From NCBI GenBank assembly GCA_002383495.1, contig DFZO01000022.1, forward strand, positions 4,465-68,464: a stretch of DNA of 64,000 nucleotides, written 5' to 3'. Positions within the stretch are counted from its first letter, which is position 1; every line of letters begins with the position of its first letter. Positions 1-64,000 of this stretch are shown in pieces. The DNA is from Syntrophaceae bacterium UBA4054 (GTDB taxonomy: Bacteria > Desulfobacterota > Syntrophia > Syntrophales > UBA4778). A model generated the notes under the pieces. That model was not told the DNA's origin and made no database searches. It saw nothing but the letters and a program-made list of their open reading frames with translations. The position numbers and the translations under genes are program-made.

Positions 1-1202
1 GCGGGAAGATCGGCCAGAAAATCATGGCCACGGCCATTCCCATACTGGACAAGTGCGGCGGGATAAAGCGGGTGGTCGCGAACATCAGAGACATAACCGA
101 GATCCTTTATCTGAAAGAGCTTCTTGGAAAGACCCGTGAACTAAACGAGATCTATGCCGCCGAACTCGAGCAGATGCGCGTCCGGCAGGTCATTAAAAAT
201 CGCAACATCATTGCCCGGAGCCGGGCGACCCGGAATATTCTGCAGATGGCCGCCCAGGTAGCCCGGGTCGATTCCACCGTCCTGATCACCGGCGAATCGG
301 GGGTGGGAAAGGAGGTCATGGCCGACATCATACACGATCTCAGTCAGCGTTCCAAAGGGCCTCTGATAAAAATAAACTGCGGTTCAATCCCGGAGACCCT
401 GCTTGAATCGGAGCTTTTCGGATACGAAACGGGCGCCTTCACGGGGGCCCGAAAACAGGGCAAAAGAGGCATGTTCGAGATGGCTCAGGAGGGGACGCTG
501 TTTCTGGACGAGATCGGGGATCTGTCGTTCAATCTGCAGGCAAAACTGCTCAGGGCTCTGCAGGATCATGAAATCATGCGGGTCGGAGGATTGAAGCCGA
601 TCCCGATTGACGTGCGGATCGTCGCCGCGACCAACAAGGACCTGGAGAAAATGGTCGAACAGGGGGTGTTCCGCAACGACCTCTATTATCGTCTGAACGT
701 GGTGACAATCAAGGTTCCTCCGCTGCGCGACCGCAAAGAGGATATTCCACTTCTGACCTTGCGGTTTGTCGAGAAGATCAACGTGAAGTACTCCTTTGAT
801 AAACGCATCTCCCCTGATGTAATCGATGGTTTCCTGATGTACCCGTGGCCGGGAAACATCCGGGAACTGGAAAACATCACCGAGCGGATGCTCGTTATGA
901 CGGAGGAAAAGGAAATCAGTATCCGCCACGTTCCCGCCTGCATCAGGAATCATATCATTCTGTCTGGGGAAAGACCTGTGTCATTAGGGCTGATGCACTT
1001 GAAAGAGGCGGTTGAGCGTACGGAGAGACAGTTGATCGAGCAGGCGCTGAAAAAACACGGGAGCACCCGGAAGGTTGCCAGGGCGCTGGCGATCAATCAA
1101 TCCACGGTGGTGCGGAAAATCCGTCGATATGGCCTCTCTTCTCTTTGCCGTGAGGAAACTGAGGCAATCAATCCCTTTGAAGATATGAGATTCCGCATTT
1201 AG
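1..1202 (+). CDS. sigma-54-dependent transcriptional activator (enhancer-binding protein), 5' end cut by window edge
   Basis: The frame is open from base 3 (listed ORF 24..1202). It has a PAS tail (ANIRDITE), Walker A GESGVGKE, the sigma-54 contact loop ETGAFTGA, Walker B LFLDEIG and a C-terminal Fis-type HTH (STRKVARALAINQSTVVRKIRRYG). Confidence 0.9.
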   Translation, partial: GKIGQKIMATAIPILDKCGGIKRVVANIRDITEILYLKELLGKTRELNEIYAAELEQMRVRQVIKNRNIIARSRATRNILQMAAQVARVDSTVLITGESGVGKEVMADIIHDLSQRSKGPLIKINCGSIPETLLESELFGYETGAFTGARKQGKRGMFEMAQEGTLFLDEIGDLSFNLQAKLLRALQDHEIMRVGGLKPIPIDVRIVAATNKDLEKMVEQGVFRNDLYYRLNVVTIKVPPLRDRKEDIPLLTLRFVEKINVKYSFDKRISPDVIDGFLMYPWPGNIRELENITERMLVMTEEKEISIRHVPACIRNHIILSGERPVSLGLMHLKEAVERTERQLIEQALKKHGSTRKVARALAINQSTVVRKIRRYGLSSLCREETEAINPFEDMRFRI

Positions 1203-1262
1203 TAAAATTCTGCCTGCTATCGTGCCTCTGAATTTCCTCTGGTCGGTGTGATGCGCGAGTGA

Positions 1263-1290
1263 ATCCGTGATGCCGATATGCATCACGGAT
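1263..1290. promoter_or_regulatory. perfect 11-bp inverted repeat (ATCCGTGATGC-N6-GCATCACGGAT), candidate enhancer (UAS) site or terminator of the activator gene
   Basis: Read directly from the sequence. The core GTGATGC/GCATCAC recurs at 1248-1254 and 1363-1369. The repeat lies about 170-190 bp upstream of the sigma-54 promoter at 1453. Confidence 0.45.
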
Positions 1291-1351
1291 ATATTTCTCC
1301 CGCTTTTTCCCTCCTTTCATCTTAATAATCATGCAAGTCTATTTCGCATGA

Positions 1352-1367
1352 GATGCCGAACGGCATC
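1352..1367. promoter_or_regulatory. second palindrome GATGCCG-AA-CGGCATC sharing the GATGCCG core with 1263-1290; candidate UAS
   Basis: Perfect 7-bp inverted repeat about 90 bp upstream of the -24/-12 element. It shares the GATGCCG core with the first palindrome. Confidence 0.4.
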
Positions 1368-1452
1368 ACGTGCCTTTACCCCCGCTGCCCCGAACATTCC
1401 GAACCTCGCGATTCTGCGCTGAAAACAGGCTTCTTCGAAAGTCGGAAACCAC

Positions 1453-1468
1453 TGGCATGGATTCTGCT
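1453..1468 (+). promoter_or_regulatory. sigma-54 (-24/-12) promoter TGGCATGGATTCTGCT
   Basis: GG and GC dinucleotides have the canonical spacing of TGGCAC-N5-TTGCW. The site is 89 nt upstream of the ATG at 1557 and directly downstream of a sigma-54 activator gene. Confidence 0.7.
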
Positions 1469-1556
1469 CCGGTATTTCTCAGCAACCATGGTGTTCCCGG
1501 GTTGGGAGCGCAGAAAAATCTAAAACAGTTAAAGAAAAGAGAAAGGAGGTTTTCAC

Positions 1557-3140
1557 ATGGCCGTGTTCATGTCTTCGGCAGAGGCGGTTGATCTAATCAA
1601 ATCCGGGGACACAGTGGCAATGTCCGGATTTGTCGGAATGGGCCATCCGGAAGAGATATCAAAAGCCATGGAAAAGAAATTTCTGGAAACCGGTGAGCCA
1701 AGGGATTTGACGCTCACGTTCGGCGCCAGCCAGAACGACGGTAAATCGAACTGGGGATTGAACCGATGGGCGAAGGAGGGCCTTGTGAAACGGGTGGTGT
1801 CCGGTCACTGGGGACTTCAGCCCGATCTGATCAAGATGGCCGTCGAGAACAAGATCGAGGCCTACAATATACCCCAGGGCGTCATCATGCACCTTTACAG
1901 GGCCATCGCCGGAAAGAAGCCCGGGATCATCACGCATGTGGGTCTGAAGACTTTTGTCGATCCGAGAGAAACCTGCGGCAGGCTGAACAGCATCAGTCAC
2001 GAGGAGTATGTCCGGCTGATGGAAATCGACGGCCGGGAATACCTCTTCTACAAATCCTTTCCCATTAACGTGTCGATCATCCGGGGCACGAGCGCGGACG
2101 AGAACGGGAACATCTCCATTGAGAAAGAAGGCATTTCTCTCGAGTTCCTGTGCCTGGCGCTTGCGGCCAAGGGATGCGGCGGAAAGGTGATCGTCCAGGT
2201 GGAAAGAATGGTCCAGGCCGGGTCGCTTCACCCCATGATGGTGAAAGTCCCGAGAGTGGCGGTGGACGCCGTCGTGATCGCAAAGCCGGAAAACCACTGG
2301 CAGATTCCCATGGCCGAGCCTTACAACCCGAGCCTGTCCGGAGAAGTGAGGATCCCGCTGAGCAAAGTGGAGCCGCTTCCGCTCAGCGAAAGAAAAGTGA
2401 TCTGCCGGAGATGCGCCATGGAGCTTATTCCCGATGCCGTCGTCAACCTCGGCATCGGCATGCCGACGGGGGTGGGTGTTGTATCGGCCGAAGAAGGTAT
2501 CAACCATCACATGACCATGACCGTTGAGCCGGGTGTAATCGGAGGCGTGCCGTTGGGTGGTCTCTATTTCGGGACGGCGATCAACCCGGAGGCTCTCATT
2601 GATCACCCGAACATGTTCGACTTTTATGATGGCGGAGGGCTGGATCTCGCCGTGCTGGGTCTGGCGGAAATGGATCAGTACGGCAACGTGAACGTCAGCA
2701 AGTTCGGTCCCCGCATTGCCGGTGCAGGAGGGTTCATCAACATCACCCAGAGCACGAAGAAGGTGGTCTTTTGCGGGACGCTGACGGCCGGTGGCCTCGA
2801 GATGGAAATCGGAGAGGGGAAACTGCGGATCCTGAAAGAGGGCAGGATCAAGAAATTCGTCGAAAAAGTTGAGCACATCACGTTCAGCGGCGACTACGGC
2901 CGCACCAGCGGCCAGCGGATACTTTACGTGACGGAACGGGCCGTGTTCGAGCTCCGGCCGGAGGGCGTCACCCTGGTCGAAATCGCCCCCGGTGTGGACC
3001 TGGAAAAGGATGTTCTGGCACAGATGAGCTTCAATCCCCTTGTGGCGAAAGACCTGAGGCTGATGGATGCCCGTATTTTTCAGGCGCAAACACCTATGGG
3101 TATCAAGGAGGAAATCCTCCAGAAAAACAATAAAAAGTAA
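1557..3140 (+). CDS. family I acyl-CoA:acetate/3-ketoacid CoA-transferase (YdiF-like, fused alpha/beta)
   Basis: 527-aa ORF with RBS AAAGGAGG 8 nt upstream. The N-terminus SAEAVDLIKSGDTVAMSGFVGMGHPEE is typical of YdiF-type CoA-transferases, and the length fits the family. Confidence 0.8.
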   Translation: MAVFMSSAEAVDLIKSGDTVAMSGFVGMGHPEEISKAMEKKFLETGEPRDLTLTFGASQNDGKSNWGLNRWAKEGLVKRVVSGHWGLQPDLIKMAVENKIEAYNIPQGVIMHLYRAIAGKKPGIITHVGLKTFVDPRETCGRLNSISHEEYVRLMEIDGREYLFYKSFPINVSIIRGTSADENGNISIEKEGISLEFLCLALAAKGCGGKVIVQVERMVQAGSLHPMMVKVPRVAVDAVVIAKPENHWQIPMAEPYNPSLSGEVRIPLSKVEPLPLSERKVICRRCAMELIPDAVVNLGIGMPTGVGVVSAEEGINHHMTMTVEPGVIGGVPLGGLYFGTAINPEALIDHPNMFDFYDGGGLDLAVLGLAEMDQYGNVNVSKFGPRIAGAGGFINITQSTKKVVFCGTLTAGGLEMEIGEGKLRILKEGRIKKFVEKVEHITFSGDYGRTSGQRILYVTERAVFELRPEGVTLVEIAPGVDLEKDVLAQMSFNPLVAKDLRLMDARIFQAQTPMGIKEEILQKNNKK

Positions 3141-3182
3141 TTCGGCTTTTGAGGAAAATGAAAAACGCAAGGAGGAGATAAA

Positions 3183-4664
3183 ATGGCGCTGAAGACGAGA
3201 GAAGAGTACATAAATTCACTGAAGGCCATGCGACCGAACGTCTATAAGTTCGGAGAGCTTATCGAGGACGTGACCGCGCATCCCGCGACGCGGCGCACCG
3301 TCGAGAGCCACGCCCGGGGCTTCGACGCATCCCACGATCCGAAATACGCCGATGATTTCACTGCGGTGTCGACCTTTCCGGAACTGGCCGGGAAAGGAGA
3401 AAAGATCCACCGGTGGAACGGCATGATGGAGTCGGTGGACGACGTAGTCGCGAACTCCAGACTTAAGCGGTGGATGTACCGTTTCACGGGAAGCTGCACC
3501 GGCGGTCTCTGCGTGGGGTGGAATGCCCAGAACGTCCTGTGGAATGTCACGGCGCTCGTTGACGGGGAGCAGGGAACCCGCTATCAGGAACGCCTTCGGA
3601 AGTGGATTATTGGTGCACAGGAGAAAGGCCTGGTAGTGGCGGGAGGATTGACCGACGCCAAAGGTGACCGCAGCCTGCGGCCCTCACAGCAGGAAAACCC
3701 CGACAGCAACGTGCATATCAAAGAGGTCCGGGAAGACGGGATCGTCATCAGCGGTGTAAAGGCCATGATCTGCGGCGTCGCTGCGTCGAATGAGATATTC
3801 ATTCTGCCGGGAAGCGCTTACAGGGAAGAAGATCGGGATTACGCGCTGGCCTGTGTCGTGCCGCGCGACATCGACGGCCTGACCATCGTGGAAACCCGCC
3901 GTCCGAGCGACGCCAGGGAATTCGAGGATGGATGGGACATTCCCGAAACCGGAATCACGCAATCCTATCTCTTTTTCGACAACTGTTTCGTGCCGAACGA
4001 AAGGGTCTTCATGTGCGGGGAGTCCAAGTACAGCGCGAAGGTCATAGAGTACTTCACGGCCAACTACAGGGCCTGCATCGGCGCCTGCGTGGCCGGACAG
4101 GGCGACGTTATGATAGGAGCGGCCGCCCTCATGGCCAGGCTGAACGGACTTGCGGCGGGCACTTTTGCGAACAAAATGGTGGATATGGCCGTGAACAATG
4201 AGACAACCTACGGCATGGGAATAGGAGCAATGGTCATCGGCAAAAAAGGTCCCGGCGGGATGTGGGTCTCCGATTCCCTGCTGGCCCACGCCAACAAGGT
4301 TCATGTGGCGACGCTCCCCTATGAAACCAAACGTATATGTCAGGACATTGGAGGAGGGATCGTAGAGACCGGCTGTTTCCCCTCCTGCAAGGATTTCTCG
4401 GATCCCGTCCTCGGGCCCATGATCGCCAAAGCCGTGAAAGCCAGCGGCAAATACAGCGCGGAAGCGAGAGCCCGCGCGGCGAGGCTTGTCGAGTGGCTGA
4501 CCCTCGGCGCCGGTGTCCCGGGCTGCATGCACGGCGGCGGATCTCCCGACGGTGCAAAGCTCGTCGTAAGGGCGCTCACGCCGGTCAATCAGTTCGCCGA
4601 GCTTGCGAGGACCATCGCCGGGATTCAGGAGGATGTCCCGGAACCGGAGAAAAAGAAAAAATAG
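3183..4664 (+). CDS. 4-hydroxybutyryl-CoA dehydratase / vinylacetyl-CoA isomerase family (AbfD/HpaB superfamily) protein
   Basis: 493-aa ORF with RBS AAGGAGGAG. The N-terminus KTREEYINSLKAMRPNVYKFGELIEDVTAHP and the length match the AbfD/HpaB fold family. Substrate unknown. Confidence 0.7.
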   Translation: MALKTREEYINSLKAMRPNVYKFGELIEDVTAHPATRRTVESHARGFDASHDPKYADDFTAVSTFPELAGKGEKIHRWNGMMESVDDVVANSRLKRWMYRFTGSCTGGLCVGWNAQNVLWNVTALVDGEQGTRYQERLRKWIIGAQEKGLVVAGGLTDAKGDRSLRPSQQENPDSNVHIKEVREDGIVISGVKAMICGVAASNEIFILPGSAYREEDRDYALACVVPRDIDGLTIVETRRPSDAREFEDGWDIPETGITQSYLFFDNCFVPNERVFMCGESKYSAKVIEYFTANYRACIGACVAGQGDVMIGAAALMARLNGLAAGTFANKMVDMAVNNETTYGMGIGAMVIGKKGPGGMWVSDSLLAHANKVHVATLPYETKRICQDIGGGIVETGCFPSCKDFSDPVLGPMIAKAVKASGKYSAEARARAARLVEWLTLGAGVPGCMHGGGSPDGAKLVVRALTPVNQFAELARTIAGIQEDVPEPEKKKK

Positions 4665-4687
4665 AGGTGCAGAAAGGAGAATTCTTA

Positions 4688-5827
4688 ATGAACTTTCAAC
4701 TCACTGAAGAACATCAATTGATCCGCGCCGGCGTCAGGGAATTCTGCGGAAAATTTGTGGATCCCGTTGCCAATGAAATCGATCAGGAGCCCCGTTTCCC
4801 GTCTGAAATCGTGAAAAAACTGGCAGAGCAGGACTGGCTCGGGATTCCCTATCCGGCTCAATACGGCGGTGCCGGATCCGACTACCTGAGTTACATCATT
4901 GTCGTGGAGGAACTGTCCCGCTCCTGCGCGACCACGGGTTTCACCCTGGAGTGCCATACCTCCCTGGCCTCCTATCCGATTTTCAAGTTCGGAACGGAGG
5001 AGCAGAAACAGAAATACCTGGTGCCGCTCTGCAAGGGAGATATGCTGGGGGCCTTTGCTCTCACAGAGGCCGGCGCCGGGACCGACGCGGGGGCGGCGAC
5101 CACCGTCGCGGTTTTGGATGACGGCGAATGGGCTCTGAACGGCAGCAAGATATTCATCTCCAACGCCCCGGTCGCCGGAATGACTATTGTGTTTGCGATG
5201 ACGGACAAGACGAAGGGGACAAAGGGGCTGAGCGCCTTCATCGTCCCCGCGGGTTCTCCGGGCCTCAAGATCGGCAGGCATCTCAATAAAATGGGCATCC
5301 GGGGATCTCTAACCGCCGAAGTTCTTCTTCAGGACTGCCGGATTCCGAAAGACAGTTTGCTCGGGCAGGAAGGACAGGGATTCAGGATCGCCATGATGAC
5401 CCTGGATGGGGGGAGAATCGGCATTGCGGCGCAGGCCGTAGGAATCGCGCAGGCCGCGCTGGACGAATCGATCCGTTACGCGAAGGAGCGAGTTCAATTC
5501 GGGAAGCCGATTGCTTCTCTGCAGGCGATCCAGTGGATGATCGCCGACATGGCTACCGAGGTCGAGGCATCGAGATTCCTCACCTATCACGCGGCATGGT
5601 GCTGCGATCAGGATCTCTCCTACAGCAAGGAAGCGGCCATGGCGAAGCTATTCGCGTCCGAGACGGCCTCCCGCCAGACCAACAGGGCGATTCAGATCCA
5701 CGGCGGCATCGGGTACATCAAGGAACAGAAGGTCGAGCGCCTGTACAGGGATGCGAAGATCACGGAGATTTACGAGGGAACCTCCGAGGTCATGAGAATG
5801 CTCATCGCCGGCAGCCTGCTGCGCTGA
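4688..5827 (+). CDS. acyl-CoA dehydrogenase (short/medium-chain, butyryl-CoA dehydrogenase-like)
   Basis: The true start is MNFQLTEEHQLIRAGVREF, with RBS AAAGGAGA upstream. The listed ORF 4337..5827 carries a spurious N-terminal extension that overlaps the previous gene. Typical ACAD motifs are present (GLSAFIV, YEGTSEV). Confidence 0.9.
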   Translation: MNFQLTEEHQLIRAGVREFCGKFVDPVANEIDQEPRFPSEIVKKLAEQDWLGIPYPAQYGGAGSDYLSYIIVVEELSRSCATTGFTLECHTSLASYPIFKFGTEEQKQKYLVPLCKGDMLGAFALTEAGAGTDAGAATTVAVLDDGEWALNGSKIFISNAPVAGMTIVFAMTDKTKGTKGLSAFIVPAGSPGLKIGRHLNKMGIRGSLTAEVLLQDCRIPKDSLLGQEGQGFRIAMMTLDGGRIGIAAQAVGIAQAALDESIRYAKERVQFGKPIASLQAIQWMIADMATEVEASRFLTYHAAWCCDQDLSYSKEAAMAKLFASETASRQTNRAIQIHGGIGYIKEQKVERLYRDAKITEIYEGTSEVMRMLIAGSLLR

Positions 5828-5848
5828 ACAGATTGTGGGAGTTTGAAG

Positions 5849-6634
5849 ATGCTGAACATCATCACTTGTTTCAAATGGGTGATCGATGAGGCCGATATCA
5901 AAGCGGATGCGGCAACCCGAAAACTTCTTTTCGGCCGCGCGGGTTACAAGATCAGTGCCTATGACCGCCATGCCATTGAAGAGGCTGTCCGTTTCCAGGA
6001 ACAACATGGGGCTTCCGTTGCCGCCGTGACGGTTGCCCCTCCTTCCGCAAAGAAGTGCCTCAAGGATGCCCTTTCCCGAGGGCCGGATTCGGCCTGTTTT
6101 GTCAACGATCCGTCTTTCCTGGACCTGGATCCTTCCCAGACCTCATCGATTCTGGCCGCCGCCGTCAGAGGGCGGATTAAATTCGACCTCATTATATGTG
6201 GTGAGGGCTCCGACGATCTTTATGCCCAGCAGGTCGGTCCTGCTCTTGCGGAAAGGCTGGGAATTCCTTGCGCGACCTGTGTCAGCAAACTCACGTACGC
6301 GGAAGACGAAAAGCATATCATCGCAGAGCGCAGGCTGGATGACGGCATGGAGACGGTTCTGGTGCCCTTGCCGGCCCTTGTCAGTGTTTTGCCGGGAATC
6401 AACACACCGCGGATTCCAACGCTCAAAGAGGTCCTCGGCGCTGCAAAAAAAGAGATCTTCAATGTAGCCCTTGAAGAACTGGGCGATATCCCGGGACCGT
6501 ACTTGAAGACAGTAGAGGTCGTCGCAGCCGCCATGGACCGCCGCGGAATCAGGTTTTCCGCCGACGAGGAAGGCGTTCGATCCGCCGTAAACGCCCTGTT
6601 CAAAGAGGGCGTCCTTTCGCAGGGAGTGTTGTGA
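5849..6634 (+). CDS. etfB: electron transfer flavoprotein beta subunit (EtfB/FixA-type)
   Basis: MLNIITCFKWVIDEADIK... is typical of ETF-beta. A TTG at 5843 is an alternative start. Confidence 0.9.
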   Translation: MLNIITCFKWVIDEADIKADAATRKLLFGRAGYKISAYDRHAIEEAVRFQEQHGASVAAVTVAPPSAKKCLKDALSRGPDSACFVNDPSFLDLDPSQTSSILAAAVRGRIKFDLIICGEGSDDLYAQQVGPALAERLGIPCATCVSKLTYAEDEKHIIAERRLDDGMETVLVPLPALVSVLPGINTPRIPTLKEVLGAAKKEIFNVALEELGDIPGPYLKTVEVVAAAMDRRGIRFSADEEGVRSAVNALFKEGVLSQGVL

Positions 6635-6635
6635 A

Positions 6636-7592
6636 ATGGATGGAATCTGGATTTTTGCGGAAAGACAGGAACAGACGCTGGAACTTCTGAATCCCGGCAG
6701 GAGCCTTGCCGACATGATGGGTGTGAAACTGGCGGCGTTTGCGGCCGACGGCGGGCTGGCTCCGGAGTATATTGCACATGGAGCTGACGAAGTCTTTGTG
6801 CTTCCTCCTCTGCTCCCGGGCCAGCCGCTTGAATCTTACGTTGCGGTGCTGGCGGATGAGGCGCGAAAGAGAACCCCCGGGGTGTTTCTCATCGGCGCGA
6901 CCCCGAGGGGAAAAGAAATTGCAGCCCGGCTGGCTGCCCGGCTGAATACGGGTCTGTGCAGCGGCTGTACCGGTCTTCATCTAAGGGACGGAAGCAACGT
7001 GCTGGAGATGGAGCGACTGATGTTCGGGGGAAAAGCCGTTCAAAAGGTTCTCTGCTCCGCCCGTCCGCAGATGGCGACCGTTCTTCCGGGGACGTTTGAG
7101 CCTGCCGTGTGCCTGCCGGACAGGAAAGGTGTTGTTGTCGAGGTGCATTCCGCGTCTTCCTCTGAGGTGCGGATCGTGAGCAGATCGGCGAGGCATCGTG
7201 AAGGGGCGGACGTGACGGAGGCGAAAATCATTGTCTGCGTCGGCCGGGGCGTGGAGAGCGAAGAGCACATGGAACGGGTGCGAGAACTGGCTCGCGTGGT
7301 AGGCGGCGAGATTGCCTGCACCCGACCCATTGCGGAAGAGTGTCAATGGCTTCCGGAAGAGGTCTACTTAGGCATTTCGGGCAAAAGGGTAAAACCGGAT
7401 CTCTATATCGGTCTTGGTGTGTCCGGCCAGATACAGCACGTGGCCGGCATCCGGGAAAGCAAGGTGATCTTCGCCGTCAACCGCGATGAAAATGCACCTA
7501 TCTTCGATGCGGCGGACTACGGCATTGTCGGGGACATGTGCCGGGTTGTTCCCCTATTGATAGACGAGCTCGGAAGGCTCCTGAAAGTCTGA
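6636..7592 (+). CDS. etfA: electron transfer flavoprotein alpha subunit (EtfA/FixB-type)
   Basis: The start is 1 nt after the etfB stop. A C-terminal FAD domain is present (GISGKRVKPDLYIGLGVSGQIQHVAGI). Confidence 0.9.
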   Translation: MDGIWIFAERQEQTLELLNPGRSLADMMGVKLAAFAADGGLAPEYIAHGADEVFVLPPLLPGQPLESYVAVLADEARKRTPGVFLIGATPRGKEIAARLAARLNTGLCSGCTGLHLRDGSNVLEMERLMFGGKAVQKVLCSARPQMATVLPGTFEPAVCLPDRKGVVVEVHSASSSEVRIVSRSARHREGADVTEAKIIVCVGRGVESEEHMERVRELARVVGGEIACTRPIAEECQWLPEEVYLGISGKRVKPDLYIGLGVSGQIQHVAGIRESKVIFAVNRDENAPIFDAADYGIVGDMCRVVPLLIDELGRLLKV

Positions 7593-7603
7593 GGGCGGCG
7601 GGC

Positions 7604-8899
7604 ATGGCGAACGACAAATTCACGGCGATCGTTGTCGGCGCGGGTCCGGCGGGAAGCACCGCCGCTTTGGTGTTGGCAAGGGCGGGCCATGAGGTTCTCC
7701 TCATTGAAAAGGGAGCGGTTCCCGGAGCGAAGAATATGTTCGGAGGCCGGCTGTACAGCCACGCCCTGAACCGCATCATCCCTGAATTCTGGGAAAGAGC
7801 CCCGGTTGAGCGACCGGTGGTTCGGGAGACCCTCACGCTTTTGCACGACGGGCGAAGCGTTTCGCTGAACGTCCGGAACCTGGATTGGGTTTCACCGCCT
7901 CACCATTCGTTCACGCTCCACAGAGCCGAGTTCGATGCATGGCTGGCCTCGGAGGCTGAAGAAGCTGGAGCCATGCTCGCCTGCAGCATACGCGTGGACG
8001 ATCTGCTTATGGAAAACGGCAGAGTGATCGGTATACGTGCAGGCGAAGATGAGATGTTTGCCGATGTCGTCATCGCCGCCGATGGGGTGAACTCCCTGCT
8101 TGCTCAGAGGGCGGGGTTGGCAGGGATGGCTTCTCCGAGACAGGTGGCAACGGGGGTCAAACAGATCATTGAACTGCCTTCAGACGTCATCCGTCGACGC
8201 TTTCAGCTTGAAGGAAACAACGGTGCCGCCCAGTTGTTTGTGGGCGATTGCACCGGCGGAATGCAGGGCGGCGGTTTTGTTTACACCAACAGGGAAAGCG
8301 TCTCATTGGGTCTTGTCATCAATGCGAATGAGCTGCGGAAAACGCAGAGAAGCCTTTTTGAATTGATCGAAGATTTCAAAATGAACCCCCACATAGCTCC
8401 CCTGTTGGAGGGTGGGGATGTGGGGGAGTATTCCGCCCATCTGATACCCGAAGCGGGGCTGGCCATGATGCCCCGGGTATTCGGCCAAGGGATTCTCGTG
8501 GCGGGCGATGCCGCGGGTTTTGCTCTCAATCTGGGCTATGTCGTACGCGGAATGGACTTTGCGATCGCATCCGGGGAAGCCGCCGCTAAAACGGTCATAC
8601 AGGCGAAAAAACACAATGATTTTTCGCGGCGGGGTCTGAGCTTTTATCAGAAATATCTCAGGGAAAACTTCGTTCTCAGAGACTTGGCGGCTTATCGCAG
8701 GGCTCCGGAGTTCATGGAAAACTGCAGACTATTTGAAACTTATCCTGATCTGATCACATCGCTCATGGCGGAGGTCTTTACCGTGTCCGGCTCTCAGCCG
8801 GTCCATCTTTTTACGAAAATACTCAGCCGTGTCAGACAAAGCAGGGTCAGCCTGGCAAAACTGTTTATTGACGGCTGGAGGGGAGCGACATGGCTTTGA
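7604..8899 (+). CDS. fixC: FAD-dependent ETF:quinone oxidoreductase-like protein FixC
   Basis: The start MANDKFTAIVVGAGPAGSTAALVLARAG carries a GxGxxG FAD fold. The listed ORF 7538.. is an upstream extension that overlaps etfA. Confidence 0.85.
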   Translation: MANDKFTAIVVGAGPAGSTAALVLARAGHEVLLIEKGAVPGAKNMFGGRLYSHALNRIIPEFWERAPVERPVVRETLTLLHDGRSVSLNVRNLDWVSPPHHSFTLHRAEFDAWLASEAEEAGAMLACSIRVDDLLMENGRVIGIRAGEDEMFADVVIAADGVNSLLAQRAGLAGMASPRQVATGVKQIIELPSDVIRRRFQLEGNNGAAQLFVGDCTGGMQGGGFVYTNRESVSLGLVINANELRKTQRSLFELIEDFKMNPHIAPLLEGGDVGEYSAHLIPEAGLAMMPRVFGQGILVAGDAAGFALNLGYVVRGMDFAIASGEAAAKTVIQAKKHNDFSRRGLSFYQKYLRENFVLRDLAAYRRAPEFMENCRLFETYPDLITSLMAEVFTVSGSQPVHLFTKILSRVRQSRVSLAKLFIDGWRGATWL

Positions 8900-9183
8900 A
8901 ACGTTTGAGCATCGAACAACTCCTGGGGCTCAATAAATTCGTGGTCGATGACGAGGAAGCTCACATTCTTCTCGACAAGGAATGCTGCCGGTCATGCATC
9001 ACCAGACCATGCACAGCCGCCTGTCCCGCCGGTTGCTATAAGGCGGAAAAGGGGGAAGTAAACTTTGATTATGCAGGTTGTCTCGAATGCGGAACATGCA
9101 GAGTGGTTTGTCCCCTGTCAGACAGAGCGATTGTATGGCGATATCCCCGTGGGGGATTCGGCATACAATTCCGGTACGGATAA
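8890..9183 (+). CDS. fixX: ferredoxin-like protein FixX
   Basis: 97 aa, overlapping fixC by 10 nt. Cys motifs CxxCxxxPCxxxCP and CLECGTCRVVCP are present, and the C-terminal FRYG is typical of FixX. Confidence 0.85.
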   Translation: MALKRLSIEQLLGLNKFVVDDEEAHILLDKECCRSCITRPCTAACPAGCYKAEKGEVNFDYAGCLECGTCRVVCPLSDRAIVWRYPRGGFGIQFRYG

Positions 9184-9240
9184 GCACGTACGGGCAAGGT
9201 CATCTTGATGCGATTGCACATGTTCGCGAAAAGCTCGCTC

Positions 9241-10287
9241 TCAGCGCATCCGCAGGTGCCCCTCGGCGCCGAAAGTTCCGACGGCGGCTGTGGGAGCACC
9301 CCAGGGATTCAGCCGTGGGAGGGTCGATGACCCGTTCAGAGGGAAATGCCCTATTTTACGGATCCGGGTATTCAGGTTGAGATCATCAATAATGCCGACG
9401 ATGCCGGCCAGCCGCGAATGAATTTCCTCAACCTGGGTCCTGTCGAAGGGTCGATTCAGATCGGGTTCCAGGAGATTTCGATATCGCGGGATGGCAATCC
9501 TCACACGACCGCCCGAAAAGGACATCCGGTATTCCCCAAAGGTGGTTCTCAGCGCGAGGAGACGGTCCATCATTTCCGGCGTGAGGAGATACCTTGCCTC
9601 CAAGTGGTCACAAGAGATTACGGTGAATTTTCTGTTGAAGGCCGGATCCCCCAGATTCACAAAATTTTCTTGTCGGGAGGTCCGTTCCGGAAAGTGGGAA
9701 GAAGGGACAACCAATGTCCGGCCCCAAAATCTGTTATCGCAGTGCGCCGAAAAGAAAATCCCGGAAAAGATTGTATAGTACTCGGTCCTCATCCGCGAAT
9801 GTCCATGGATGTCCAATTCATGAACCGTGCGCTTCTCTTCCGCATGCACATGAGAAAACCGGAAATGAGTGACTCCATGAACGCCTTCGATGTAGTCGCA
9901 GCCGCTATAGCGGTCCGGAGTCCCATACAGCATTGAATCCTTGAACTCTTCGATTGAGATGAACCTCCTGGGGGACCAGACGTACCGGTCGGCGGTGATT
10001 GCCAGGAGAGCAGAAATCGTTTCCCGTTTGAAATCCCGTGCCAGATATCTTTTCATCCTTCGCAATGTTCCTGCCGTGATGAGAGGCAGGAGCGCGCATG
10101 CAAAGACATACCCTGCCGGCTCTCTCTGTTCCTGGCAGAAAAAGGAAAAAACGCTCAGACATGCGAAGATAACAGTCCAGGGCCAGAACGATGTCCTGTT
10201 TCTGACGATGTTCAAACGGGTCATCTCGAGATTCCGGAGTTTCTTTCCAAGAGGACCATGGAGAAGCTTTGCGAGATCGTTTTTCAT
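9241..10287 (-). CDS. hypothetical two-TM membrane protein (possibly DUF3137 family)
   Basis: The best RBS (GAGGG, 8-nt spacing) precedes MKNDLAKLL at 10287. The ORF stays open up to 10449. It has an N-terminal helical segment, two hydrophobic helices and a C-terminal globular domain. The family call is from memory only. Confidence 0.55.
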   Translation of the reverse strand: MKNDLAKLLHGPLGKKLRNLEMTRLNIVRNRTSFWPWTVIFACLSVFSFFCQEQREPAGYVFACALLPLITAGTLRRMKRYLARDFKRETISALLAITADRYVWSPRRFISIEEFKDSMLYGTPDRYSGCDYIEGVHGVTHFRFSHVHAEEKRTVHELDIHGHSRMRTEYYTIFSGIFFSAHCDNRFWGRTLVVPSSHFPERTSRQENFVNLGDPAFNRKFTVISCDHLEARYLLTPEMMDRLLALRTTFGEYRMSFSGGRVRIAIPRYRNLLEPDLNRPFDRTQVEEIHSRLAGIVGIIDDLNLNTRIRKIGHFPLNGSSTLPRLNPWGAPTAAVGTFGAEGHLRMR

Positions 10288-10612
10288 GTTGTTATCCCTC
10301 AAACCTTTGTTGCGTAAAGGTGTGGCATATCGTTGAGGGCGTGACAATGCTTGATAAACTTGGTGAATATACGGAACTAAATCAGGCATGACTCTATCGA
10401 CTATTTCCATCCTCTTCGCCCTGCAGACCTTCTTGTTTTCCAACATCATTCAATAAAAAATGACGGTTACCGGCTGCCGGATCTTAAAATTAATTCAACA
10501 TTTCAACTGTAAATTGTGATAATGATTTGCTCATTATAATTAAAGACATTTCATATAGACGGATTCCACGGCAACCTTACATCGGGGACAGGATCATGCG
10601 GTTGGTAGTGAA

Positions 10613-10652
10613 AGAACCCTTTACTCTAAAAAGAGAAAGGGTTCTTTTTTTT
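10613..10652 (+). terminator. strong intrinsic terminator-like hairpin (14-bp stem, AAAA loop, T7 tail) in the leader of the sensor kinase gene
   Basis: AGAACCCTTTaCTCT-AAAA-AGAGAAAGGGTTCT followed by TTTTTTT. A consensus TATAAT lies at 10535-10540 upstream. Confidence 0.6.
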
Positions 10653-10734
10653 GCTCGCAAGAACCCGGATTCAGAGCAGGCGTTTTATTAGAACATCACC
10701 GAACGCACGAGCGCAGGGAGAGGCCGGGATAAAA

Positions 10735-13224
10735 ATGATAAACAGTCAAACGATCTTCACGGGCGATTCTAAATATAGATTGTGGATTCTCGCTCTGTTC
10801 ATCGGAGCTCTTATTCTGGCGGCGGGGTATCTCTTGACAAGGTACCTGGCGGACCAGGCATGGCGGGATGTGATCAGCCAGGGCGATGCGAGTATTTCCG
10901 TATTGGCGTCCAACGTAAAGGCTGCCACTGGAAGGATTGAGAAGGGCGCCCTTACCCTGTCGGGTTCTCCGGGGGTTTCAGCTGCCTTGATCACTCATTA
11001 CGCGGGGGATATCAGGTCCGCTGAAGAAGTGCTCGACCGGTACAACAAAGCCCTGGAAGCGGATGTCTGTTATATTGTGGATCGAACGGGTCTGGTGATT
11101 GCGTCGTCGAACCGTAACGATGCAGATAGTTTTGTCGGCAAGAATTATAAGTTTCGTCCCTATTTCATTGAGGCCATCAAGGGCGAAAAGGGTCGTTACT
11201 TCGCATCGGGAATCACTTCTCTGAAAAGGGGTTTCTATGCGAGCTCTCCCGTTCGGGATGCCCGGGGAAGGATCATCGGTGTGACCGTCATTAAAGAAAA
11301 TATTGATGACATTGAGAATTATTTAAGAAATTATGAATACTCTTTCCTCATCAGCCCGGAGGGCGTCATTTTTCTTTCCGGTAAGCCCGAGATGGTCTTG
11401 AAAAGCCTGTGGCCGTTGGAAAAGGCTGTTGAGCAGCGGCTTCTTGTTTCACGCCAGTTCGGCGACAAACCCTTTGAAGCATTTCTACCCCGGGAAGTGT
11501 CCAACGGGACAGATATCCGTTTACAGGGAAAACGTTTCCTGGTTTTCCGCAAGATCATCGATCCTCAGGGCTGGTCTATCGTTCTTATCTCCTCTCTCGA
11601 AAGGGTGACTTTTTATAAATTCATAGGTGTTGCGGCAACCCTTTTTGTGTTGATACTGGTTTCTTCTCTCATTTTGATCATTAACGAGACAAATAAAGCC
11701 AGGGCGGTACATCTCGAAAGTGAACAAAAACTCCAAAGCATTCTCCACGGCTCTTTTATTCCAACCTTTGTGATCGGAAATGATCACAAGATCCTATACT
11801 GGAATAAGGCCCTGGAAGAAATCAGCAGGATCAGGGCGGCGGATATCATTGGTACCACCGGGCAATGGAAGGCATTTTATGAGAGGGAGAGGCCTACCCT
11901 GGCGGATATCCTTGTGGACGGCGCCATCGAGTCCATTCCGGAATGGTATTCCGGCAAGTACATCAAATCCACCCTGATCGATGAAGCCTACGAGGCGGCG
12001 GATTTTTTCCCTGCCATTGGCGATGGCGGAAAGTGGCTGCGTTTTACCGCGGCAGCCATCAGAGATTCTTCAGGCCGGTTGATCGGAGCCATTGAAACGC
12101 TGGAAGACATCACGGATCTGCGGCGCGCTGAGGCGTTATTCAGGACTATGGCGGACACCTCCCGGGCCGGGGTTTATATCATCCAGGACGGCAGATTTCA
12201 ATTCATCAATTACAATGCCGCGAGGTATGCAGGATATTCGGCGGAAGAGATGATAGGGATGAAGACACTGAGCATTGTGTATCCCGAAGATGTTGAAGCA
12301 GCAAAAACAAATGCCTCAGAGATGTTGACGGGGAAGCGCACGGCTCCTTATGAATTCAGGATTATCCGGAAAGATGGGCAGGTTCGGTGGATCATGGAGA
12401 CGGTGACATCGATTGATTATCACGGCTCGAAGGCTGTCCTCGGGAACTCCATGGATATTACCAAGCAGAAGCAGTCCGAAGAGGCATTGAAAAAAGCCTT
12501 CCAGGATCTCCAGGAGACCAAGGACATGCTTGTCCAGTCCGAAAAACTCGCGGCCATGGGCCGCCTTTCATCAGGCGTTGCCCATGAGATTCGCAATCCC
12601 CTGAACATCATGTCCCTGAACCTGCAGATGTTGGAGATAAAAGGGACATTGGATGAAGATACTAAGAAAGCCGTGGACCTCTGCCACACCCAGATCAACC
12701 GCATCGTCAAGATCATTGAGGGCCTCCGGAAATTTTCCCGCATGTCTGAAAAAAAGCTCTCCCCGGAGCACGTCCAGGAAGTCATCGAACATGTGCTTAG
12801 CCTGAGTGCCCCCCGGTTCAAAATGGAGGACGTCGCCGTCAGCGTGAAATGCAATCCGGATCTCCCGCGGATATTCATGGACGGAGCGGCCATGGAACAG
12901 GTCTTCTTCAATCTGATTTCCAATGCCCTGGACGCGATGAAAGATCGGGAAAAGAAGGTTCTCACGATAGCCGCCGAGAAGAGAGGCGGGAATATTTTCG
13001 TCACCGTTTCCGATACGGGTCATGGCATCCGGGAGGAGGATCTGCAGAAACTCTTTGATCCCTTCTTTACGACGAAGGGCCCGGACAAGGGAACCGGGCT
13101 GGGCCTTTCCATCTCATACGGGATCATCCAGGACCACAAAGGAAAAATCTGGGCGGAGAATAATGAGACGGGAGGGACATCGTTCTGCATTGAACTGCCG
13201 ATCGAAAAAAGAGCAAGGTCTTGA
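10735..13224 (+). CDS. sensor histidine kinase: periplasmic DctB-like double-PDC/Cache domain, TM, two PAS domains, HisKA, HATPase
   Basis: The periplasmic part carries KFRPYFIEAIKG...GFYASSPVRD...IIGVTVIK. Other elements are the PAS tails LEDITDLRRAE and SMDITKQKQSE, the H-box SSGVAHEIRNPLN, and the G-boxes DTGHGI and GTGLGLSI. ATG 10735 is preferred because TTG 10651 overlaps the terminator tail. Confidence 0.85.
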   Translation: MINSQTIFTGDSKYRLWILALFIGALILAAGYLLTRYLADQAWRDVISQGDASISVLASNVKAATGRIEKGALTLSGSPGVSAALITHYAGDIRSAEEVLDRYNKALEADVCYIVDRTGLVIASSNRNDADSFVGKNYKFRPYFIEAIKGEKGRYFASGITSLKRGFYASSPVRDARGRIIGVTVIKENIDDIENYLRNYEYSFLISPEGVIFLSGKPEMVLKSLWPLEKAVEQRLLVSRQFGDKPFEAFLPREVSNGTDIRLQGKRFLVFRKIIDPQGWSIVLISSLERVTFYKFIGVAATLFVLILVSSLILIINETNKARAVHLESEQKLQSILHGSFIPTFVIGNDHKILYWNKALEEISRIRAADIIGTTGQWKAFYERERPTLADILVDGAIESIPEWYSGKYIKSTLIDEAYEAADFFPAIGDGGKWLRFTAAAIRDSSGRLIGAIETLEDITDLRRAEALFRTMADTSRAGVYIIQDGRFQFINYNAARYAGYSAEEMIGMKTLSIVYPEDVEAAKTNASEMLTGKRTAPYEFRIIRKDGQVRWIMETVTSIDYHGSKAVLGNSMDITKQKQSEEALKKAFQDLQETKDMLVQSEKLAAMGRLSSGVAHEIRNPLNIMSLNLQMLEIKGTLDEDTKKAVDLCHTQINRIVKIIEGLRKFSRMSEKKLSPEHVQEVIEHVLSLSAPRFKMEDVAVSVKCNPDLPRIFMDGAAMEQVFFNLISNALDAMKDREKKVLTIAAEKRGGNIFVTVSDTGHGIREEDLQKLFDPFFTTKGPDKGTGLGLSISYGIIQDHKGKIWAENNETGGTSFCIELPIEKRARS

Positions 13225-13364
13225 CAATCATTTTTTCAAGAATGCGTTTTTTAGGGAATTGTTCTTTACAGAAATGCCCGTTTGCCCTAAAATAAAATCG
13301 TTGGCGCAGACAGGCCCGCCGGGGTTCTTGCGGTTGTGTGAAGAGGATACAGGAGTGCGGGAAG

Positions 13365-14213
13365 ATGCCGGAACGTGTCCGAGTCCAGGAAGTCTTCAAC
13401 GATGTCCGCGCCCACCGGCGCGTTGCCGACCTGATTCGACGGTTCTCGACCAACAAACGCGATGTCCGCCAGGCGGCCATGGAGGCACTCGACATTAAGG
13501 GGTGCCGGTCCATCCTGGATCTGGGATGCGCCTTCGGTTCTTTCGCGGAGAGTCTCAAAGGCAGGGTGCATCCCCAGGCGACCATCACGGGCGTGGATGT
13601 CGTCGAGGCTTACGAGCCGATGTTTCTGGATGCCTGCCGCCGGGCGGGTATGAGCGGACGGTTCTTCCCCGGAGGGGCGTCCGTCCTGAAAACCTTCGCC
13701 GACCGATCCTTTGATCTCATTCTCTGCTCCTATGCCCTCTATTTCTTCCCCGACGCCATCGGGGACATCGCCCGTCTGCTCAGCCGGGAAGGAATCTTCA
13801 TTGCCATTACACACCATCAGCGGAACGCGGGCGAGCTGATCGATCTGACGAAAAACATTCTAAGGGCCGAGGGGCTTTTTCACGAAAAGGAGCTGCCTTT
13901 TGAGACCATTATCGGCCGATTCTCATCGGAGAACGGGGAAGCGCTTCTGAATCCCTGGTTCGGGAAAATCAAGACCATCGATTACCTCAATTCGCTGGTG
14001 TTCCCGCCGGCCGATGTCTTGCAGCTACTGGAGTATCTCCGGTTCAAAAGCCCCCTTTACTTCATGGGAACGGGAAGGGATACGGAGGCCATCCTGGCTC
14101 TGATCCGGGAGTATCTGGTGGGCGTCTCCTCCGGGAAAAACAGCTTGACCATCTCGAAGGATGACCGCATCTTCATTTGCGCATTGCCGAGGCATGGAGA
14201 GAATAAGCCATGA
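13365..14213 (+). CDS. class I SAM-dependent methyltransferase
   Basis: The SAM motif ILDLGCAFGSF is present. RBS AGGAG lies 9 nt before ATG 13365 (GTG 13338 is an alternative). The stop overlaps the next start (ATGA). Confidence 0.75.
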   Translation: MPERVRVQEVFNDVRAHRRVADLIRRFSTNKRDVRQAAMEALDIKGCRSILDLGCAFGSFAESLKGRVHPQATITGVDVVEAYEPMFLDACRRAGMSGRFFPGGASVLKTFADRSFDLILCSYALYFFPDAIGDIARLLSREGIFIAITHHQRNAGELIDLTKNILRAEGLFHEKELPFETIIGRFSSENGEALLNPWFGKIKTIDYLNSLVFPPADVLQLLEYLRFKSPLYFMGTGRDTEAILALIREYLVGVSSGKNSLTISKDDRIFICALPRHGENKP

Positions 14214-15214
14214 GGAAGGGACGCAGACGTTATTGCCACTCTTGCGGCGGACCGGTCTCCCACAGGATAGAAGACGGAATCCGGCGGGATTTTTGTCCGG
14301 TATGCAACCTCTTCTTTTATGAGAATCCGCTGCCCGTTGTCTCGACGATCGTCGATGTGGACCGCCGGATTCTTATGGTCAAGCGGGGAAAGAGACCCTA
14401 CAGGGGTTCCTGGTGCCTGCCCACGGGATTTGCCGAAGCCGGCGAAAGCATTCAGGGGGCGGCCTTGAGAGAACTGGCGGAGGAAACGGGCATCGAGGGC
14501 AGAATCCTCAGTCTCGTGGATGTCCGGTCCTACGGAAGCCGATTCTACGGGGATCTCCTTTTCATCACCTTCGAGGTGGAGCTCCTGGGGGGATCGCTTC
14601 AACCCAAACCCGGGAGCGATACAGTCGCGGCCCGTTTATTCCCCCTGGAGCATCTTCCCCGAATAGCATTCTCTTCAAACAGGAACGCCCTCCAGCGTTA
14701 CATCGCGGGCAAGGCCGAATACTGGGCCATCGTCGATTCCTTCAGCATTTCCGTTCGCGGAGAGGAAACGGGCGGCGTCAGGAGAGATCTCCTCTCAGAC
14801 AGGATGATCGGCGTCATTGAGGATAACGCGGAATCCATCGCCCGACGCTGGATGAACGATGCCCTGAACAACCCTTCGACGGCGGATTTCCGCAAGCTCG
14901 ATCAGACGCGTCTTTTCGGGGATGTCCGGGAGATTCTCTCCCAATTTGGAAAATGGCTGGGAGGTTTTTACAAAGACGCCGACATCCGCGCCTATTACAC
15001 GGCCTTCGGACGGAAAAGCCGCGGGGACGGCGTGGCTCTGAGCCATGCCCTCAGCGCCCTGAGCCTGATCAAGAAACATCTCTGGGAGTTCGCTCTCTCA
15101 CAGGGCATGTGGCGCAAGACGCTCGACATCTACATGGCGCTGGAACTCGACCGCCGGATCGTTATTTTTTTTGACAAGGCGGTTTTTCATACGACCAAGG
15201 GTTATGAAAGATAG
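14210..15214 (+). CDS. NUDIX hydrolase with N-terminal zinc ribbon and about 150-aa C-terminal helical domain
   Basis: CHSCGG...CPVCN forms the zinc ribbon. The NUDIX box is GFAEAGESIQGAALRELAEETGI. The C-terminal domain is unassigned. Confidence 0.8.
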   Translation: MRKGRRRYCHSCGGPVSHRIEDGIRRDFCPVCNLFFYENPLPVVSTIVDVDRRILMVKRGKRPYRGSWCLPTGFAEAGESIQGAALRELAEETGIEGRILSLVDVRSYGSRFYGDLLFITFEVELLGGSLQPKPGSDTVAARLFPLEHLPRIAFSSNRNALQRYIAGKAEYWAIVDSFSISVRGEETGGVRRDLLSDRMIGVIEDNAESIARRWMNDALNNPSTADFRKLDQTRLFGDVREILSQFGKWLGGFYKDADIRAYYTAFGRKSRGDGVALSHALSALSLIKKHLWEFALSQGMWRKTLDIYMALELDRRIVIFFDKAVFHTTKGYER

Positions 15215-15245
15215 ACTCCCTTCGTACATCACAAAGATCGCACGC

Positions 15246-15839
15246 TCAGGAAGCTGTATGTGACATGTTTTTCACCCCCGGAGAGAGTGAATCAACATTC
15301 AGCGGGAATCGATAGCCGGCCTTTTCATAAAGATCCCTTATTCGGATCAGGTCTTCCATCATGTTTTCGCCTGGGATGATTTCACCCAGCCATCGGGCTC
15401 TTTTATTTTTATTGTCCAGATACCAGCAGATGATGGAAACCCCGGCGGCCTTCGCGATATGCCAGAATCCGGTTTTGATCGTCGGCACTTTTTTCCGGGT
15501 TCCCTCAGGCACGATGGCCAGAAGAAACTCATCTCTTGTGTCGAAAACCTTCACCATCTGTTCCACAACGCCCTGGGGGGAACCGCGATCCACGGGAATG
15601 CCGCCCAGAATATTGAGAAGAAAAGACATGGGCCAGAAATACAACTCTTTTTTTATCATGATATACCCGGTTCGCTTGATAATCCGGAACGCCGTGAAGG
15701 CCCTGACCGCATCCATGTTGGATGTATGGGGAAAACCGACAATGACATGCTTGCTGGAAAAATAAGACGGGAGCGGTTCAAACCGCCAGCCCATCAAGAA
15801 ATAAAGAAAACGTCCCGCAAGACTCATGAATTGTTTCAC
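15246..15839 (-). CDS. PlsC-family acyltransferase (1-acyl-sn-glycerol-3-phosphate acyltransferase-like)
   Basis: HX4D motif (PHTSNMD) and EGTR motif (VPEGTRKK). GTG start with RBS AAAGGAA. Confidence 0.7.
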   Translation of the reverse strand: MKQFMSLAGRFLYFLMGWRFEPLPSYFSSKHVIVGFPHTSNMDAVRAFTAFRIIKRTGYIMIKKELYFWPMSFLLNILGGIPVDRGSPQGVVEQMVKVFDTRDEFLLAIVPEGTRKKVPTIKTGFWHIAKAAGVSIICWYLDNKNKRARWLGEIIPGENMMEDLIRIRDLYEKAGYRFPLNVDSLSPGVKNMSHTAS

Positions 15840-16185
15840 CTGGGATTCCTTTCATTTTCCTTTTTTCATCTTGATCCTGAGACCGGCACGGAACACATGG
15901 TTGCCGGAACCTCGGCGTTGATGATGGCATTTCTATGTGAAATGAAATGCTTTTGACGTCGCAGAAGGCCAATCATGGTCGGTAATCTTGCACATTCTTC
16001 AGTTTCCGTCAATGAACGACATTTTGCCCCTTAATGCCGCCGACTGAAAAAAGGTTTGACAGGAAATCAGGGGAGTTTTATTGTTGCACGACTGGAACAA
16101 TTCCGAATGTTGGAAAGATCGTTCCAAATAGAGCTGCAGGGATTATTAAGTGTACGTCGTTGAACTTGACAATTGATCCTTGCGT

Positions 16186-16304
16186 GTCATCCCCGCGAAG
16201 AGACTGTGTCACTATTACCATCTTTGTCATTCCGTGCAAGCGAAGCGCGACACGGAATCCAGTATTTTCATTAAGTTCTGGATGCCGGCTTTCGCCGGCA
16301 TGAC
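16186..16304. repeat. cluster of GTCAT-initiated hairpin repeat units
   Basis: The units are GTCATCCCCGCGAAG (16186), GTCATTCCGTG...CACGGAATCCAG (16226-16262) and CTGGATGCCGGCTTTCGCCGGCATGAC (16278-16304). Related units occur at 27177 and 52681-52756. Confidence 0.7.
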
Positions 16305-16361
16305 AAACTTTTTCTTCGAGAGATGTTATTGTAAACTATTTCATGATCCGGGTGGTAAAAC

Positions 16362-17285
16362 ATGATCACGGATTTCAAGATGCTGATTGCGGAGGCCGCT
16401 TCCCGGGGGCCCAGGAAGGTTGCCGTCGTTCTGCCTCATGAGGCGGCATCGATCGAAGCGATCAATGACGCGCAGATCGCGGGCGTGGCCGAAGGCGTTC
16501 TCATCGGACACTCGAACCTTATCGAATCGCTTTTGAAGGATCTGAAGATTCTCCCGTCGCGTTTCGTCATTCACCATGAGATGAACGAGGATCTGGCGGC
16601 CGAATACGGTGTGGAACTGGCCGCGTCAGGCGGAATCGATATTCTCCTGAAAGGGAACATCTCGACCAACAAACTTCTGGGCGCTGCGCTGCGCGGTCCC
16701 CGCAATCTGAGGGCCGGAGCTCTGCTGAGCGATGTTTTCATCTTTGAGGACAGCCGGCAGGGCAGGCGGTCCATCACGCTCGCCTCCGATGGGGGCGTCA
16801 ATGTGGCTCCCGATTTGAAAGCGAAAATCGGCATCATCAAAAACGCCGTGACGGTCGCGCATGCCCTCGGGATCAGGGTCCCGAAGGTGGCCATTCTTTC
16901 CGGCGTGGAAAAAGTTCAGCCGGAAGTGCAATCAACGGTGGACGCCCTCGCTCTGGCCAAGATATGTTCATACGGGGATATCCCGGACTGCATTGTGGAC
17001 GGTCCTTTCGCGCTGGACAATGCCGTTTCCATGGAAGCAGCGCAGATCAAGAAAGTGGAATCACCGGTGGCCGGTTCAGCCGACATTCTGATCATGCCGG
17101 ACCTGGAGGCGGGAAATATCTTCGGAAAGGCTCTGGTCTACTATGGAGGAAAGGCTCTCGCGCACGTCATCGTCGGCGCGAAGGTCCCCATCCTGATCAG
17201 CTCGCGATCGGACCCGCCCGCGGCGAGGCTGGCCTCCATAGCCCTGGGCGTTCTGCTGTCATCTTGGATGACAGAGAAAGCATGA
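16362..17285 (+). CDS. phosphate butyryl/acetyl-transferase (Ptb/Pta family)
   Basis: 307 aa with PTA_PTB-like sequence throughout (DGGVNVAPDLKAKIGIIKNAV, ADILIMPDLEAGNI). Confidence 0.8.
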   Translation: MITDFKMLIAEAASRGPRKVAVVLPHEAASIEAINDAQIAGVAEGVLIGHSNLIESLLKDLKILPSRFVIHHEMNEDLAAEYGVELAASGGIDILLKGNISTNKLLGAALRGPRNLRAGALLSDVFIFEDSRQGRRSITLASDGGVNVAPDLKAKIGIIKNAVTVAHALGIRVPKVAILSGVEKVQPEVQSTVDALALAKICSYGDIPDCIVDGPFALDNAVSMEAAQIKKVESPVAGSADILIMPDLEAGNIFGKALVYYGGKALAHVIVGAKVPILISSRSDPPAARLASIALGVLLSSWMTEKA

Positions 17286-17312
17286 CGTATTTTCACATGG
17301 CAGGAAGGGGAT

Positions 17313-17744
17313 ATGAAGATAACACAGCTCTCAGTCTTTCTGGATAACAGGGCAGGGGTCCTGGCGGAACTGACCGAATATCTCGGCGCGAAGGGCATAA
17401 ACATCCGCGCACTCAGCGTCGCCGAGTCCCGGGATTTCGGCGTTATACGGATGATCGTGCCCGATCCCTCCCGTGCCGCCGATCTCCTCGGCGCAAAGGG
17501 TTACAGCATCCAGAAAGTGGAGGTCCTTGCCGTGCGGGTGGCCGATGAACCCGGAGGGCTTGGAAAGGCGCTTCGCGCCCTGGCCGACGAGCATTTGAAC
17601 GTGGATTATCTGTACACGTTTCTGGACAAGCTGGGAGATCACGCCGTCGTGATTCTTCGGGTCGACAATCTTGACTTCGCGAAGGCCGTTCTGATTCGTG
17701 AGGGCTTTGGGCTTTTATCGCAGGAAGATTTCTCAGGACTATAG
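17313..17744 (+). CDS. ACT domain-containing protein
   Basis: Two ACT-like repeats (MKITQLSVFLDNRAGVLAELT..., VLAVRVADEPGGLGKALRAL). RBS GGAAGGGG. Confidence 0.7.
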   Translation: MKITQLSVFLDNRAGVLAELTEYLGAKGINIRALSVAESRDFGVIRMIVPDPSRAADLLGAKGYSIQKVEVLAVRVADEPGGLGKALRALADEHLNVDYLYTFLDKLGDHAVVILRVDNLDFAKAVLIREGFGLLSQEDFSGL

Positions 17745-17765
17745 CAAAAGCGCTGCTTCCCCTTT

Positions 17766-18878
17766 TTATCCCTTCAGGATGGTTTTCAGGGCCGCGAGCA
17801 GCCTCGCGACATTTTCCTTCCTTGCCGTATGCCCCATCAGACCGACGCGCCAGATTTTTCCTGCCAGGGGGCCCAGGCCGGCACCGACTTCAATTTTGAA
17901 TTCACTTCGCAGGCGCCGCCGGACGGACAGTTCGTCCACGCCTTCGGGAACCAGCACGGCATTAAGCATGGGGAGGCGGTGAGGCTCATCGACCAGCATC
18001 TTCAGACCGAGCTCTTCCAGGCCGTTGACCAGCACCTGGTGATTCTCCCTGTGACGCTGGAAGACCTTCTCCTGTGTTTCCTCCAGGATCAGGAGGAGCG
18101 CCTGGTAAAGACCGTAGATCATGTTCACGGGCGCCGTATGATGATAAACGCGGTTTGTCCCCCAGTAGTTGGCGATGAGCGAGAGATCGAGGTACCAGTT
18201 GGGGACTTTCGTTTTCCGTCCGTTGAGCCGGGCCATCGCCTTTTCCGAAAAGGAGAGGGGCGCCAGTCCGGGCGGGCAGGACAGGCATTTCTGAGTCCCG
18301 CTGTAAATCGCGTCGATGTTCCAGTCGTCCGTCCTGACGTCCACGCCGCCCAGGCTTGTGACGGTATCAACAAGGTAAAGCGTGTCCGAATTCCTGAGCA
18401 GGCCGCCGACTTCAGCGACCGGGTTGAGCACGCCCGTGGAGGTTTCGGCGTGGACGATCGCCGCGATCTTGTATCCGCCCTTCCGAATCTTCTTTTCAAC
18501 CTCTTCGACGATCACCGGGGTCCCCCATTCAAATTCCAGCGCGTCCACCTGTGCTCCCAGCCTTTCCGCCACATCCTTCATCCTCCGTCCGAAAACGCCG
18601 TTGACGGCGATGAGGACTTTATCCCCCGGCTCCACGAGGTTTACGAAACAGGCCTCCATTCCGGCGGAGCCCGTGCCGGATAAAGGCAGCGTCAATTTAT
18701 TGTTGGTGTTCATGATCTTCTGAAGCATTTCCTTGAGGCCGTCCATTATTTTCAGGAAATAGGGGTCCAGATGCCCGAGGGTTTTCAGGCTCAGGGCGGC
18801 GTAGACTTCCGGAGGCACGCAAGAGGGTCCGGGTCCCATCAGCAACACTTCCTCAATCCCCTTCAACTGATTTTCCAT
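17766..18878 (-). CDS. class V aminotransferase (serine-pyruvate / alanine-glyoxylate type)
   Basis: PLP-lysine context SGTQKCLSCPPG. RBS AAGGAG lies 7 nt before MENQLKG. The ORF extends to 18899. Confidence 0.85.
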   Translation of the reverse strand: MENQLKGIEEVLLMGPGPSCVPPEVYAALSLKTLGHLDPYFLKIMDGLKEMLQKIMNTNNKLTLPLSGTGSAGMEACFVNLVEPGDKVLIAVNGVFGRRMKDVAERLGAQVDALEFEWGTPVIVEEVEKKIRKGGYKIAAIVHAETSTGVLNPVAEVGGLLRNSDTLYLVDTVTSLGGVDVRTDDWNIDAIYSGTQKCLSCPPGLAPLSFSEKAMARLNGRKTKVPNWYLDLSLIANYWGTNRVYHHTAPVNMIYGLYQALLLILEETQEKVFQRHRENHQVLVNGLEELGLKMLVDEPHRLPMLNAVLVPEGVDELSVRRRLRSEFKIEVGAGLGPLAGKIWRVGLMGHTARKENVARLLAALKTILKG

Positions 18879-18909
18879 AGGGGTCTCCTTTCGGATCATT
18901 TAAGGGAGG

Positions 18910-19136
18910 TTAACGCTCCAGCAGTTTCAGTTTCAGAAGTTTCTTGGCCAACGTGTAAATATCCTCTTTGCTGCCTTCCTTGCGTCGGCCGACGGCGACG
19001 ATGAAGACAACATTTTTTTCTCCGGCTCGTCGGACAGGCCGTCGATCGCGTTCCGGATTTTGATTCTGGTTTTCTGATCGGAAATTCGGCTGAGCATATC
19101 GAGAGCAGTGGGGGTGATAAAGATAGAGCATTTCAC
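18910..19136 (-). pseudogene. degraded RelE/ParE-family toxin (frameshift in A7 run plus missing central beta-strands)
   Basis: The N-terminal part MKCSIFITPTALDMLSRISDQKTRIKIRNAIDGLSDEPEKK is in one frame. The C-terminal part NVVFIVAVGRRKEGSKEDIYTLAKKLL is in another. They join at the homopolymer 19003-19009. The conserved central RelE segment is absent even after frame repair. Confidence 0.65.
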
Positions 19137-19408
19137 AAACCCCGCTCCCTCTTGGCATCCTCCCAGGCAATTACTTTGCCGGTTTCCAACTCCCGAATGC
19201 TTTTCTTGAGTTTGTTCATCAGATCCTTATCGGCCATGATCTCAAGAGTCTCGGTCAGCGTTTCATAGAATTCCCAGGGCATGACGGCCAGTACAGGTTT
19301 TCCCCGCCGTGTGACGGCAATGGCATTCATGTCCTGTTCTTTTCCAAACTGCTCAAGCAGCGATGTGAGCTTTTTTCTTGCCTCGATCATCGGCATTGTT
19401 TTGGACAT
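19133..19408 (-). CDS. Phd/YefM-family type II antitoxin
   Basis: MSKTMPMIEARKKLTSLLEQF...GKPVLAVMPWEFYETLTETLEI is typical of Phd/YefM. RBS AAGGAA is present. It overlaps the toxin remnant by 4 nt. Confidence 0.8.
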   Translation of the reverse strand: MSKTMPMIEARKKLTSLLEQFGKEQDMNAIAVTRRGKPVLAVMPWEFYETLTETLEIMADKDLMNKLKKSIRELETGKVIAWEDAKRERGL

Positions 19409-19524
19409 TGTCTCATTCCTTGAGTGATGTGTTTGTTGATGTATCTCGCAACGTACCTGTTCCGTCAAGTTATTTTTGAAAGGGCGACTCCATGCCCAAC
19501 ACCACATGCCGAACGCCTGCTTGA

Positions 19525-19737
19525 TCACATGGTAAGGCTTGACGGGATAGGATTTCCAGATTTTGCGGAAATCAGCAAGCGGCCTGTCACGGGGTCCTCA
19601 ACAGTGTTGGACACGACGAGGACCGGCAGTTTTCCCTTCCGCAGTATTTTCGCTGTCAGCAGGGTTTGCGCGAGCGGACCGGAGCCGAACTCGAACTCGT
19701 GATTGCCTGAGGTCGTCACGTCAAAGCCCATTAACAT
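19525..19737 (-). pseudogene. about 70-codon remnant of a metallophosphoesterase / 5'-nucleotidase gene
   Basis: The fragment carries the GNHEF(D/E) motif (DVTTSGNHEFEFGSGPL...LPVLVVSNTV) but lacks both ends of the roughly 500-aa family. Confidence 0.45.
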
Positions 19738-19752
19738 ATAAGTCAGGATATC

Positions 19753-20172
19753 CTACTCCCCGATGATCTTCACTAACGCCCGCTTCCTTCTCCGACCGTC
19801 AAACTCTCCGTAGAAAATCTGCTCCCAGGGGCCGAAATCGAGCCGGCCCTTTGTCACGGCGACGACAACCTCCCTTCCCATGATCTGCCGTTTCAGGTGA
19901 GCGTCCCCGTTGTCTTCGCCCGTGCGGTTGTGGCGGTAGCGTGATATGGGTTCATGGGGAGCGAGCTTTTCAAGCCATTCTTCATAATCCTGATGCAGTC
20001 CCGATTCATCGTCATTGATGAAAACACTCGCTGTAATGTGCATCGCGTTTATTAGTATCAAGCCCTCCTTGACGCCGCTTTTTCTGAGGCATTCCTCGAC
20101 CTGCGGCGTGATGTTTACAAAACCCCTCCGTGCGGGGATATTGAACCAGAGTTCCTCCCGGTATGATTTCAT
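19753..20172 (-). CDS. yjbQ: YjbQ/UPF0047 family protein (secondary thiamine-phosphate synthase-type)
   Basis: Starts [27 protein letters not shown] with RBS AGGAGGG. Family motifs [12 protein letters not shown] and NGDAHLK are present. Confidence 0.8.
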
Positions 20173-20254
20173 CCTGTCCACCCTCCTGTGTGATACTATT
20201 TTATCAGAGGTACTTTGCCAGATACTCTTTCGCGAGGAAAAGCAAAATCCCGAA

Positions 20255-20596
20255 TCAGTCGAGATCATAATGCAGCTTCAGTGCCCGGTCGATCTTTTCA
20301 AGCACCTGCCGATCGAGTCTGCCCACATGCTTGATCAGTCTGGCCTTGTCGATGGCCCTGGTCTGGTTGATCATAGCCTTTGACTTTTCGGTGAGTCCGC
20401 TGGAACCTACCGGCAGTTCCACTTCGAATGAAAAAATTCTGGAAATGTTTGATGTGATCGGCGTGATGGATATGATCGGGGAATTGGCATTGTTGACGTC
20501 ATTGGAAACAATAACCGCCGGTCTTGTCTTTTTTACTTCATGACCGACCGTTGGATCAAAATTGACCAGGTAGATGTCTCCTTTTTTAAAGGCCAT
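20255..20596 (-). CDS. mazF: MazF/PemK-family type II toxin (mRNA interferase)
   Basis: [33 protein letters not shown]...ITPITS is the canonical PemK/MazF N-terminus. Confidence 0.85.
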
Positions 20597-20807
20597 CGCT
20601 CAATGTCCCTTCCAGGTCTCTATATGTTTCCTCCATTTCATTCGCGGCCTCGCGGTATTCCACCGCCAGCCGTTCCTTTTGCCTTTCTTTGATAAGCCGT
20701 TTGATTGCCGTGGCGATGAACCGGCTTCTCTCACGAAGGGGAACCTCCTTCTTCAATTCAGAATAGGTGCTCTCCGGCAAAGAAACATTGACCCTTACTG
20801 CGGGCAT
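20586..20807 (-). CDS. ribbon-helix-helix (CopG/MazE-like) antitoxin
   Basis: MPAVRVNVSLPESTYSELKKEV... is an RHH beta-strand start. RBS GGAGGTG is present. It overlaps mazF by 11 nt. Confidence 0.7.
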   Translation of the reverse strand: MPAVRVNVSLPESTYSELKKEVPLRERSRFIATAIKRLIKERQKERLAVEYREAANEMEETYRDLEGTLSDGL

Positions 20808-21352
20808 AACACACCTCCATGTCTTATGATTATTACACAATAAATATACACAAACAAGGATGTTTGTCAATGGCTTTATGTTCTTTTGGGTTTCCTGCCG
20901 GTTTTATCGAACCAGAACATCAGTGGTTCCATGATTCCATGGCATGCAAAAGCCCAAATAACAATGCCTGATTTTGTCTGAGAGAATGCTATCGGCAGTC
21001 ACGCATTATTAAAGTTCGAGCGAACCGATACTCCTTGCTTCCGAATTTTGTGCTTTGCAAAAGTGAAGAAAATTGGATATATTCCGCTTTCGTCTTTTCA
21101 GGATGCTTTATTTTTTTCAGGGGGTTTGTAACTTTATGTCGGATGCGAAAAAATGATTGCTGGATCACCTGGGTGGCTCTGACGCCGGCCATTATGGCTG
21201 TTTTTGCTGCCATCACGACACTTTATGTTGGGAAATATTCCTCGCGCACCATCATGCATCAGGCATTGGGCATCAGGAAAAGACAAGAGGCAAAGGGGAA
21301 AAAAGTTATTCCACTTGAATCCTTGAACCCCTTTTTGAGGGAGGTTTAGCCA

Positions 21353-22429
21353 TTGGGTCCTGTAAGGGAAATGATGAACAGCCAGGGGCGGAGAAAGATT
21401 GCCCTTCTCGTCTTTTCCGCGATCGTGGTTCTGGGTATCGCGGGAATCCTTTTTTACATGAGCTATCTGAAGAGTCACGTCTCGACGGATGACGCGTTCG
21501 TGGCGGGGAAGATCCACGTGATCGCCTCCAAGGTCCCCGGAACGGTGAAGGCCGTTCATGTCCATGACAACCAGTCCGTGAAGCAGGGCGATCTCCTTGT
21601 CGAGATTGACTCGCAGGACTATGACGTGAGGGTGAGAGAGGCCGAGTCTGCGGTGGGCGCAGAAAGCTCAAAGCTCGCGGAGATATCATCGCGGGTCGAG
21701 GTGACCCGGAAGCAGCTCCGTGAATTCGAGTACAGGCTGGAATCGGCCCGGGCCAATCTCAAGCAGGCCGATCTCGACCTGACACGCGCCCGGAGGCTGT
21801 ATAAGAAGGAAATCCTGCCGGAGGAGAAACTGGAGAAGGCAAAAACAAATTACGATGTGGCCAGGGCCCGGGTGGACGCGGTGAAAGAACAGTTGAAGCA
21901 GGCAGAGGCCGCTTTGGAGACGCAGAAGGCTGTCATCCGGCAGACGGACTCGGCATTCCAGGCGCAGGGATCTCTTCTCAAACAGAGGCAGGAGGTCAGG
22001 AAGGGCGAGGATTTGAAGAGGAGCTACACCAGAATTTACGCGCCTTCAGACGGTTACGTGACCAAGAAGTCCCTGGAGGTCGGAAATCAGATCCAGGCCG
22101 GGCAGCCCCTCATGGCGGTGGTTCCGCTCGGCGATGTCTGGGTGGTCGCGAACTACAAGGAGACACAGCTTGAAAGGGTGAAACCGGGCCAGAAAGTGAA
22201 TATCCGCGTGGACACTTATCCCGGCAAGGCCTTTGAAGGTGTGGTGGACAGCATCATGGCGGGAACAGGCTCTGTTTTCTCACTATTTCCCCCGGAGAAT
22301 GCCACGGGCAATTTCGTGAAAGTCGTCCAGCGGATTCCCGTCAAGATCGTTCTGAAGAAGGGGGCGGATCCGGAGCATAAACTCAGGGTCGGAATGTCCG
22401 TGGAGCCCACGATCATCATAGACAAATAA
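21353..22429 (+). CDS. HlyD-family membrane fusion protein (EmrA-like)
   Basis: TTG start 8 nt after GAGGGAGG. It has an N-terminal TM, HVSTDDAFVAG, a long coiled coil and a barrel (RVDTYPGKAFEGVVDSI). Confidence 0.85.
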   Translation: MGPVREMMNSQGRRKIALLVFSAIVVLGIAGILFYMSYLKSHVSTDDAFVAGKIHVIASKVPGTVKAVHVHDNQSVKQGDLLVEIDSQDYDVRVREAESAVGAESSKLAEISSRVEVTRKQLREFEYRLESARANLKQADLDLTRARRLYKKEILPEEKLEKAKTNYDVARARVDAVKEQLKQAEAALETQKAVIRQTDSAFQAQGSLLKQRQEVRKGEDLKRSYTRIYAPSDGYVTKKSLEVGNQIQAGQPLMAVVPLGDVWVVANYKETQLERVKPGQKVNIRVDTYPGKAFEGVVDSIMAGTGSVFSLFPPENATGNFVKVVQRIPVKIVLKKGADPEHKLRVGMSVEPTIIIDK

Positions 22430-22453
22430 AGGCTGTGACGCTGTAGCGAAGAT

Positions 22454-23989
22454 ATGGTTTCGGAAAGAAACAAGTGGCTCGTCGCCCTCACCGTGATGCT
22501 GCCCACGCTCATGGTCATCATTGACACGTCGGTTGTCAATGTCTCGCTCGATCATATCCGGGGAAGCCTTTCGGCGGGAATTGACGAAGCGACTTGGTCC
22601 ATTACGTCCTATCTGGCAGCGAACGCCATCATCATCCCCATGACCGGCTGGCTCAGCCGGCTCTTCGGAAGGAAGCGCTACCTTATTTTCTCCGTGACCC
22701 TTTTTACCTTGAGTTCTCTGCTCTGCGGCCTTGTCTGGAACATCCAGAGCCTCGTTTTTTTTTCGCATTATCCAGGGTTTCGCCGGTGGCGCCCTCCAGC
22801 CCATTTCGCAATCCATCCTGCTGGAGACCTTTCCACCCTATCAGCACGGGACGGCCATGGCCATTTTCGGGGCGGGCATCATGTTCGGACCCATCATCGG
22901 ACCCCTTCTCGGAGGGTGGATCACGGATAACTGGTCGTGGCACTGGATCTTTTTCATCAATATTCCTGTCGGAGCCATTTCGATTCTCATGTCTCTCGCA
23001 TTCATCATTGACCCGCCTTACATGAAGGGGGTGAAGATGAAAATCGATTACTGGGGGCTCTTCTTTCTTGCCGTGGGGATCGGGGCCCTTCAGATGGTTC
23101 TGGACAGGGGACAGAGGGAGGATTGGTTCTCGTCGGAGTTCATCACCTGGCTGACGGTCATCTCCGCCGTCTTTCTCATTCTTTTTATCATTGTGGAGAT
23201 CTTTGCCGAACATCCCATCGTGAACCTGAGGGCCTTCAAGAACTTCTCTTTCAGTCTGGGGAACGTGGTCCTTTTTTTTGTTCTCGTGAATCTTTTCGGC
23301 AGCATCGTGCTGCTTCCCATCTATCTCCAGACCCTCATGGGATATACGGCGACGCTCGCGGGCGTTCTCCTGGGACCGGGAGGTGTCGCCACCCTGATCT
23401 CCATGCCCATCGCGGGGAAGCTTGTCTCACGGGTGAATCCCAAAGGCCTCATCGCCTTCGGGATCATCCTCACAGGTTATGCCACGCTTCTCATGTCCCG
23501 GTTCAGCCTTGCGGCCGACTTCAGCTCCATTTTATGGCCCCGTGTCCTGATGGGGGTCAGCATGGCCTTCATCTTTGTTCCCTTGATGACGCTTACGTTA
23601 TCGAGTATCCGAAAGGAGGAAATGGCGAACGCCACGTCCATTTTCAATCTTATAAGGAATCTTGGCGGAAGCTTCGGCGTTGCCTTTGTCACCACCATGC
23701 TGACGCGGAGGGCTCAGTTCCACCAGGCCCGCCTGGTGGAACATCTCACGCCTTATGATACGGGTTACAACTGGAGCATTCATCAGGGGGCGCAGGCCCT
23801 GCAGAATGCAGGTATCGACCCCTCGGGCCAGGGCGGGCTCGGGATCATCTATGAGAAAAACTTTTGCGGCAGTCCATGATGATGTCCTTCAACGACGTTT
23901 TCTATATCCTGGCGGTCGCCATCATTTTGATGCTGCCCATCACGTTTTTCATGGTGCGGGTTAGGCATAGCGCCTCCGATCCGCACTAG
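22454..23989 (+). pseudogene. EmrB/QacA-type (DHA2) MFS efflux pump interrupted by two homopolymer frameshifts
   Basis: Three collinear segments are present. NIQSLVFF | RIIQGFAGGAL joins across T9 at 22755-22763. GLGIIYEK | LLRQSMMMSFNDVFYILAV joins across A5 at 23856-23860. Segments 1 and 3 share a frame, and each segment is free of stops. Confidence 0.8.
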
Positions 23990-24109
23990 CAGGCTGTTGC
24001 CCTTCGACAGGCTCAGGGTGACAAAAGAGAAGTTGTCCTGGCAGGCGGTGTCACGGTGAGCTTGTCGAATCGCGGAAGCCTTGCATCTGAGCATTTTTGA
24101 ACCGCCTGC
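23990..24109. repeat. MITE-like palindromic intergenic element, copy A (5' end degenerate)
   Basis: CAGGCTGTTGC...GTCACGGTGAGCTTGTCGAAT...CTTGCATCTGAGCATTTTTGAACCGCCTGC, related to copies at 43456, 54199 and 55008. Confidence 0.7.
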
Positions 24110-24182
24110 AAGAAAATGGTTTTCTAAGGTCTTTCACCTTACGATTTACAACTTACGCCTCGCGCGTTAAGTAATGCCGTTA

Positions 24183-24493
24183 GCCTGTATTAAGAGACGG
24201 GGTTCGAGTGAAAAGAAAAGGGCCTGATGCCCAATGCCTGAAGTCTAATGCCTGTTTTTAAAGGAAGGGTTCGAGGATTCAAGGGGTCAAGGGTTCGAGT
24301 GAAAAAAAATGATTTGAAATATTGTCCGGAGGAGCGTATGTGCTTCCGGAAAAGGGAACTCGGGCCTCCGCTGCCCGAAAAATTTCAAATATGGGTAGGG
24401 GAGCCTTCAGGCTCCCTGAACCGGGGAGCGTAAACACTCCCCTGCCCAAAGGTTCTTTGCCCATGGCCTGTATTAAGAGATAGGGTTCGAGCG
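24183..24493. repeat. mosaic of short intergenic repeat motifs bounded by a 26-nt direct repeat
   Basis: GCCTGTATTAAGAGA-N3-GGTTCGAG occurs at 24183 and 24465. GGATTCAAGGGGTCAAGGG at 24275 matches 33688. CCGGGGAGCGTAAACACTCCCCTGCCC at 24421 is the inverted copy of 33754-33779. Confidence 0.7.
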
Positions 24494-24537
24494 CCCTTAG
24501 CCATTTGCCTTTAGCCTAATTTCAAGGAGTGTTGTTT

Positions 24538-26106
24538 ATGAATAAGGAAGTTGTCAAAGCGAATGTTGTTGTTTTCATCGCCAGCTTCTGTACCCTGGTC
24601 ATCGAATTGGTGGCCGGGAGAATCATGGCGCCCTATGTCGGGGTTTCCCTTTACACATGGACGAGCATCATCGGCGTCGTCCTTGCCGGAATCAGTATCG
24701 GCGCCTACGCCGGAGGGCTGATCGCCGACCGTTACCCCCGGACGTCCACACTCGGCTGGCTTCTTTTCCTGTCGGGATTGGGGGCGTTGATCATCTCGCC
24801 CCTGACCAATCTGATCGGGGCGGCCCAGCTGCAGACCACTCTCATGGTGCGGATCCTCATCCTGACGACCGCCATTTTCTTCATTCCTTCCTGCATCCTC
24901 GGCATGATCTCGCCGGTCGTTGTGAAGCTCACCCTGAATAACCTGTCAAAGACAGGCAATGTGGTTGGGAAGATCTATGCTTTTTCCACGCTCGGCTCCA
25001 TCATCGGAACGTTCGCGACGGGTTTCTTCCTCATTTCATGGATGGGAACGAGGAATCTCCTGCTGGCCATGGCGGTCATTCTCGTCCTTTCGGCCCTGGC
25101 CTTCGGCGGCGCCTTCAGCCGGAAGAGGGCCGTCTTCGCTGTCCTTGCTGTTCTCGTGCCCCTCGTGTGGGTTTTTTACGGTTACGCTTTCAAGCCCCAA
25201 CTCGATGAAAAAATTTATTACTATTTCAAGGAAAGTGACTACTATACGATCAAGCTGTCCCGATACGAAACCCAGGACGGGCAGCAGGCGGAGGCCCTCA
25301 TCCTGGATAACCTGATCCATTCCATCAATGTTCTGGACAACCCGCTCCACCTGGATTACGAGTACCTCCGGATCTACGATGAGTTCATGCGGTGGCGAAC
25401 GAAAAAGCATGGATCGCCGCAGGCCCTTTTCATCGGCGGCGGGGGCTACACCTATCCCCGGTATCTCGAAGTGAAATATCCCTCGGCGGGCATTGATGTC
25501 GTCGAGATTGATCCTGAGATCACGAAGGTCGTGTATGATTATCTCGGGGTCCCGAAGGACACCCGGATCCGGTCCTTCAATGAGGATGGCCGCTGGTTTG
25601 TGATGAACTGCGGGAATAAGGGGAAATACGACTTCATCTTCGGCGATGCCTTCAACGATCTCTCCATACCATACCATTTGACCACAAAGGAGTTCGCGCA
25701 GCAGTTGATGGACCTTCTGAAACCCGACGGCATTCTCATGGCCAACATGATAGACAGCTATGAAAAGGGGCTTATGCTGCCCTCTTATATCCGGACGCTG
25801 GAACAGGTTTTCGGAAAAGGACACGTCCATCTCGTTGCCGTGGCCCCGGATTTCAAGGGAATCAGCACCTGCGTCGTCGTGGCGAGCAGGCAAAGCCTGG
25901 ATCTTGACAGCTTCGTGCGGACGATCAAGAGCGAAGGCGGCACCGAAATGATTTCCCACGTCTTTCCCCAGGAACGCCTGCAGGAGCACCTGGCGAAACG
26001 TCCTTTTGTCATCCTCACGGATGATTATGTGCCTGTCGACAACCTGGTTGCCCCGATCTTCGAGGAGCGCTTCGGGTACAAGAAAAACCGAGAGGCTGAA
26101 GAATGA
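24538..26106 (+). CDS. membrane-fused spermidine synthase-like protein (N-terminal multi-TM domain + aminopropyl/methyltransferase fold)
   Basis: RBS AAGGAG lies 8 nt before ATG 24538. About 210 aa of hydrophobic helices are followed by LFIGGGGYTYPRYL and GDAFNDLSIPYHLTTKEF (SpeE-like). Confidence 0.75.
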   Translation: MNKEVVKANVVVFIASFCTLVIELVAGRIMAPYVGVSLYTWTSIIGVVLAGISIGAYAGGLIADRYPRTSTLGWLLFLSGLGALIISPLTNLIGAAQLQTTLMVRILILTTAIFFIPSCILGMISPVVVKLTLNNLSKTGNVVGKIYAFSTLGSIIGTFATGFFLISWMGTRNLLLAMAVILVLSALAFGGAFSRKRAVFAVLAVLVPLVWVFYGYAFKPQLDEKIYYYFKESDYYTIKLSRYETQDGQQAEALILDNLIHSINVLDNPLHLDYEYLRIYDEFMRWRTKKHGSPQALFIGGGGYTYPRYLEVKYPSAGIDVVEIDPEITKVVYDYLGVPKDTRIRSFNEDGRWFVMNCGNKGKYDFIFGDAFNDLSIPYHLTTKEFAQQLMDLLKPDGILMANMIDSYEKGLMLPSYIRTLEQVFGKGHVHLVAVAPDFKGISTCVVVASRQSLDLDSFVRTIKSEGGTEMISHVFPQERLQEHLAKRPFVILTDDYVPVDNLVAPIFEERFGYKKNREAEE

Positions 26107-27140
26107 AACCAAACGTCTATTTTTCTGAACAAGTGGATTCACGCTCCATCGAAGACGTTTTTGGAAGGGCGCTGAGGGACGGCGTGAAGATCGGGAGAGA
26201 GAGCCGCGTGGCGATCAAGGTCCATTTCGGCGAGAGGGGAAACACGAGATTCGTTTCTCCCGGAAACCTCCAGCCGATCATCGGCTCACTCGGGAAGATC
26301 AACGGCAACTTATTCCTCACGGACGCGAACACCCTCTACCGCGGGATGCGGCTGAACGCGACGGATCACCTGAAGATCGCAAAGGAGCACGGTTTCGACA
26401 GACTGAAGACGAAAATCGTTATCGCTGACGGGGAGAAAGGCGACGAGGAGGTGGACGTCGAGATCGGGAAAACCATATTCTCGAAAGTCAAAATTGCAAA
26501 GGCTGTTGCGGAATCGGATGTCCTTATTGCTGTGTCACACTTCAAGGGCCACATGCTTTTCAGTTTCGGCGGGGCCATAAAGAACATTGGCATGGGCTGC
26601 GGTTCCCGCGCCGGAAAGCTGGAGATGCACTCGAAAATCAAGCCCTCTGTGAGTACGAATTGCGTCGAATGCGGCCGGTGCATTGAGCACTGCCCCGTCG
26701 AGGCGATCAGCGACGAGAGCGGCAAAACCCGGATCAATCAGGTGAAATGCATCGGATGCGCCGGGTGCATCGCTGTCTGCGAGAGCGAGGCCATCGACAT
26801 TCCCTGGCACGGCGCCACGAGCCGGGAGTGCATGGAGCGCTGCGTGGAATACGCTTTCGGCGCCGTCAGGGGGAAGGAGCGCGTATTCGTGACATTCATC
26901 CATCACATCACAAGCGACTGCGACTGCATGCCCGACAGCCGGGTGATCGGCGACGACGTGGGGATCGTATCCTCCACCGATCCCGTGGCCTGCGATCAGG
27001 CGGCCTACGATCTCGTTCTGAGAAAGCACGGCGGGCGGGACATCTTCAAAGCGGCGCATGGCATGGACGGCCGGCATCAGCTTGCCTATGCCGAGCGGAT
27101 CGGCCTCGGGAAGAGGGCGTACACCTTAATCGAACTGTAG
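26103..27140 (+). CDS. DUF362 domain protein with internal 2x[4Fe-4S] ferredoxin module
   Basis: Start overlaps the previous stop (ATGA). CVECGRCIEHCP and CIGCAGCIAVCE motifs lie inside a DUF362-like frame. Confidence 0.75.
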   Translation: MKPNVYFSEQVDSRSIEDVFGRALRDGVKIGRESRVAIKVHFGERGNTRFVSPGNLQPIIGSLGKINGNLFLTDANTLYRGMRLNATDHLKIAKEHGFDRLKTKIVIADGEKGDEEVDVEIGKTIFSKVKIAKAVAESDVLIAVSHFKGHMLFSFGGAIKNIGMGCGSRAGKLEMHSKIKPSVSTNCVECGRCIEHCPVEAISDESGKTRINQVKCIGCAGCIAVCESEAIDIPWHGATSRECMERCVEYAFGAVRGKERVFVTFIHHITSDCDCMPDSRVIGDDVGIVSSTDPVACDQAAYDLVLRKHGGRDIFKAAHGMDGRHQLAYAERIGLGKRAYTLIEL

Positions 27141-27143
27141 TGG

Positions 27144-27203
27144 CAGGCTGTTGAAAAACCATTTTTATCCGTTGCTGTCATTCCCGTGGAAACGGGAATC
27201 CAG
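27144..27203. repeat. solo terminal repeat CAGGCTGTTGAAAAAC plus GTCATTCCCGTGGAAACGGGAATCCAG hairpin unit
   Basis: It shares the terminal motif of the MITE-like family and the GTCAT hairpin family. Confidence 0.6.
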
Positions 27204-27348
27204 TTTTTTAATAACGTTATGAGTTCCCCACGTTTTATTCAAGAGTCATGGTGCCGCACGTTATGCTTCCCTGAATGCACAAAAGCAGAATCAGCGGCTT
27301 ATGAATGGGATTGAAAACAAATTGAATGAAACGGAATCCGGGTATTTG

Positions 27349-29979
27349 TTACTCCCGTTCACCAATCAGGATGAAAGGCGCCCAGAAGAATGGATGAGAG
27401 GCGCCGGTTTGAATCTTCTTGTCCCGTCCGGTGATCTTGACGCCGCGGCTTAAATCAGTGGAGGCCAGGCTTTGGTTTTTCAATTCCTGCTTGGCCAGCC
27501 TGAGCGCCTCTTCTCTGGACGTTCCGGGCTTGAGATGCGAGTAGAAGCTCTTCATCAGGACGGCCGTAGAATTCGATTCCACGCTCCAGAGGCTCACGAT
27601 AACCGATTTGGACCCCGCGAGCATGAAGGCGCGGCTTAAGCCCACGATTCCCTCTCCGGCAATCTCTTTTCCCAGGGCCGTCTTGCAGGCCGACAGGACA
27701 ACGGCATCGGCGTTGAGTTTGAATTCCAGGATCTCGCTCATCTTGAGGAAGCCGTCCTCAGGGCTGCGGTTCCCCGGCTGGCTCAGAACCAGCGCCGGTT
27801 CCAGGATATAAGGAATGTCGCCGCTCAAAAGACCGTGGGTGGCAAAATGGATGAACCGGTAACTGCCGAGATCGGATTTTAAAAGCTCGCTCTTGGAGGC
27901 ATCCATATCCAGCTTGATGTTGGGGTCATGGGTTTTGTACCCGAAGAGCGCGCCTATTTTCAGGACCTCATCGCGGGTCTCGGGCAGACGCTGCAAAGAG
28001 AAGCCGCTGCGGACCAGGGCGCTGCGCAAATTGAGGCCAGGCGTCTGATCGGCCGATGCCAGGACGATGTTGTTGGACTTTCTATGGCTGTAACGCGCAT
28101 CCGAATCCTCATAGACCGGATCGCCGAGTGCAAACAGGGGCCGGGATAATTTGGGACTCTCTTTGAACTGCCGCATGGTCGCCATGACCGAGGCGGACGG
28201 ATAATAGCTGATCTTGTATTTTTCTCCCAGGTATTGAATCGCATTTTTTGTTCTGCCCGCCGTCAATGCCTCGAAGGGAATCATGTTCAGCACGCCGTCG
28301 GGGGTGATGATGATGTTTTTGTCGGAATCTATCCGGCTGAGAGCTTCTCCCAGCAGGAGCCTGCCCAGGGCCCGCCCTTTCTCCGGGTCATAGGCATCCA
28401 GCCGGTCCGGATTTTCAAGCCCGCTTCGAAATTCCCCGACTTTCCGGATGAGTTCCTCCCGGCTCACGGCGATTTCGATGGCCGAAGGTTTCTTGCCTTT
28501 TTCTATGATCCAGAGATAGGTCTTCCCGGGGTTGACCTTGTATGCGAGGAGCACCTCATTGGCCCGCAGCGGGATATTCCCTGCCATGACCGGCTCGGGA
28601 TAGCGGATGGAGGCATAATCCGGATACTCTTTTCGCAGCTTGGCGATCAATTCATCCAGTTCGCGTTTCGATTTTTTCAGGAGCTCTCGCTGTGCTTCCG
28701 ACTGGCCGCTTCCGGAGGACTGGATCGAGTCGACGGTGCTGAGCAATCGCTGCTCCTGTTCGGCCAACTCGCGGGGAATCCGGTCGGCGAGGGCGGCCGT
28801 TCTGGCTTTGGAGAGCAGTTCGAGAAAAGACCGGGCCTTGGTGCTTTCAGCGTAAAAGAAGGCCACTTCCACGGGAGTGAGGCCCGCTTTGATAAAGCGC
28901 GGATCCAGGCGGATATCGTCCTGCGTCCGGCCGTCTGCCGTGAGCAGGATATCGATGGCATGCTCATAGGCGGCGATTTTATTGGCCAGGAACAAGGACC
29001 GGAACTCTGTCGAACTCAGGCTGCCTCTCAAATCCTCAATGAACTTGATGGCGGTGTTGTAGTAGAGCAGCGCCTGGGCATTGCGGTTCTGCTCTTCATT
29101 CAAAAGCCCCAGGCCATAATTGGCGTACATCTGTTTCTCGGGGTAGTGCAGGTCCATGACGTCCAGGAGCCCAAGCCCTTCCCGGAAGGACCGGGCCGCC
29201 TCGTTGTATTTTTTCAATGACACCAGACAAAAACCGATGTTGTTGAGGATGTCCACGGTATCGGACGTGTTGTAACTTTTCCGGGCAAGTTCGAGGGCAC
29301 GCTGATAATGGACGACCGCCTCCTGATAACGGCCGAGGCCGAAAAGGGTCGTGCCCAGGGAGGAATAGACCGACTGCTTCAGCTTGTCGTCCTTGTAGCT
29401 GTCGATGCCTGAAAGGGACCTGGTGAAGATGTCCAGTGCCTGGGACAAACGGCCTTGCTGCGCGAGGGTCTCCCCCATGCTGAGCGCAATGAGCGGATGC
29501 CCGCCCTTCGCGGACTCACGATTGCCCGTCGGGGCCGCCGCCAGAATCTCTGCGGCCTTGTCCGTATCCCCGATTTTCTTGTAGCAATCGGCCAGTCCGA
29601 CCGTTGCCAGGACGATCCCCTCCGGATAGCGGCTGCTTTTGGCGGCGGATAACGATTGATTGAAATAGGACAGCGCCTTGTCGTACTCGTTGCGATCGAG
29701 GTAGGCCTTGCCCAGATAGCGGCAAATATCGGAGGTCTTTTCCCCATTGCCGGAGTAGAACGTCAGAGCCTCGCGCATGGAGAGCAGAAACTTGTCGAAG
29801 GAACCTTCGCGAAGGTAATCCAGGCCTTCCTGGGTGAGGATATCGCCCTTGCTCTTGGTGGCGGTCAGGAAGAGGGGGTGGTAGTTGGCAAGGCCTTCGG
29901 ACTGGGTTAACCCGTGACTGAGTCCGCAACCGCTGGTGCAGATGACCAGAAAAATCAGCAGCCATCGTTTCATCAGCAT
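27349..29979 (-). CDS. lipoprotein TPR-CHAT protein (caspase-like protease domain)
   Basis: Lipobox LVICTSGCG. The N-terminal half is TPR-rich. The C-terminal CHAT domain carries a His/Cys dyad context (FIHFATHGLL and AVVLSACKTALG). Confidence 0.85.
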   Translation of the reverse strand: MLMKRWLLIFLVICTSGCGLSHGLTQSEGLANYHPLFLTATKSKGDILTQEGLDYLREGSFDKFLLSMREALTFYSGNGEKTSDICRYLGKAYLDRNEYDKALSYFNQSLSAAKSSRYPEGIVLATVGLADCYKKIGDTDKAAEILAAAPTGNRESAKGGHPLIALSMGETLAQQGRLSQALDIFTRSLSGIDSYKDDKLKQSVYSSLGTTLFGLGRYQEAVVHYQRALELARKSYNTSDTVDILNNIGFCLVSLKKYNEAARSFREGLGLLDVMDLHYPEKQMYANYGLGLLNEEQNRNAQALLYYNTAIKFIEDLRGSLSSTEFRSLFLANKIAAYEHAIDILLTADGRTQDDIRLDPRFIKAGLTPVEVAFFYAESTKARSFLELLSKARTAALADRIPRELAEQEQRLLSTVDSIQSSGSGQSEAQRELLKKSKRELDELIAKLRKEYPDYASIRYPEPVMAGNIPLRANEVLLAYKVNPGKTYLWIIEKGKKPSAIEIAVSREELIRKVGEFRSGLENPDRLDAYDPEKGRALGRLLLGEALSRIDSDKNIIITPDGVLNMIPFEALTAGRTKNAIQYLGEKYKISYYPSASVMATMRQFKESPKLSRPLFALGDPVYEDSDARYSHRKSNNIVLASADQTPGLNLRSALVRSGFSLQRLPETRDEVLKIGALFGYKTHDPNIKLDMDASKSELLKSDLGSYRFIHFATHGLLSGDIPYILEPALVLSQPGNRSPEDGFLKMSEILEFKLNADAVVLSACKTALGKEIAGEGIVGLSRAFMLAGSKSVIVSLWSVESNSTAVLMKSFYSHLKPGTSREEALRLAKQELKNQSLASTDLSRGVKITGRDKKIQTGASHPFFWAPFILIGERE

Positions 29980-29997
29980 CGTGTTCTCCTGTCTGAA

Positions 29998-30597
29998 TCA
30001 ATAAAGTTCATCAAGCTTTCTGGAAAATTCTTTCAGAAGGTTGTCAATGGCTTCGTTTACCGCGTATCGCGCCATGTCATAGTTCGTTTCCATGATTATC
30101 TGATTGAGCATACTTCTGCTCCCCTCCGCCTTGACGCTGAAACTGCGCAGCAGCCGCCCCTTACCGTCGAAGTTTTCCGTTTCAAGCGCCACCGTCGCGG
30201 TATGAGAACTCATCCCTGTAAAGGCGGGCGAGTACGTGAAGGATTTAATCCGGGGAACAAAATAAATGTCAACATCGTGGATTTCACCTGCATCATGAGC
30301 AATGGCAACGTTTCCGAATTTGCTGGAGACAATCCCGTAAAGGGCCTGGGACAAATTCTTGCCGATGTCTATTTCTCCCTTCACGTTTGCCAGCAGGAAG
30401 ATCTGCGTACCCGTCTTGAAGACATATTTGTAGCTGGTGAACTTGTCGTCGAGAAGGAGTCCCGCTTTCAGGGAACTTTTCTTCATATTCTCGGTCGGGA
30501 TTTTTGGCTCAACCGAAACTTTCCGCATGTCTATGGTGCTGCCACATCCCGAAAGAAACAACGCAATGAGGCATAACAAAAGCACTGTTTTTTTCAT
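29998..30597 (-). CDS. hypothetical lipoprotein, 18 nt upstream of the CHAT gene
   Basis: MKKTVLLLCLIALFLSGCGS lipobox, RBS GGAAGG. No family recognised. Confidence 0.7.
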   Translation of the reverse strand: MKKTVLLLCLIALFLSGCGSTIDMRKVSVEPKIPTENMKKSSLKAGLLLDDKFTSYKYVFKTGTQIFLLANVKGEIDIGKNLSQALYGIVSSKFGNVAIAHDAGEIHDVDIYFVPRIKSFTYSPAFTGMSSHTATVALETENFDGKGRLLRSFSVKAEGSRSMLNQIIMETNYDMARYAVNEAIDNLLKEFSRKLDELY

Positions 30598-30867
30598 GAG
30601 AACCTTCCAATAATTATTGAGTCGAGCAACCAGCTTATCCCGATATAACAGGTCGGGGGGCGTCCACCGGGTTTCCAAACGATGTCACGCTGTCCCAAAC
30701 CATCAAAATACTATTATATCGTATCACACTAATCGAGGGAATAACATCAATGATAACTTTTTAAAACAGTGGATCTTCACGGAGATTGATGATTTGCGCA
30801 TAACAGGAAGGAATGACTCGTGATCGTTTTTACAGCTGCTGTCAGGAAAACTTCGTCTACAGGCATG

Positions 30868-31284
30868 TCATTCAAGCGTTTTTCCAGGGAATTCTTCCCT
30901 GATAAAATCTGAAAGATCCTTTTCAAGAGCTTTGAACTGTTCCGTCTTGTCCCTCGGACCAAACTGGGTCAACGCGATGCTGACAGTTGTCTCTCCCTTT
31001 ACGGAGGTCGCGAGCCTTACCCTTTCATGGTAGCAGTCCTGGTATTTTCGTACGGCATTATACGGCTTGCATGTTAAACCATTTCGCTTCGCGATTTTCT
31101 CGATTCGGGAAAAAAGGTTATCCAGGTCTTCGGGTTTGGAAACGGTGAAGCTCTTCGCTCGATCGTTCCGGAAATCAATGACGACCTGCCTCTTGTAAAT
31201 CATGTCACAGCTGATGAGCAAGCAGAGGCAACAGAGAAAACAGAGCAGTAAAATATGTTCAGGAAACGTCCTGGAGGAAATCAT
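30868..31284 (-). CDS. hypothetical small lipoprotein
   Basis: MISSRTFPEHILLLCFLCCLCLLISCD lipobox, RBS GGAGAAGG. The ORF extends to 31311. Confidence 0.6.
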   Translation of the reverse strand: MISSRTFPEHILLLCFLCCLCLLISCDMIYKRQVVIDFRNDRAKSFTVSKPEDLDNLFSRIEKIAKRNGLTCKPYNAVRKYQDCYHERVRLATSVKGETTVSIALTQFGPRDKTEQFKALEKDLSDFIREEFPGKTLE

Positions 31285-31360
31285 CAAACCTTCTCCACAT
31301 CGTCCACGCATGAAAAGTCACATATCAAGGGCTGACCTGCATACTCCATCCGAATGATTT

Positions 31361-32380
31361 TCATTTACCTATCAATCGTCTGAACTCAGGAGTATTTCTA
31401 ATGTTATCAAAGGCAGGGTCATCTGCAAGACTCCGTGCCTCAGGATGTAATTTTATGGCTTTCGATAAGTCTTGAACAGCTCTCGTTCTATCTCCAATAA
31501 GGGAATATGTTTTCCCGCGGTTGTAATAAGCCAGTGCATCTCTTGGATTGAGTTCAATCGCTTTATTCAAATCAACGATGGCTTCATTGTATTTGCCAAG
31601 GGCTCCATATACTTTCCCGCGAAACAAATAAGCCAGTGCATCTCTTGGATTGAGTTCAATCGCTTCATTGAAATCAACAATGGCCTCATTGTATTCGCCA
31701 CGACTCGCATGAAACATTCCACGGGTGGTATGAGTCTGTGAATATGTCGGATCCATTTCAAATGCTTTTTCGAAATCATGTGCTACAGCCTCAAAGTCGC
31801 CTTTTTGATAATTTCTATATCCACTTTCAACCCATTCAATAGCCGAAAGTTCTTTTATTGCCTTATTATATTTAACTTGAACTTTTTCTTTATCTTCGCC
31901 TTTTGCGAATTTTAGTTCTTCCCTTAGTTTCTTGTTTTCTTCTAATATCGCATCTGACCTCTTCCTCACTTCTTCCAATTCTCTTGATTTCTCACGGTCC
32001 TTGCGAAGACTATCAATTGATTTTATGACTTCCCCTTCATCCGCCGATATTTTCGTTTTTATCCAGTATATATGACCGTCCCATTTTTCATCTACAATCT
32101 CTGTTTTTACAATACCTGCGGTCAGTGAAGTTAGCTGGTCTTTCGTAAGCTGAAAGTTTTTTACCTCCGTTATACTCTCAAGATAGGTTCCCAGTTCCTC
32201 CAAGAGAAGTCTTTTCACTTCACGCATTGCAGTAACACGACTTGAATTTCTGCTATCGTCCTCACTGGCTCGATAGATGTATTCTTTGATGAAGGTTTTT
32301 GTTTCAGCAGATGCGAGATGAGGGGAAAATAAGAGAAACAGAAAAGATAGAACGGTGATCCTTGCCAGCGTGGATGTCAT
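31361..32380 (-). CDS. secreted protein: N-terminal domain, coiled coil, C-terminal TPR repeats
   Basis: Signal peptide ...SPHLASA-ET. A charged coiled coil follows (REKSRELEEVRKRSDAILEENKKLREELK), then 3-4 TPR units. RBS AAAGGAGG. The gene is visibly AT-rich. Confidence 0.75.
   Translation of the reverse strand: MTSTLARITVLSFLFLLFSPHLASAETKTFIKEYIYRASEDDSRNSSRVTAMREVKRLLLEELGTYLESITEVKNFQLTKDQLTSLTAGIVKTEIVDEKWDGHIYWIKTKISADEGEVIKSIDSLRKDREKSRELEEVRKRSDAILEENKKLREELKFAKGEDKEKVQVKYNKAIKELSAIEWVESGYRNYQKGDFEAVAHDFEKAFEMDPTYSQTHTTRGMFHASRGEYNEAIVDFNEAIELNPRDALAYLFRGKVYGALGKYNEAIVDLNKAIELNPRDALAYYNRGKTYSLIGDRTRAVQDLSKAIKLHPEARSLADDPAFDNIRNTPEFRRLIGK
31526..31699. repeat. near-identical tandem duplication of one 102-bp TPR unit
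   Basis: ATAAGCCAGTGCATCTCTTGGATTGAGTTCAATCGCTT occurs at 31526 and again at 31628. The copies continue with only a few mismatches over about 70 nt (protein NEAIELNPRDALAY x2). Confidence 0.8.
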
Positions 32381-32408
32381 AGATGCCTCCTTTCTGAACC
32401 GATGGCAA

Positions 32409-32437
32409 CTTATACATCAACCCCGAACAGTCTGCAA
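32409..32437 (-). promoter_or_regulatory. sigma-70-type promoter TTGCAG-N17-TATAAG for the TPR/lipoprotein cluster
   Basis: Read on the minus strand. The -10 element ends about 28 nt upstream of ATG 32380. Confidence 0.5.
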
Positions 32438-32563
32438 TGCATGTTATTGATTTTCGATTGAAAGGACGCATGAAATTGCCGACTGAGGAAAACAACATTT
32501 CAGGAAGCGAAGCGATAATCTGCTTTTGAAGATTCTCTCGACTGGTCCGATTTGGGTGTGTGC

Positions 32564-33670
32564 TCAAAACCGTCGTATCAGCTTTTGCACGAGCCTTCCC
32601 GGCAGTGTTTCGCGGGCGCGGAGGGCGCCCTGCGGACAGACCTCGATGCAGCAATAGCAGCGGATACATTTGTCGTAATCAAACTTGAGATTCCCGCTGG
32701 TCTCCTGGATGGCCCCGGCGGGGCAGAACTTCCAGCACTCGCCGCAGAGGGTGCAGAGGCTGTCATCGGGGACGGGTCTTTGAAGAAGCTGCCTGCGGAC
32801 AAAACCGTGGAGCGGCCGGGGTCCGGAGATGAGTGACGCGGATTCGGGAAGCTTGAAATCAACGATCCTTTCGACATTCCCCTGCACCTTGAAATGGAGG
32901 TCCAGGAGCCCCATCTCCCTCGCGGCCTGGTTGGTCGGGAGCTGATCGGGGCGCAGGCCCAGAAGTCTGCACGCGGTTACATCAAGCGCAAGAGCGTTGT
33001 TGCTTGCCAGGAGCAGTCCAAGTTTTTTCGGCGTGCCGCCTTTCCCCGGCCCGTCGCCTTCCATGGCGAGAATGCCGTCCATGATCGTCATGAAGGGCTT
33101 CAGCGCCTGATGAATCTGGACGAGCAGACATGCGAAAAGATCCCGGTTCACGCCCGTCCTCAGATGCCACTCCGCCTTACGGAAACCCACCACACAGCCG
33201 AAGAGATTCTTCACGCCGAGGGTGAGGAGCATCTGACTGTGCGTTTTAAACTTCGGCAGATTAATTATAAAATCAGCGTTCACGGCTTCTTCCGCCATCT
33301 CGATTCTGCCGAAGGGCTCGCCGATGTCCATGTGGGTCGAGTTTTTGAAAGGCCTGCAGGTCACGTCGAGTCCCTTAAGCGCATCCCGGAAGCCGCTTTC
33401 CCGGATCAGCCGGTCGAAGGAGCCCATGCCCGGGCTGTCGCAGATGTGAGGGTGGGCTCCCCGTTCGAGAACATATTCCGCCACGGCTCTCACAATGGAG
33501 GGATGGGTGAGAACGGCCTGTTCGGGTTTTGCCTGGACGAGCAGATTGGGTTTGATGATGACCCGGCTGTGATTTTCGATCAGATCGCCGCCGAGGGAGT
33601 TCATCATGTCGAACACGAGCGGACGCAGCGTTTCATAATCATAGGAGGCTTTTTTGATGATGACTTTCAT
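32564..33670 (-). CDS. DUF362 domain protein with C-terminal 2x[4Fe-4S] ferredoxin domain
   Basis: MKVIIKKASYDY...VIIKPNLL is a DUF362 N-terminus. The C-terminus carries CTLCGECWKFCP and CIRCYCCIEVCP. Confidence 0.8.
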   Translation of the reverse strand: MKVIIKKASYDYETLRPLVFDMMNSLGGDLIENHSRVIIKPNLLVQAKPEQAVLTHPSIVRAVAEYVLERGAHPHICDSPGMGSFDRLIRESGFRDALKGLDVTCRPFKNSTHMDIGEPFGRIEMAEEAVNADFIINLPKFKTHSQMLLTLGVKNLFGCVVGFRKAEWHLRTGVNRDLFACLLVQIHQALKPFMTIMDGILAMEGDGPGKGGTPKKLGLLLASNNALALDVTACRLLGLRPDQLPTNQAAREMGLLDLHFKVQGNVERIVDFKLPESASLISGPRPLHGFVRRQLLQRPVPDDSLCTLCGECWKFCPAGAIQETSGNLKFDYDKCIRCYCCIEVCPQGALRARETLPGRLVQKLIRRF

Positions 33671-33679
33671 TGAAGATAA

Positions 33680-33870
33680 GGGGCCAAGGATTCAAGGGTT
33701 CAAGGGAATAAGCATTTTAAAGTCCAGAGTCCGGAGTTCAGAGTTGAAAGATTGGGCAGGGGAGCGTTTACGCTCCCGGATAAAGGGATGCGGCCCTTCG
33801 ATGAACTGGTTCCTCCTCTGCCCGCTTTCGCTTTACACTTTACTCTTTACGCCTGACGCTTTACGCTTCT
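33680..33870. repeat. mosaic intergenic repeat cluster (same motif set as 24183-24493 and 35371-35385)
   Basis: The motifs are GGATTCAAGGGTTCAAGGG (33688), GGAGTTCAGAGTTGA (33733, identical at 35371) and the hairpin GGGCAGGGGAGCGTTTACGCTCCCGG (33754). Iterated CTTTAC(G/A)C units run over 33810-33866. Confidence 0.7.
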
Positions 33871-33871
33871 T

Positions 33872-34381
33872 TTATCCGAGATGGAGTTCGAACTTCTGTT
33901 CTACGAGTTCTCCGCCCCATTGCCGAACCGCGTGTTCTTCGACAAGCCTGAAACCCGCGCGCTCGTACAGCTGTCGTGCCCGGTTCAGCCCTTTGAATGT
34001 CCAGAGAAACACCTTCCGGTGACCGGCTTCACGGCAGAACCCTATGGCCCTGTTTATGAGAAGACTTCCAAGTCCCCGGCCGTGAAATTCGGGATCGACG
34101 ATGAACCAGCGGAGGCGCGCGCCTTCGCTGCCTGTCTTCGCCCCGTCAATGGCCGCGGCGCCCGCAAAGGCCCCGTTCATAACGGCAGCCCAGAAGCCGT
34201 CCCTGTCCTGGCGGAAATCGCGGATGAAATCAGACAACTCTCTTCCAACCTGAATTTCAAAGGAAACGTCAAAGCCCCAGTTTTCGTGATAGTAAACGGC
34301 ATGGAGTTCCGTGATTTTTCCGATGACGCCGGGGTAGTAACCCGTCAAAAGAAATTTTTCAGGCGTGTTTCTTTTTTTCAC
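33872..34381 (-). CDS. GNAT family N-acetyltransferase
   Basis: Acetyl-CoA binding context HGRGLGSLLINRAIGFCREAG. GTG start. Confidence 0.8.
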   Translation of the reverse strand: MKKRNTPEKFLLTGYYPGVIGKITELHAVYYHENWGFDVSFEIQVGRELSDFIRDFRQDRDGFWAAVMNGAFAGAAAIDGAKTGSEGARLRWFIVDPEFHGRGLGSLLINRAIGFCREAGHRKVFLWTFKGLNRARQLYERAGFRLVEEHAVRQWGGELVEQKFELHLG

Positions 34382-34508
34382 GCTCTTATCCCCGAACCCT
34401 GTCCTCTTGCCATGCTGAGTCTGTTGAATGATCCCCGCTTTTTCAACTTTGAACTCCAGTATCTAAATTCTATACTATAATTTTCCCTTGACCTTTCGCC
34501 TTTTGCCC

Positions 34509-35315
34509 TTAGCCCTTAGCCTTATCCGCCAGCTCCTTAACGGCATTCATGTATTCTCTGAGGCCTTTCAGAAAAATATCGTTGTGATTGGCCCCGGGGA
34601 TCTTGAGAAACCTCTTGCCTGGAGCAGGCGAGGCCTCGAAGAGGGCCTGACCGTCTTTGAAGGGAAGGACATGATCCAGCTCCGCGTGAATGATCAGCGT
34701 CGGGCCGCCGAAGGTGCGGATCTTGTCGATGTTGCGGAACCCGTCTTCTTCCGTCAGACCCATCGCTTTCATGCTGAGGCCGAGGACCCTGGCGAGCGTA
34801 TCGGAATGGGCAAATCCGCTCTCGATGATGACGCCCTTGATCCGGTCGGCGTGGGCGGACAGAAGTTCCAAGGCCGAAGCGCTGCCCAGGGACCGTCCCA
34901 TGACAATGATCGGTCCTGTAAATTTTTTCTCTTTCAGCCAGGCCAGCCAGAACTCGAAGATGACATGGCAGTCCCGCATCATGGCTGTAACGGTGGGTCG
35001 CCCCGTCGAGCGTCCATAGCCCCGGTAATCCACAGGATAGAAGTTCATCCCCAGGCGCGTGTAGACATCGGCAAGGTCATCGTAGTCCGCCACGATCTCG
35101 CCGTTTCCGTGGAAGAAGAGGATGTTGGGGCAGGCGGGTCCTGAGAGATGAAACCGCGCGCCTATAGCCGCGTCCTTGTCCACGGGGATCAGGACATCCT
35201 CGTTCCGTGTCGGCCTCGACCAGGGGACATCGAACTCCGGCCGGGGATGGAACAAAAACATGAGAAATTCGGGGCGGTCTAAATGGGAATAGTCTATCTT
35301 TGAAAGGTCGAGCAT
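34509..35315 (-). CDS. alpha/beta hydrolase
   Basis: Nucleophile elbow GRSLGS and oxyanion region ILFFHGNGE. The start is taken at MLDLSKIDY. Confidence 0.8.
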   Translation of the reverse strand: MLDLSKIDYSHLDRPEFLMFLFHPRPEFDVPWSRPTRNEDVLIPVDKDAAIGARFHLSGPACPNILFFHGNGEIVADYDDLADVYTRLGMNFYPVDYRGYGRSTGRPTVTAMMRDCHVIFEFWLAWLKEKKFTGPIIVMGRSLGSASALELLSAHADRIKGVIIESGFAHSDTLARVLGLSMKAMGLTEEDGFRNIDKIRTFGGPTLIIHAELDHVLPFKDGQALFEASPAPGKRFLKIPGANHNDIFLKGLREYMNAVKELADKAKG

Positions 35316-35503
35316 AAAAACTCCTTTAAAAGGGTTCGAGGGGAACAAACAGTTCAGCGTTTTAGCGCCTGGAGTTCAGAGTTGAGACAGCATTATAATA
35401 AAACTTGTATCAGAAAGGCGCCCTGCTGTCCACAGGCGAAGGGTTTGTGCGAAGGGTTTGACAGGGCTCGAAAATTAATCTATCGTTTATTTCAGGAGAA
35501 GCC

Positions 35504-36088
35504 ATGCCAACCTGGGTTTTAATCGCTCTCGTTTTGATCGGGGGTCTCATCACCGTCAAGTTCCTGTTCGCCGCCTCCATCGTGACGGTCTTTCCCATCA
35601 CCCGCGGCGCCATGTTTCACCCCTCGGCGTCCGTCCGGGTGAAGACCTTTCTCGACCGAGTTTCCATGAATCCCGGAGACCTTCTTGTGGATATCGGCTG
35701 CGGAGACGGAAGGGTCCTTCGCGGTGCCCGGCGGTGCTATGGCGTAAGGGCACTTGGTTTCGAGGTGAACCCGATTGCCTACCTCATGGCCCGGCTCCGG
35801 ACATTCGGAATGAAGGGGATTGAAATCCGTTATTCCGATTTCTGGAAATCCGCTCTCGATGAGGCGGATGTCGTTTTCTGCTATCTCTTCCCCGATGTGA
35901 TGAAGCGCGTGGCCGATAAACTGGAAACGGAGCTTAGGCCCGGCGCCCGTGTCGTCTCCTGCAACTTTCCTCTTCCGGGCTGGAAACCCCTGGAGGTCCT
36001 GCACCCGGATTCCTCTCTGCACGGCGATCCGATCTATCTCTACCGCTTTCCCGACGCCTGCAGATCGGGATCCAGCGAACGTTCCTGA
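35504..36088 (+). CDS. class I SAM-dependent methyltransferase with N-terminal TM helix
   Basis: Motif LLVDIGCGDGRVL, RBS CAGGAG. The 3' end overlaps the convergent nuclease gene by 49 nt. Confidence 0.75.
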   Translation: MPTWVLIALVLIGGLITVKFLFAASIVTVFPITRGAMFHPSASVRVKTFLDRVSMNPGDLLVDIGCGDGRVLRGARRCYGVRALGFEVNPIAYLMARLRTFGMKGIEIRYSDFWKSALDEADVVFCYLFPDVMKRVADKLETELRPGARVVSCNFPLPGWKPLEVLHPDSSLHGDPIYLYRFPDACRSGSSERS

Positions 36089-37551
36089 AGCCAGTCTTTC
36101 ACCCGCTTCGTCGCCTGGCAGTCGTCCTCGTTGTAATCCACAACGGCGTCCATTTTCTCCCGATAACCGGCGGGATCCCGCTGGTATCTCAGGTAGTAAG
36201 CGATGGCGTCGAGGGCGTTGATGTCCTCGTGACGCCATTTGTAACCGATGAAGGCAGCCACATCCTTGAGGCCGTTTGAATAGGTGGGAAAGACAAAGGC
36301 CGTCGTGGCCACGCGGTGAAGGTCGACCATGTGGGGGAATATCAGAGCATCTGCTTCTTCCGTGAGGCCATGTCTTTCGGCAAGCCGTTTCAGATGCCAT
36401 TTCTCGTAATTGTGCCAGTGATACAAAACGTAATCCTTTTCGGGTCGCAGATAACCCAGAAAGTCGGAGAACATCCGCCCCTCCTCCTCGAAGCGGCGCG
36501 CCATGAAAGGCCTGTATTCTTCCCCGCCGTCCCTCCGGGTCAAAATGCCGATGAGATAGTCCACGGGCTCTTCCTCACCTTCCAGATCCGGCTCGTCTGT
36601 TCCCTCCAGATCCAGAAAGATTTCCAGAGATTTTTCAGGAAATCGGAGGGCTGACGGGTCCAGGAGAATGGGCTGCCCGTCTGATATGGCCTTTGCGCTG
36701 AGAATGAGTTTTCTCGCCGTTGCCTCGCTGATGCCCTGTATCTTTGTCAGGGCCTCCGGTTTCGCGTAGGCGATGTCCCATACCTTGCGGTAGCCCAGTG
36801 CCGCGAGCTTTTCTTTGGTCTTCGGGCCGACCTGCCCCACAAGAGAGACGTCCCTGCTTTTGAGGGCCTGATGGTTGGTGTACCTCTCCCAGGGCCACTC
36901 CGACCCGTTATACGTGGGAGTGGGGAATTCGAGGCCGTCAAGGATCGCCTGTGTCCCTCTCATAGCCTTGGAAAGGTCTTCTTCGTGATCCGCGAATCGA
37001 TAGTCGAAGACCCGGTAGTCATGATTGACGATCGAGAAGGTTTCCGGCTGGAATTCCTGTATTTTTGCGACAAGGTATGTGTATAGGGCCCCCTGCAGGA
37101 TATGCTCTCTCCGGATCTTTCGCGAGAGCTTGATCTCCTTCACGGCGTAATGGTAATCGCCGAAAATGGAAGCGTGATCGTTTCGCCGTTCAAGGACATC
37201 GATCCTGCCCTGCATGTTTTCCGGGAGATGAAAGAGGGGAAGGCCGCAGATGACAGGCGCTCCCCGCGCCATTTCCTCCAGGATCTTCCTGAAACCCTCC
37301 TCCGGCTTGTCATAAGCGAGAGAGCGGTATCCCGGATAGGTTCTTTCGATCACCCTGCGCTCGTGTTCGATGCCTCTCTCCAGGAGGAGTTCCCGGTAAG
37401 GGCTTCGGTAATCCTTTTCCGCTTCTTCCACGAATTTTTCGCAGTAGATCATGTAGGGAGCCGTGAGATACAGGGACACGTTCCGGGGCATCAGATCGCC
37501 TTTGAAGGGTCCGGAAAGGCAGCGGTGGAATATCTTCTCAACAACGGTCAT
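36040..37551 (-). CDS. TM0106-family RecB-like nuclease (N-terminal PD-(D/E)xK-like, HhH middle, C-terminal RNase H-like exonuclease fold)
   Basis: 503 aa. The middle carries VGPKTKEKLAALGY (HhH) and the C-terminal part carries YHWHNYEKWHL and YNEDDCQAT. The family assignment is from memory of TIGR03491-type proteins. Confidence 0.6.
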   Translation of the reverse strand: MTVVEKIFHRCLSGPFKGDLMPRNVSLYLTAPYMIYCEKFVEEAEKDYRSPYRELLLERGIEHERRVIERTYPGYRSLAYDKPEEGFRKILEEMARGAPVICGLPLFHLPENMQGRIDVLERRNDHASIFGDYHYAVKEIKLSRKIRREHILQGALYTYLVAKIQEFQPETFSIVNHDYRVFDYRFADHEEDLSKAMRGTQAILDGLEFPTPTYNGSEWPWERYTNHQALKSRDVSLVGQVGPKTKEKLAALGYRKVWDIAYAKPEALTKIQGISEATARKLILSAKAISDGQPILLDPSALRFPEKSLEIFLDLEGTDEPDLEGEEEPVDYLIGILTRRDGGEEYRPFMARRFEEEGRMFSDFLGYLRPEKDYVLYHWHNYEKWHLKRLAERHGLTEEADALIFPHMVDLHRVATTAFVFPTYSNGLKDVAAFIGYKWRHEDINALDAIAYYLRYQRDPAGYREKMDAVVDYNEDDCQATKRVKDWLQERSLDPDLQASGKR

Positions 37552-37637
37552 GACGGTTCACGTTTCCCGATTTTCGATATCCGAATTCACGAATGCCTAT
37601 AGGCAATTTCCGAATTCCGTTTTTTGGCTTCCTCTGT

Positions 37638-39086
37638 CTATTTTGTCTTCGATCGGACCTTGACGACCACAGCAATGGACGGGGGTTTATCGCCGATGAA
37701 ACGCACTTCCGGCGGCAAAAGAAGCTCGGGATTAAACGTTGTGGTTGTGTTTATGGATGAGAGATCCAGGGGCTTGGTTTTTAAAACGATGCCGTTGTTG
37801 CGAAGCCTTGGCGATATGAGAACATTGACCGCGGGCGGCGCGACCTCTATCCGCTGGAGTGTGACGTTCTGAGGCAGGCTTCCCGTTGTCCTGACCTCCA
37901 CGGGGAGGGAGACCCTGAGAAGGCGGTAGGTCGTTACATAAACACGTTCCGGTTTGATGCCGACAATGGAGAGGCTGGCAGGTGTGTTGACCATGTCCTT
38001 GGTGAGGGTTACTTCCTGTCCACCCTGTTTGACCTGGGACATGTCCAGAGAAATTTTCAGTTTTGCGGTATCGTAAAGACGGAAGGCCTGCTCGGGCCCT
38101 TTGAGCATGACCTTGGCCTCGGTGATTTTCGGTTCATCCATCACCCATTCCGTCGCGAGGTTGCGGTATTCAATGGGAACCATTAAATCCCTTTGCACGA
38201 TTTCTCTCTGATATCCGAAACCTAACCATATCAGGCACGCGAGAAGGATGGCCGTTACCTTCTCGGCGAGATTTTCCTTGAACCAGAGAAAGAAAGGGAG
38301 GGTTTTTTTTCGAGGCATTTTCTTTTCATAGAAATCATCCAGAACGACTTTGAGCTTGGCCGCGTTATCCAGAATCCTGAGTTCCTTGTCACGGGCGACG
38401 GAAATCGTCCCGCGTTCCTCGGAAACGACGATGCAGAGCGCATCGGAGCGCTCGGAGAGTCCGAGAGCCGCCGTGTGCCTCAGTCCGAGGTTTCCGAATT
38501 CCTGGACATTGGATGAGAGGGGCAGGTGTGTTCCGAATTCGATGATCCGGCCCTGATCGATGATGACAGCGCCGTCGTGACCCATGGAGTTGGGATCGAA
38601 GATGCTTTCCAGAACCGGCTGGCTCAGAATACCTTCGAGTCGCGTGCCGCCCTGGATGTGTCTCTCCAGGGGTTCCTCTCCCTGGAGAACGATAAGCGCC
38701 CCGATCCTTTTTCTCGAAAGATCCCGAACACTCTGCGCAATAATCTCGGCGGCGTGCTCCTCAGAGGATCCGTAAGCCTTCTTTCTTATCCTTCCCCAGA
38801 TGGCGAGGCGCTCAAAAAACCGCCGGAGTTCTTCTTGAAAAATCACTATGAGGGCGAAGATGATGACGGCAAAGACAGATTGAAGAATAACGGCCGTCAT
38901 GTAAAGCTGAAAGAATCTCGACAGCATGTAGACAATGCCCAGGAGAGCGATTCCCGCGAGGACAAATCGCGACGCCGTTTTCTTGAACCACAGGAGGAGT
39001 CCGTAGATCATGACGGCGATCATGAGGATGTCGATAAGATCCTGAACTCTGAAGGTATGAAGGATGGACGATATTTCGCCCTGCAT
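37638..39086 (-). CDS. cdaA: diadenylate cyclase CdaA fused to a TM + YbbR (CdaR-like) repeat region
   Basis: Three N-terminal TMs are followed by a DAC domain (GALIVLQG, GHDGAVII, GLRHTAALGLSE, VVSEERGTISV). An extra TM and about 190 aa of YbbR-like beta repeats follow. Confidence 0.8.
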   Translation of the reverse strand: MQGEISSILHTFRVQDLIDILMIAVMIYGLLLWFKKTASRFVLAGIALLGIVYMLSRFFQLYMTAVILQSVFAVIIFALIVIFQEELRRFFERLAIWGRIRKKAYGSSEEHAAEIIAQSVRDLSRKRIGALIVLQGEEPLERHIQGGTRLEGILSQPVLESIFDPNSMGHDGAVIIDQGRIIEFGTHLPLSSNVQEFGNLGLRHTAALGLSERSDALCIVVSEERGTISVARDKELRILDNAAKLKVVLDDFYEKKMPRKKTLPFFLWFKENLAEKVTAILLACLIWLGFGYQREIVQRDLMVPIEYRNLATEWVMDEPKITEAKVMLKGPEQAFRLYDTAKLKISLDMSQVKQGGQEVTLTKDMVNTPASLSIVGIKPERVYVTTYRLLRVSLPVEVRTTGSLPQNVTLQRIEVAPPAVNVLISPRLRNNGIVLKTKPLDLSSINTTTTFNPELLLPPEVRFIGDKPPSIAVVVKVRSKTK

Positions 39087-39167
39087 CAGGCCTTTCCTCT
39101 ATGGAGTTTGTTCATGGATGGTTCCATGTCTAAAAATGTATTGAAAAGCATGTTTCACAGCAGGCTG

Positions 39168-40007
39168 TTAAAGGTTAAATGTCATGTCAGATGACACGGC
39201 GAAGCATTTCAAAAGCGATCCGCGCTCCCTTATGATCTTCCGGCAGTCATCGACGATCCGGTCCATGTCATCATCCGTCCTGTCCTGGTTCAGGTGATAG
39301 AGGCCGAGTTCACCGGCACCGGCGCGGAGAGCAAGATCAACGGCGCTTGTATAGGCGGAATGCCCCCAGGTCTTGAAGGTCTTGTATTCTTCCGGCGTGA
39401 ACTCGGCGTCATGGATGAGGAGGTCCGCGCCGGTCGCAAAGGCCTCATAAGCAGGGACGTCGAGACCTCCGGGGTGAATAAAGCCAAGTTCATTGTCGGT
39501 AATGAAAACGAAGGTCTTCCCGTTCTCGATAAACTTGTAGCCGCTCCCCTGGTTTGGATGGCTCAGACGGATCCGCGAGACCTGAACCGAGCCGATTTCA
39601 AAACTCATCGGGCAGTCCTGCTCGATATCGATGCGGGCCTTTACATCGTTGAAGCTGACAGGGAAATTGGGCGGCGACATAACTTTGGAAAGCATCGTAT
39701 GGACGTATCTCAAGGCAAAGGGACATCCATGGATTCGTATGTCGCTCTGGGGGAGATAAAGGGGCCTGAAAAAGGGAAAGCCAATGAGGTGATCCCAGTG
39801 AGCGTGAGTGAATATGAGATGGCAGTTGTAACGCTCCTCCTGAATCAGCTGGTTCCCAAGTCTTCGAATTCCTGTTCCGGCATCCACAATAATGATTTCA
39901 CCGCTTGCTGCCCTGATTTCGACGCAGGCGGTGTCACCGCCGTATTTGATATATTCCTTTCCGGAGACGGGGATGGAGCCCCTTGATCCCCAAGATTTTA
40001 TGAGCAT
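39168..40007 (-). CDS. MBL-fold metallo-hydrolase
   Basis: HxHxDH motif (THAHWDH). The start is taken at MLIKSWGSRGSIPVSG. The ORF extends to 40073. Confidence 0.8.
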   Translation of the reverse strand: MLIKSWGSRGSIPVSGKEYIKYGGDTACVEIRAASGEIIIVDAGTGIRRLGNQLIQEERYNCHLIFTHAHWDHLIGFPFFRPLYLPQSDIRIHGCPFALRYVHTMLSKVMSPPNFPVSFNDVKARIDIEQDCPMSFEIGSVQVSRIRLSHPNQGSGYKFIENGKTFVFITDNELGFIHPGGLDVPAYEAFATGADLLIHDAEFTPEEYKTFKTWGHSAYTSAVDLALRAGAGELGLYHLNQDRTDDDMDRIVDDCRKIIRERGSLLKCFAVSSDMTFNL

Positions 40008-40247
40008 TTTTTGTGCCTTTCGAATAACTATGGGATTGTGTGAAGATGAAAATTGAGGTACGCTAATACCCATTCAAGGGCATCGATGGCATAACGTGAT
40101 ATCCGGCATAGAGACAAGCACCTCAATTTTGCGTGATTCTATAATAGTTCAAACGAGTTGTCAAACATTCAATGGCCTTGTGATGTACTTTTGCATGAAA
40201 AAGACAGGGTGGGTCTCTTTTTAATAGCACAGGAAGGGAGTTTTGAA

Positions 40248-40799
40248 ATGGCAAGAACTATCATTGTGCTATGTCTTTTTATCGGTCTTTTCCTGATGAC
40301 CGGTGAGGTTGCGGGAAAGTCATACTACCGCTGGACGGATGCTGACGGGGTTACGCAGTTGAGTGATCAGCCTCCAGCGAACAGGAGTTATGAGCAGGTT
40401 CTGATACCGGATGAGAGCCGGGAGGGAGGGGCTGTCCAATCATCCGCCGAAAGTGCAAAAAACGGGAAAGAGGATAAAGCACCGACGGAGGAACAGGAAA
40501 AGACAACAAAAAAGCAGGATGATGTCGTTAAAGATCTTGAGGAGATGGCAAAGCATTATGAGGAGGAGGGCGGGATAACGGCAGGGAAGCTGGCCGCGCT
40601 GAAAGAGGCCGCCGTTGTCGTGAAGAAGGCAAAAATGGACGGAAGCGAAGCAGACGAAGCATTTTACCTCAAGATCGAGGAACTGGTGAGGTCCATCAAG
40701 AATCACACGCAGATCATCGGGAGGGTCCACAGGCTTTTGAATGAGGCCAAGGTCATGAAGGGCCTTGCCCCGCCCGCGAAACAGGAAGAGTCAGAATAG
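40248..40799 (+). CDS. secreted DUF4124 domain protein with acidic/lysine-rich C-terminal region
   Basis: Signal peptide followed by YYRWTDADGVTQLSDQPP (DUF4124 signature). RBS GGAAGGGAG. Confidence 0.7.
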   Translation: MARTIIVLCLFIGLFLMTGEVAGKSYYRWTDADGVTQLSDQPPANRSYEQVLIPDESREGGAVQSSAESAKNGKEDKAPTEEQEKTTKKQDDVVKDLEEMAKHYEEEGGITAGKLAALKEAAVVVKKAKMDGSEADEAFYLKIEELVRSIKNHTQIIGRVHRLLNEAKVMKGLAPPAKQEESE

Positions 40800-40839
40800 A
40801 AAATGCCGTTGGTGATTAGCCGGCGGTCCGCCATCCAAT

Positions 40840-40870
40840 AAAAAAAAGCAGCCGGAAGGCTGCTTTTTTT
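40840..40870. terminator. bidirectional intrinsic terminator (A8-GCAGCC-GGAA-GGCTGC-T7)
   Basis: It lies between the convergent genes ending at 40799 (+) and 40892 (-). Confidence 0.8.
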
Positions 40871-40891
40871 ATGATCGGACGTGTCCGGGCT

Positions 40892-41203
40892 CTATCCGCA
40901 GCTGCAGGAACCGCAGCCGGCGGCCGCCAGGTTGGCGGTGATGTAATAACCGGACCCTCTGGGGGTTTCGATGAAATCCACTTTGATGGGTTTCACTTCT
41001 TCAAACAATTCCCGGTTGATCATGAAGGTCAGGCCCTTTTCCTTGAATACCTCGTCGTTTTCCTGAAGCTCATCCAGAGCCATTCCCATGGAAGGACCCG
41101 ATCACCCGCCCTCGTTCAGAAGCAGGCGGATGGATGGAATCTCTTCTCTGTCCTTGAAATAGTCTTTGAGCATCTCGATCGCCTTATCGGAAATTTCGAT
41201 CAT
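40892..41203 (-). CDS. HesB/IscA-like protein with in-frame UGA (probable selenocysteine) at 41104..41102
   Basis: ATG 41203 has RBS AAGGAG. The translation is MIEISDKAIEMLKDYFKDREEIPSIRLLLNEGG-[TGA]-SGPSMGMALDELQ...AAAGCGSCSCG. The UGA sits where IscA/HesB proteins carry Cys in GGC(S/A)G. The ORF track shows only the 65-aa downstream part. Confidence 0.7.
41060..41093 (-). promoter_or_regulatory. candidate bacterial SECIS hairpin downstream of the UGA
   Basis: The mRNA reads UGA-N8-UUCC-AUGGGAAUG-GCUC-UGGAU-GAGC-UUCA-GGAA. It has a lower 4-bp stem, an internal loop, an upper 4-bp stem and a G-containing apical loop beginning 26 nt after the UGA. Confidence 0.45.
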
Positions 41204-41289
41204 GTGATTCTCCTTTGCTGATTTTTTATGGCTATAACCTATGCATTCCCCGGCGCCCTGTCAAACATATTTAATGACCCGGCGCCCCT

Positions 41290-41889
41290 TTACCTTCTTT
41301 TCAAAATGACTTTGCCTCCTTGATGATCAATGGAAACCTGAAAGTCCGCGAGAAAACTCATTCCCAGCAATCCGTCAAAATCCTTGAAGACATTGGCCTG
41401 GGGGTTTATCACGGCCTGGACGTTTTCCCTGGACGCCGAACCAAGCTCGATTTTATCGATAATCGTATATCGCCCTTCAACCTCGCCTCCGGCTGTCCTC
41501 AGCTTGACGCGTTTGTCGCCTCCCCGGTCGCCCTGATTTATTTTCTGTGAAAGCTCCTGGGAGATGATGACAAGGGCCGCGCCCGTGTCAAAAACCATTC
41601 TTGCCCGCACGGAACCATTGATGACGACATCCACGAGCATGATTCCCGAAGGCGTTCTGAAAAAGGGGACATGGAACTCGTTTGTCAATCCGCTGCCGGT
41701 CTGCGACGACGCCGGGCTGAAAATCTTTTTTGCCCCGCTCCGGTGTGACGGGGGGATATTCAGGAGGTCGTCCGAAAAGGTGACCGTGCCGTCATCGTCC
41801 ACCCATTTGTAGATCTCCGCATTGGCGGAGGAGAAGAAAAAGGGCAGTACGAAGACCATGAACAAGAAGTATTTTTTTATTCTCTTCAT
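41290..41889 (-). CDS. secreted DUF4124 + retropepsin-like (clan AA) aspartic protease
   Basis: The signal peptide MKRIKKYFLFMVFVLPFFFSSANA is followed by IYKWVDDDGTVTFSD. The protease core is MVFDTGAALVIIS (D-T/S-G). The ORF extends to 42129. Confidence 0.7.
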   Translation of the reverse strand: MKRIKKYFLFMVFVLPFFFSSANAEIYKWVDDDGTVTFSDDLLNIPPSHRSGAKKIFSPASSQTGSGLTNEFHVPFFRTPSGIMLVDVVINGSVRARMVFDTGAALVIISQELSQKINQGDRGGDKRVKLRTAGGEVEGRYTIIDKIELGSASRENVQAVINPQANVFKDFDGLLGMSFLADFQVSIDHQGGKVILKRR

Positions 41890-42107
41890 TTGTGTTTTCC
41901 GATGCTTGATATCTATTCCTATCTCAATCCGTCTATCCTTGGCAAGGATTATCGAAGGATCATGACGAGGAAGAATTTTGTAGTTTTCATGAACATCCAA
42001 ATCATTTATAGTATACCGTCGATCCTGCGCGGAGAAGCGCGGTAGCTGCGTGAAAGAAACGATTACAAGAACCTCTTTTGATGTCCGGAAAAGAAAGGAG
42101 AAATCCG

Positions 42108-43376
42108 ATGTTTGATTACATGCTGACAAAGGAGCAGATCAGGATCAGGGATGAGGCGAGGGATCTCGTGAAGTGGGTGCCGCGCCAGATGATCCTGGAC
42201 ATGGACACGGACAAGATCAAATTCCCCAAGGAATTCCTTAAGGAAGCGGCCCGGCGGAACCTCATGGGCTGCCGCTACCCGAAGAAGTGGGGCGGTCGGG
42301 ACATGGACTGGGTCACCACCTGCGTGGTGATGGAAGAGGTGGGCACGCTCGGCTATGAATTCGCCTGTGTCTTCGGCGTGGGGGCGGAACTGGTCTGCGA
42401 CGCCGTCATCCTCCACGGAACAGACGAACAGAAGGAGAAGTACGTGAGACCCCTCCTGAGGGGGGACCTCTTCGCCGCCGAATGCCTGACGGAGCCGAGA
42501 GGCGGGTCCGACTTCTTCGGCGCCACCACGAAGGCCGAGGATAAAGGGGATCATTTTATTCTGAACGGCCAGAAACGCTTCATCGTCGGCGCGGAGGGCG
42601 CGGACTTTTTTCTCGTGTACGCCCGCACGGCCCCCGGGGCAAAGCCTCAGGAATCCATCACCTGCTTCATCGTGGACCGGGGTCCCGGCGTGGAGACCAA
42701 GTATCTTTACGGCCTTCTCGGCTGCCGGGGCGGCGGGACCGGACGCATCATCTTTCGGAACGTGAAAGTTCCCAAGGAGAACATCATCGGGAAACTCAAC
42801 GGGGCCTACGACGTTTTCAATACCATGATGATCCCGGAACGGCTGGGGACGGCGGCCATGACCATCGGCGCCGCCCGCCCTGCTCTTGACATCGCGACGG
42901 AGTACACGTCCCGCAGAAAGGCCTTCGGCCAGGTGATCAACCGTTTTCAGGGGGTGAGCTTTCAGGTGGCCGAGGCAGCCATTCTCCTGGACGCGTCGCG
43001 AGCCATGGCCTACGTGACGGCCCGGGCCGTGGACGCCGGCGTGGACATGGATCGAATCCGCCGCATGGTCTCGGAGAGCAAGAAGTTCATCACCGAATCC
43101 TGTCAGAAGGCGGTCCACAACGCCATGCAGGTCATGGGCGGGATCGCATACACCAATGTATTCCCCATCGAGCGGATCTACCGCGATATCCGTCTCGCCT
43201 CCATCTGGACCGGGACGAGCGAGGTTATGGCCATGGTTGCAGGTCATGAATGGTACCGGGAATATTTCAAGGAGAAGGCGAAGCGTCTGGCACGGGATTT
43301 CGAGGCGGACGCCGAGGAAGCCCATTCCGAAGAGAAGTGTTATGATGATGAGGATATGTGGAAGAAGGGCTGGTGA
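42108..43376 (+). CDS. acyl-CoA dehydrogenase with about 45-aa charged C-terminal extension
   Basis: Starts MFDYMLTKEQIRIRDEARD with RBS AAAGGAG. The ACAD core runs to ...IWTGTSEVM, followed by the tail EWYREYFKEKAKRLARDFEADAEEAHSEEKCYDDEDMWKKGW. Confidence 0.85.
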   Translation: MFDYMLTKEQIRIRDEARDLVKWVPRQMILDMDTDKIKFPKEFLKEAARRNLMGCRYPKKWGGRDMDWVTTCVVMEEVGTLGYEFACVFGVGAELVCDAVILHGTDEQKEKYVRPLLRGDLFAAECLTEPRGGSDFFGATTKAEDKGDHFILNGQKRFIVGAEGADFFLVYARTAPGAKPQESITCFIVDRGPGVETKYLYGLLGCRGGGTGRIIFRNVKVPKENIIGKLNGAYDVFNTMMIPERLGTAAMTIGAARPALDIATEYTSRRKAFGQVINRFQGVSFQVAEAAILLDASRAMAYVTARAVDAGVDMDRIRRMVSESKKFITESCQKAVHNAMQVMGGIAYTNVFPIERIYRDIRLASIWTGTSEVMAMVAGHEWYREYFKEKAKRLARDFEADAEEAHSEEKCYDDEDMWKKGW

Positions 43377-43455
43377 GAAAGTATAAAAAAATCTGCTCCA
43401 AGGGGTTTTACAACGTTTTAATGGATTAGCTGGTTATTAAGAACACACTATTTTA

Positions 43456-43579
43456 CAGACTGCTCAAAAATGTTTAGATGCAAGGCGCGCAAGAACTGAA
43501 GAGCGAGGCGTACATGGACGTACGTTGAGCGATGAATTTTGCAGCGCAACGCAGCAGATGAGCGTTTTTGAGCAGTCTG
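43456..43579. repeat. MITE-like palindromic intergenic element, copy C (inverted relative to D/E)
   Basis: The terminal inverted repeats are CAGACTGCTCAAAAA...TTTTTGAGCAGTCTG. The subterminal GCTCATCTGCTGCGTTGCGCT and GCGCGCCTTGCATCTAA are shared with 54199 and 55008. Confidence 0.75.
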
Positions 43580-43580
43580 T

Positions 43581-46500
43581 TTAAACCATAAATTCGATTT
43601 CTCTCAGACGCTCTTCAAGGCGCTTCGGGGAGACGGGGAAAGCGGTTCTGGTTTTCTGAGCGAAGACCGAAATCCGGTACTCCTCGATCATCCAGCGGAA
43701 TGCTTCAACGGCTTTCCGCTTCTCGTCGGAAGATGAGAGGGAGAGACCCTTCAGAAGCTCATCGAGACGATTCACGAAGGACTGCACTTTCTCCGCCCGC
43801 TCCCTGTCTTTCTCCAGGTGGAGGAGACCGCTTCGTGTCCTCACAGTCAGGGCTTCCAGATACCTGGGCAGGTGGCGGAGCCTGTCTGTTTCATAAAGGG
43901 TCATGAAATTTCCGGGAACAAGCCTGTCCATCTCCCCGCGCATTTCCTTCAGGAACGACAGGGCCGTTCGATTTGACCGGTTTTCCTTTTCCATCCCATT
44001 CAGAAGCAGCCTCATCTCATGGAAGGCTTTGAGAACGGGTTCCGCCTCCGCCAGGACCTCCTGACCCCTGGGAAGGATCTTTGGCGCCGCGGATTCGGAG
44101 AGCCTCAGAAATTCACTTTCCTTTCTGATGGGGACATTGAAAAGGCTCTGGAGAATTCTCTCGTAAAAAGCCTGCTCAAGCTTCTTTTCCCCTCCAAAAT
44201 GGGCGGCCCAGGCCTTCATGTCCTTTGTCAGGGTGAGCTGGCGTTTCAGCGTCCGGAGCTCCTTTGCGAAATGGCGGGCGAAAAGAGCGACGACCCCCTT
44301 GCGGTGCGAGACGTCTGCTTCCCTGGAGGATTTGAAGAGACGGAGATTCACGCCGTCATCGTCGGCTTCAAGCCCCGGGAATGCAATTCCTTCATGGTTT
44401 CCTTCACCGATGGAAATGATCTCCGGTAGATCTCCGAAATCCCATCGGGTGAGGCCTGTCTTCTCCCAGGCGGCCTTGGCCGCCTCAAAGTCCCGGGTCT
44501 CCAGGTCTTCCGCGATGTCCTCTTTGAGGATGCGGATATCCCGCCCCGAAACGATCTCCCGTCCCCCGGGGTCAACAATGGCGAGACGCATCCTGAGATG
44601 CTCGGGGAGTGATTCATGATTCCAGACCGAAGCCGGGATGTCCACCCCGAATTTTTTCTGGATGAAGGTTCCAAGGGCCGAAAGAAGAGAGACCTTGCCC
44701 CTCGGCATTTCAGCAAGAATGGTTTCCACGGTCCCGGCTATGGGGAGGAGTTTCTTCCGGTAGCTTTTCGGAAGACCTTTCAGGAGCCCCGTGATCTTTT
44801 CCCTCAGGAGCCCCGGTACGCCCCAGTCCACGGACTCGGCCGGAACAAGGGAGATGAGACGCTGCGGGACTTTGAGGGTCACACCGTCGTCGGGTTTCGA
44901 CGGGTCAAAGCGGTAGGCGAGGGTCAGGTTCCATTTGCCCAGATGGAGCTTGTCGGGGTAAAGGGCGATCTCGTCATCATCCGGTCTGTAGCGAAGCAGG
45001 TCCTCTTCGCGCATCCGGAGGAAATCGTCTCCGCCTCTCTCTTTGATCCGTTTGCGCAGTGTCCGGATGTCGAAAACGCCCTCCAGACGGCTCTCGTAAA
45101 ATGCTGCGAGGGCCTCTTCACCCGCCAGGATATCTCTCCGGCGCAGCTTGTCCTCCATGCCGGAGACCTTCTCGATGAGGTCAAGGTTGCGGCGGAGAAA
45201 AGGGTGGGGCCGCTCCACGTCTCCCTCCACGAGGGCCCGGCGGATGAATATCTTAGCGGCCTCGGCGGGATCGATCCGGCCATAGGACACGGGTCTTTCA
45301 GAAACAATGACAAGTCCGTATAGGCTGACCTGCTCCGAGGCCGTGACCTCGCCCCGCTTTCGTTCCCAGCGGGGGTTTGAGTAGCTGCATCGGCAGAGGC
45401 CGGCTCCCAGGGCTTCGATCCATTCGCTTTCGATATGGGCCGCCACGCGGGCGAAGAGCCGCGAGGTCTCCACCATTTCGGCGGCGACAATCCATTCGCT
45501 TCCCCGGTTGAACAGGCCGGAGCCCGGGAAGATCATGGCCTCCCGTCCCTTTGCCACCGTGTAGATATTCTTCTCTTTTTTCAAGGCGATGTTCGAGAGG
45601 CAGCCGCTCAGAATCGAGCGGTGAATCCCGCCGTAGAGTTTCTCGTAATCGCCGGATTCATGTTGTCTTCCTTCTTTCAGGATTCCCAACCCCAGGAGGA
45701 TCTCCATGATCTGTCCATGGAGGTCTATCCATTCCCGCATCCGGCGGTAGGAGAGAAAATGCTCCCGGCAGAACTTCCTCATTCTATTCTGCGTTTTGAG
45801 CGCCTCCCATGTCTCGTGGTAACGGTTCCAGATGTTGAGAAGCGTCATAAAGTCCGAGGCCGGGTGTTTGAAGGGTTCGTGCATTTGCCGGGCCTCTTCA
45901 AGTCTCTCGGCGGGCCATTCTCGGGGATCCTGAATGCTCAGGGCCGATGCGATGACTGCCACCTCTTCCAGGCAATCTTCCTTTTCAGCCTCCAGGATCA
46001 TCCGCGAAATGCGGGGATCAATAGGCATCCGGCCCATGAGCCGCCCGCGCTCCGTGAGCTGAAAGCCCTTTCTCTTCTCATCCGGCCCAATGGCCCCCAG
46101 TTCTCTCAGGACCTCGAACCCGTCGCGGATATTTTTCGGGTCGGGCGGATCAATGAAGGGAAAAGAGGCGATATCGCCGATCGAGAGCGCAAGCATCCTC
46201 AGGATGACTTCGGCCAGGTTCGATCGGAGGATCTCCGGGGGGGTATAAAGAGGGCGGTCTTCATAGTCCTCTTCCGCGTAAAGGCGGATGCACACCCCGT
46301 CGGCCACGCGGCCGCAGCGGCCCTTCCGCTGGTCCGCGCTGCTCCGGGAGACGGCCGTGACGGGTAGGCTCAGGGTTCGCGTCCTCGGGTTGTATCTGGA
46401 GATCCGGGCGAGACCCGTGTCGATGACGTGGCGGATTCCGGGGATGGTGATGGATGTCTCGGCCACGTTTGTCGCCACCACGATCTTCCGGCCCGCCGCG

Positions 46501-47525
46501 GGCTGGAAGACCCGCCGCTGATCCTCCCAGGTGAGCCGCGCGAAGAGAGGAAGAAGGATGTCTTTCCTGCCGTTTCCCGCGGCGAGAAGATCGCAGGTCT
46601 CGCGGATGTCGGCCTCCGTCGGCATGAAAACGAGAATATCCCCGCTGTTTCTTTCCCCCCTGATCTCCTCCACGGCCCGCACGGCGGCATCCACATACGT
46701 CCAATCGCCGCTCTCTTCGAGCTCCGGGTCAAGGGGGGCATAACGGACATCCACGGGATAGAGACGGCCCGACACCTCTATGATGGGTGCGCCGCCGAAG
46801 GCGCGGGAGAATTTCTCCGTGTCGATGGTTGCCGATGTGATCACGATTTTGAGGTCCCGCCGCCTGCGGAGGAGCGACTTCAGAATACCCAGGATGAAGT
46901 CGATATTCAGGCTCCGCTCATGGGCTTCATCCACGATGATCGTATCGTAGTCATTGAGCCGGGCGTCCGTCTGGACTTCGGCGAGGAGAATGCCGTCGGT
47001 CATAATCTTGATGTAGGGATCGGGGCCCGTACGCTCGTCAAAGCGGATCCTGTAGCCCACGGACCGGCCCAGGGGTTCTCCCATTTCCTCCGCGATCCGC
47101 CGGGCGGCCGTGATCGCCGCGATGCGCCGGGGCTGGGTGTGGCCGATCATGCCGTTCACCCCCCGGCCGGCCTCCAGGCACATCTTGGGGATCTGCGTGG
47201 TCTTTCCCGAACCTGTCTCGCCGGTGATGACGACGACGGGGTTCCGGCGGATGGCTCCGATGATCTCGTCTTTTCTCGCCGTGATGGGCAGTGCTTCTGG
47301 ATAGGTGATCCGCGGGATGCCGGCCTTCCGCCGGGCCTTTCTCTCTGCCGAGAGATCGAGTTTTTTCTCCAATACATTCAGTCTCTTGAGAGACGCGTCA
47401 TGGGAATCTTTTCCCATGGCTTTTTCGATGCGGTCAAGTTCCCGCATTATGGCATACCGGTTTCTTCTCATGGCCCGGGAAAGACGGCTTCGTATTCGGT
47501 TCTGGATCATTTTTGCGTCGGACAT
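43581..47525 (-). CDS. hrpA: ATP-dependent RNA helicase HrpA (DEAH-box)
   Basis: 1314 aa with GETGSGKTTQ, DEAHERS, the helicase C domain and a long HrpA-type C-terminal region. Confidence 0.9.
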   Translation of the reverse strand: MSDAKMIQNRIRSRLSRAMRRNRYAIMRELDRIEKAMGKDSHDASLKRLNVLEKKLDLSAERKARRKAGIPRITYPEALPITARKDEIIGAIRRNPVVVITGETGSGKTTQIPKMCLEAGRGVNGMIGHTQPRRIAAITAARRIAEEMGEPLGRSVGYRIRFDERTGPDPYIKIMTDGILLAEVQTDARLNDYDTIIVDEAHERSLNIDFILGILKSLLRRRRDLKIVITSATIDTEKFSRAFGGAPIIEVSGRLYPVDVRYAPLDPELEESGDWTYVDAAVRAVEEIRGERNSGDILVFMPTEADIRETCDLLAAGNGRKDILLPLFARLTWEDQRRVFQPAAGRKIVVATNVAETSITIPGIRHVIDTGLARISRYNPRTRTLSLPVTAVSRSSADQRKGRCGRVADGVCIRLYAEEDYEDRPLYTPPEILRSNLAEVILRMLALSIGDIASFPFIDPPDPKNIRDGFEVLRELGAIGPDEKRKGFQLTERGRLMGRMPIDPRISRMILEAEKEDCLEEVAVIASALSIQDPREWPAERLEEARQMHEPFKHPASDFMTLLNIWNRYHETWEALKTQNRMRKFCREHFLSYRRMREWIDLHGQIMEILLGLGILKEGRQHESGDYEKLYGGIHRSILSGCLSNIALKKEKNIYTVAKGREAMIFPGSGLFNRGSEWIVAAEMVETSRLFARVAAHIESEWIEALGAGLCRCSYSNPRWERKRGEVTASEQVSLYGLVIVSERPVSYGRIDPAEAAKIFIRRALVEGDVERPHPFLRRNLDLIEKVSGMEDKLRRRDILAGEEALAAFYESRLEGVFDIRTLRKRIKERGGDDFLRMREEDLLRYRPDDDEIALYPDKLHLGKWNLTLAYRFDPSKPDDGVTLKVPQRLISLVPAESVDWGVPGLLREKITGLLKGLPKSYRKKLLPIAGTVETILAEMPRGKVSLLSALGTFIQKKFGVDIPASVWNHESLPEHLRMRLAIVDPGGREIVSGRDIRILKEDIAEDLETRDFEAAKAAWEKTGLTRWDFGDLPEIISIGEGNHEGIAFPGLEADDDGVNLRLFKSSREADVSHRKGVVALFARHFAKELRTLKRQLTLTKDMKAWAAHFGGEKKLEQAFYERILQSLFNVPIRKESEFLRLSESAAPKILPRGQEVLAEAEPVLKAFHEMRLLLNGMEKENRSNRTALSFLKEMRGEMDRLVPGNFMTLYETDRLRHLPRYLEALTVRTRSGLLHLEKDRERAEKVQSFVNRLDELLKGLSLSSSDEKRKAVEAFRWMIEEYRISVFAQKTRTAFPVSPKRLEERLREIEFMV

Positions 47526-47675
47526 ATTTCCTCGTTATCCTCATCCTCATGAACGTTCGGAATCTTAGGAGATATCCCGATACCTGTCAAGACGGGGCGA
47601 AAAGCGACTCCCCCGTCACGGGGGATGCCCCTCGAATCTCTTTGTGATGGAGATCATAAAAATACCGGAACCTTC

Positions 47676-47705
47676 TTGACAGAAGAAAAAACCCTGTGCT
47701 AAGTT
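47676..47705 (+). promoter_or_regulatory. sigma-70 promoter TTGACA-N15-TGcTAAGTT (extended -10) for moaC
   Basis: Perfect -35 hexamer, with a TG-extended -10 element 18 nt downstream. It lies about 68 nt upstream of ATG 47773. Confidence 0.5.
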
Positions 47706-47772
47706 TCCCCCGTGTTTTTTTCTGCCGTTCATTCCTTGGTTTTTTGAACTTCCGAGACGAATACGTGCCTTT

Positions 47773-48297
47773 ATGACCAAACTTACCCACCTCGATAAAA
47801 AGGGTAAATCACGGATGGTTGATGTTTCTGCGAAGGGGGAAACCCTGCGCGAAGCCGTGGCGCGCGGCAAGGTGCTGATGAAGCCCGAAACGGTCGGGGC
47901 CGTGGAAGAGGCGATCCTATCAAAGGGAGATGTCCTGGCCGTGGCAAAGATCGCGGGAATTCTGGCGGCCAAAAAAACGGGGGATCTCATTCCCCTCTGT
48001 CATCCTCTGGAACTTACCGGCATCGAAATCGTTTTTTCAACAGACCGCGCGAAGGGCGAAATCACCATCGAGGCGAAGGTGAAGACGGTTGGAAAGACCG
48101 GTGTGGAGATGGAAGCCCTGACAGCCGTGAGTGCCGCGGCGCTTACCATTTACGACATGTGCAAAGCGGCCGACCGTGCCATGGTCCTCACGGATATAAA
48201 ACTGATCAGGAAAAGCGGCGGCCGAAGCGGTACGTTCATCAGAAAAGAGGAAGATCGGGTCGTAAAAAAGAAGAGGCCGGGCCCGCCACGCGGCTGA
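47773..48297 (+). CDS. moaC: cyclic pyranopterin monophosphate synthase MoaC
   Basis: MTKLTHLDKKGKSRMVDVSAKGETLREAVA...CHPL...GVEMEALTAVSAAALTIYDMCKA is the canonical MoaC sequence. It has a short basic C-terminal tail. Confidence 0.9.
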   Translation: MTKLTHLDKKGKSRMVDVSAKGETLREAVARGKVLMKPETVGAVEEAILSKGDVLAVAKIAGILAAKKTGDLIPLCHPLELTGIEIVFSTDRAKGEITIEAKVKTVGKTGVEMEALTAVSAAALTIYDMCKAADRAMVLTDIKLIRKSGGRSGTFIRKEEDRVVKKKRPGPPRG

Positions 48298-48340
48298 AGG
48301 TCCGCCCCGGACGGACTGTGACAGGACAGGGAGAACAGGG

Positions 48341-48856
48341 TTGAACAGGGTTTTCAATATTAAAAAGGCGCTCCTCATTCCGCTGGCCATCGATGCCGGA
48401 CTTGTTTTTATCCTGCTCCTTGTTTCTTTTTTCAGGAAAAGTTCTGCGGGGGAGGTTGTTTTTCTCGTCATCCTCATGATTTCCCTTTCACTCATCGTCC
48501 TGGAATGCATCTTCCGGGAGGTGGCGATAAGCGGTGAGGGTCTTGCGATCAAAAAGCTGCTGCGCAGGAAAAGGCTCGGATGGGGTGATATTACCGACGT
48601 GGGCGCCCTGGTTCTGAGAAAGAAAGTATATCTGGTATTGACAACGACGAAAGGGTTTCATATCATTTCCAACGCTTATGATGACTACGCGGCGCTGGTC
48701 AAGGGAATCGTGGAGCACGTGGAGGCGGAGAGGGTTGAAGAATCCGTGAAAACGCTGATGGATAAGCCGGTGAGAAAAATCTCCGACATCGTTTCGGCCT
48801 GGGCTGGTGCGGCAGTTCTTCTGGCCGTTGTGTGGGTCAAAATTTTTCTGTTCTAA
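48341..48856 (+). CDS. hypothetical membrane protein (2 N-terminal TMs, PH-like middle, C-terminal TM)
   Basis: Called from the hydrophobic helix pattern only. TTG start. No family recognised. Confidence 0.5.
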   Translation: MNRVFNIKKALLIPLAIDAGLVFILLLVSFFRKSSAGEVVFLVILMISLSLIVLECIFREVAISGEGLAIKKLLRRKRLGWGDITDVGALVLRKKVYLVLTTTKGFHIISNAYDDYAALVKGIVEHVEAERVEESVKTLMDKPVRKISDIVSAWAGAAVLLAVVWVKIFLF

Positions 48857-48884
48857 GTATTCATGTCAGGAAGGGGCGGACGTT

Positions 48885-49196
48885 ATGGTCAGGCGCGGCT
48901 CGGTCAACAGCAAGGCGGCAAAAATAAAAAAAGGCAAAGAGTTCAAGAATTCCTGTTCTGCTGTCGAAGGGATTCTGGAACAAAAGATCGAAGATGTGGT
49001 GAACTTTCTTCATTCAGCGGAAGGCGCGAAGAGCCGGCTTCATAATGAGATTCTGGCCATGGTGGAACGATGCCTGATAAAAATCGCCTTGAAACGCTCC
49101 AATAATGTCAAGACGTCGGCTGCGACCTTTCTGGGGATTAACAGGAATACCCTTCATCAAAAAATGGAAAAGCTGGATATCCCCTATCAGGATTAA
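48885..49196 (+). CDS. Fis-family helix-turn-helix DNA-binding protein
   Basis: RBS AGGAAGGGG. The C-terminal HTH is NNVKTSAATFLGINRNTLHQKMEKL. The listed ORF begins earlier, at 48807. Confidence 0.65.
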   Translation: MVRRGSVNSKAAKIKKGKEFKNSCSAVEGILEQKIEDVVNFLHSAEGAKSRLHNEILAMVERCLIKIALKRSNNVKTSAATFLGINRNTLHQKMEKLDIPYQD

Positions 49197-49307
49197 AAAG
49201 ACACCCGCCGCGGCAGCCGCTTTCACTGTCCCCTCTCATTCCCGCTCCGATTTGATTCACGAGTTGCTGTGCCTGAATGTGGTCCTCGACAGGAGAAATG
49301 AAGAATT

Positions 49308-49877
49308 ATGATTGTTGGTGTGCTGGCTCTTCAGGGGGCCTTTCGTGAACACTTGAAGATGCTGAGAGGCTGCGGCGCGGAAGGATTGGAAATCCGTCTC
49401 CCCTTCCAGCTGGACGGAATCGACGGCCTTATTATCCCCGGCGGCGAGAGCACCACCATATCGAAACTCATGCTGGAATACGGCTTCCCCGAAAGGATAA
49501 AATCCTTTGCTGCATCAGGCCGGCCGATTTTTGGAACCTGTGCCGGCCTTATTGTCCTCGCAGACAAGATTGAGGGAAAGAAGCAGAAACTCCTGAACCT
49601 GATCGACCTGGACGTCAGGAGAAACGCCTACGGGCGCCAGATCTCAAGCCGGGAAGTGGACCTTTCCATACCCTTTCTCGGTACAGAATCTTTTCGGGCC
49701 GTTTTTATCAGGTCTCCTGTCATTGTGAAAGCGGGAAGGAAAGTTGAGGCGCTTGCCTGTTATAATGACCGGGTCATCGTCGCCAGGCAGAAAAATATTC
49801 TGGTGTCCAGTTTTCACCCCGAACTGACGGGAGATTTCAGGATGCACCGGTATTTCTTGGAGATGACAGGAAAATAG
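49308..49877 (+). CDS. pdxT: pyridoxal 5'-phosphate synthase glutaminase subunit PdxT
   Basis: MIVGVLALQGAFREH...IIPGGESTT...GTCAGLIVL...SFHPELT is the canonical PdxT sequence with a class I glutaminase triad. Confidence 0.9.
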   Translation: MIVGVLALQGAFREHLKMLRGCGAEGLEIRLPFQLDGIDGLIIPGGESTTISKLMLEYGFPERIKSFAASGRPIFGTCAGLIVLADKIEGKKQKLLNLIDLDVRRNAYGRQISSREVDLSIPFLGTESFRAVFIRSPVIVKAGRKVEALACYNDRVIVARQKNILVSSFHPELTGDFRMHRYFLEMTGK

Positions 49878-50391
49878 TCTCCATTTTTGAATAAACTCCG
49901 CATGCTTTCCCTGACGTTTTCTGCTACGCTGCCGTTGACAGGGTACGGCGAAGGAGAACCTGTTCCGGGTTTGTTCATCGGGGGATTAAAAAAGAGTTGG
50001 GGAGGTCTTTCGACCTCCCCCGGGGAAAAACATGAAGAGCTTCAGCTACCCTTAACTTCGGGAGAATGGAAACGTGGTCACTCTCCCTGGTTATTCATTT
50101 ACCTTTGATACGCCTTACCGCTTCATTACATGTTTCTTGCATGAATAGAGTGCACTTCTCATGCCACGACGGGTTGTAATTTTCAACTGATTGAAATGAC
50201 GATTGTTTCGATGAAAAGTCTTCGAAAATACCCTGAATTAAAAGTGGCAATAATCGTCGAAGCATTACCGGCCTTTTTTAAAATATGTCGTGGTTACGGT
50301 ACTTTATTAAAATGTCGCAGGACATCGTTAAATTCGACAATAATGTCGAGCCGTGATAAGAGAAGACTGCAGCCTCTGAAGAAGGGAATTC

Positions 50392-50823
50392 ATGAAGCGA
50401 TATTTGATTTTAAGCCTCATTCTGCTGATCCTTTGCTCGATCAGTCCGCCTTTGCTTTGTGCTCAGGGGCGTGACCGTTCTCAGATGAACGGGAAGGACG
50501 CCGCCTTCAGGGATCTGAATCTTTCTGAAGAACAGCGCAGCGCCATCAGGCGGATCAGGGCCTCGTACATGAAAAAAATCCTCCAGCTGAAGAGTGACGC
50601 GGTGGGGAAGCAGCATGAATTCAAGGGGCTGATAGGAGATCCAGCCGCCAGCGAGGAAACAATTCGCGGGAAGGGGCGCGAGATAGAAGCCATTAACGGC
50701 CAGATCATGCGGGAGGCAATAGAATACGAACTTTCAGTCAGAAAAATTTTAACGCCGGAGCAGATCCGGATGTGGTCGAATATTGACAGTTCTCCCCCCA
50801 TTCGAAGGTCTTCAGGACGATAG
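50392..50823 (+). CDS. periplasmic CpxP/Spy/ZraP-family protein (LTxxQ)
   Basis: Signal peptide present, with motifs LSEEQRSAI and LTPEQIRMW. It lies immediately upstream of a kinase / sigma-54 regulator pair. Confidence 0.7.
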   Translation: MKRYLILSLILLILCSISPPLLCAQGRDRSQMNGKDAAFRDLNLSEEQRSAIRRIRASYMKKILQLKSDAVGKQHEFKGLIGDPAASEETIRGKGREIEAINGQIMREAIEYELSVRKILTPEQIRMWSNIDSSPPIRRSSGR

Positions 50824-50826
50824 CAA

Positions 50827-52590
50827 ATGATTCCATGGCAGAATAGGCTCCCCCAAGGTACCCGGCCTTTTCTACAGCCCATGACCTTGATTCTTGTCTG
50901 CATCGTCTTCATTTCCCTTATCCTCTTCACCGGCCTCATGGATATCGGGCGCCTGGATCAGACGCTTCGTCTCTTCATGGAAAACCACGGTCTCGATATC
51001 AGCGGAAGAATTCAAAGGGACACCCAGGAAAATTTCAGCAATATCAATCAGGTATTGAGAGGGGAACAACTTGGAGATGCGCTCTCGCCCTTTACGGAAG
51101 AAGCCCTTCTCCCCCAGGAATCCTTCATTGATGCTCTTGTCAGGCTCACCCGCCGTATTGATAAAAGCCTTGATTCAGGCGTCATTGAACTGGAAGGATT
51201 GAAGCGGGTGGCCGCAGACCATCACCTCTCGCTTCTCGCTCTTATGGATGAGAAGGGGCGGCCCCGCCTCCAGACAAGGCCTTTCTCCAAAAATCTCCTC
51301 AGGAGAGCGAAGGCTGTCATTGAAGGCAAAAAAGAGACCAGCATCGACATATTCAACCGTTACGGTGATCATGAAAAGCTTGGCTCTATTGCGCTCCGCC
51401 GCGGAACGGGTTCAGGGATTCTGCTCGTGGCCTGGGATGACCCGGGATTGCGGTACTGGGGTTTGAAGGTTGCCCTCCAGAGGGCTGTTGAGGAAGCGGG
51501 ACGAAACGAGAAGCTTCCCTATATCGCCGTCATGGACGCCTCTGATGGGTCGCTACTGGCGAGTTTGGGAGATTTACCCGGGGAGATGACTAAAGACGAA
51601 AGGGCTTTGCTGGATATTCTCAATGGGAAAGCGGCGGTTTCAAGCCGGAAGATTACTCTGCAGGGGAAAAATCTCTTCGAAATCCTGGCGCCCCTTTATC
51701 TCGACAACAGTCTTGCGGGGGTCGTTCGCGTGGGGCTGCAGAGAGATCAGGCGGACCAGGTCATTGGCAAGAACAGAACCTTGATGATCATCTCCATGGT
51801 CTTCATCATGCTGATCGGGCTGCTTTCCATATGGTTTCTTTATCAGAACCAGAATCGAAATCTTGCCCGGATCGAGGAGATGAGAAAAGAGCTTCAAAAA
51901 TCGGAACGCCTTTCTTCCCTGGGACAGCTTGCAGCGGGTGTTGCTCATGAGATACGGAACCCGCTCAACGCTATCAGCATGGCAAGCCAGAGGCTTCAGC
52001 GTGAGTTTCTGCCCCCGGATCAGGGAAAGATGGAAGAGTTTGGACGCATCACTGGAGTCATTCGGGATGAGGTGCGCCGCCTGAACGGCATCATTGAAGA
52101 ATTTCTATCTTTCTCCCGCAGCCAGCGCCTTGAGCTCCGTGACTATTCCATCGAGGCCGTTCTCCAGAAACTGGTGCAGCTTGTCGGGGAGGAGGCGGCA
52201 TCAAGAGGAATCACGATTGAGACACGATGGGGCGACCACCCCACGTCCATCCCCATGGATGTGGACAAGCTGCAGCAGGCATTTCTGAACTTCATCAAGA
52301 ACGCCATGGAGTCCATTTCGGGCGAAGGGGTTATCGCCATTTCAATTGAGCCTCTGGGGAATGAAAATATTTCTGTGAAGATCGCCGACACAGGCAAGGG
52401 TCTGACGCCTGGTGAAATGGACCGCATCTTCAACCCCGAATATACCACGAAGGAAAAGGGGCTGGGGCTTGGCCTTCCCATTGCCTATGAGATTGTCCGC
52501 GGTCACGGTGGGGACATCCGCGTGCAGAGCCAGGTCGGGTTGGGGACAACGTTTGACATTCTGCTGCCCCTTGGAAGAGCAGAAGCTTAG
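50827..52590 (+). CDS. sensor histidine kinase (ZraS/NtrB-like)
   Basis: N-terminal TM, periplasmic region, second TM, H-box AAGVAHEIRNPLN, and G-boxes DTGKGL and GLGLGLPIA. Confidence 0.85.
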   Translation: MIPWQNRLPQGTRPFLQPMTLILVCIVFISLILFTGLMDIGRLDQTLRLFMENHGLDISGRIQRDTQENFSNINQVLRGEQLGDALSPFTEEALLPQESFIDALVRLTRRIDKSLDSGVIELEGLKRVAADHHLSLLALMDEKGRPRLQTRPFSKNLLRRAKAVIEGKKETSIDIFNRYGDHEKLGSIALRRGTGSGILLVAWDDPGLRYWGLKVALQRAVEEAGRNEKLPYIAVMDASDGSLLASLGDLPGEMTKDERALLDILNGKAAVSSRKITLQGKNLFEILAPLYLDNSLAGVVRVGLQRDQADQVIGKNRTLMIISMVFIMLIGLLSIWFLYQNQNRNLARIEEMRKELQKSERLSSLGQLAAGVAHEIRNPLNAISMASQRLQREFLPPDQGKMEEFGRITGVIRDEVRRLNGIIEEFLSFSRSQRLELRDYSIEAVLQKLVQLVGEEAASRGITIETRWGDHPTSIPMDVDKLQQAFLNFIKNAMESISGEGVIAISIEPLGNENISVKIADTGKGLTPGEMDRIFNPEYTTKEKGLGLGLPIAYEIVRGHGGDIRVQSQVGLGTTFDILLPLGRAEA

Positions 52591-52680
52591 AAGCTGAGGG
52601 GCTGAAGCCGATTTTTTACAATTGGTTTTTCAGTTGAAAGCGCTTCGCTTCTTGTCTTGTGTCTTGTCTCAAAAATATAT

Positions 52681-52756
52681 TGTCATATCGACCGAAGAGA
52701 GATATCTTGTACCGCGATAAAATGATTAAGATTTCTCGCTGCGCTCGAAATGACAT
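52681..52756. repeat. inverted pair of GTCAT hairpin-family units between kinase and regulator genes
   Basis: TGTCATATCGACCGAAGAGAGATATC on the plus strand faces GATTTCTCGCTGCGCTCGAAATGACA, the reverse complement of a related unit. It is preceded by iterated CTTGT units at 52640-52670. Confidence 0.65.
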
Positions 52757-52836
52757 TTGTTAAATGAATTTACGAGACACAACACCAGACGATATAACGT
52801 GTTGAGTCGGAATGAACATGAGTTCAGGAGTCCGCG

Positions 52837-54198
52837 GTGAATAAACTGAACATCCTGATCGTGGAGGATGAGAAATCTCAGAGAGAGATGCTTTGCGGTT
52901 TCCTCTCAAAGGAAGGACATGCCGTCAAAGAAGCGGAGAACGGCGAGAACGCCCTTATTATCGTGAAGGAGGGGCATTTTGACCTTCTTCTTCTCGACTA
53001 TAAAATGCCGGGGATGAACGGACTCGAGGTCCTGGAAGAGGTCAAGCGCATCAACCCGGATATTGATGTGATCATGATGACCGCTTTCGGGACGATTGAA
53101 ACGGCGGTGAAGGCCATGAAAACGGGCGCTGTGGATTATATCACGAAGCCCGTGGAGCTCGACGAGCTTTTGCTTCATCTGAATCGCATATCGGAGCGCC
53201 GCGTCCTCATCCGCGAAAACGAAATCCTTCGCCAGGAATTGCGGGACAAGGGTGTGACGGCGGACCGGATTATTTCCAAAAGCCCGGAGATGGAAAATCT
53301 GGTCAACATGGCGGGGCGGATCGCCTCAAGCCGCGCCACGGTCCTTATCCAGGGGGAAAGCGGCACGGGCAAGGAATTGCTGGCCAGGCTGATCCACAAT
53401 CTGAGTCCCCGATCTGAAAGGCTCATAATCGCCGTCAATTGCGGCGCCATTCCGGAGACCCTTCTTGAAGCCGAACTTTTCGGCCATGAAAAGGGGGCCT
53501 TCACCGGGGCGGCAGGCCGGAGAATCGGCCGGTTTGAGGAGGCCGACGGGAGCACCCTGTTCCTGGATGAGATTGGAGAGCTGTCACCTCCCGTCCAGGT
53601 CAAACTCCTCCGGTTCCTTCAGGAGAGGGAATTTCAGCGCCTCGGCGGCAATCAGACCATTCGCGCCGACGTGCGGGTGATCAGCGCGACGAATAGCGAC
53701 CTGGAATCGAAGGTCAGGGAAGGCGCCTTCCGGGAAGACCTGTACTACAGGCTCAACGTGGTTGTCATGTCCATTCCGCCTCTCAGGGAGCGGAAAGCCG
53801 ATATTCCCCCGCTCGTCGACTATTTTCTGAAACGATACGCGCGTGAAAACGGGAAGGACGTCGATGGATTGAGCCATGAGGCAAGGGATCTCATCCTGAA
53901 ATATGATTATCCGGGGAATGTGAGGGAGCTCGAGAACATCATCGAGCGGGCCGTGGTGATATGCAGGGGGCGAATCATTACCGTGGAAGATCTGCCTTTC
54001 AGGGCTCGTCCGACACTTGCGGAGATGAGAAGACAGGGCGGTCACACGATGAAGGAGTCCATTGAGACCCTGGAACACCGCCTCATCGAAGAGGCCATGG
54101 AGGAGGCCCAGGGCAACCAGACCCGGGCGGCGGAACGCCTCGGGATCAGCGAAAGGATGCTGAGGTACAAGCTCAAGAAATACGGTTTCAAGCACTGA
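52837..54198 (+). CDS. sigma-54-dependent response regulator (ZraR/NtrC/AtoC family)
   Basis: GTG start 6 nt after CAGGAG. It has a receiver domain ([12 protein letters not shown]), an AAA+ domain ([16 protein letters not shown]) and a Fis HTH ([25 protein letters not shown]). Confidence 0.9.
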
Positions 54199-54356
54199 CC
54201 GGCTGTTGAAAAACGCTCATCTGCCGTGTTGCGCTTCGCCCCTTCCTTCGGCAGGCTCAGGACAGGCTTACAAATTGTCATGGTGAGCGCAGCTTGCCCT
54301 GAGCTTGCCGAAGGGAACCATGCGCGCCTTGCATCTAAGCATTTTTGAACAGCCGG
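54199..54356. repeat. MITE-like palindromic intergenic element, copy D
   Basis: CCGGCTGTTGAAAAACGCTCATCTGCCGTGTTGCGCT...GCGCGCCTTGCATCTAAGCATTTTTGAACAGCCGG. It abuts the regulator stop codon. Confidence 0.8.
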
Positions 54357-54429
54357 TCTGTATTAATGGACGTGAGAACAGTCTGCAGTATTAATGATTC
54401 CCAAGGGATATATAAATAAGTTTCTACGA

Positions 54430-54462
54430 AGGCTTGATACGACTATCAAGCCTGTTTTTTTT
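54430..54462 (+). terminator. intrinsic terminator (10-bp stem AGGCTTGATA/TATCAAGCCT, T8 tail)
   Basis: Read directly from the sequence. The stem overlaps the stop codon of the convergent minus-strand gene at 54446. Confidence 0.7.
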
Positions 54463-54934
54463 CGTAGTCCTTTTTGAAATCCGTCAGCTTGGCAAAATGT
54501 TTTCGCTCTTCTTCAATGATCCTGTCGATGGCTTTCTGCTGGTCTTTATCCACAAGATTTTTCGCCTCGCTGTAATATAGAATGGAATCCACCTCGCGAT
54601 TGATCGCAAAATTCAAGGCTGAAAGAGTGTCTTTGACGTCCTGAAATTCATCATCCAGCTTCTTTTTGCTGAAGACCGCACGGTTATCGAGGAGATCCCG
54701 CAGATATTCCATGTACTCTCCCGGGTACCGTTCATCAGGCTCGAACACTTTTATCTTTGAGAGCAGCTCGCCGAAGATTTTTTTGTGGTTCACCTCTTCG
54801 TCGGCAAGAAAATTGAACAGGTATCTCGCCTCATCGTCTTCCGTTATCGTCGCCGCGCGGCGATAGAATTTCTCTCCGTTTTCTTCCATTTTTATCGCGA
54901 ACTGGTAAATCTCGCTGGCATCAAATACTTTCAT
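54446..54934 (-). CDS. ferritin-like / rubrerythrin-family protein
   Basis: Four-helix-bundle diiron-type pattern: FAIKMEENGEKFY...EEVNHKK and INREVDSILYY...EEERKHFA. Confidence 0.7.
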   Translation of the reverse strand: MKVFDASEIYQFAIKMEENGEKFYRRAATITEDDEARYLFNFLADEEVNHKKIFGELLSKIKVFEPDERYPGEYMEYLRDLLDNRAVFSKKKLDDEFQDVKDTLSALNFAINREVDSILYYSEAKNLVDKDQQKAIDRIIEEERKHFAKLTDFKKDYEKKQA

Positions 54935-55007
54935 CGATCGTCTCCGTTTTTGTGATGACGCTTTGTATACATCAGCGGCCTAGGGTTGTCCAGAGCAAAG
55001 CGAACCT

Positions 55008-55168
55008 CAGGCTGTTGAAAAACGCCCATCTGCTGCGTTGCGCTGCACCCCTCCCTTCGGCAAGCTCAGGGCGGGCTCTGCGGCTTGTCATGGTGAGCGA
55101 TGTCACAGTGAGCTTGTCGAACTGCGAACCATCGGGGACATTGCATCTGAACGTTTTTGAACAGCCTG
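55008..55168. repeat. MITE-like palindromic intergenic element, copy E
   Basis: CAGGCTGTTGAAAAACGCCCATCTGCTGCGTTGCGCT...GTCATGGTGAGCG...GTCACAGTGAGCTTGTCGAAC...CATTGCATCTGAACGTTTTTGAACAGCCTG. Confidence 0.8.
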
Positions 55169-55262
55169 ATGAAAAGTTTGTTTTTCAACACTCTTTTAAG
55201 ATTTTTAGTACCAGGTTTCAAGCTGTAAAAAACCCCGGCTCGGGCCGGGCGCTTCAAGCGCG

Positions 55263-55646
55263 TCACCGTTTTCTCAGGGGTCTGAACCAGAAGGACAGCA
55301 CGACGATGATGAAGTACAGGATCGTGGCGCAGGAAATTTTCTCAAGGGTCAGGTCCTCAACGTAAATGAACCTTTCAGCCGCTTCGATCATGAACTGGCC
55401 GGGGTAGACGGATCCCGCGGACCCTTTCGACTTGAGATAAACCTCGAGATGGGTGAGAGGGCAGATGGTGCGCGTGGCCTGCATGGCCATCATGGCCGCC
55501 AGCGCCGCCAGGTGGATGATCCGGCCCCGGGCGCTGTTGAGATAGAGGAAAAGGGGAAAGCCCAGGATGACAAAGGCGATCCATAGAACGTGAAGGGCAA
55601 TGATGAGATCGGCGGCAGTCCGGTACGACATGGGGTCAGCGCTCAT
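55263..55646 (-). CDS. DUF2784-like small membrane protein
   Basis: Four hydrophobic helices and a CPLTHLE motif. The family call is from memory. Confidence 0.55.
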   Translation of the reverse strand: MSADPMSYRTAADLIIALHVLWIAFVILGFPLFLYLNSARGRIIHLAALAAMMAMQATRTICPLTHLEVYLKSKGSAGSVYPGQFMIEAAERFIYVEDLTLEKISCATILYFIIVVLSFWFRPLRKR

Positions 55647-55800
55647 TCGGGTTTATTCAAATAAGCTATTCAAAGCGGCCCGTCCTGTCAATCATAAAGG
55701 TCGCGGCCGCGTTCCATAAAAATGCTACCCCTGAAAAGCGAAGTGAGGTATATAATTCAATCTTGCTGTATCTGGAAATCCACTTGCGAGGTTTTTTATC

Positions 55801-56586
55801 ATGAGAGGCATTGATTTTGATTTCAAAGTCAGCATGGTTGCAGATTTGATTGTTCAGTCGAAGAATATCGTCGTTTTCACGGGGGCCGGTGTGAGCACGG
55901 AGTCGGGGATACCGGATTTCCGAAGCCCCGGAGGAATCTGGACCCGGTTTGATCCTGAAGACTTCACGATCGACCGATTCATGTCCAGCCGGGAGACGCG
56001 TAAAAAGACATGGGAACTCCTCGGCGGGAGCGGCCTGATCGCTGACGCCCTGCCGAACAGGGCACACCATGCTGTCTATGAACTGGAGCTGCTTGGAAAG
56101 CTGGAGTGTGTCATCACCCAGAATATCGACAACCTTCACCAGAAGGCGGGATGCTCTCCCGACAGGGTATTTGAAGTTCATGGGAATATGCAGTGGGTGC
56201 GATGTCTGGGCTGCGATGCGCGATTCACCATGGAGACGATCCAGCGGCGCCTGGGGGAGAACATCCAGGTCCCCGAGTGCGAGCATTGCTCAGGCATCCT
56301 GAAGCCGGATGTGATCTACTTTGGTGAGATGTTGCCTCAGGAGACGCTGGATCATGCCATCCACCACTCCCGGAACTGCGATCTCTTCATCGTCATCGGT
56401 TCCTCCCTTTCCGTCTATCCGGCTGCGTACATGCCTACCCATGCCCTTGAAAGCGGCGCCAAGCTGGTGATCATCAATAACACCAGGACCTTTTGCGATG
56501 ACCGGTCGGAAGTGGTGATCAACAGCATGGCAGGTGTCGCGATGGAAAGAATTCTGGAAGATACGAAAAGAAAGCTCATGCACTGA
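55801..56586 (+). CDS. cobB: NAD-dependent protein deacylase (sirtuin, CobB-type)
   Basis: GAGVSTESGIPDFRSPGG, QNIDNLH, catalytic HG, a Zn ribbon CLGC...CEHC, and GSSLSVYPA. Confidence 0.9.
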   Translation: MRGIDFDFKVSMVADLIVQSKNIVVFTGAGVSTESGIPDFRSPGGIWTRFDPEDFTIDRFMSSRETRKKTWELLGGSGLIADALPNRAHHAVYELELLGKLECVITQNIDNLHQKAGCSPDRVFEVHGNMQWVRCLGCDARFTMETIQRRLGENIQVPECEHCSGILKPDVIYFGEMLPQETLDHAIHHSRNCDLFIVIGSSLSVYPAAYMPTHALESGAKLVIINNTRTFCDDRSEVVINSMAGVAMERILEDTKRKLMH

Positions 56587-56598
56587 GGGGGAACAGAT

Positions 56599-57102
56599 AT
56601 GGCAGCGAAGATTTTGAGAATTCTCTGCTTCGCAGTCCTGGGTTTCGCATGGATGGCGGTGAATTCCGAAGCGGCGGAGTTCTTTAAGAACTACGGAGAG
56701 ATCAGGCCCAGTGCTGAGGCGACGGGGGTCTTCGAAAACTATAAGGTCCTCTCGAATTACAGATACTATGTGAGCGGCTCCGATCTTTATCCCAACGCGC
56801 TCATCGCCCTGGACAGGGCCTATGCCCTTGACAGTGATCTGTGGAAGGAAAGAAAACTGACATCCGCGGAAATGAAGGAGCTCATCGGCGACATGCAATC
56901 GAAGGCCCTGGAAGTCGGCGAGACGCTTCATGGATATGATATCCTGGACAACGGAGGAAAGAAGATCGGTCTGTGGTATTCCATACTCCGGGCCAGGACC
57001 TATGTGAAGATGGAAGGCGATGGCAGGGTTGTCATCGCCACCCCCCCGATCGATCTCTGGGAACGAGGGGGAGACGGTCGCCTGCTTCAGGTGCCGCGCT
57101 GA
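56599..57102 (+). CDS. hypothetical secreted protein
   Basis: The signal peptide ...AVNSEAA-EF is present. No family recognised. Confidence 0.55.
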   Translation: MAAKILRILCFAVLGFAWMAVNSEAAEFFKNYGEIRPSAEATGVFENYKVLSNYRYYVSGSDLYPNALIALDRAYALDSDLWKERKLTSAEMKELIGDMQSKALEVGETLHGYDILDNGGKKIGLWYSILRARTYVKMEGDGRVVIATPPIDLWERGGDGRLLQVPR

Positions 57103-57126
57103 TTCCCCTGAAAAAGGCGATCCCAA

Positions 57127-57939
57127 GTGTGTCTTATTCTTTTTTCCTTTAAACAGCATCCGCGCTACCCGTTGATCATCGCTGCGAACCGGGACGAGTT
57201 TTATAACAGGGGCTCCTCTCCCGCGGCTTTCTGGGACGATGAGCCGGGGATGCTTGCCGGGAAGGATCTCGTCGCCGGAGGCACCTGGTTCGGCGTTACC
57301 CGATCCGGCCGGATAGCGGCGATCACCAATTACCGCGAGCCGGGCTTTCATAGAATGGACGCGCCGTCGAGGGGCGACCTCGTCACCGGCTATCTGCGCG
57401 GCGCGGAGGCTCCAGAGGAATATCTGAAAAAACTGGATAAGGAAGCGGGCCGCTATAACGGCTTCAGTCTGATTCTGGGGGAGCCGGGGAATCTCTACTA
57501 TTTTTCGAATCGCCGTGAGGGCTTCCAGAGGCTGGCTCCGGGGCTCTACGGTTTGAGCAATCACCTCCTCAACACGGCATGGCCGAAGGTTGAGCGGGGA
57601 AAGCGTGCACTCGCGGGAATTCTCTCAGGCGGCGGAGACCCCGATCCGGAAGAACTCTTCCATATTCTGGCAGACCGGTCGCGCCCTCCCGACGACCATC
57701 TCCCCCATACGGGGGTCGGACTCGAATGGGAACGCATTCTGTCTTCTCTTTTCATCACGAGCCCCGTTTACGGGACGCGCTCCTCAACGGTCCTCCTGGT
57801 CCATGGAGAGGGAAGAGTCACGTTTGTGGAAAAGGTTTTCAATTCGGCGCCGGAACCGCTGCAGGTGACACGGCATGAATTTGATATCGAGCGGACGGGG
57901 GACAAGGGCAAGACGCGGCATGACGGGCAAGGGCGATAG
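57127..57939 (+). CDS. NRDE-family (TANGO2/DUF833) protein
   Basis: GTG start. The N-terminal (M)CLILFSF and the signature AANRDE are present. Confidence 0.8.
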
Positions 57940-58348
57940 GCATATTCCGCGGGTGGGCGTGGGGGCTGTCGTGATCGAAGACGGCAGGGTTCTTCTGGTC
58001 AGGCGTGGCACTGAGCCGGGCAGGGGGATGTGGGCCGTCCCCGGCGGTCTCGTCGAACTCGGTGAAACCCTTCAGGAGGCCGCTCAGAGGGAAATTCTTG
58101 AAGAAACAGGGCTCGTCATTCGTGCCGGCAATCCCTTTTACACCTTTGACCTCATTCAGCGCGACGGTGCAGGCGCTGTTGAATTTCATTACATCATCGT
58201 GGACCTCCGGGCCGATTACGTGAGCGGTGAAATCGCCCCGGGCGATGACGCCATGGATGCCCGCTGGGTCACGGCGGGAGAACTGGAGCGCATGCCCGTG
58301 ACCCCGACGACCCTGAAGCTGCTAAAAACCATGGGGTTCTGCCGCTAA
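57920..58348 (+). CDS. NUDIX hydrolase
   Basis: NUDIX box [24 protein letters not shown]. The start [15 protein letters not shown] overlaps the NRDE gene by 20 nt. Confidence 0.85.
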
Positions 58349-58767
58349 TCGAGAAAGGGGAGTCGGTCCTTTTTCCGGTACACCTGGGTCTGGCACCGGG
58401 CGATGAGGTTCCGGTCATCGTCCCGGACCTCAATCTCGTAGGTGCCGATCCGGCTGGAGCGGCTGATCTCCTTCGCTTCCGCGTACAGCGTGGCACCCCG
58501 GGCCGGAGACGCGATATAATTGACCGCGAGGCCGAGGGCGACGGCGACGGTGCCGTGAGAGTTGGAAGCCGTTTCAAAAGCCTCGTCGATGAGCGAGAAG
58601 ATCGCCCCGCCGTGGGCCATGCCGAAAATGTTTTCCATGTCTTCCGTGAAGTCCATCCGAACCAGCGAATAGCCGGGGCCGAGCTTCAGCAGTTTCAGAC
58701 CGAGCTTTCGCGCGTAAGGCTCCTCTTCCACTTTTCCGCAGATCGCCTTGAATATTTTATCCTGCAT
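58345..58767 (-). CDS. PaaI-family hotdog-fold thioesterase
   Basis: [16 protein letters not shown] motif, RBS GGGGAGG. The ORF extends to 58800. Confidence 0.8.
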
Positions 58768-58914
58768 GATCGCCTCCCCTTTTTCAGGCACGCGGACCAA
58801 ACGAAAATTATTTTTCGAACGTTATGCGGGTCCGCGTTTTTTGTCAAGGTTCTTTAAGCAGGGCGAAGGGCGTTTGCCGTCGGCCTGCTTTTTTCTGGAC
58901 GCGCCGGAACAGAT

Positions 58915-58938
58915 ATGTTAGTAAGTACACACTAACAT
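58915..58938. promoter_or_regulatory. perfect 8-bp inverted repeat ATGTTAGT-N8-ACTAACAT, candidate TetR operator
   Basis: It overlaps the ATG (58937) of the TetR gene that heads the efflux operon. Confidence 0.5.
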
Positions 58939-59566
58939 GAAAAAGGAAATAACGACAAGAGACAGGATCCTGGAAGCCGCCCTGAAAATCTTTTCGATGA
59001 AGGGCTATCTCGGGGCGACGACGAGGGAGATCGCCGGTGAGGCGGGTGTGGCGGAGGTCACGCTTTTCCGGCACTTTTCCTCAAAGGAAAGGCTCTTTGA
59101 AGAGGTGATCAGCCGGTACAGCTTTCTTCCAGAGCTGAAGGGCCTTCTTCCGGAATTGCGGGACCGGGATTACCGGGATGCTCTTTCCCTGATCGCGGGG
59201 CGGTTTCTGGAAATTTTGAGACAGAGGCGGGAACTGGTGAGAATCGTGCAGGGCGAGATGCACCGGTCGCCGCGAATCAGGGAGGTTTTTTATCTTTTCA
59301 CGGACGACATGTTCAGAACCCTGGCATCCTACTTCCGGGAACTGCGTGAAAAGGGAAAGTTCCGCGATCTCGATCCGGAATACGCGGCCCGGGCCTTTCT
59401 CGGAATGTTCTTTTCCTATTTTTACCGGCAGGAATTTGTGGCGGATAAGCGCATTGGAAAAACCGAGCGTGATAAAGTGATGAAAGAATTTATTGAAATC
59501 TTTGTGCGGGGGACGCTGAGCGAAACCGGCCGCATCGGACATGGACCCAGACGGAGGGCATCTTGA
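58937..59566 (+). CDS. TetR/AcrR family transcriptional regulator
   Basis: N-terminal HTH RDRILEAALKIFSMKGYLGATTREIAGEAGVAEVTLFRHF. Confidence 0.9.
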   Translation: MKKEITTRDRILEAALKIFSMKGYLGATTREIAGEAGVAEVTLFRHFSSKERLFEEVISRYSFLPELKGLLPELRDRDYRDALSLIAGRFLEILRQRRELVRIVQGEMHRSPRIREVFYLFTDDMFRTLASYFRELREKGKFRDLDPEYAARAFLGMFFSYFYRQEFVADKRIGKTERDKVMKEFIEIFVRGTLSETGRIGHGPRRRAS

Positions 59567-60576
59567 ATAAAAAAAGAATGATCGTCATCGCGTTCGCGGT
59601 TCTGCTCCTGGGGGTGGGGGCGTTTGTTTATTACGGCCAGTGGAAGAGCACGTCCGGGGAACTCTTCTACTCCGGCACCATCGAGTCGACCAATTCGGAA
59701 CTCTCTTTCCAGGTCACGGGTCGGGTCGTCCAGGTGCTCGTGGACGAGGGCCAGGCGGTGAAGAAGGATCAGGTCCTGGCCGTGCTCGACACGTCGGAGT
59801 ATCAGGCCGGTGTCGACCAGGCGAAAGCGAACCTGACGAGAACGGAAAGAAACCTCCATCAGATGAAAACCGTCCTGGAGATCAATCGCAAGACGTTTCC
59901 CGCGGACGTGACCAGGGCCGAGGCCGGTGTATCGAGCGCCAGGGATATCATGGTAAAAGCGAAACAGGATAAAGAACGGTACGATCAGCTCTATGAGAGA
60001 CGTGTCGTCTCCCAGAAAGAGTGGGAGTCCATGAGACTCAATTATGACACGGCGCGCGCCCGGCTCACCGATGCCGAGGCCGTCCTGAATCAGGCTCAGA
60101 GCAATCTGAAAAGAATCGACGTGGCGGAAAGGGAAGTAGAAGCAGCGGGGGCCCAGATTCAGGCGTCAAAAGCGGCCCTGGATCTCGCGGAGATCCAGTT
60201 GAAACGGACCCGCTTGACGGCACCCTACGATGGCACGATCGTCAGCCGCAATGTCGAGCCGGGTTACGTGGTCTCGCCGGCCCGCCAGGTATTCACCCTG
60301 TCCGATCTCTCTTACGTGAAGCTGAAGATCTTTGTGAATGAGACGGAAATCGGAAAGGTGAAACCGGGCCAGAAAGTGGATGTCAAGGTGGACACTTTTC
60401 CCAAGAAGGTTTACAAGGGTCTTGTCTCTTATATCTCTCCCGAAGGGGAGTTTACGCCGAAGATTATCCAGACCCAGAAGGAACGGGTCAAACTCGTTTA
60501 TCTGGTCCAGGTGACCATTCCCAATCCCGAACACGAACTGAAGACAGGCATGCCGGCCGACGCCTGGCTGCGCTGA
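59563..60576 (+). CDS. HlyD-family periplasmic adaptor (YbhG-like)
   Basis: N-terminal TM, coiled coil and barrel (KVDTFPKKVYKGLVSYISPEGEFTP). ATG 59578 is an alternative start. Confidence 0.85.
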   Translation: MNKKRMIVIAFAVLLLGVGAFVYYGQWKSTSGELFYSGTIESTNSELSFQVTGRVVQVLVDEGQAVKKDQVLAVLDTSEYQAGVDQAKANLTRTERNLHQMKTVLEINRKTFPADVTRAEAGVSSARDIMVKAKQDKERYDQLYERRVVSQKEWESMRLNYDTARARLTDAEAVLNQAQSNLKRIDVAEREVEAAGAQIQASKAALDLAEIQLKRTRLTAPYDGTIVSRNVEPGYVVSPARQVFTLSDLSYVKLKIFVNETEIGKVKPGQKVDVKVDTFPKKVYKGLVSYISPEGEFTPKIIQTQKERVKLVYLVQVTIPNPEHELKTGMPADAWLR

Positions 60577-60582
60577 TCCTCA

Positions 60583-61365
60583 ATGAAGGATGAGAAGAAC
60601 ATGGTCGTTCCTGTAAAACCGTTTGTCGAAGTGAATCAGGTCTCCAGGCAGTTCGGAGACCTCGAAGCGGTCAGCGATGTATCCTTTCGGGTGGAGAAAG
60701 GGACCGTCTTCGGGCTTGTCGGGTCCGACGGGGCGGGGAAGTCCACGCTTTTGAGAATGATCGCGACCATGATTCCCCCGACGTCGGGCAGTATCCGCAT
60801 CGACGGGCTGGATGTGGTGACCAGGAAGACGGAAATCAAACGTCTCATCGGCTACATGCCACAGCGGTTCGGACTGTACCAGGACCTCACCGTGGATGAG
60901 AACCTGGACTTTTTCATGGATATCTTCGGCATCTTCAAAGAGGAGAGGCGGAAAAGGAGGGAACGCTATCTCGGCTTTTCCAACCTGCTGCCCTTCGTCG
61001 ACCGCCTGGCCGGTAATCTCTCGGGGGGAATGAAACAGAAGCTGGGCCTCGCCTGCGTCCTTGTCCATGAGCCGCAGGTCCTTATTTTGGATGAGCCGAC
61101 GAACGGTGTGGATCCCGTGTCCCGGCAGGAGTTCTGGGAGATTCTGGCGGAGATGAAGCGCGGAGGCATGACCATTCTGGTTTCCACGGCCTACCTCGAT
61201 GAGGGCGAGAAATGCGACCGCCTGGCCCTCATGCATCGCTCCCGGATACTTGATCTTGCAAGTCCCGCAGACATTCGATCTTCCTTCCCGAACCTCGAGG
61301 AGGCCATGATCCAGCGTATTCAGGAAGTGGACAGGGAATTGATACATGACCGCTTCAACCACTGA
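60583..61365 (+). CDS. ABC transporter ATP-binding protein (first of two)
   Basis: Walker A GSDGAGKST, signature LSGGMKQKL and Walker B LILDEPT. Confidence 0.9.
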   Translation: MKDEKNMVVPVKPFVEVNQVSRQFGDLEAVSDVSFRVEKGTVFGLVGSDGAGKSTLLRMIATMIPPTSGSIRIDGLDVVTRKTEIKRLIGYMPQRFGLYQDLTVDENLDFFMDIFGIFKEERRKRRERYLGFSNLLPFVDRLAGNLSGGMKQKLGLACVLVHEPQVLILDEPTNGVDPVSRQEFWEILAEMKRGGMTILVSTAYLDEGEKCDRLALMHRSRILDLASPADIRSSFPNLEEAMIQRIQEVDRELIHDRFNH

Positions 61366-62101
61366 TGTTGTTTCCGTAAAAGACCTGGTCAAAAAATTCG
61401 GAGACTTTGTCGCCGTGGACAGGGTGACCTTTTCCATTGAGAAAGGGGAGATATTCGGCTTTCTGGGGCCCAACGGTGCCGGAAAATCGACCACCATCCG
61501 AATGCTCTGCGGCATCATCACGCCGACCTCAGGCTTTGGGCAGGTCGCGGGCTATGATGTGATCAAACAATCCGAAGACATCAAGCAGTCCATCGGTTAC
61601 ATGTCCCAGAAATTTTCCCTGTATGAAGACCTGACGCCCTTCGAGAACATACGCTTCTACCTCGGGGTTTATAACGTCCCTCAAGCCGAGTGGAACGATC
61701 GTATCGAATGGGCACTCGACCTTACCCGATTGAGAGAGGTGCAGTCCCGCCTGACCCGGGAATTGCCCCCCGGATGGAGGCAGCGCCTGGCCCTGGGATG
61801 CGCGCTCCTGCACCGTCCAGAGATTCTCTTCCTGGACGAGCCGACGTCCGGTGTGGATCCCATTACCCGGCGCCATTTCTGGGATTTCATTTCCCGGCTT
61901 GCGAAAGAAGGCGTCACCGTCTTTGTGACGACCCATTACATGGATGAAGCTATGAATTGTGAGCGGATCGTGATGATGAACGAGGGAAAGATCGTCGCCA
62001 TCGGCGCCCCCGGAGAGATCGTCCGCGAAACCTTTCCTGACAAGCCGGAAGCCACATTGAATGAGGCCTTTATCAAACTCATGTCCCGGGGGGGAAATTG
62101 A
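61346..62101 (+). CDS. ABC transporter ATP-binding protein (second)
   Basis: Walker A GPNGAGKST and Walker B LFLDEPTSGVD. The signature is degenerate (LPPGWRQRL). Confidence 0.9.
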   Translation: MTASTTDVVSVKDLVKKFGDFVAVDRVTFSIEKGEIFGFLGPNGAGKSTTIRMLCGIITPTSGFGQVAGYDVIKQSEDIKQSIGYMSQKFSLYEDLTPFENIRFYLGVYNVPQAEWNDRIEWALDLTRLREVQSRLTRELPPGWRQRLALGCALLHRPEILFLDEPTSGVDPITRRHFWDFISRLAKEGVTVFVTTHYMDEAMNCERIVMMNEGKIVAIGAPGEIVRETFPDKPEATLNEAFIKLMSRGGN

Positions 62102-63231
62102 GACTGATCAATATCCAGGCCGTCGCCCGAAAGGAATTCTACCATCTTATCAGGGATTACCGGAGCCTTTATCTGGCCTTCGCCCTCCCGCTTCTTCTGA
62201 TTCTTCTTTTCGGTTATGCCTTGAGCCTGGATGTGGACAACGTGAAGGTTGCGGTCGTGGATTATGACAGGACAGACACGAGCCGTGATTTTTTGCGCAA
62301 ACTGGGTGCCTCGTCCTACTTTGATGTTTTCAAATATCTTCCCAATGATAAGACAGCGACGGAATATCTGGATCATGGCTTCGCTGCCATGGCGGTCATT
62401 ATACCTCCGGGATGGTCCTCGAAGCTGAAGGCCGACCTCGCGTCTCCCCTGCAGATACTCATTGACGGAACGGATCCCAACTTTGCAAGCATAACCCGGG
62501 GCTATATCAGCGCCTTTGTCAGCGGTTACAATCAGAATCTTCTCCTGGAATTTCTCAACCGTCAGGGACAGGAGAAGATCCGGCTGCCCGTTGAGGGAAG
62601 GATAAGAGTCTGGTTCAACGAGGATCTGGAGAGCCGCAATTTCATTGTCCCCGGGATTATCGCTATCATCATCATGATTGTGGGGGCCATGCTGACCTCT
62701 CTCGTCATTGCCAAGGAGTATGAAAACGGCACCATGGAGACGCTCCTGTCCATGCCCATCCGGGCCGGGGAATTTCTGACGGGTAAGGCCATCCCCTATT
62801 TTCTTATTGCCTTTACGGATGTCCTCATCTCTGTCCTCATGGGGCAAATCCTGTTCGGCGTTGTCATGAAATCAAGTTTCTGGCTTATGATCCTGGCCGC
62901 CGCTCTTTATCTGGCCGTCGCCCTAAGTCTTGGCCTTCTGATATCCATTGTGACGAAATCTCAGCTGGTCGCGAATCAGATGGCCATTCTGGTGACCTAT
63001 CTGCCATCGCTTCTGCTTTCGGATTTTGTTTTTCCAAAGGCGAACATGCCCTTCATCATTCAGATGGTGACGTATATTATCCCTGCCACCTATTTCATTG
63101 ATATTCAGAACGGCTTGTATCTTCGTGATCTCGGACTCGCCTATCTATGGCCAAGTTACGCTGTTCTTGCGGCCATGTTTGTGATCCTGGTGCTGGTCAC
63201 CTTCCTGCGGCTGAAAAAGGAGGGAATGTGA
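62098..63231 (+). CDS. ABC-2 type transporter permease (YbhS/YbhR-like)
   Basis: N-terminal REFYHLIRDYRSL, a large periplasmic loop and six C-terminal TMs. Confidence 0.85.
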   Translation: MRLINIQAVARKEFYHLIRDYRSLYLAFALPLLLILLFGYALSLDVDNVKVAVVDYDRTDTSRDFLRKLGASSYFDVFKYLPNDKTATEYLDHGFAAMAVIIPPGWSSKLKADLASPLQILIDGTDPNFASITRGYISAFVSGYNQNLLLEFLNRQGQEKIRLPVEGRIRVWFNEDLESRNFIVPGIIAIIIMIVGAMLTSLVIAKEYENGTMETLLSMPIRAGEFLTGKAIPYFLIAFTDVLISVLMGQILFGVVMKSSFWLMILAAALYLAVALSLGLLISIVTKSQLVANQMAILVTYLPSLLLSDFVFPKANMPFIIQMVTYIIPATYFIDIQNGLYLRDLGLAYLWPSYAVLAAMFVILVLVTFLRLKKEGM

Positions 63232-64000
63232 AGATTTCGTGGCTCCGGGTCCGCGAATTGGTGCGGAAGGAATTTATCCAGTTGTTCAGGGACCCGAAAA
63301 ACAGGAGGCTTCTCATCATCTCTCCGCTCGTTCAGATCCTTGTCTTCGGCTACGTCATGTCCACAGACGTGCGGGATGTGACAGTAGCCCTGCTGGATCA
63401 GTCCCAGACCCGGGAGAGCCGGATGCTGAGGGATGCCTTCAGCGGCAACAAGATCTTCCGCATCATCTACAATCCTGGGAATTCCAGGGATCTGGAAGAA
63501 TTGCTCTTGAGACGAAAAGTCGATCTTGCCGTCAAAATCGCACCCGATTTCAGCGAAAAGATCCGGAAAGGCGAAACGGCCGACATCCAGATCCTGGCGG
63601 ACGGCAGCATGAGCAATATGGCTTCTGTGAGAATCGCTTACACCATGCTCGTCCTGGACAGGCTGAATCAGCAGCTTTTACGAGAGGTCCATCCGCTCAA
63701 ACTCGATTATGCTCAGATCGATGGCCGGGTGAGGACGTGGTATAATGTGAACCTGGACAGCCGCGATTTTTATGTCCCCGGCATTGTCGCGGTCCTCATC
63801 ATGATTCTCTCTCTTCTCTTTACGTCCATGGCCATTATCAAGGAAAAGGAAGTGGGCACCATGGAGCAGCTGATCGTTACGCCCATGAAACCCGCCGAGC
63901 TGATTTTGGGAAAGACCATCCCTTACACGATCATATCCATTGCCCAGATGGTGGTTGTCGCCATTCTCGCCGTTTTCTGGTTCGATGTTCCCATGATGGG
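63228..64000 (+). CDS. second ABC-2 type permease, 3' end cut by window edge (not in supplied ORF track)
   Basis: The GTG overlaps the previous stop (GTGA). My own translation is VKISWLRVRELVRKEFIQLFRDPKNRRLLIISPLVQILVFGY...FYVPGIVAVLIMILSLLFTSMAIIKEKEVGTMEQLIVTPMKP, open to base 64000. The track's ORF 63239..63745 is out of frame. Confidence 0.8.
   Translation, partial: MKISWLRVRELVRKEFIQLFRDPKNRRLLIISPLVQILVFGYVMSTDVRDVTVALLDQSQTRESRMLRDAFSGNKIFRIIYNPGNSRDLEELLLRRKVDLAVKIAPDFSEKIRKGETADIQILADGSMSNMASVRIAYTMLVLDRLNQQLLREVHPLKLDYAQIDGRVRTWYNVNLDSRDFYVPGIVAVLIMILSLLFTSMAIIKEKEVGTMEQLIVTPMKPAELILGKTIPYTIISIAQMVVVAILAVFWFDVPMM

Follow-up and report, generated by a model that had tools for sequence, protein, structure and literature searches.

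Sequence comparisons indicate that only two of the four consecutive genes considered here belong together, viz. those for a 199 aa lipoprotein (LP199) and an 876 aa TPR-CHAT protein, and that these two genes form a strictly conserved and horizontally mobile pair. We infer that this pair consists of a latent envelope protease and a dedicated, operon-encoded partner, which is most likely its target or its gate. The anatomy and the pairing of this module can be put forward with high confidence. The family to which the lipoprotein belongs and its pairing with a TPR-CHAT protein appear to be undescribed.

Gene arrangement and extent of the module

The four co-oriented open reading frames of a preliminary description of this DNA were all present on the minus strand, with the sizes reported there. 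The features are listed below, with positions counted from the first letter of the window (the whole stretch of 64,000 nucleotides that was analysed).

27349-29979, minus strand: TPR-CHAT gene, 876 aa; predicted exported, probably lipid-anchored, caspase-fold cysteine protease
29998-30597, minus strand: LP199 gene, 199 aa; lipoprotein with lipobox LSGC and Cys18
30868-31287, minus strand: LP139 gene, 139 aa from a TTG start (138 aa if the ATG at 31284 is used)
31361-32380, minus strand: TPR339 gene, 339 aa
27252..30812, minus strand: LP199 and TPR-CHAT cassette (leader, LP199, 18-nt spacer, TPR-CHAT and about 97 nt of 3' flank), delimited by a blastn block
30809..32466, minus strand: TPR339 and LP139 block, outside the CHAT cassette, delimited by its DNA match to locus L033
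30809..30812, no strand: module junction, ...cacgagtcatt / ccttcctgtt..., from the sequence limits of loci L033 and L030
30598..30811, minus strand: 5' leader and putative promoter region, mobile with the cassette (homology to L030 extends to 30812)
29980..29997, minus strand: intergenic spacer with the CHAT ribosome-binding site, TTCAGACAGGAGAACACG, 18 nt
29926..29979, minus strand: CHAT signal peptide ending in Cys18, MLMKRWLLIFLVICTSGC; the Cys is conserved in orthologues
29020..29850, minus strand: TPR array, residues ~44-320; matches to Pfam TPR_1, TPR_2, TPR_12 and others, helical hairpins in the model
28381..28989, minus strand: middle helical region and small beta unit, residues 331-533, from the secondary structure of the model
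27358..28380, minus strand: CHAT catalytic domain, residues 534-874 (Pfam PF12770)
27835..27837, minus strand: codon of the catalytic His715 (HFATHG), checked; residue invariant in alignment A2
27685..27687, minus strand: codon of the catalytic Cys765 (LSACKT), checked; residue invariant in alignment A2
30478..30531, minus strand: best-conserved stretch of LP199, residues ~23-40, D-M-R-K-[IV]-S-V-E-P-K-I-x-T-E-N

Conservation of the LP199-CHAT pair

The proposal that the 199 aa lipoprotein and the CHAT protein co-occur across genomes was very strongly borne out by searches made from both sides. When LP199 served as the starting point, a full-length CHAT orthologue was located directly downstream in 24 of 24 loci, and in the searches that started from CHAT, a gene of the LP199 family was present directly upstream in 28 of 28 informative loci, in which the identity of the CHAT protein ranged from 32 to 96%. 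Divergent pairs, in which the lipoproteins are about 25% identical and the CHAT proteins 40-44% identical, are likewise linked. Both genes are intact in loci of Syntrophales, Desulfobacterales, Desulfatiglandales and Nitrospirota MAGs, about 50 in all, and all-against-all clustering of the flanks of 24 loci yielded no third recurrent gene.

As had been reported, exactly 18 nt separate the LP199 stop codon from the CHAT ATG; this spacer contains AGGAG and the two genes share a frame. A spacing of about 15-27 nt, with the stop codon allowed for, was observed in 28 of 33 distinct pairs, the aligned ends being 43-66 nt apart in the most divergent ones, and the sequence of the spacer is conserved among loci. 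Upstream of LP199, a block of about 45 nt just 5' of the ATG is kept in 8 of 15 loci, and no consensus sigma-70 site was called by the scan in the leader (30598..30811). The pairwise distances of LP199 and CHAT were correlated with r = 0.945 (528 comparisons), a relationship that co-inheritance alone would give. Among the segments of the protease, this correlation was highest for the TPR segment (0.956) and lowest for the catalytic domain (0.894).

The neighbouring TPR339-LP139 block

The reading of the four consecutive genes as one exported protease/partner system is contradicted by these comparisons. Homologues of LP139 or TPR339 were found in none of the approximately 50 LP199-CHAT loci, and a sharp junction at about position 30810 splits blocks that are common to different contigs: L033 shares the sequence up to 'gagtcatt' and L030 from 'tccttcct' onwards, which gives a clean breakpoint. 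The block 30809-32466 is 89.6% identical at the nucleotide level to positions 3551-5197 of L033, where its neighbours are a gene for a secreted Peptidase_C14-Lcl_C protein on one side and a TPR339 paralogue on the other, and CHAT is absent. Only 12 homologues of LP139 were detected, and one of them (in L032) stands alone. Further, LP139 and LP199 are separated by a gap of 270 nt, and the GC3 of TPR339 (0.33) differs strongly from that of CHAT (0.73), with LP139 at 0.56. By these sequence criteria, TPR339 and LP139 are an unrelated, low-GC3 neighbouring insert and a separate module. The shared orientation and the export signals on all four genes speak for a single system, as does the fact that the block in L033 likewise adjoins a secreted caspase-fold protease, from which one case the block is perhaps loosely associated with exported caspase-like proteases; nevertheless, we regard a four-gene system as highly improbable. 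The promoter TTGCAG-N17-TATAAG that had been assigned to the 339 aa gene is present as a motif in the sequence, but the consensus scan did not call it, and it represents no more than chance, since the region contains fewer promoter-like sites (2) than its shuffles (4.6).

Export and lipidation signals

All four proteins had been described as exported, and three of them as lipoproteins. A PROSITE PS51257-type lipobox rule, which requires a Cys at residues 15-35 behind a hydrophobic stretch and an N-terminal K/R, is fitted by LP199 (LCLIALFLSGC) and LP139 (FLCCLCLLISC, where LISC carries an Asp at +2), and TPR339 has a Sec-type signal peptide ending in ASA|E. The rule fits 26 of 33 LP199 homologues, and most of the remaining ones are gene calls truncated at the start. 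The N-terminus of the CHAT protein of the window (VICTSGC) falls outside the strict pattern because of a Cys at -4. The lipobox Cys is conserved among CHAT orthologues, several of which fit the rule (e.g., VFISGC and LITCGC), and in distant relatives a signal peptide of the signal-peptidase-I type takes the place of the lipobox. In view of these sequence features, the export of TPR-CHAT is well supported, but its lipidation is only probable. An outer-membrane rather than an inner-membrane destination is presumed here from the +2 rules of E. coli, which may fail in these phyla.

The TPR-CHAT protease

The CHAT domain of the 876 aa protein matches Pfam PF12770 with a score of 206.8 bits (cut-off 24; E 6.4e-61), and the alignment spans profile positions 3-289 of 289 and residues 534-874 of the protein. 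Both motifs that had been noted, HFATHG and LSACKT, were found, and a 39-sequence alignment (A2) that extends down to 22% identity shows no variation at His715 and Cys765, nor at L762, S763 and A764. Orthologues of the protein, which are 60-97% identical, were present in about 45 loci. Within the protein, conservation is highest in the CHAT domain (83-97% among orthologues, 56% in a clade of 44% identity), and the middle region (331-533) is 74-97% conserved in orthologues.

In the AF2 model of the protein (pLDDT 80.6, pTM 0.81), residues ~44-320 form all-helical hairpins, and a linker of about 25 residues after the signal peptide has low confidence (pLDDT <50 at residues 16-40). Its best Foldseek matches in the PDB were Csx29, DdvA and separase (860-1100 columns, E ~1e-13). 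For full-length matches to these three, the E values range from 1e-13 to 1e-10 with TM-scores of 0.24-0.38, low values that are expected for flexible multi-domain chains. At the sequence level, none of the PDB CHAT chains was matched. The N-terminal TPR array followed by CHAT and the whole-chain fold similarity correspond to an architecture of the separase/craspase/DdvA type, on which, as judged from the alignment and the model, the protease shows an intact and invariant His715-Cys765 dyad.

The LP199 lipoprotein

The partners had been described as lacking a recognisable family. This holds at the level of sequence families in Pfam and NCBIfam, but not at the level of predicted fold for LP199. 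No match of LP199 to LptE (PF04390), PqiC-DUF330 (PF03886), PelC or CsgG was found in Pfam/NCBIfam up to E 10; the profile search to this limit gave signal-peptide-level matches only. The family comprises 82 homologues of 57-91% identity, and its profile had only 31 matches among 1.84 billion representative proteins. In contrast, the AF2 model of LP199 (pLDDT 88.8) matched 2iqi (DUF330) with E 7e-8 and a moderate TM-score of ~0.5-0.58, followed by Cj1090c, FlgT, LptE, PelC and CsgG at E 1e-5 to 1e-3. LP199 is thus predicted to have the shared alpha/beta fold of the LptE/PqiC/PelC/CsgG class, as is found in outer-membrane-associated plug and ring lipoproteins. It resembles LptE, PqiC (DUF330, XCC0632), PelC, CsgG and FlgT in this fold and in its N-terminal lipidation, but differs from them in having no sequence-profile match and only moderate TM-scores. 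We know of no member of these families that is paired with a protease gene. None of the genes for the LptD barrel, PqiAB, PelB or curli recurs beside LP199 in 24 loci, where CHAT is the sole recurrent neighbour.

The folded domain of LP199 begins almost at the lipid anchor, and the conserved stretch (~23-40) starts five residues past the lipidated Cys. Within it, M24, R25, K26 and P31 are invariant in alignment A1, and the R and P are nearly invariant across the wider family (A4). These residues may serve as a docking or a cleavage segment. Cleavage there is disfavoured by the model, in which the segment is packed on the domain (pLDDT ~88) and no free cleavable linker is seen. The fold relatives of LP199 are structural or scaffolding lipoproteins and not known protease substrates, which also counts against its being a target.

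Mobility and distribution

The cassette (27252-30812) is 93.6% identical by blastn over 3568 nt to positions 8164-11727 of L030, where the copy is inverted and occupies another position relative to otherwise syntenic flanks. These two genes alone make up the envelope module, which is transferred horizontally and, between close relatives, moves as one unit. At least 17 of 185,579 species genomes carry the pair; this figure is a minimum, since the scan was pattern-based. The CHAT proteins of Nitrospirota and Desulfobacterota MAGs are 78-81% identical, and a cross-phylum identity near 80% indicates transfer and not vertical housekeeping descent. Toxin-antitoxin genes adjoin the cassette in some loci only (L002, L003, L026 and L030). 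No copy of the pair was found in viral contigs, and PADLOC-DB 2.0 gave no defence-model match, with a generic TPR match only for CHAT and nothing for LP199 or LP139. The rare, patchy and cross-phylum spread of the pair beside toxin-antitoxin genes points to an accessory role in stress or conflict rather than to housekeeping.

A housekeeping function in envelope biogenesis, i.e., quality control of the outer membrane or of lipoproteins in the manner of the TPR-protease BepA acting on LptD/LptE, would accord with the LptE-like fold of LP199, the periplasmic TPR-protease architecture and the precedent of BepA itself. Given the rarity of the pair, its non-syntenic location at differing positions even among close relatives, its transfer between phyla and the failure of LP199 to match any LptE or PqiC model by sequence, we consider this function improbable. 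It is also unlikely, if somewhat less so, that the exported CHAT protein is a harmful or weapon-like envelope protease, against which LP199 provides self-protection as a cognate immunity or inhibitor lipoprotein. Immunity of this kind would explain why the two genes are kept together so strictly, and it is consistent with the faster evolution of LP199 relative to the catalytic domain (mean distance 0.385 vs 0.193) and with horizontal spread into variable regions beside toxin-antitoxin genes. However, the signal peptide/lipobox of CHAT is of a resident type and not a delivery domain, the neighbourhoods of the pair in 24 loci show no recurrent secretion-system, Rhs, CDI or T6SS genes, and the putative immunity gene is upstream of the protease and coupled to it rather than downstream.

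Relationship to known systems and proposed mechanism

The proteases of NlpI-Prc and LbcA-CtpA, and BepA, are serine or metallo enzymes with housekeeping functions, and in the adaptor pairs the TPR repeats are on the adaptor. The LP199-CHAT pair resembles them in combining a periplasmic protease with a putative outer-membrane lipoprotein and in TPR repeats that would choose the partner or substrate, but here the TPR array belongs to the protease itself, a caspase-fold cysteine enzyme, and the pair is both rare and mobile. Bacterial gasdermin operons, which are cytoplasmic, encode a caspase-like (including CHAT) protease and its gasdermin target. They share with LP199-CHAT an accessory, horizontally mobile character and the two-gene logic of a caspase-fold protease beside a small protein, which in the gasdermin operons is cleaved to change membrane integrity; LP199, however, has no gasdermin family match in Pfam, and its fold matches are of the LptE/PelC type. 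Separase with securin is similar in its TPR-like helical region, its CHAT-type caspase domain (fold E ~1e-12) and the gating by a dedicated bound partner that is expected here, but it is eukaryotic, nuclear/cytoplasmic and far larger, and its partner securin acts as a pseudosubstrate that is intrinsically disordered, where LP199 is predicted to be a folded lipoprotein.

Csx29 of the type III-E CRISPR Craspase has the same TPR-CHAT architecture, and its chains 7y8t_B and 8eey_B are the closest matches by fold (E 1.4e-13); Csx29-Csx30 is, as we propose for LP199-CHAT, a latent protease whose target is encoded in the same locus. In contrast to the exported protein described here, Csx29 is cytoplasmic and activated by Cas7-11/crRNA, and Csx30 bears no relation to the exported lipoprotein that is paired with the protease here. 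The protein is not a type III-E Csx29 (NCBIfam NF041237, 14.1 bits against a cut-off of 300), and neither the flanking genes nor the large ORFs of the window include a cas gene.

To our knowledge, every characterised TPR-CHAT protein is latent and under the control of a dedicated protein partner, and the LP199-CHAT pair is expected to be so for this reason. Precedents for such control are provided by Csx29-Csx30 and by DdvA, a transmembrane anti-sigma factor of Myxococcus xanthus (PMC11506125). The periplasmic TPR-CHAT structure of DdvA (PDB 8rot/8rw5; PMC11506125) makes outdated any view that a periplasmic CHAT protease is without precedent. DdvA is proposed to be latent, with a periplasmic protein cue as its trigger (PMC11506125). 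Like the protein described here, it has an extracytoplasmic TPR-CHAT region with an architecture of the separase/craspase type and a His-Cys dyad, and it ranks among the top Foldseek matches (E ~5e-13). However, DdvA crosses the membrane once, carries a zinc anti-sigma domain in the cytoplasm and pairs with the ECF sigma factor DdvS, whereas the TPR-CHAT protein here starts with a signal peptide/lipobox and pairs with a lipoprotein. Its N-terminus, in which the linker and the TPR array come immediately after a signal peptide/lipobox of 18 residues, is not that of a DdvA-like anti-sigma factor; no sigma or anti-sigma genes were present in the flanks, and no sigma-factor gene was recurrent in the 24 loci.

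By analogy with Csx29-Csx30 and with caspase-like protease-gasdermin pairs, LP199 would serve the protease as a target or gate encoded in its own operon. The TPR-CHAT gene lies 18 nt downstream of LP199 and has its own Shine-Dalgarno sequence; its product would be tethered flexibly through some 25 residues and would use its TPR array to retain LP199 on the inner side of the outer membrane. An extracytoplasmic cue may then activate the dyad, and cleavage of LP199, possibly in the highly conserved segment just past the lipid anchor with its near-invariant Arg, would release or remodel a plug-type lipoprotein and alter the state of the envelope. That LP199 is such a regulated target is our tentative proposal for the mechanistic step.

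LP199 may instead remain uncleaved, as a docking, activating or inhibiting membrane-proximal subunit that positions or gates the TPR-CHAT protein, whose real substrates would be other envelope proteins; we hold this to be possible, and little less likely than the proposal above. Securin and the lipoprotein adaptors NlpI for Prc and LbcA for CtpA are parallels for such a subunit. In its favour, the fold class of LP199 includes scaffold, plug and ring lipoproteins that act through partner binding, its divergence follows the TPR segment best, separase is restrained by a pseudosubstrate that it does not cleave, and pairs of an envelope protease and an adaptor lipoprotein exist. The CHAT domain of DdvA, too, is at rest and requires a conformational trigger (PMC11506125). 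Against it, the known adaptor pairs have their TPR repeats on the lipoprotein, whereas here the protease bears its own TPR array and anchor, and the characterised prokaryotic operon-encoded partners of caspase-fold proteases (Csx30 and gasdermins) are substrates, as is proposed here for LP199. Further exported TPR-CHAT proteins were found with other neighbours, viz. in CHASE2-cyclase operons and beside DUF4384 proteins.

Gene Organization and Export Signals

The region consists of four ORFs, all of which are co-oriented on the minus strand:

27349-29979, minus strand, TPR-CHAT, ORF of 876 aa for an exported caspase-like protease
29998-30597, minus strand, LP199, ORF of 199 aa for a lipoprotein
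30868-31287, minus strand, LP139, ORF of 139 aa from a TTG, or 138 aa from the ATG at 31284
31361-32380, minus strand, TPR339, ORF of 339 aa for a TPR protein

The LP199 stop is followed after 18 nt, in the same frame and with an AGGAG in between, by the start of TPR-CHAT. The four ORFs, the CHAT domain and this spacing, all reported in a preliminary description, were found in the sequence. Residues 534-874 of TPR-CHAT gave a strong Pfam CHAT match (E 6e-61) and residues about 44-320 many TPR matches, while TPR339 contains three or four TPRs, a TPR end-of-group domain and a coiled-coil. No family was found in Pfam or NCBIfam, even at E up to 10, for LP199, LP139 or the N-terminal domain (about 100 residues) of TPR339, and the latter also had no match in a sequence search of the PDB; the sole exception in the family searches was an insignificant FlgT_N match (E 0.15) of this domain in a TPR339 paralogue from the contig L033.

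Both LP199 (…FLSGC) and LP139 (…LISC-D) satisfy the PROSITE-style lipobox rule, in agreement with their earlier description as lipoproteins, their sorting being predicted from E. coli rules. The N-terminus of TPR339 is a Sec signal peptide ending ASA/E. TPR-CHAT had likewise been described as a lipoprotein; its N-terminus (MLMKRWLLIFLVICTSGC) just misses the strict lipobox rule. The lipobox Cys is kept in its orthologues, several of which satisfy the strict rule, and in more distant relatives the N-terminus is a cleavable signal peptide of the ordinary kind. Based upon these sequence features, the case for export of TPR-CHAT is solid and its lipidation is probable.

The promoter proposed for TPR339 (TTGCAG-N17-TATAAG) is present in the sequence but was not called by a consensus scan, in which the region held fewer promoter-like sites than shuffled controls. 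Directly 5′ of the LP199 start (window 30598-30645) lies a leader of about 45 nt (…AAACCGGTCTACTCGACTCAATAAT…AAAGGGTTCTC-ATG), which is conserved in 8 of 15 loci (including L009, L011, L012, L014, L016, L021, and L030) and is replaced by unrelated sequence in the others; its role in the LP199 and TPR-CHAT cassette might be that of a promoter, an operator or an RNA element. Public LP199 gene calls often begin at the internal Met24 (products of 176-178 aa in the homologues P0046, P0076, P0078, and P0255-P0257), by which the signal peptide and lipobox are lost, so that automated annotation would overlook the lipoprotein nature of proteins whose 199-aa frame is present in the DNA.

Two Unrelated Modules

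In the preliminary description the four genes were regarded as a single system. In blastn comparisons, a close relative (L030, with a CHAT 94% identical) matched only window 27252-30812, containing LP199 and TPR-CHAT, and, set against flanks whose synteny with the window is otherwise kept, this block is inverted and relocated in L030. The block 30809-32466, containing TPR339 and LP139, was matched by a different contig, L033, with 89.6% nucleotide identity; there it lies between a secreted Peptidase_C14-Lcl_C gene and the TPR339 paralogue, and no CHAT is present. The two homologies abut, with no overlap, at '…cacgagtcatt/ccttcctgtt…', about position 30810. At the level of sequence these block matches settle the structure: the four genes are two unrelated modules. 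The composition agrees with this split: CHAT and a flanking gene have a GC3 of 0.73 and 0.72, respectively, vs 0.33 for TPR339. Only 12 homologues of LP139 were found, one of them alone in another context, and no LP139 or TPR339 homologue was present at any LP199-CHAT locus examined by tblastn. A four-gene system is thus rejected by the lack of co-occurrence, the abutting DNA blocks and the GC3 contrast.

A repeat search detected no terminal direct or inverted repeats around the blocks; its sole notable result was a 102-nt duplication within TPR339. Compared with its place in L030, the cassette of the window is about 8 kb more distant from the PTA_PTB/ACT/aminotransferase genes that the two have in common (window 12658-21895 compared), and beside the cassette in L030 are about 7.5 kb not found at that position in the window, encoding a Gp49/HTH toxin-antitoxin pair, a methyltransferase, a PAS-GerE regulator and CoA transferases.

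Strict Pairing of LP199 with a TPR-CHAT Clade

A total of 82 database homologues of LP199 were identified (57-91% identity). At the first loci inspected, which included a Nitrospirae MAG and two ENA contigs, the LP199 homologue directly precedes a TPR-CHAT of about 875 aa, and the genes flanking the pair varied. A pattern-based scan of one genome per species, which yields a lower bound, detected 17 loci; these are from Syntrophales, Desulfobacterales, Desulfatiglandales, and Nitrospirota/Thermodesulfovibrionales MAGs, the related loci all being on MAG or metagenome contigs whose taxonomic labels hinge on binning. By tblastn, a full-length CHAT orthologue (78-97% identity) was found directly after LP199 wherever the contig allowed. 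Of 1.84 billion representatives, no more than 31 proteins were matched by an LP199-family profile (E ≤ 1e-3), and distant members of the family (about 25% identical) are also directly upstream of exported TPR-CHATs, including some that are 40-44% identical to that of the window and have kept the HFATHG and LSACKT motifs.

The association was also examined from the protease side, by a metagenome scan with an alignment of the CHAT clade and a search with an LP-family HMM over all ORFs of 33 loci. An LP199-family ORF was directly upstream of the CHAT at all 28 loci where CHAT identity was 32-96% and the 5′ end and upstream DNA were present, and at none of four loci where identity was 29-30%; at the remaining locus the CHAT was cut at the contig start, upstream DNA was absent, and it could not be scored. 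Co-occurrence across genomes had been proposed as a test of the association, and LP199 and CHAT passed it, from the CHAT side, at 28/28 loci in the 32-96% identity range with upstream DNA. All-against-all clustering of flanking ORFs from 24 loci revealed LP199 and CHAT as the only recurrent families, with no third conserved component.

The protein divergence of LP199 and CHAT is correlated (r 0.945 across 33 distinct pairs); taken by segment, the coefficient for LP199 peaks at 0.956 for the TPR segment and is smallest, at 0.894, for the catalytic domain. On average, pairwise distances were greatest for LP199 (0.385), followed by the TPR (0.32), the middle region (0.28) and the CHAT domain (0.19). 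This pattern fits co-inheritance and, short of proof, is compatible with an LP199-TPR interface.

One of the LP199-profile matches, P0088 (197 aa), is a chimeric ORF in which the N-terminal two-thirds of a distant LP199-family member are joined to the last ~60 CHAT residues (…HPFFWAPFILIGEWH). It probably represents a deletion or assembly artefact spanning a pair and provides incidental further evidence of LP199-CHAT adjacency in its lineage.

The four 29-30% identical CHATs that lack LP199 have other neighbours, and comparable cases were observed in addition. L061 and L062 have a different conserved arrangement: in L061 (40-5244), a CHASE2-adenylate/guanylate cyclase, a 242-aa secreted protein and a TPR-CHAT occur in this order, and in L062 (9-3544) a fragment of a cyclase is followed by the same secreted-protein sequence, which there seems to form one ORF with the CHAT; both TPR-CHATs are exported and about 30% identical to that of the window, with no LP199-family gene. 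In L063 (154-1095) a DUF4384 protein lies beside the CHAT. DUF4384 proteins were also observed near exported TPR-CHATs of several clades (L026 4070-5596; L028 1-493 and 3668-4462; P0053), one being a 508-aa CsgG/FlgO-PEGA-DUF4384 lipoprotein, and on one contig a DUF4384 ORF reads through into LP199. As some Csx30 C-terminal domains are DUF4384 or PilP-like (craspase paper), DUF4384 may be a protease-associated target or recognition domain.

Catalytic Residues and Predicted Folds

His715 and the L-S-A-Cys765 motif were invariant when 39 homologues, with identities as low as 22%, were aligned, which bears out the earlier claim that the catalytic dyad is retained. In the AF2 model of TPR-CHAT (pLDDT 80.6, pTM 0.81), the signal peptide is followed by about 25 linker residues of low confidence; the chain then forms a TPR superhelix, a middle region of helices and a small beta unit, and finally the CHAT α/β domain. 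By sequence, only TPR proteins were matched in the PDB, whereas with Foldseek the top matches of the model were Csx29 (the craspase TPR-CHAT), DdvA and separases, in alignments spanning the whole chain (E 1e-13 to 1e-10).

The LP199 model is confident (pLDDT 88.8) and shows a two-layer α/β domain beginning a few residues past the lipidated Cys. Its best PDB match was XCC0632 (DUF330, a PqiC-type auxiliary lipoprotein; E 7e-8, TM about 0.5-0.58), followed by Cj1090c, FlgT, LptE, PelC, and CsgG, the likeness to the PqiC/LptE/PelC/CsgG class being at the fold level only. These matches are outer-membrane-associated lipoproteins, barrel plugs or ring formers. The statement that the partners have no recognisable family thus stands for Pfam and NCBIfam but not for the fold of LP199. 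The best-conserved part of LP199 is the segment directly past the anchor, D-M-R-K-[IV]-S-V-E-P-K, of which the Arg and Pro persist in the wider family.

Distribution and Mobility of the Cassette

The window is ordinary chromosome, with genes for an HrpA-like helicase, CdaA, sensor kinases, a σ54 activator and CoA transferases; no cas, ECF sigma or anti-sigma genes were found near the cassette in the window. The cassette is rare and is placed differently even in close relatives, and its identity of about 80% between Nitrospirota and Desulfobacterota indicates, at the sequence level, horizontal transfer. Toxin-antitoxin genes were observed beside it at several loci: PhdYeFM in L002, BrnT and DUF4160/DUF2442 in L003, ParE and HicA in L026, and Gp49/HTH in L030. 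A phage origin and a known defence system were also considered; a viral-contig scan with the LP199 profile gave no match, and no PADLOC defence model was matched.

Possible Function and Relationship to Known Systems

The results show a two-gene unit of a plug- or ring-type lipoprotein and an exported TPR-CHAT with intact catalytic residues. Exported TPR-CHATs are abundant in bacterial genomes, yet no partner, substrate or role is known to have been assigned to any of them except DdvA. A periplasmic TPR-CHAT as such is not without precedent, since the structure of DdvA, reported to be the first anti-sigma factor that carries a domain of this kind, is solved (PMC11506125). The window protein has neither the hallmarks of DdvA-type anti-sigma factors nor those of Csx29. 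In the literature searched (CHAT with lipoprotein, periplasm or CHASE2; TPR-CHAT; DUF4384), no description of the LP199-CHAT pair was found; the LP199 family and its obligatory pairing with this TPR-CHAT clade are undescribed there, and the pair would be an instance of a partner-controlled TPR-CHAT protease.

Characterised TPR-CHATs all appear to be latent and controlled by partners. Securin keeps separase in check; Cas7-11 is the activator of Csx29, whose substrate Csx30 is encoded in the same locus; and DdvA was captured in a resting state, with a periplasmic protein cue proposed as the trigger (PMC11506125). On this basis LP199 is read as the dedicated partner of the protease. The TPR array would bind LP199, which, with modest confidence, is proposed to be the regulated target or gate that is processed upon activation of the protease. 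In a closely competing reading LP199 is not cleaved but acts as an adaptor or inhibitor, and the protease has its substrates at other places in the envelope; lower likelihood is given to self-protection and to a housekeeping role. A more specific and rather improbable proposal is that the cassette is a mobile extracytoplasmic caspase-type switch, in which the tethered periplasmic TPR-CHAT would sense an envelope insult, e.g., a phage or competitor protein crossing the periplasm, and would in response cut the outer-membrane lipoprotein paired with it, of the plug or ring type, thereby deliberately changing outer-membrane integrity or signalling. If true, the cassette would be the envelope-side counterpart of abortive defence by protease-gasdermin or Craspase-Csx30, horizontally shared among syntrophic anaerobes.

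The clade described here provides exported CHATs with a first clean, testable partner, a single strictly co-inherited gene, by which the substrate question for a periplasmic caspase-like protease becomes a two-protein binding and cleavage problem. With it comes a lipoprotein family not named before, whose predicted fold is LptE/PqiC-like, and it shows that modules of this kind pass from one phylum to another among anaerobic, syntrophic bacteria. Should the partner turn out to be a cleaved outer-membrane plug, caspase-type regulated proteolysis would extend to the bacterial envelope.

The TPR339-LP139 Block and Flanking Genes

In L033 (1722-6314) the TPR339-LP139 block is directly downstream of the secreted protein, a Peptidase_C14 (orthocaspase)-coiled-coil-Lcl_C protein, and is followed by the TPR339 paralogue (30% identical). 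The block is therefore beside two different exported caspase-fold proteases in two genomes, which may be coincidence or a loose association. The tandem duplication in TPR339 (window 31505-31700) comprises two TPR units that are 87% identical at the DNA level and, together with the low GC3 of this gene (0.33 vs about 0.72 for its neighbours), points to a recently acquired or recently expanded gene. Lastly, two paralogous DUF362 and 4Fe-4S dicluster genes (window 26103-27140, plus strand, and 32564-33670, minus strand) bracket the stretch of roughly 5.3 kb that contains both inserted modules.

Follow-up and report, generated by a model that had tools for sequence, protein, structure and literature searches.

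An IscA/HesB-family gene read through an in-frame UGA in a Syntrophaceae bacterium: a very probable selenoprotein of a known subfamily

HesB-like proteins are an established family of prokaryotic selenoproteins. A 2006 survey of bacteria listed 11 members, including those of Syntrophus aciditrophicus, Syntrophobacter fumaroxidans, Desulfovibrio, and Geobacter, and the first two of these species possess SelD as well as many other selenoproteins (PMC1794560). A 2026 review characterizes the HesB-like family by the motif UxGP and the model TIGR01911 and also gives the model of the bacterial SECIS (bSECIS), namely, a loop of 3 to 9 nt and an upper stem of 4 to 16 bp at 16 to 37 nt from the UGA, with a minimum free energy (MFE) of −7.5 kcal/mol or lower and a G at loop position 1 or 2, usually followed by G or U (PMC13188914). 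An earlier note on the DNA analyzed here, made from the sequence alone, had stated that HesB-like selenoproteins were already listed in surveys, mainly for deltaproteobacteria, and the two papers agree with that statement.

The window, i.e., the whole stretch of 64,000 nucleotides that was analyzed, comes from Syntrophaceae bacterium UBA4054. At the locus in question, the list of open reading frames (ORFs) contains only a 65-amino-acid (aa) piece (40892..41089) that begins at Met38. Read from the sequence on the minus strand, the motif AAGGAG (41215..41210) lies 6 nt 5′ of an ATG (41203..41201), which is followed by 33 sense codons (MIEISDKAIEMLKDYFKDREEIPSIRLLLNEGG), a TGA (41104..41102), 69 further sense codons, and a TAG (40894..40892). 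The translation after the TGA reads SGPSMGMALDE...AAAGCGSCSCG, and this TGA is the sole in-frame one in the 103-codon frame (41203..40892). The start, the AAGGAG, the 33 codons, the TGA, the peptides, the CGSCSCG cluster, and the 65-aa ORF had all been placed correctly in the earlier note, as rereading of the sequence showed. The features of the locus are as follows.

41210..41215, minus strand: Shine-Dalgarno-like AAGGAG, by direct reading, 6 nt before the start codon.
40892..41203, minus strand: complete CDS of the predicted selenoprotein (IscA/HesB, NF038090 subfamily), 103 codons with U as codon 34, plus TAG.
41102..41104, minus strand: in-frame UGA, very probably Sec34, which in alignments occupies the place of IscA's first ligand Cys (GGCSG).
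41084..41096, minus strand: hairpin 1 of the putative SECIS, +8 to +20 from the U of the UGA, with a 4-bp stem (NCCY/RGGN) and a 5-nt loop.
41066..41082, minus strand: hairpin 2 of the putative SECIS, +22 to +38, with the stem UGGCUC/GAGYYA and the apical loop UGGAU (41076..41072); putative SelB-binding element.
41083..41069, minus strand: near-invariant 15-mer AUGGCUCUGGAUGAG that encloses the core of hairpin 2 and encodes M-A-L-D-E.
40898..40915, minus strand: C-terminal Cys cluster C97-G-S-C100-S-C102 (CxxCxC), presumed to supply the remaining ligands.
40840..40870, minus strand (terminator on both strands): intrinsic terminator A7-GCAGCC-UUCC-GGCUGC-U8, directly 3′ of the stop codon.

The gene is a monocistronic unit with its own ribosome-binding site and a strong two-strand terminator (40870..40840), the fold energy of which is −25.0 kcal/mol on the minus strand and −20.5 kcal/mol on the plus strand. 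A consensus scan for promoters and terminators reported nothing here, missing this strong terminator, and no canonical sigma-70 promoter was assigned. In the window, the gene is flanked by two DUF4124 proteins. Among the best 80 of at least 565 related genome loci, the recurrent neighbors are an RdgB-like protein upstream (27 loci), a TPR protein downstream (24 loci), and a small protein encoded on the opposite strand (21 loci). Neither in the window nor at the 80 related loci examined do isc, suf, nif, or sel genes adjoin the gene. The gene neighborhood was therefore set aside as a clue to function, the neighbors being lineage specific and including neither Fe-S assembly nor sel genes.

For profile searches of the 103-residue product, the UGA was entered as Cys. 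The read-through product matches the Pfam domain PF01521 (Fe-S_biosyn) at 29.6 bits, above the gathering threshold of 26.3, and the NCBIfam model NF038090 (IscA_HesB_Se) at 115.4 bits, above the cutoff of 85, with residues 1 to 102 aligned to positions 1 to 101 of the 101-position profile. The 65-aa fragment alone has no PF01521 match and fails NF038090 at 60.1 bits, remaining below every NCBIfam model tested. The UxGP motif is present in the window protein as U34-S-G-P37; the score on TIGR01911 (HesB_rel_seleno) is 42.6 bits against a cutoff of 66.35, in a partial alignment that covers residues 2 to 76. The equivalog models of IscA, SufA, and ErpA (TIGR02011, TIGR01997, and NF010147) give only 30.5 to 37.7 bits against cutoffs of 117 to 181. 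By its sequence, the protein thus has the fold and domain of IscA, SufA, and ErpA but is not an orthologue of any of these.

Solved IscA structures align with the product over nearly its full length (Aquifex 1nwb, E = 2e-9; E. coli 1s98/1r94), and in these alignments the UGA falls on the first ligand Cys, within GGCSG in 1nwb and SGCSG in 1s98. Compared with the ligand pattern C-x(n)-C-G-C, the window protein would have its first ligand as Sec, and its C-terminal motif is C-G-S-C-S-C rather than C-G-C. C97, C100, and C102 form invariant columns in the alignment of relatives, and the cluster is present in all the relatives listed, with slightly variable spacing. Assignment to the IscA/HesB fold family, as first proposed from the sequence, is thus borne out in agreement by PF01521, NF038090, and the IscA structures. 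The same holds for the proposal that the UGA occupies the position of the first ligand Cys, for which the alignments to the structures are joined by the comparison of the read-through product with Cys-containing homologues that the earlier note had suggested: in the Cys forms, the UGA column is Cys.

The search for related proteins returned two classes, about 18 full-length proteins of 101 to 108 aa and about 80 clusters of proteins of 61 to 68 aa that span only the C-terminal 60%. The latter are the signature of a family that is routinely cut at an in-frame stop. In the DNA of these fragment relatives, the annotation given by gene callers is an ORF of 33 aa and, after it, one of 63 to 65 aa. 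Of the full-length proteins, 14 have Cys in the UGA column and 4 have "W." For three of these four, the DNA was inspected; all three have TGA at this codon, on contigs of only 601 to 1,455 bp, and translation of their DNA under table 11 does not give the stored protein. Such "W" entries are short contigs translated under a code in which UGA is Trp. The expectation that standard callers would misannotate this gene is thus met in both ways, by the split into 33 aa and 63 to 65 aa and by mistranslation of the UGA as W.

A scan of one genome per species yielded at least 565 relatives, and of the best 80, which were examined, 79 have TGA at this codon and 1 has TGT. The closest of the species-representative matches is 63% identical to the window protein. 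Nearly all of the best 80 genomes are metagenome-assembled, and they are labeled as Syntrophales, Syntrophaceae, Smithella, Syntrophorhabdus, Desulfobacteraceae, Desulfatiglandales, or "Deltaproteobacteria." When genomes and metagenomes are combined, the codon is TGA in 144 of 156 distinct related loci and TGT or TGC in the other 12; hereinafter, these are referred to as Sec forms and Cys forms, respectively.

These comparisons bear directly on the possibility that a TGC or TGT, from each of which TGA differs by a single base, was misread in sequencing or assembly. The assemblies available independently from JGI and ENA for this species or a sister species (four loci, with 98% protein identity over the C-terminal fragment), all carry TGA, as do the 79 of the 80 best-matching loci from other species. 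Because the independent assemblies agree, the TGA is not a sequencing error, and the probability left to this explanation is vanishingly small.

The simplest competing reading is that the UGA is a true stop, in which case the locus would be a pseudogene or would consist of two small ORFs (33 and 65 aa) unrelated to each other. The JGI, ENA, and NCBI gene callers give exactly this split, Met38 offers an ATG for the 65-aa piece, and the window contains no Sec machinery. However, Met38 has no ribosome-binding site before it and is the conserved M of GMALDE, and a single Pfam/NCBIfam domain spans the TGA such that neither half passes alone. Furthermore, 144 distinct sequences, no more than 48 to 65% identical, all have the frame split by a TGA at one and the same codon and conserved protein before and after it, and the conservation by codon position is of the coding type on either side of the UGA. 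This pattern places the frame far beyond chance. A true stop would, in addition, leave unexplained the freeze of synonymous sites 3′ of the UGA that is described below. Given a stop conserved across 144 sequences and one domain spanning it, a pseudogene or a pair of unrelated genes can be excluded for practical purposes, and we consider a true stop highly improbable.

It could also be supposed that read-through of the UGA yields a residue other than Sec, either under a code in which UGA specifies Trp or Gly or by near-cognate suppression that inserts Trp or Cys. The W that some ENA pipelines put at this position in relatives would fit such a reading, but the three "W" proteins inspected turned out to be encoded with an ordinary TGA on very short contigs. 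In the window, TGA is the commonest normal stop, terminating 20 of the 41 genes, TGG is used 153 times, and the gene analyzed here is the only one of the 41 with an internal TGA; hence, the organism uses the standard genetic code. Moreover, in relatives that lack the UGA, the column is Cys, not Trp or Gly, and the UGA forms specifically possess a conserved SECIS-type hairpin. Read-through with a standard amino acid is accordingly given only a slight chance.

The 64-kb window contains no selA, selB, selC (tRNA-Sec), or selD; about 30 window ORFs scanned against Pfam include no SelA, SelB, or SelD domains; and no tRNA of any kind was detected, whether in the window or in the flanking regions of the first 60 scanned loci. 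We infer that this organism has the Sec-decoding trait, and related cultured species are known to carry it (PMC1794560, Table 3). A class V aminotransferase encoded at 17766..18899 was considered as a cysteine desulfurase or selenocysteine lyase and rejected, given that its best matches are transaminases of the aspartate-glyoxylate, pyridoxamine-pyruvate, or phosphonate type. Elsewhere in the window, a mechanical search for other UGA-interrupted genes gave 116 candidates; those inspected were adjacent genes in the same frame or out-of-frame noise, and none was credible.

The evidence for a SECIS element comes from comparative analysis, which was used in place of folding of the single sequence, because the latter is uninformative: the window sequence folds no better than its shuffles (z = +0.76). 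A search of the whole window against Rfam at the gathering thresholds and of the locus at E values up to 10 returned no SECIS or other relevant family, with two chance matches to lncRNAs. The RNAalifold consensus consists of two tandem hairpins, hairpin 1 with +8..+11 paired to +17..+20 and hairpin 2 with +22..+27 paired to +33..+38 and the loop UGGAY. In the alignment of 122 sequences, 95.3% of the cells in the paired columns of the structure, and 96.7% of those of hairpin 2, are paired, compared with 18 to 51% when the partners are slid by 1 to 3 columns. The core pairs of hairpin 2 (C25-G35, U26-A34, and C27-G33) are invariant in all 122 aligned Sec-form sequences. The closing pair of hairpin 1, which joins two Gly wobble positions, is variable (GC in 73 sequences, GU in 7, CG in 5, UA in 4, AU in 3, UG in 3, and unpaired in 27).

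At the nucleotide level, hairpin 2 is frozen to an extent that is specific to the Sec forms. The 15-mer from +21 to +35 is exactly conserved in 126 of the 144 Sec forms; 17 differ at the wobble base of the Asp codon, which lies in the loop, and 1 differs at +21, outside the stem. The loop is, correspondingly, UGGAU in 127 sequences and UGGAC in 17. All 144 Sec forms use the same synonymous codons here, namely, GCU for Ala, CUG for Leu (of six possible codons), and GAG for Glu, whereas the rest of the gene has nearly random wobble positions. In the 12 Cys forms, this segment specifies identical amino acids, but with GCG, GCC, or GCA for Ala, UUG or UUA for Leu, and GAA for Glu. The stem GCUC/GAG of hairpin 2 is intact in 144 of 144 Sec forms versus 5 of 12 Cys forms (Fisher p = 2e-9), and the closing pair of hairpin 1 is formed in 115 of 144 versus 5 of 12 (p = 0.007); these p values are not strict because the sequences are phylogenetically related rather than independent and the Cys side comprises only 12 sequences. 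Part of the invariance of hairpin 2 reflects constraint on the protein, given that most of the hairpin lies within the conserved M-A-L-D-E codons. One locus (L172, protein GLVQDE) carries a compensatory change: C25 is replaced by U, which converts Ala to Val, and Glu is, uniquely, encoded by GAA, so that C25-G35 becomes U25-A35 and both the hairpin and its GGA-containing loop are kept. Thus, hairpin 2 is under selection at the RNA level, specifically in the Sec forms.

Hairpin 2 falls within the published bSECIS model, with a loop of 5 nt, a stem of 5 to 6 bp, and GG in the loop. The distance from the UGA (0 to +2) to the loop (from +28) is 25 nt, within the bSECIS range, and the MFE is within the bSECIS limit as well: the two-hairpin consensus, when imposed on the window sequence, gives −9.5 kcal/mol, and the local MFE folds give −9.7 to −9.9 kcal/mol. 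The SECIS geometry that had been read from the sequence, with a loop 25 to 26 nt after the UGA and a G in it, is confirmed, and the comparative data place the RNA-level selection in the Sec forms only. The two-stem hairpin that the earlier note had drawn over 41093..41060 stands in part. Its upper stem-loop (41081..41067) is conserved in the family, but the lower stem is specific to this species; composed of UUCC/GGAA and UGG/UCA, it forms here but was rejected as a structure of the family, having no RNAalifold support across it.

Direct observations are the frame, membership in the family, the column of Sec or Cys, and the constraint on the RNA, and we hold with high confidence that this is a genuine Sec-encoding gene recoded through hairpin 2 as its SECIS. 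The locus would be a single gene for a 103-residue selenoprotein of the IscA/HesB family (NF038090), in which the UGA at codon 34 is probably recoded as Sec during translation, as conservation and the published bSECIS model suggest. The putative SECIS would lie inside the CDS, 3′ of the UGA, with the 5- to 6-bp hairpin and its UGGAU loop, 25 nt after the UGA, as the key part. Hairpin 2 would be expected to recruit the SelB-GTP-Sec-tRNA(Sec) complex to the ribosome. By homology, the product is predicted to adopt the fold of an A-type Fe-S carrier in which Sec34 replaces the first of the Cys residues that ligate a cluster or iron (Cys35 in E. coli IscA) and the C-terminal CxxCxC would supply the other ligands. 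Such a protein would take up iron or an Fe-S cluster and pass it on, or it would perform a related thiol/selenol reaction. Judging from sequence comparison, the chance is roughly even that the protein works as an A-type carrier of Fe-S clusters or iron whose ligands are provided by Sec34 and the CxxCxC tail.

A bolder interpretation is that the members of the NF038090 clade are not ordinary A-type Fe-S carriers but small selenoproteins with a separate function. Sec34 and CxxCxC of a single monomer would then make up a site of four ligands, serving a cluster, a metal, or a selenol/thiol redox relay, and the two-hairpin SECIS would be a clade-specific class, with a role of its own for hairpin 1. 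We regard this interpretation as speculative and rather unlikely; if it were true, the high ratio of Sec to Cys forms (144:12) would reflect a chemistry that truly needs selenium.

The biological gain from the locus itself is one more orthologue of a family catalogued in 2006 and curated by NCBI, and it opens no new question. The case demonstrates that a selenoprotein which Prodigal-type callers cut in two or mistranslate is recoverable by reading the raw sequence. Such misannotation is widespread, with dozens of clusters of 61- to 68-aa fragments and a few "W" mistranslations in public protein collections. A by-product of the analysis is a family-wide description of the SECIS, comprising the two hairpins, the near-invariant 15-mer, the synonymous contrast between Sec and Cys forms, and one compensatory variant. 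A second by-product is a census of the two forms: Sec forms far outnumber Cys forms in the NF038090 clade, and even with Cys forms as seeds, most of what a metagenome scan gave was Sec forms.

Among known systems, the A-type carriers (E. coli IscA, 1s98/1r94; Aquifex, 1nwb; T. elongatus, 1x0g) share PF01521 and a near-full-length alignment with the window protein. Sec34 is the counterpart of Cys35 in E. coli IscA, and both proteins have a Cys-containing C-terminal tail; unlike these carriers, the window protein would have Sec for Cys, has a CxxCxC tail instead of CGC, and is not encoded in an isc or suf operon. With the TIGR01911 proteins, it shares UxGP (as U-S-G-P) and Sec at the conserved HesB Cys position, while scoring below the cutoff; as the literature uses the name, all of these belong to one broad selenoprotein family. 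The HesB-like selenoproteins of Geobacter and Alkaliphilus differ from it in having GFGUGGP cores and short CC or CCS tails (PMC1794560, supplementary file 4), and they score 36.5 and 65.5 bits on NF038090 and 30.1 and 55.1 bits on TIGR01911, below both cutoffs. The failure of these members on both models indicates that the HesB-like selenoproteins are heterogeneous and that the window gene belongs to the NF038090 group. With the consensus bSECIS (the bSECISearch model of Zhang and Gladyshev), the window element has in common the loop, the stem, GG at loop positions 2 and 3, the spacing, and the MFE. It differs in having a separate small hairpin at +8..+20 where a continuous lower stem might be expected and in being unusually rigid, with 15 contiguous nt that hardly vary across the 144 distinct sequences, a rigidity that stems from its overlap with the M-A-L-D-E codons. 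The closest match is to the published HesB-like selenoproteins of Syntrophus aciditrophicus and Syntrophobacter fumaroxidans, which are 48% and 49% identical, respectively, to the window protein (PMC1794560, supplementary file 4) and also pass NF038090, at 106.8 and 114.1 bits. These published members and the window protein share the GGU[S/A]GP core, the (M/L)ALDE segment, and a C-terminal multi-Cys tail, and their hosts are alike in type, i.e., anaerobic, syntrophic or sulfate-reducing deltaproteobacterial lineages. From these members, the window gene differs in nothing of substance. It adds the orthologue of an uncultured lineage to a subfamily that was already known: its first publication dates from 2006, and NCBI now maintains a curated model of it, the very name of which contains "Se."

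The selenoprotein gene is flanked by DUF4124-domain protein genes on either side, with a strong hairpin between it and the downstream one:

40158-40799, + strand, DUF4124-domain protein gene, convergent with the HesB-like gene
40840-40870, strong hairpin between A and T runs (A7-GCAGCC-TTCC-GGCTGC-T8), from sequence and fold energies
41290-42129, - strand, DUF4124-domain protein gene

The upstream DUF4124 protein also contains a retropepsin-like aspartic protease domain (Asp_protease_2 / gag-asp_proteas), and the sister assemblies L001-L004 conserve the same flanking pair. The hairpin, with fold energies of -25.0 and -20.5 kcal/mol, one per strand, could serve as a terminator for the HesB-like gene as well as for the DUF4124 gene convergent with it; a scan for consensus terminators reported nothing at 40840-40870. 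In other lineages, judging from the flanks of 80 related genome loci (L008-L087), the commonest neighbors are an RdgB/HAM1-like NTP pyrophosphatase gene upstream on the same strand (27/80), a TPR-repeat protein gene downstream on the same strand (24/80), and a gene downstream on the opposite strand for a protein of ∼130 to 170 aa with repeated CQLG(L/A)F motifs (21/80). All three are absent beside the selenoprotein gene in the window.

Elsewhere in the window, the gene cluster at 1557-8899 has the appearance of a module for fatty-acid or butyrate-type oxidation and electron transfer, as is typical of syntrophs: it encodes a CoA-transferase, an HpaB-family flavoenzyme, an acyl-CoA dehydrogenase, both ETF subunits (beta and alpha), and an FAD-dependent oxidoreductase. 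The ORF at 4337-5827 (496 aa) overlaps the preceding gene and shows Pfam domains only from residue 123, which probably places its real start codon further downstream. Three more genes are notable but unrelated to the selenoprotein finding:

27349-29979, - strand, TPR-CHAT protein, 876 aa
55801-56586, + strand, Sir2-family protein
57127-57939, + strand, TANGO2-family protein

Four ENA-derived "full-length" relatives (P0001, P0004, P0005, and P0022) show W in place of Sec. In all three cases checked (P0001, P0005, and P0022), the DNA reads TGA on very short contigs (601 to 1,455 bp), indicating that a code with UGA=Trp was used in translating these contigs. The W is a database artifact that hides selenoproteins as Trp proteins. 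The loci of the W-protein relatives are as follows:

L005:386-691
L172:301-606
L173:112-423

At L172:400-465, GLVQDE replaces the GMALDE of other members. In the stem of this variant, a C25-to-U change is paired with a unique synonymous GAG-to-GAA change, yielding a compensatory U-A pair.

A Desulfatiglandales MAG contains both forms of the gene, Sec (TGA) and Cys (TGT), ∼57 kb apart on one contig:

L073:3001-3276 and L075:3001-3276, paired Sec and Cys copies, both on CAXXXE010000006.1

The Ala codon in the Cys copy is GCG, with loss of the SECIS stem. Methanogens possess Sec/Cys isoform pairs, the choice between which is governed by selenium supply, and the Desulfatiglandales pair resembles these. 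The GCUC/GAG stem and UGGAY loop are still intact in 5 of the 12 Cys-form genes (L137, L166, L168, L169, and L171), consistent with "fossil" SECIS elements left by recent Sec-to-Cys conversion. These five genes can be likened to that of the Desulfitobacterium hafniense HesB-like protein, for which a "fossil" SECIS has been described (PMC1794560, Fig. 4).
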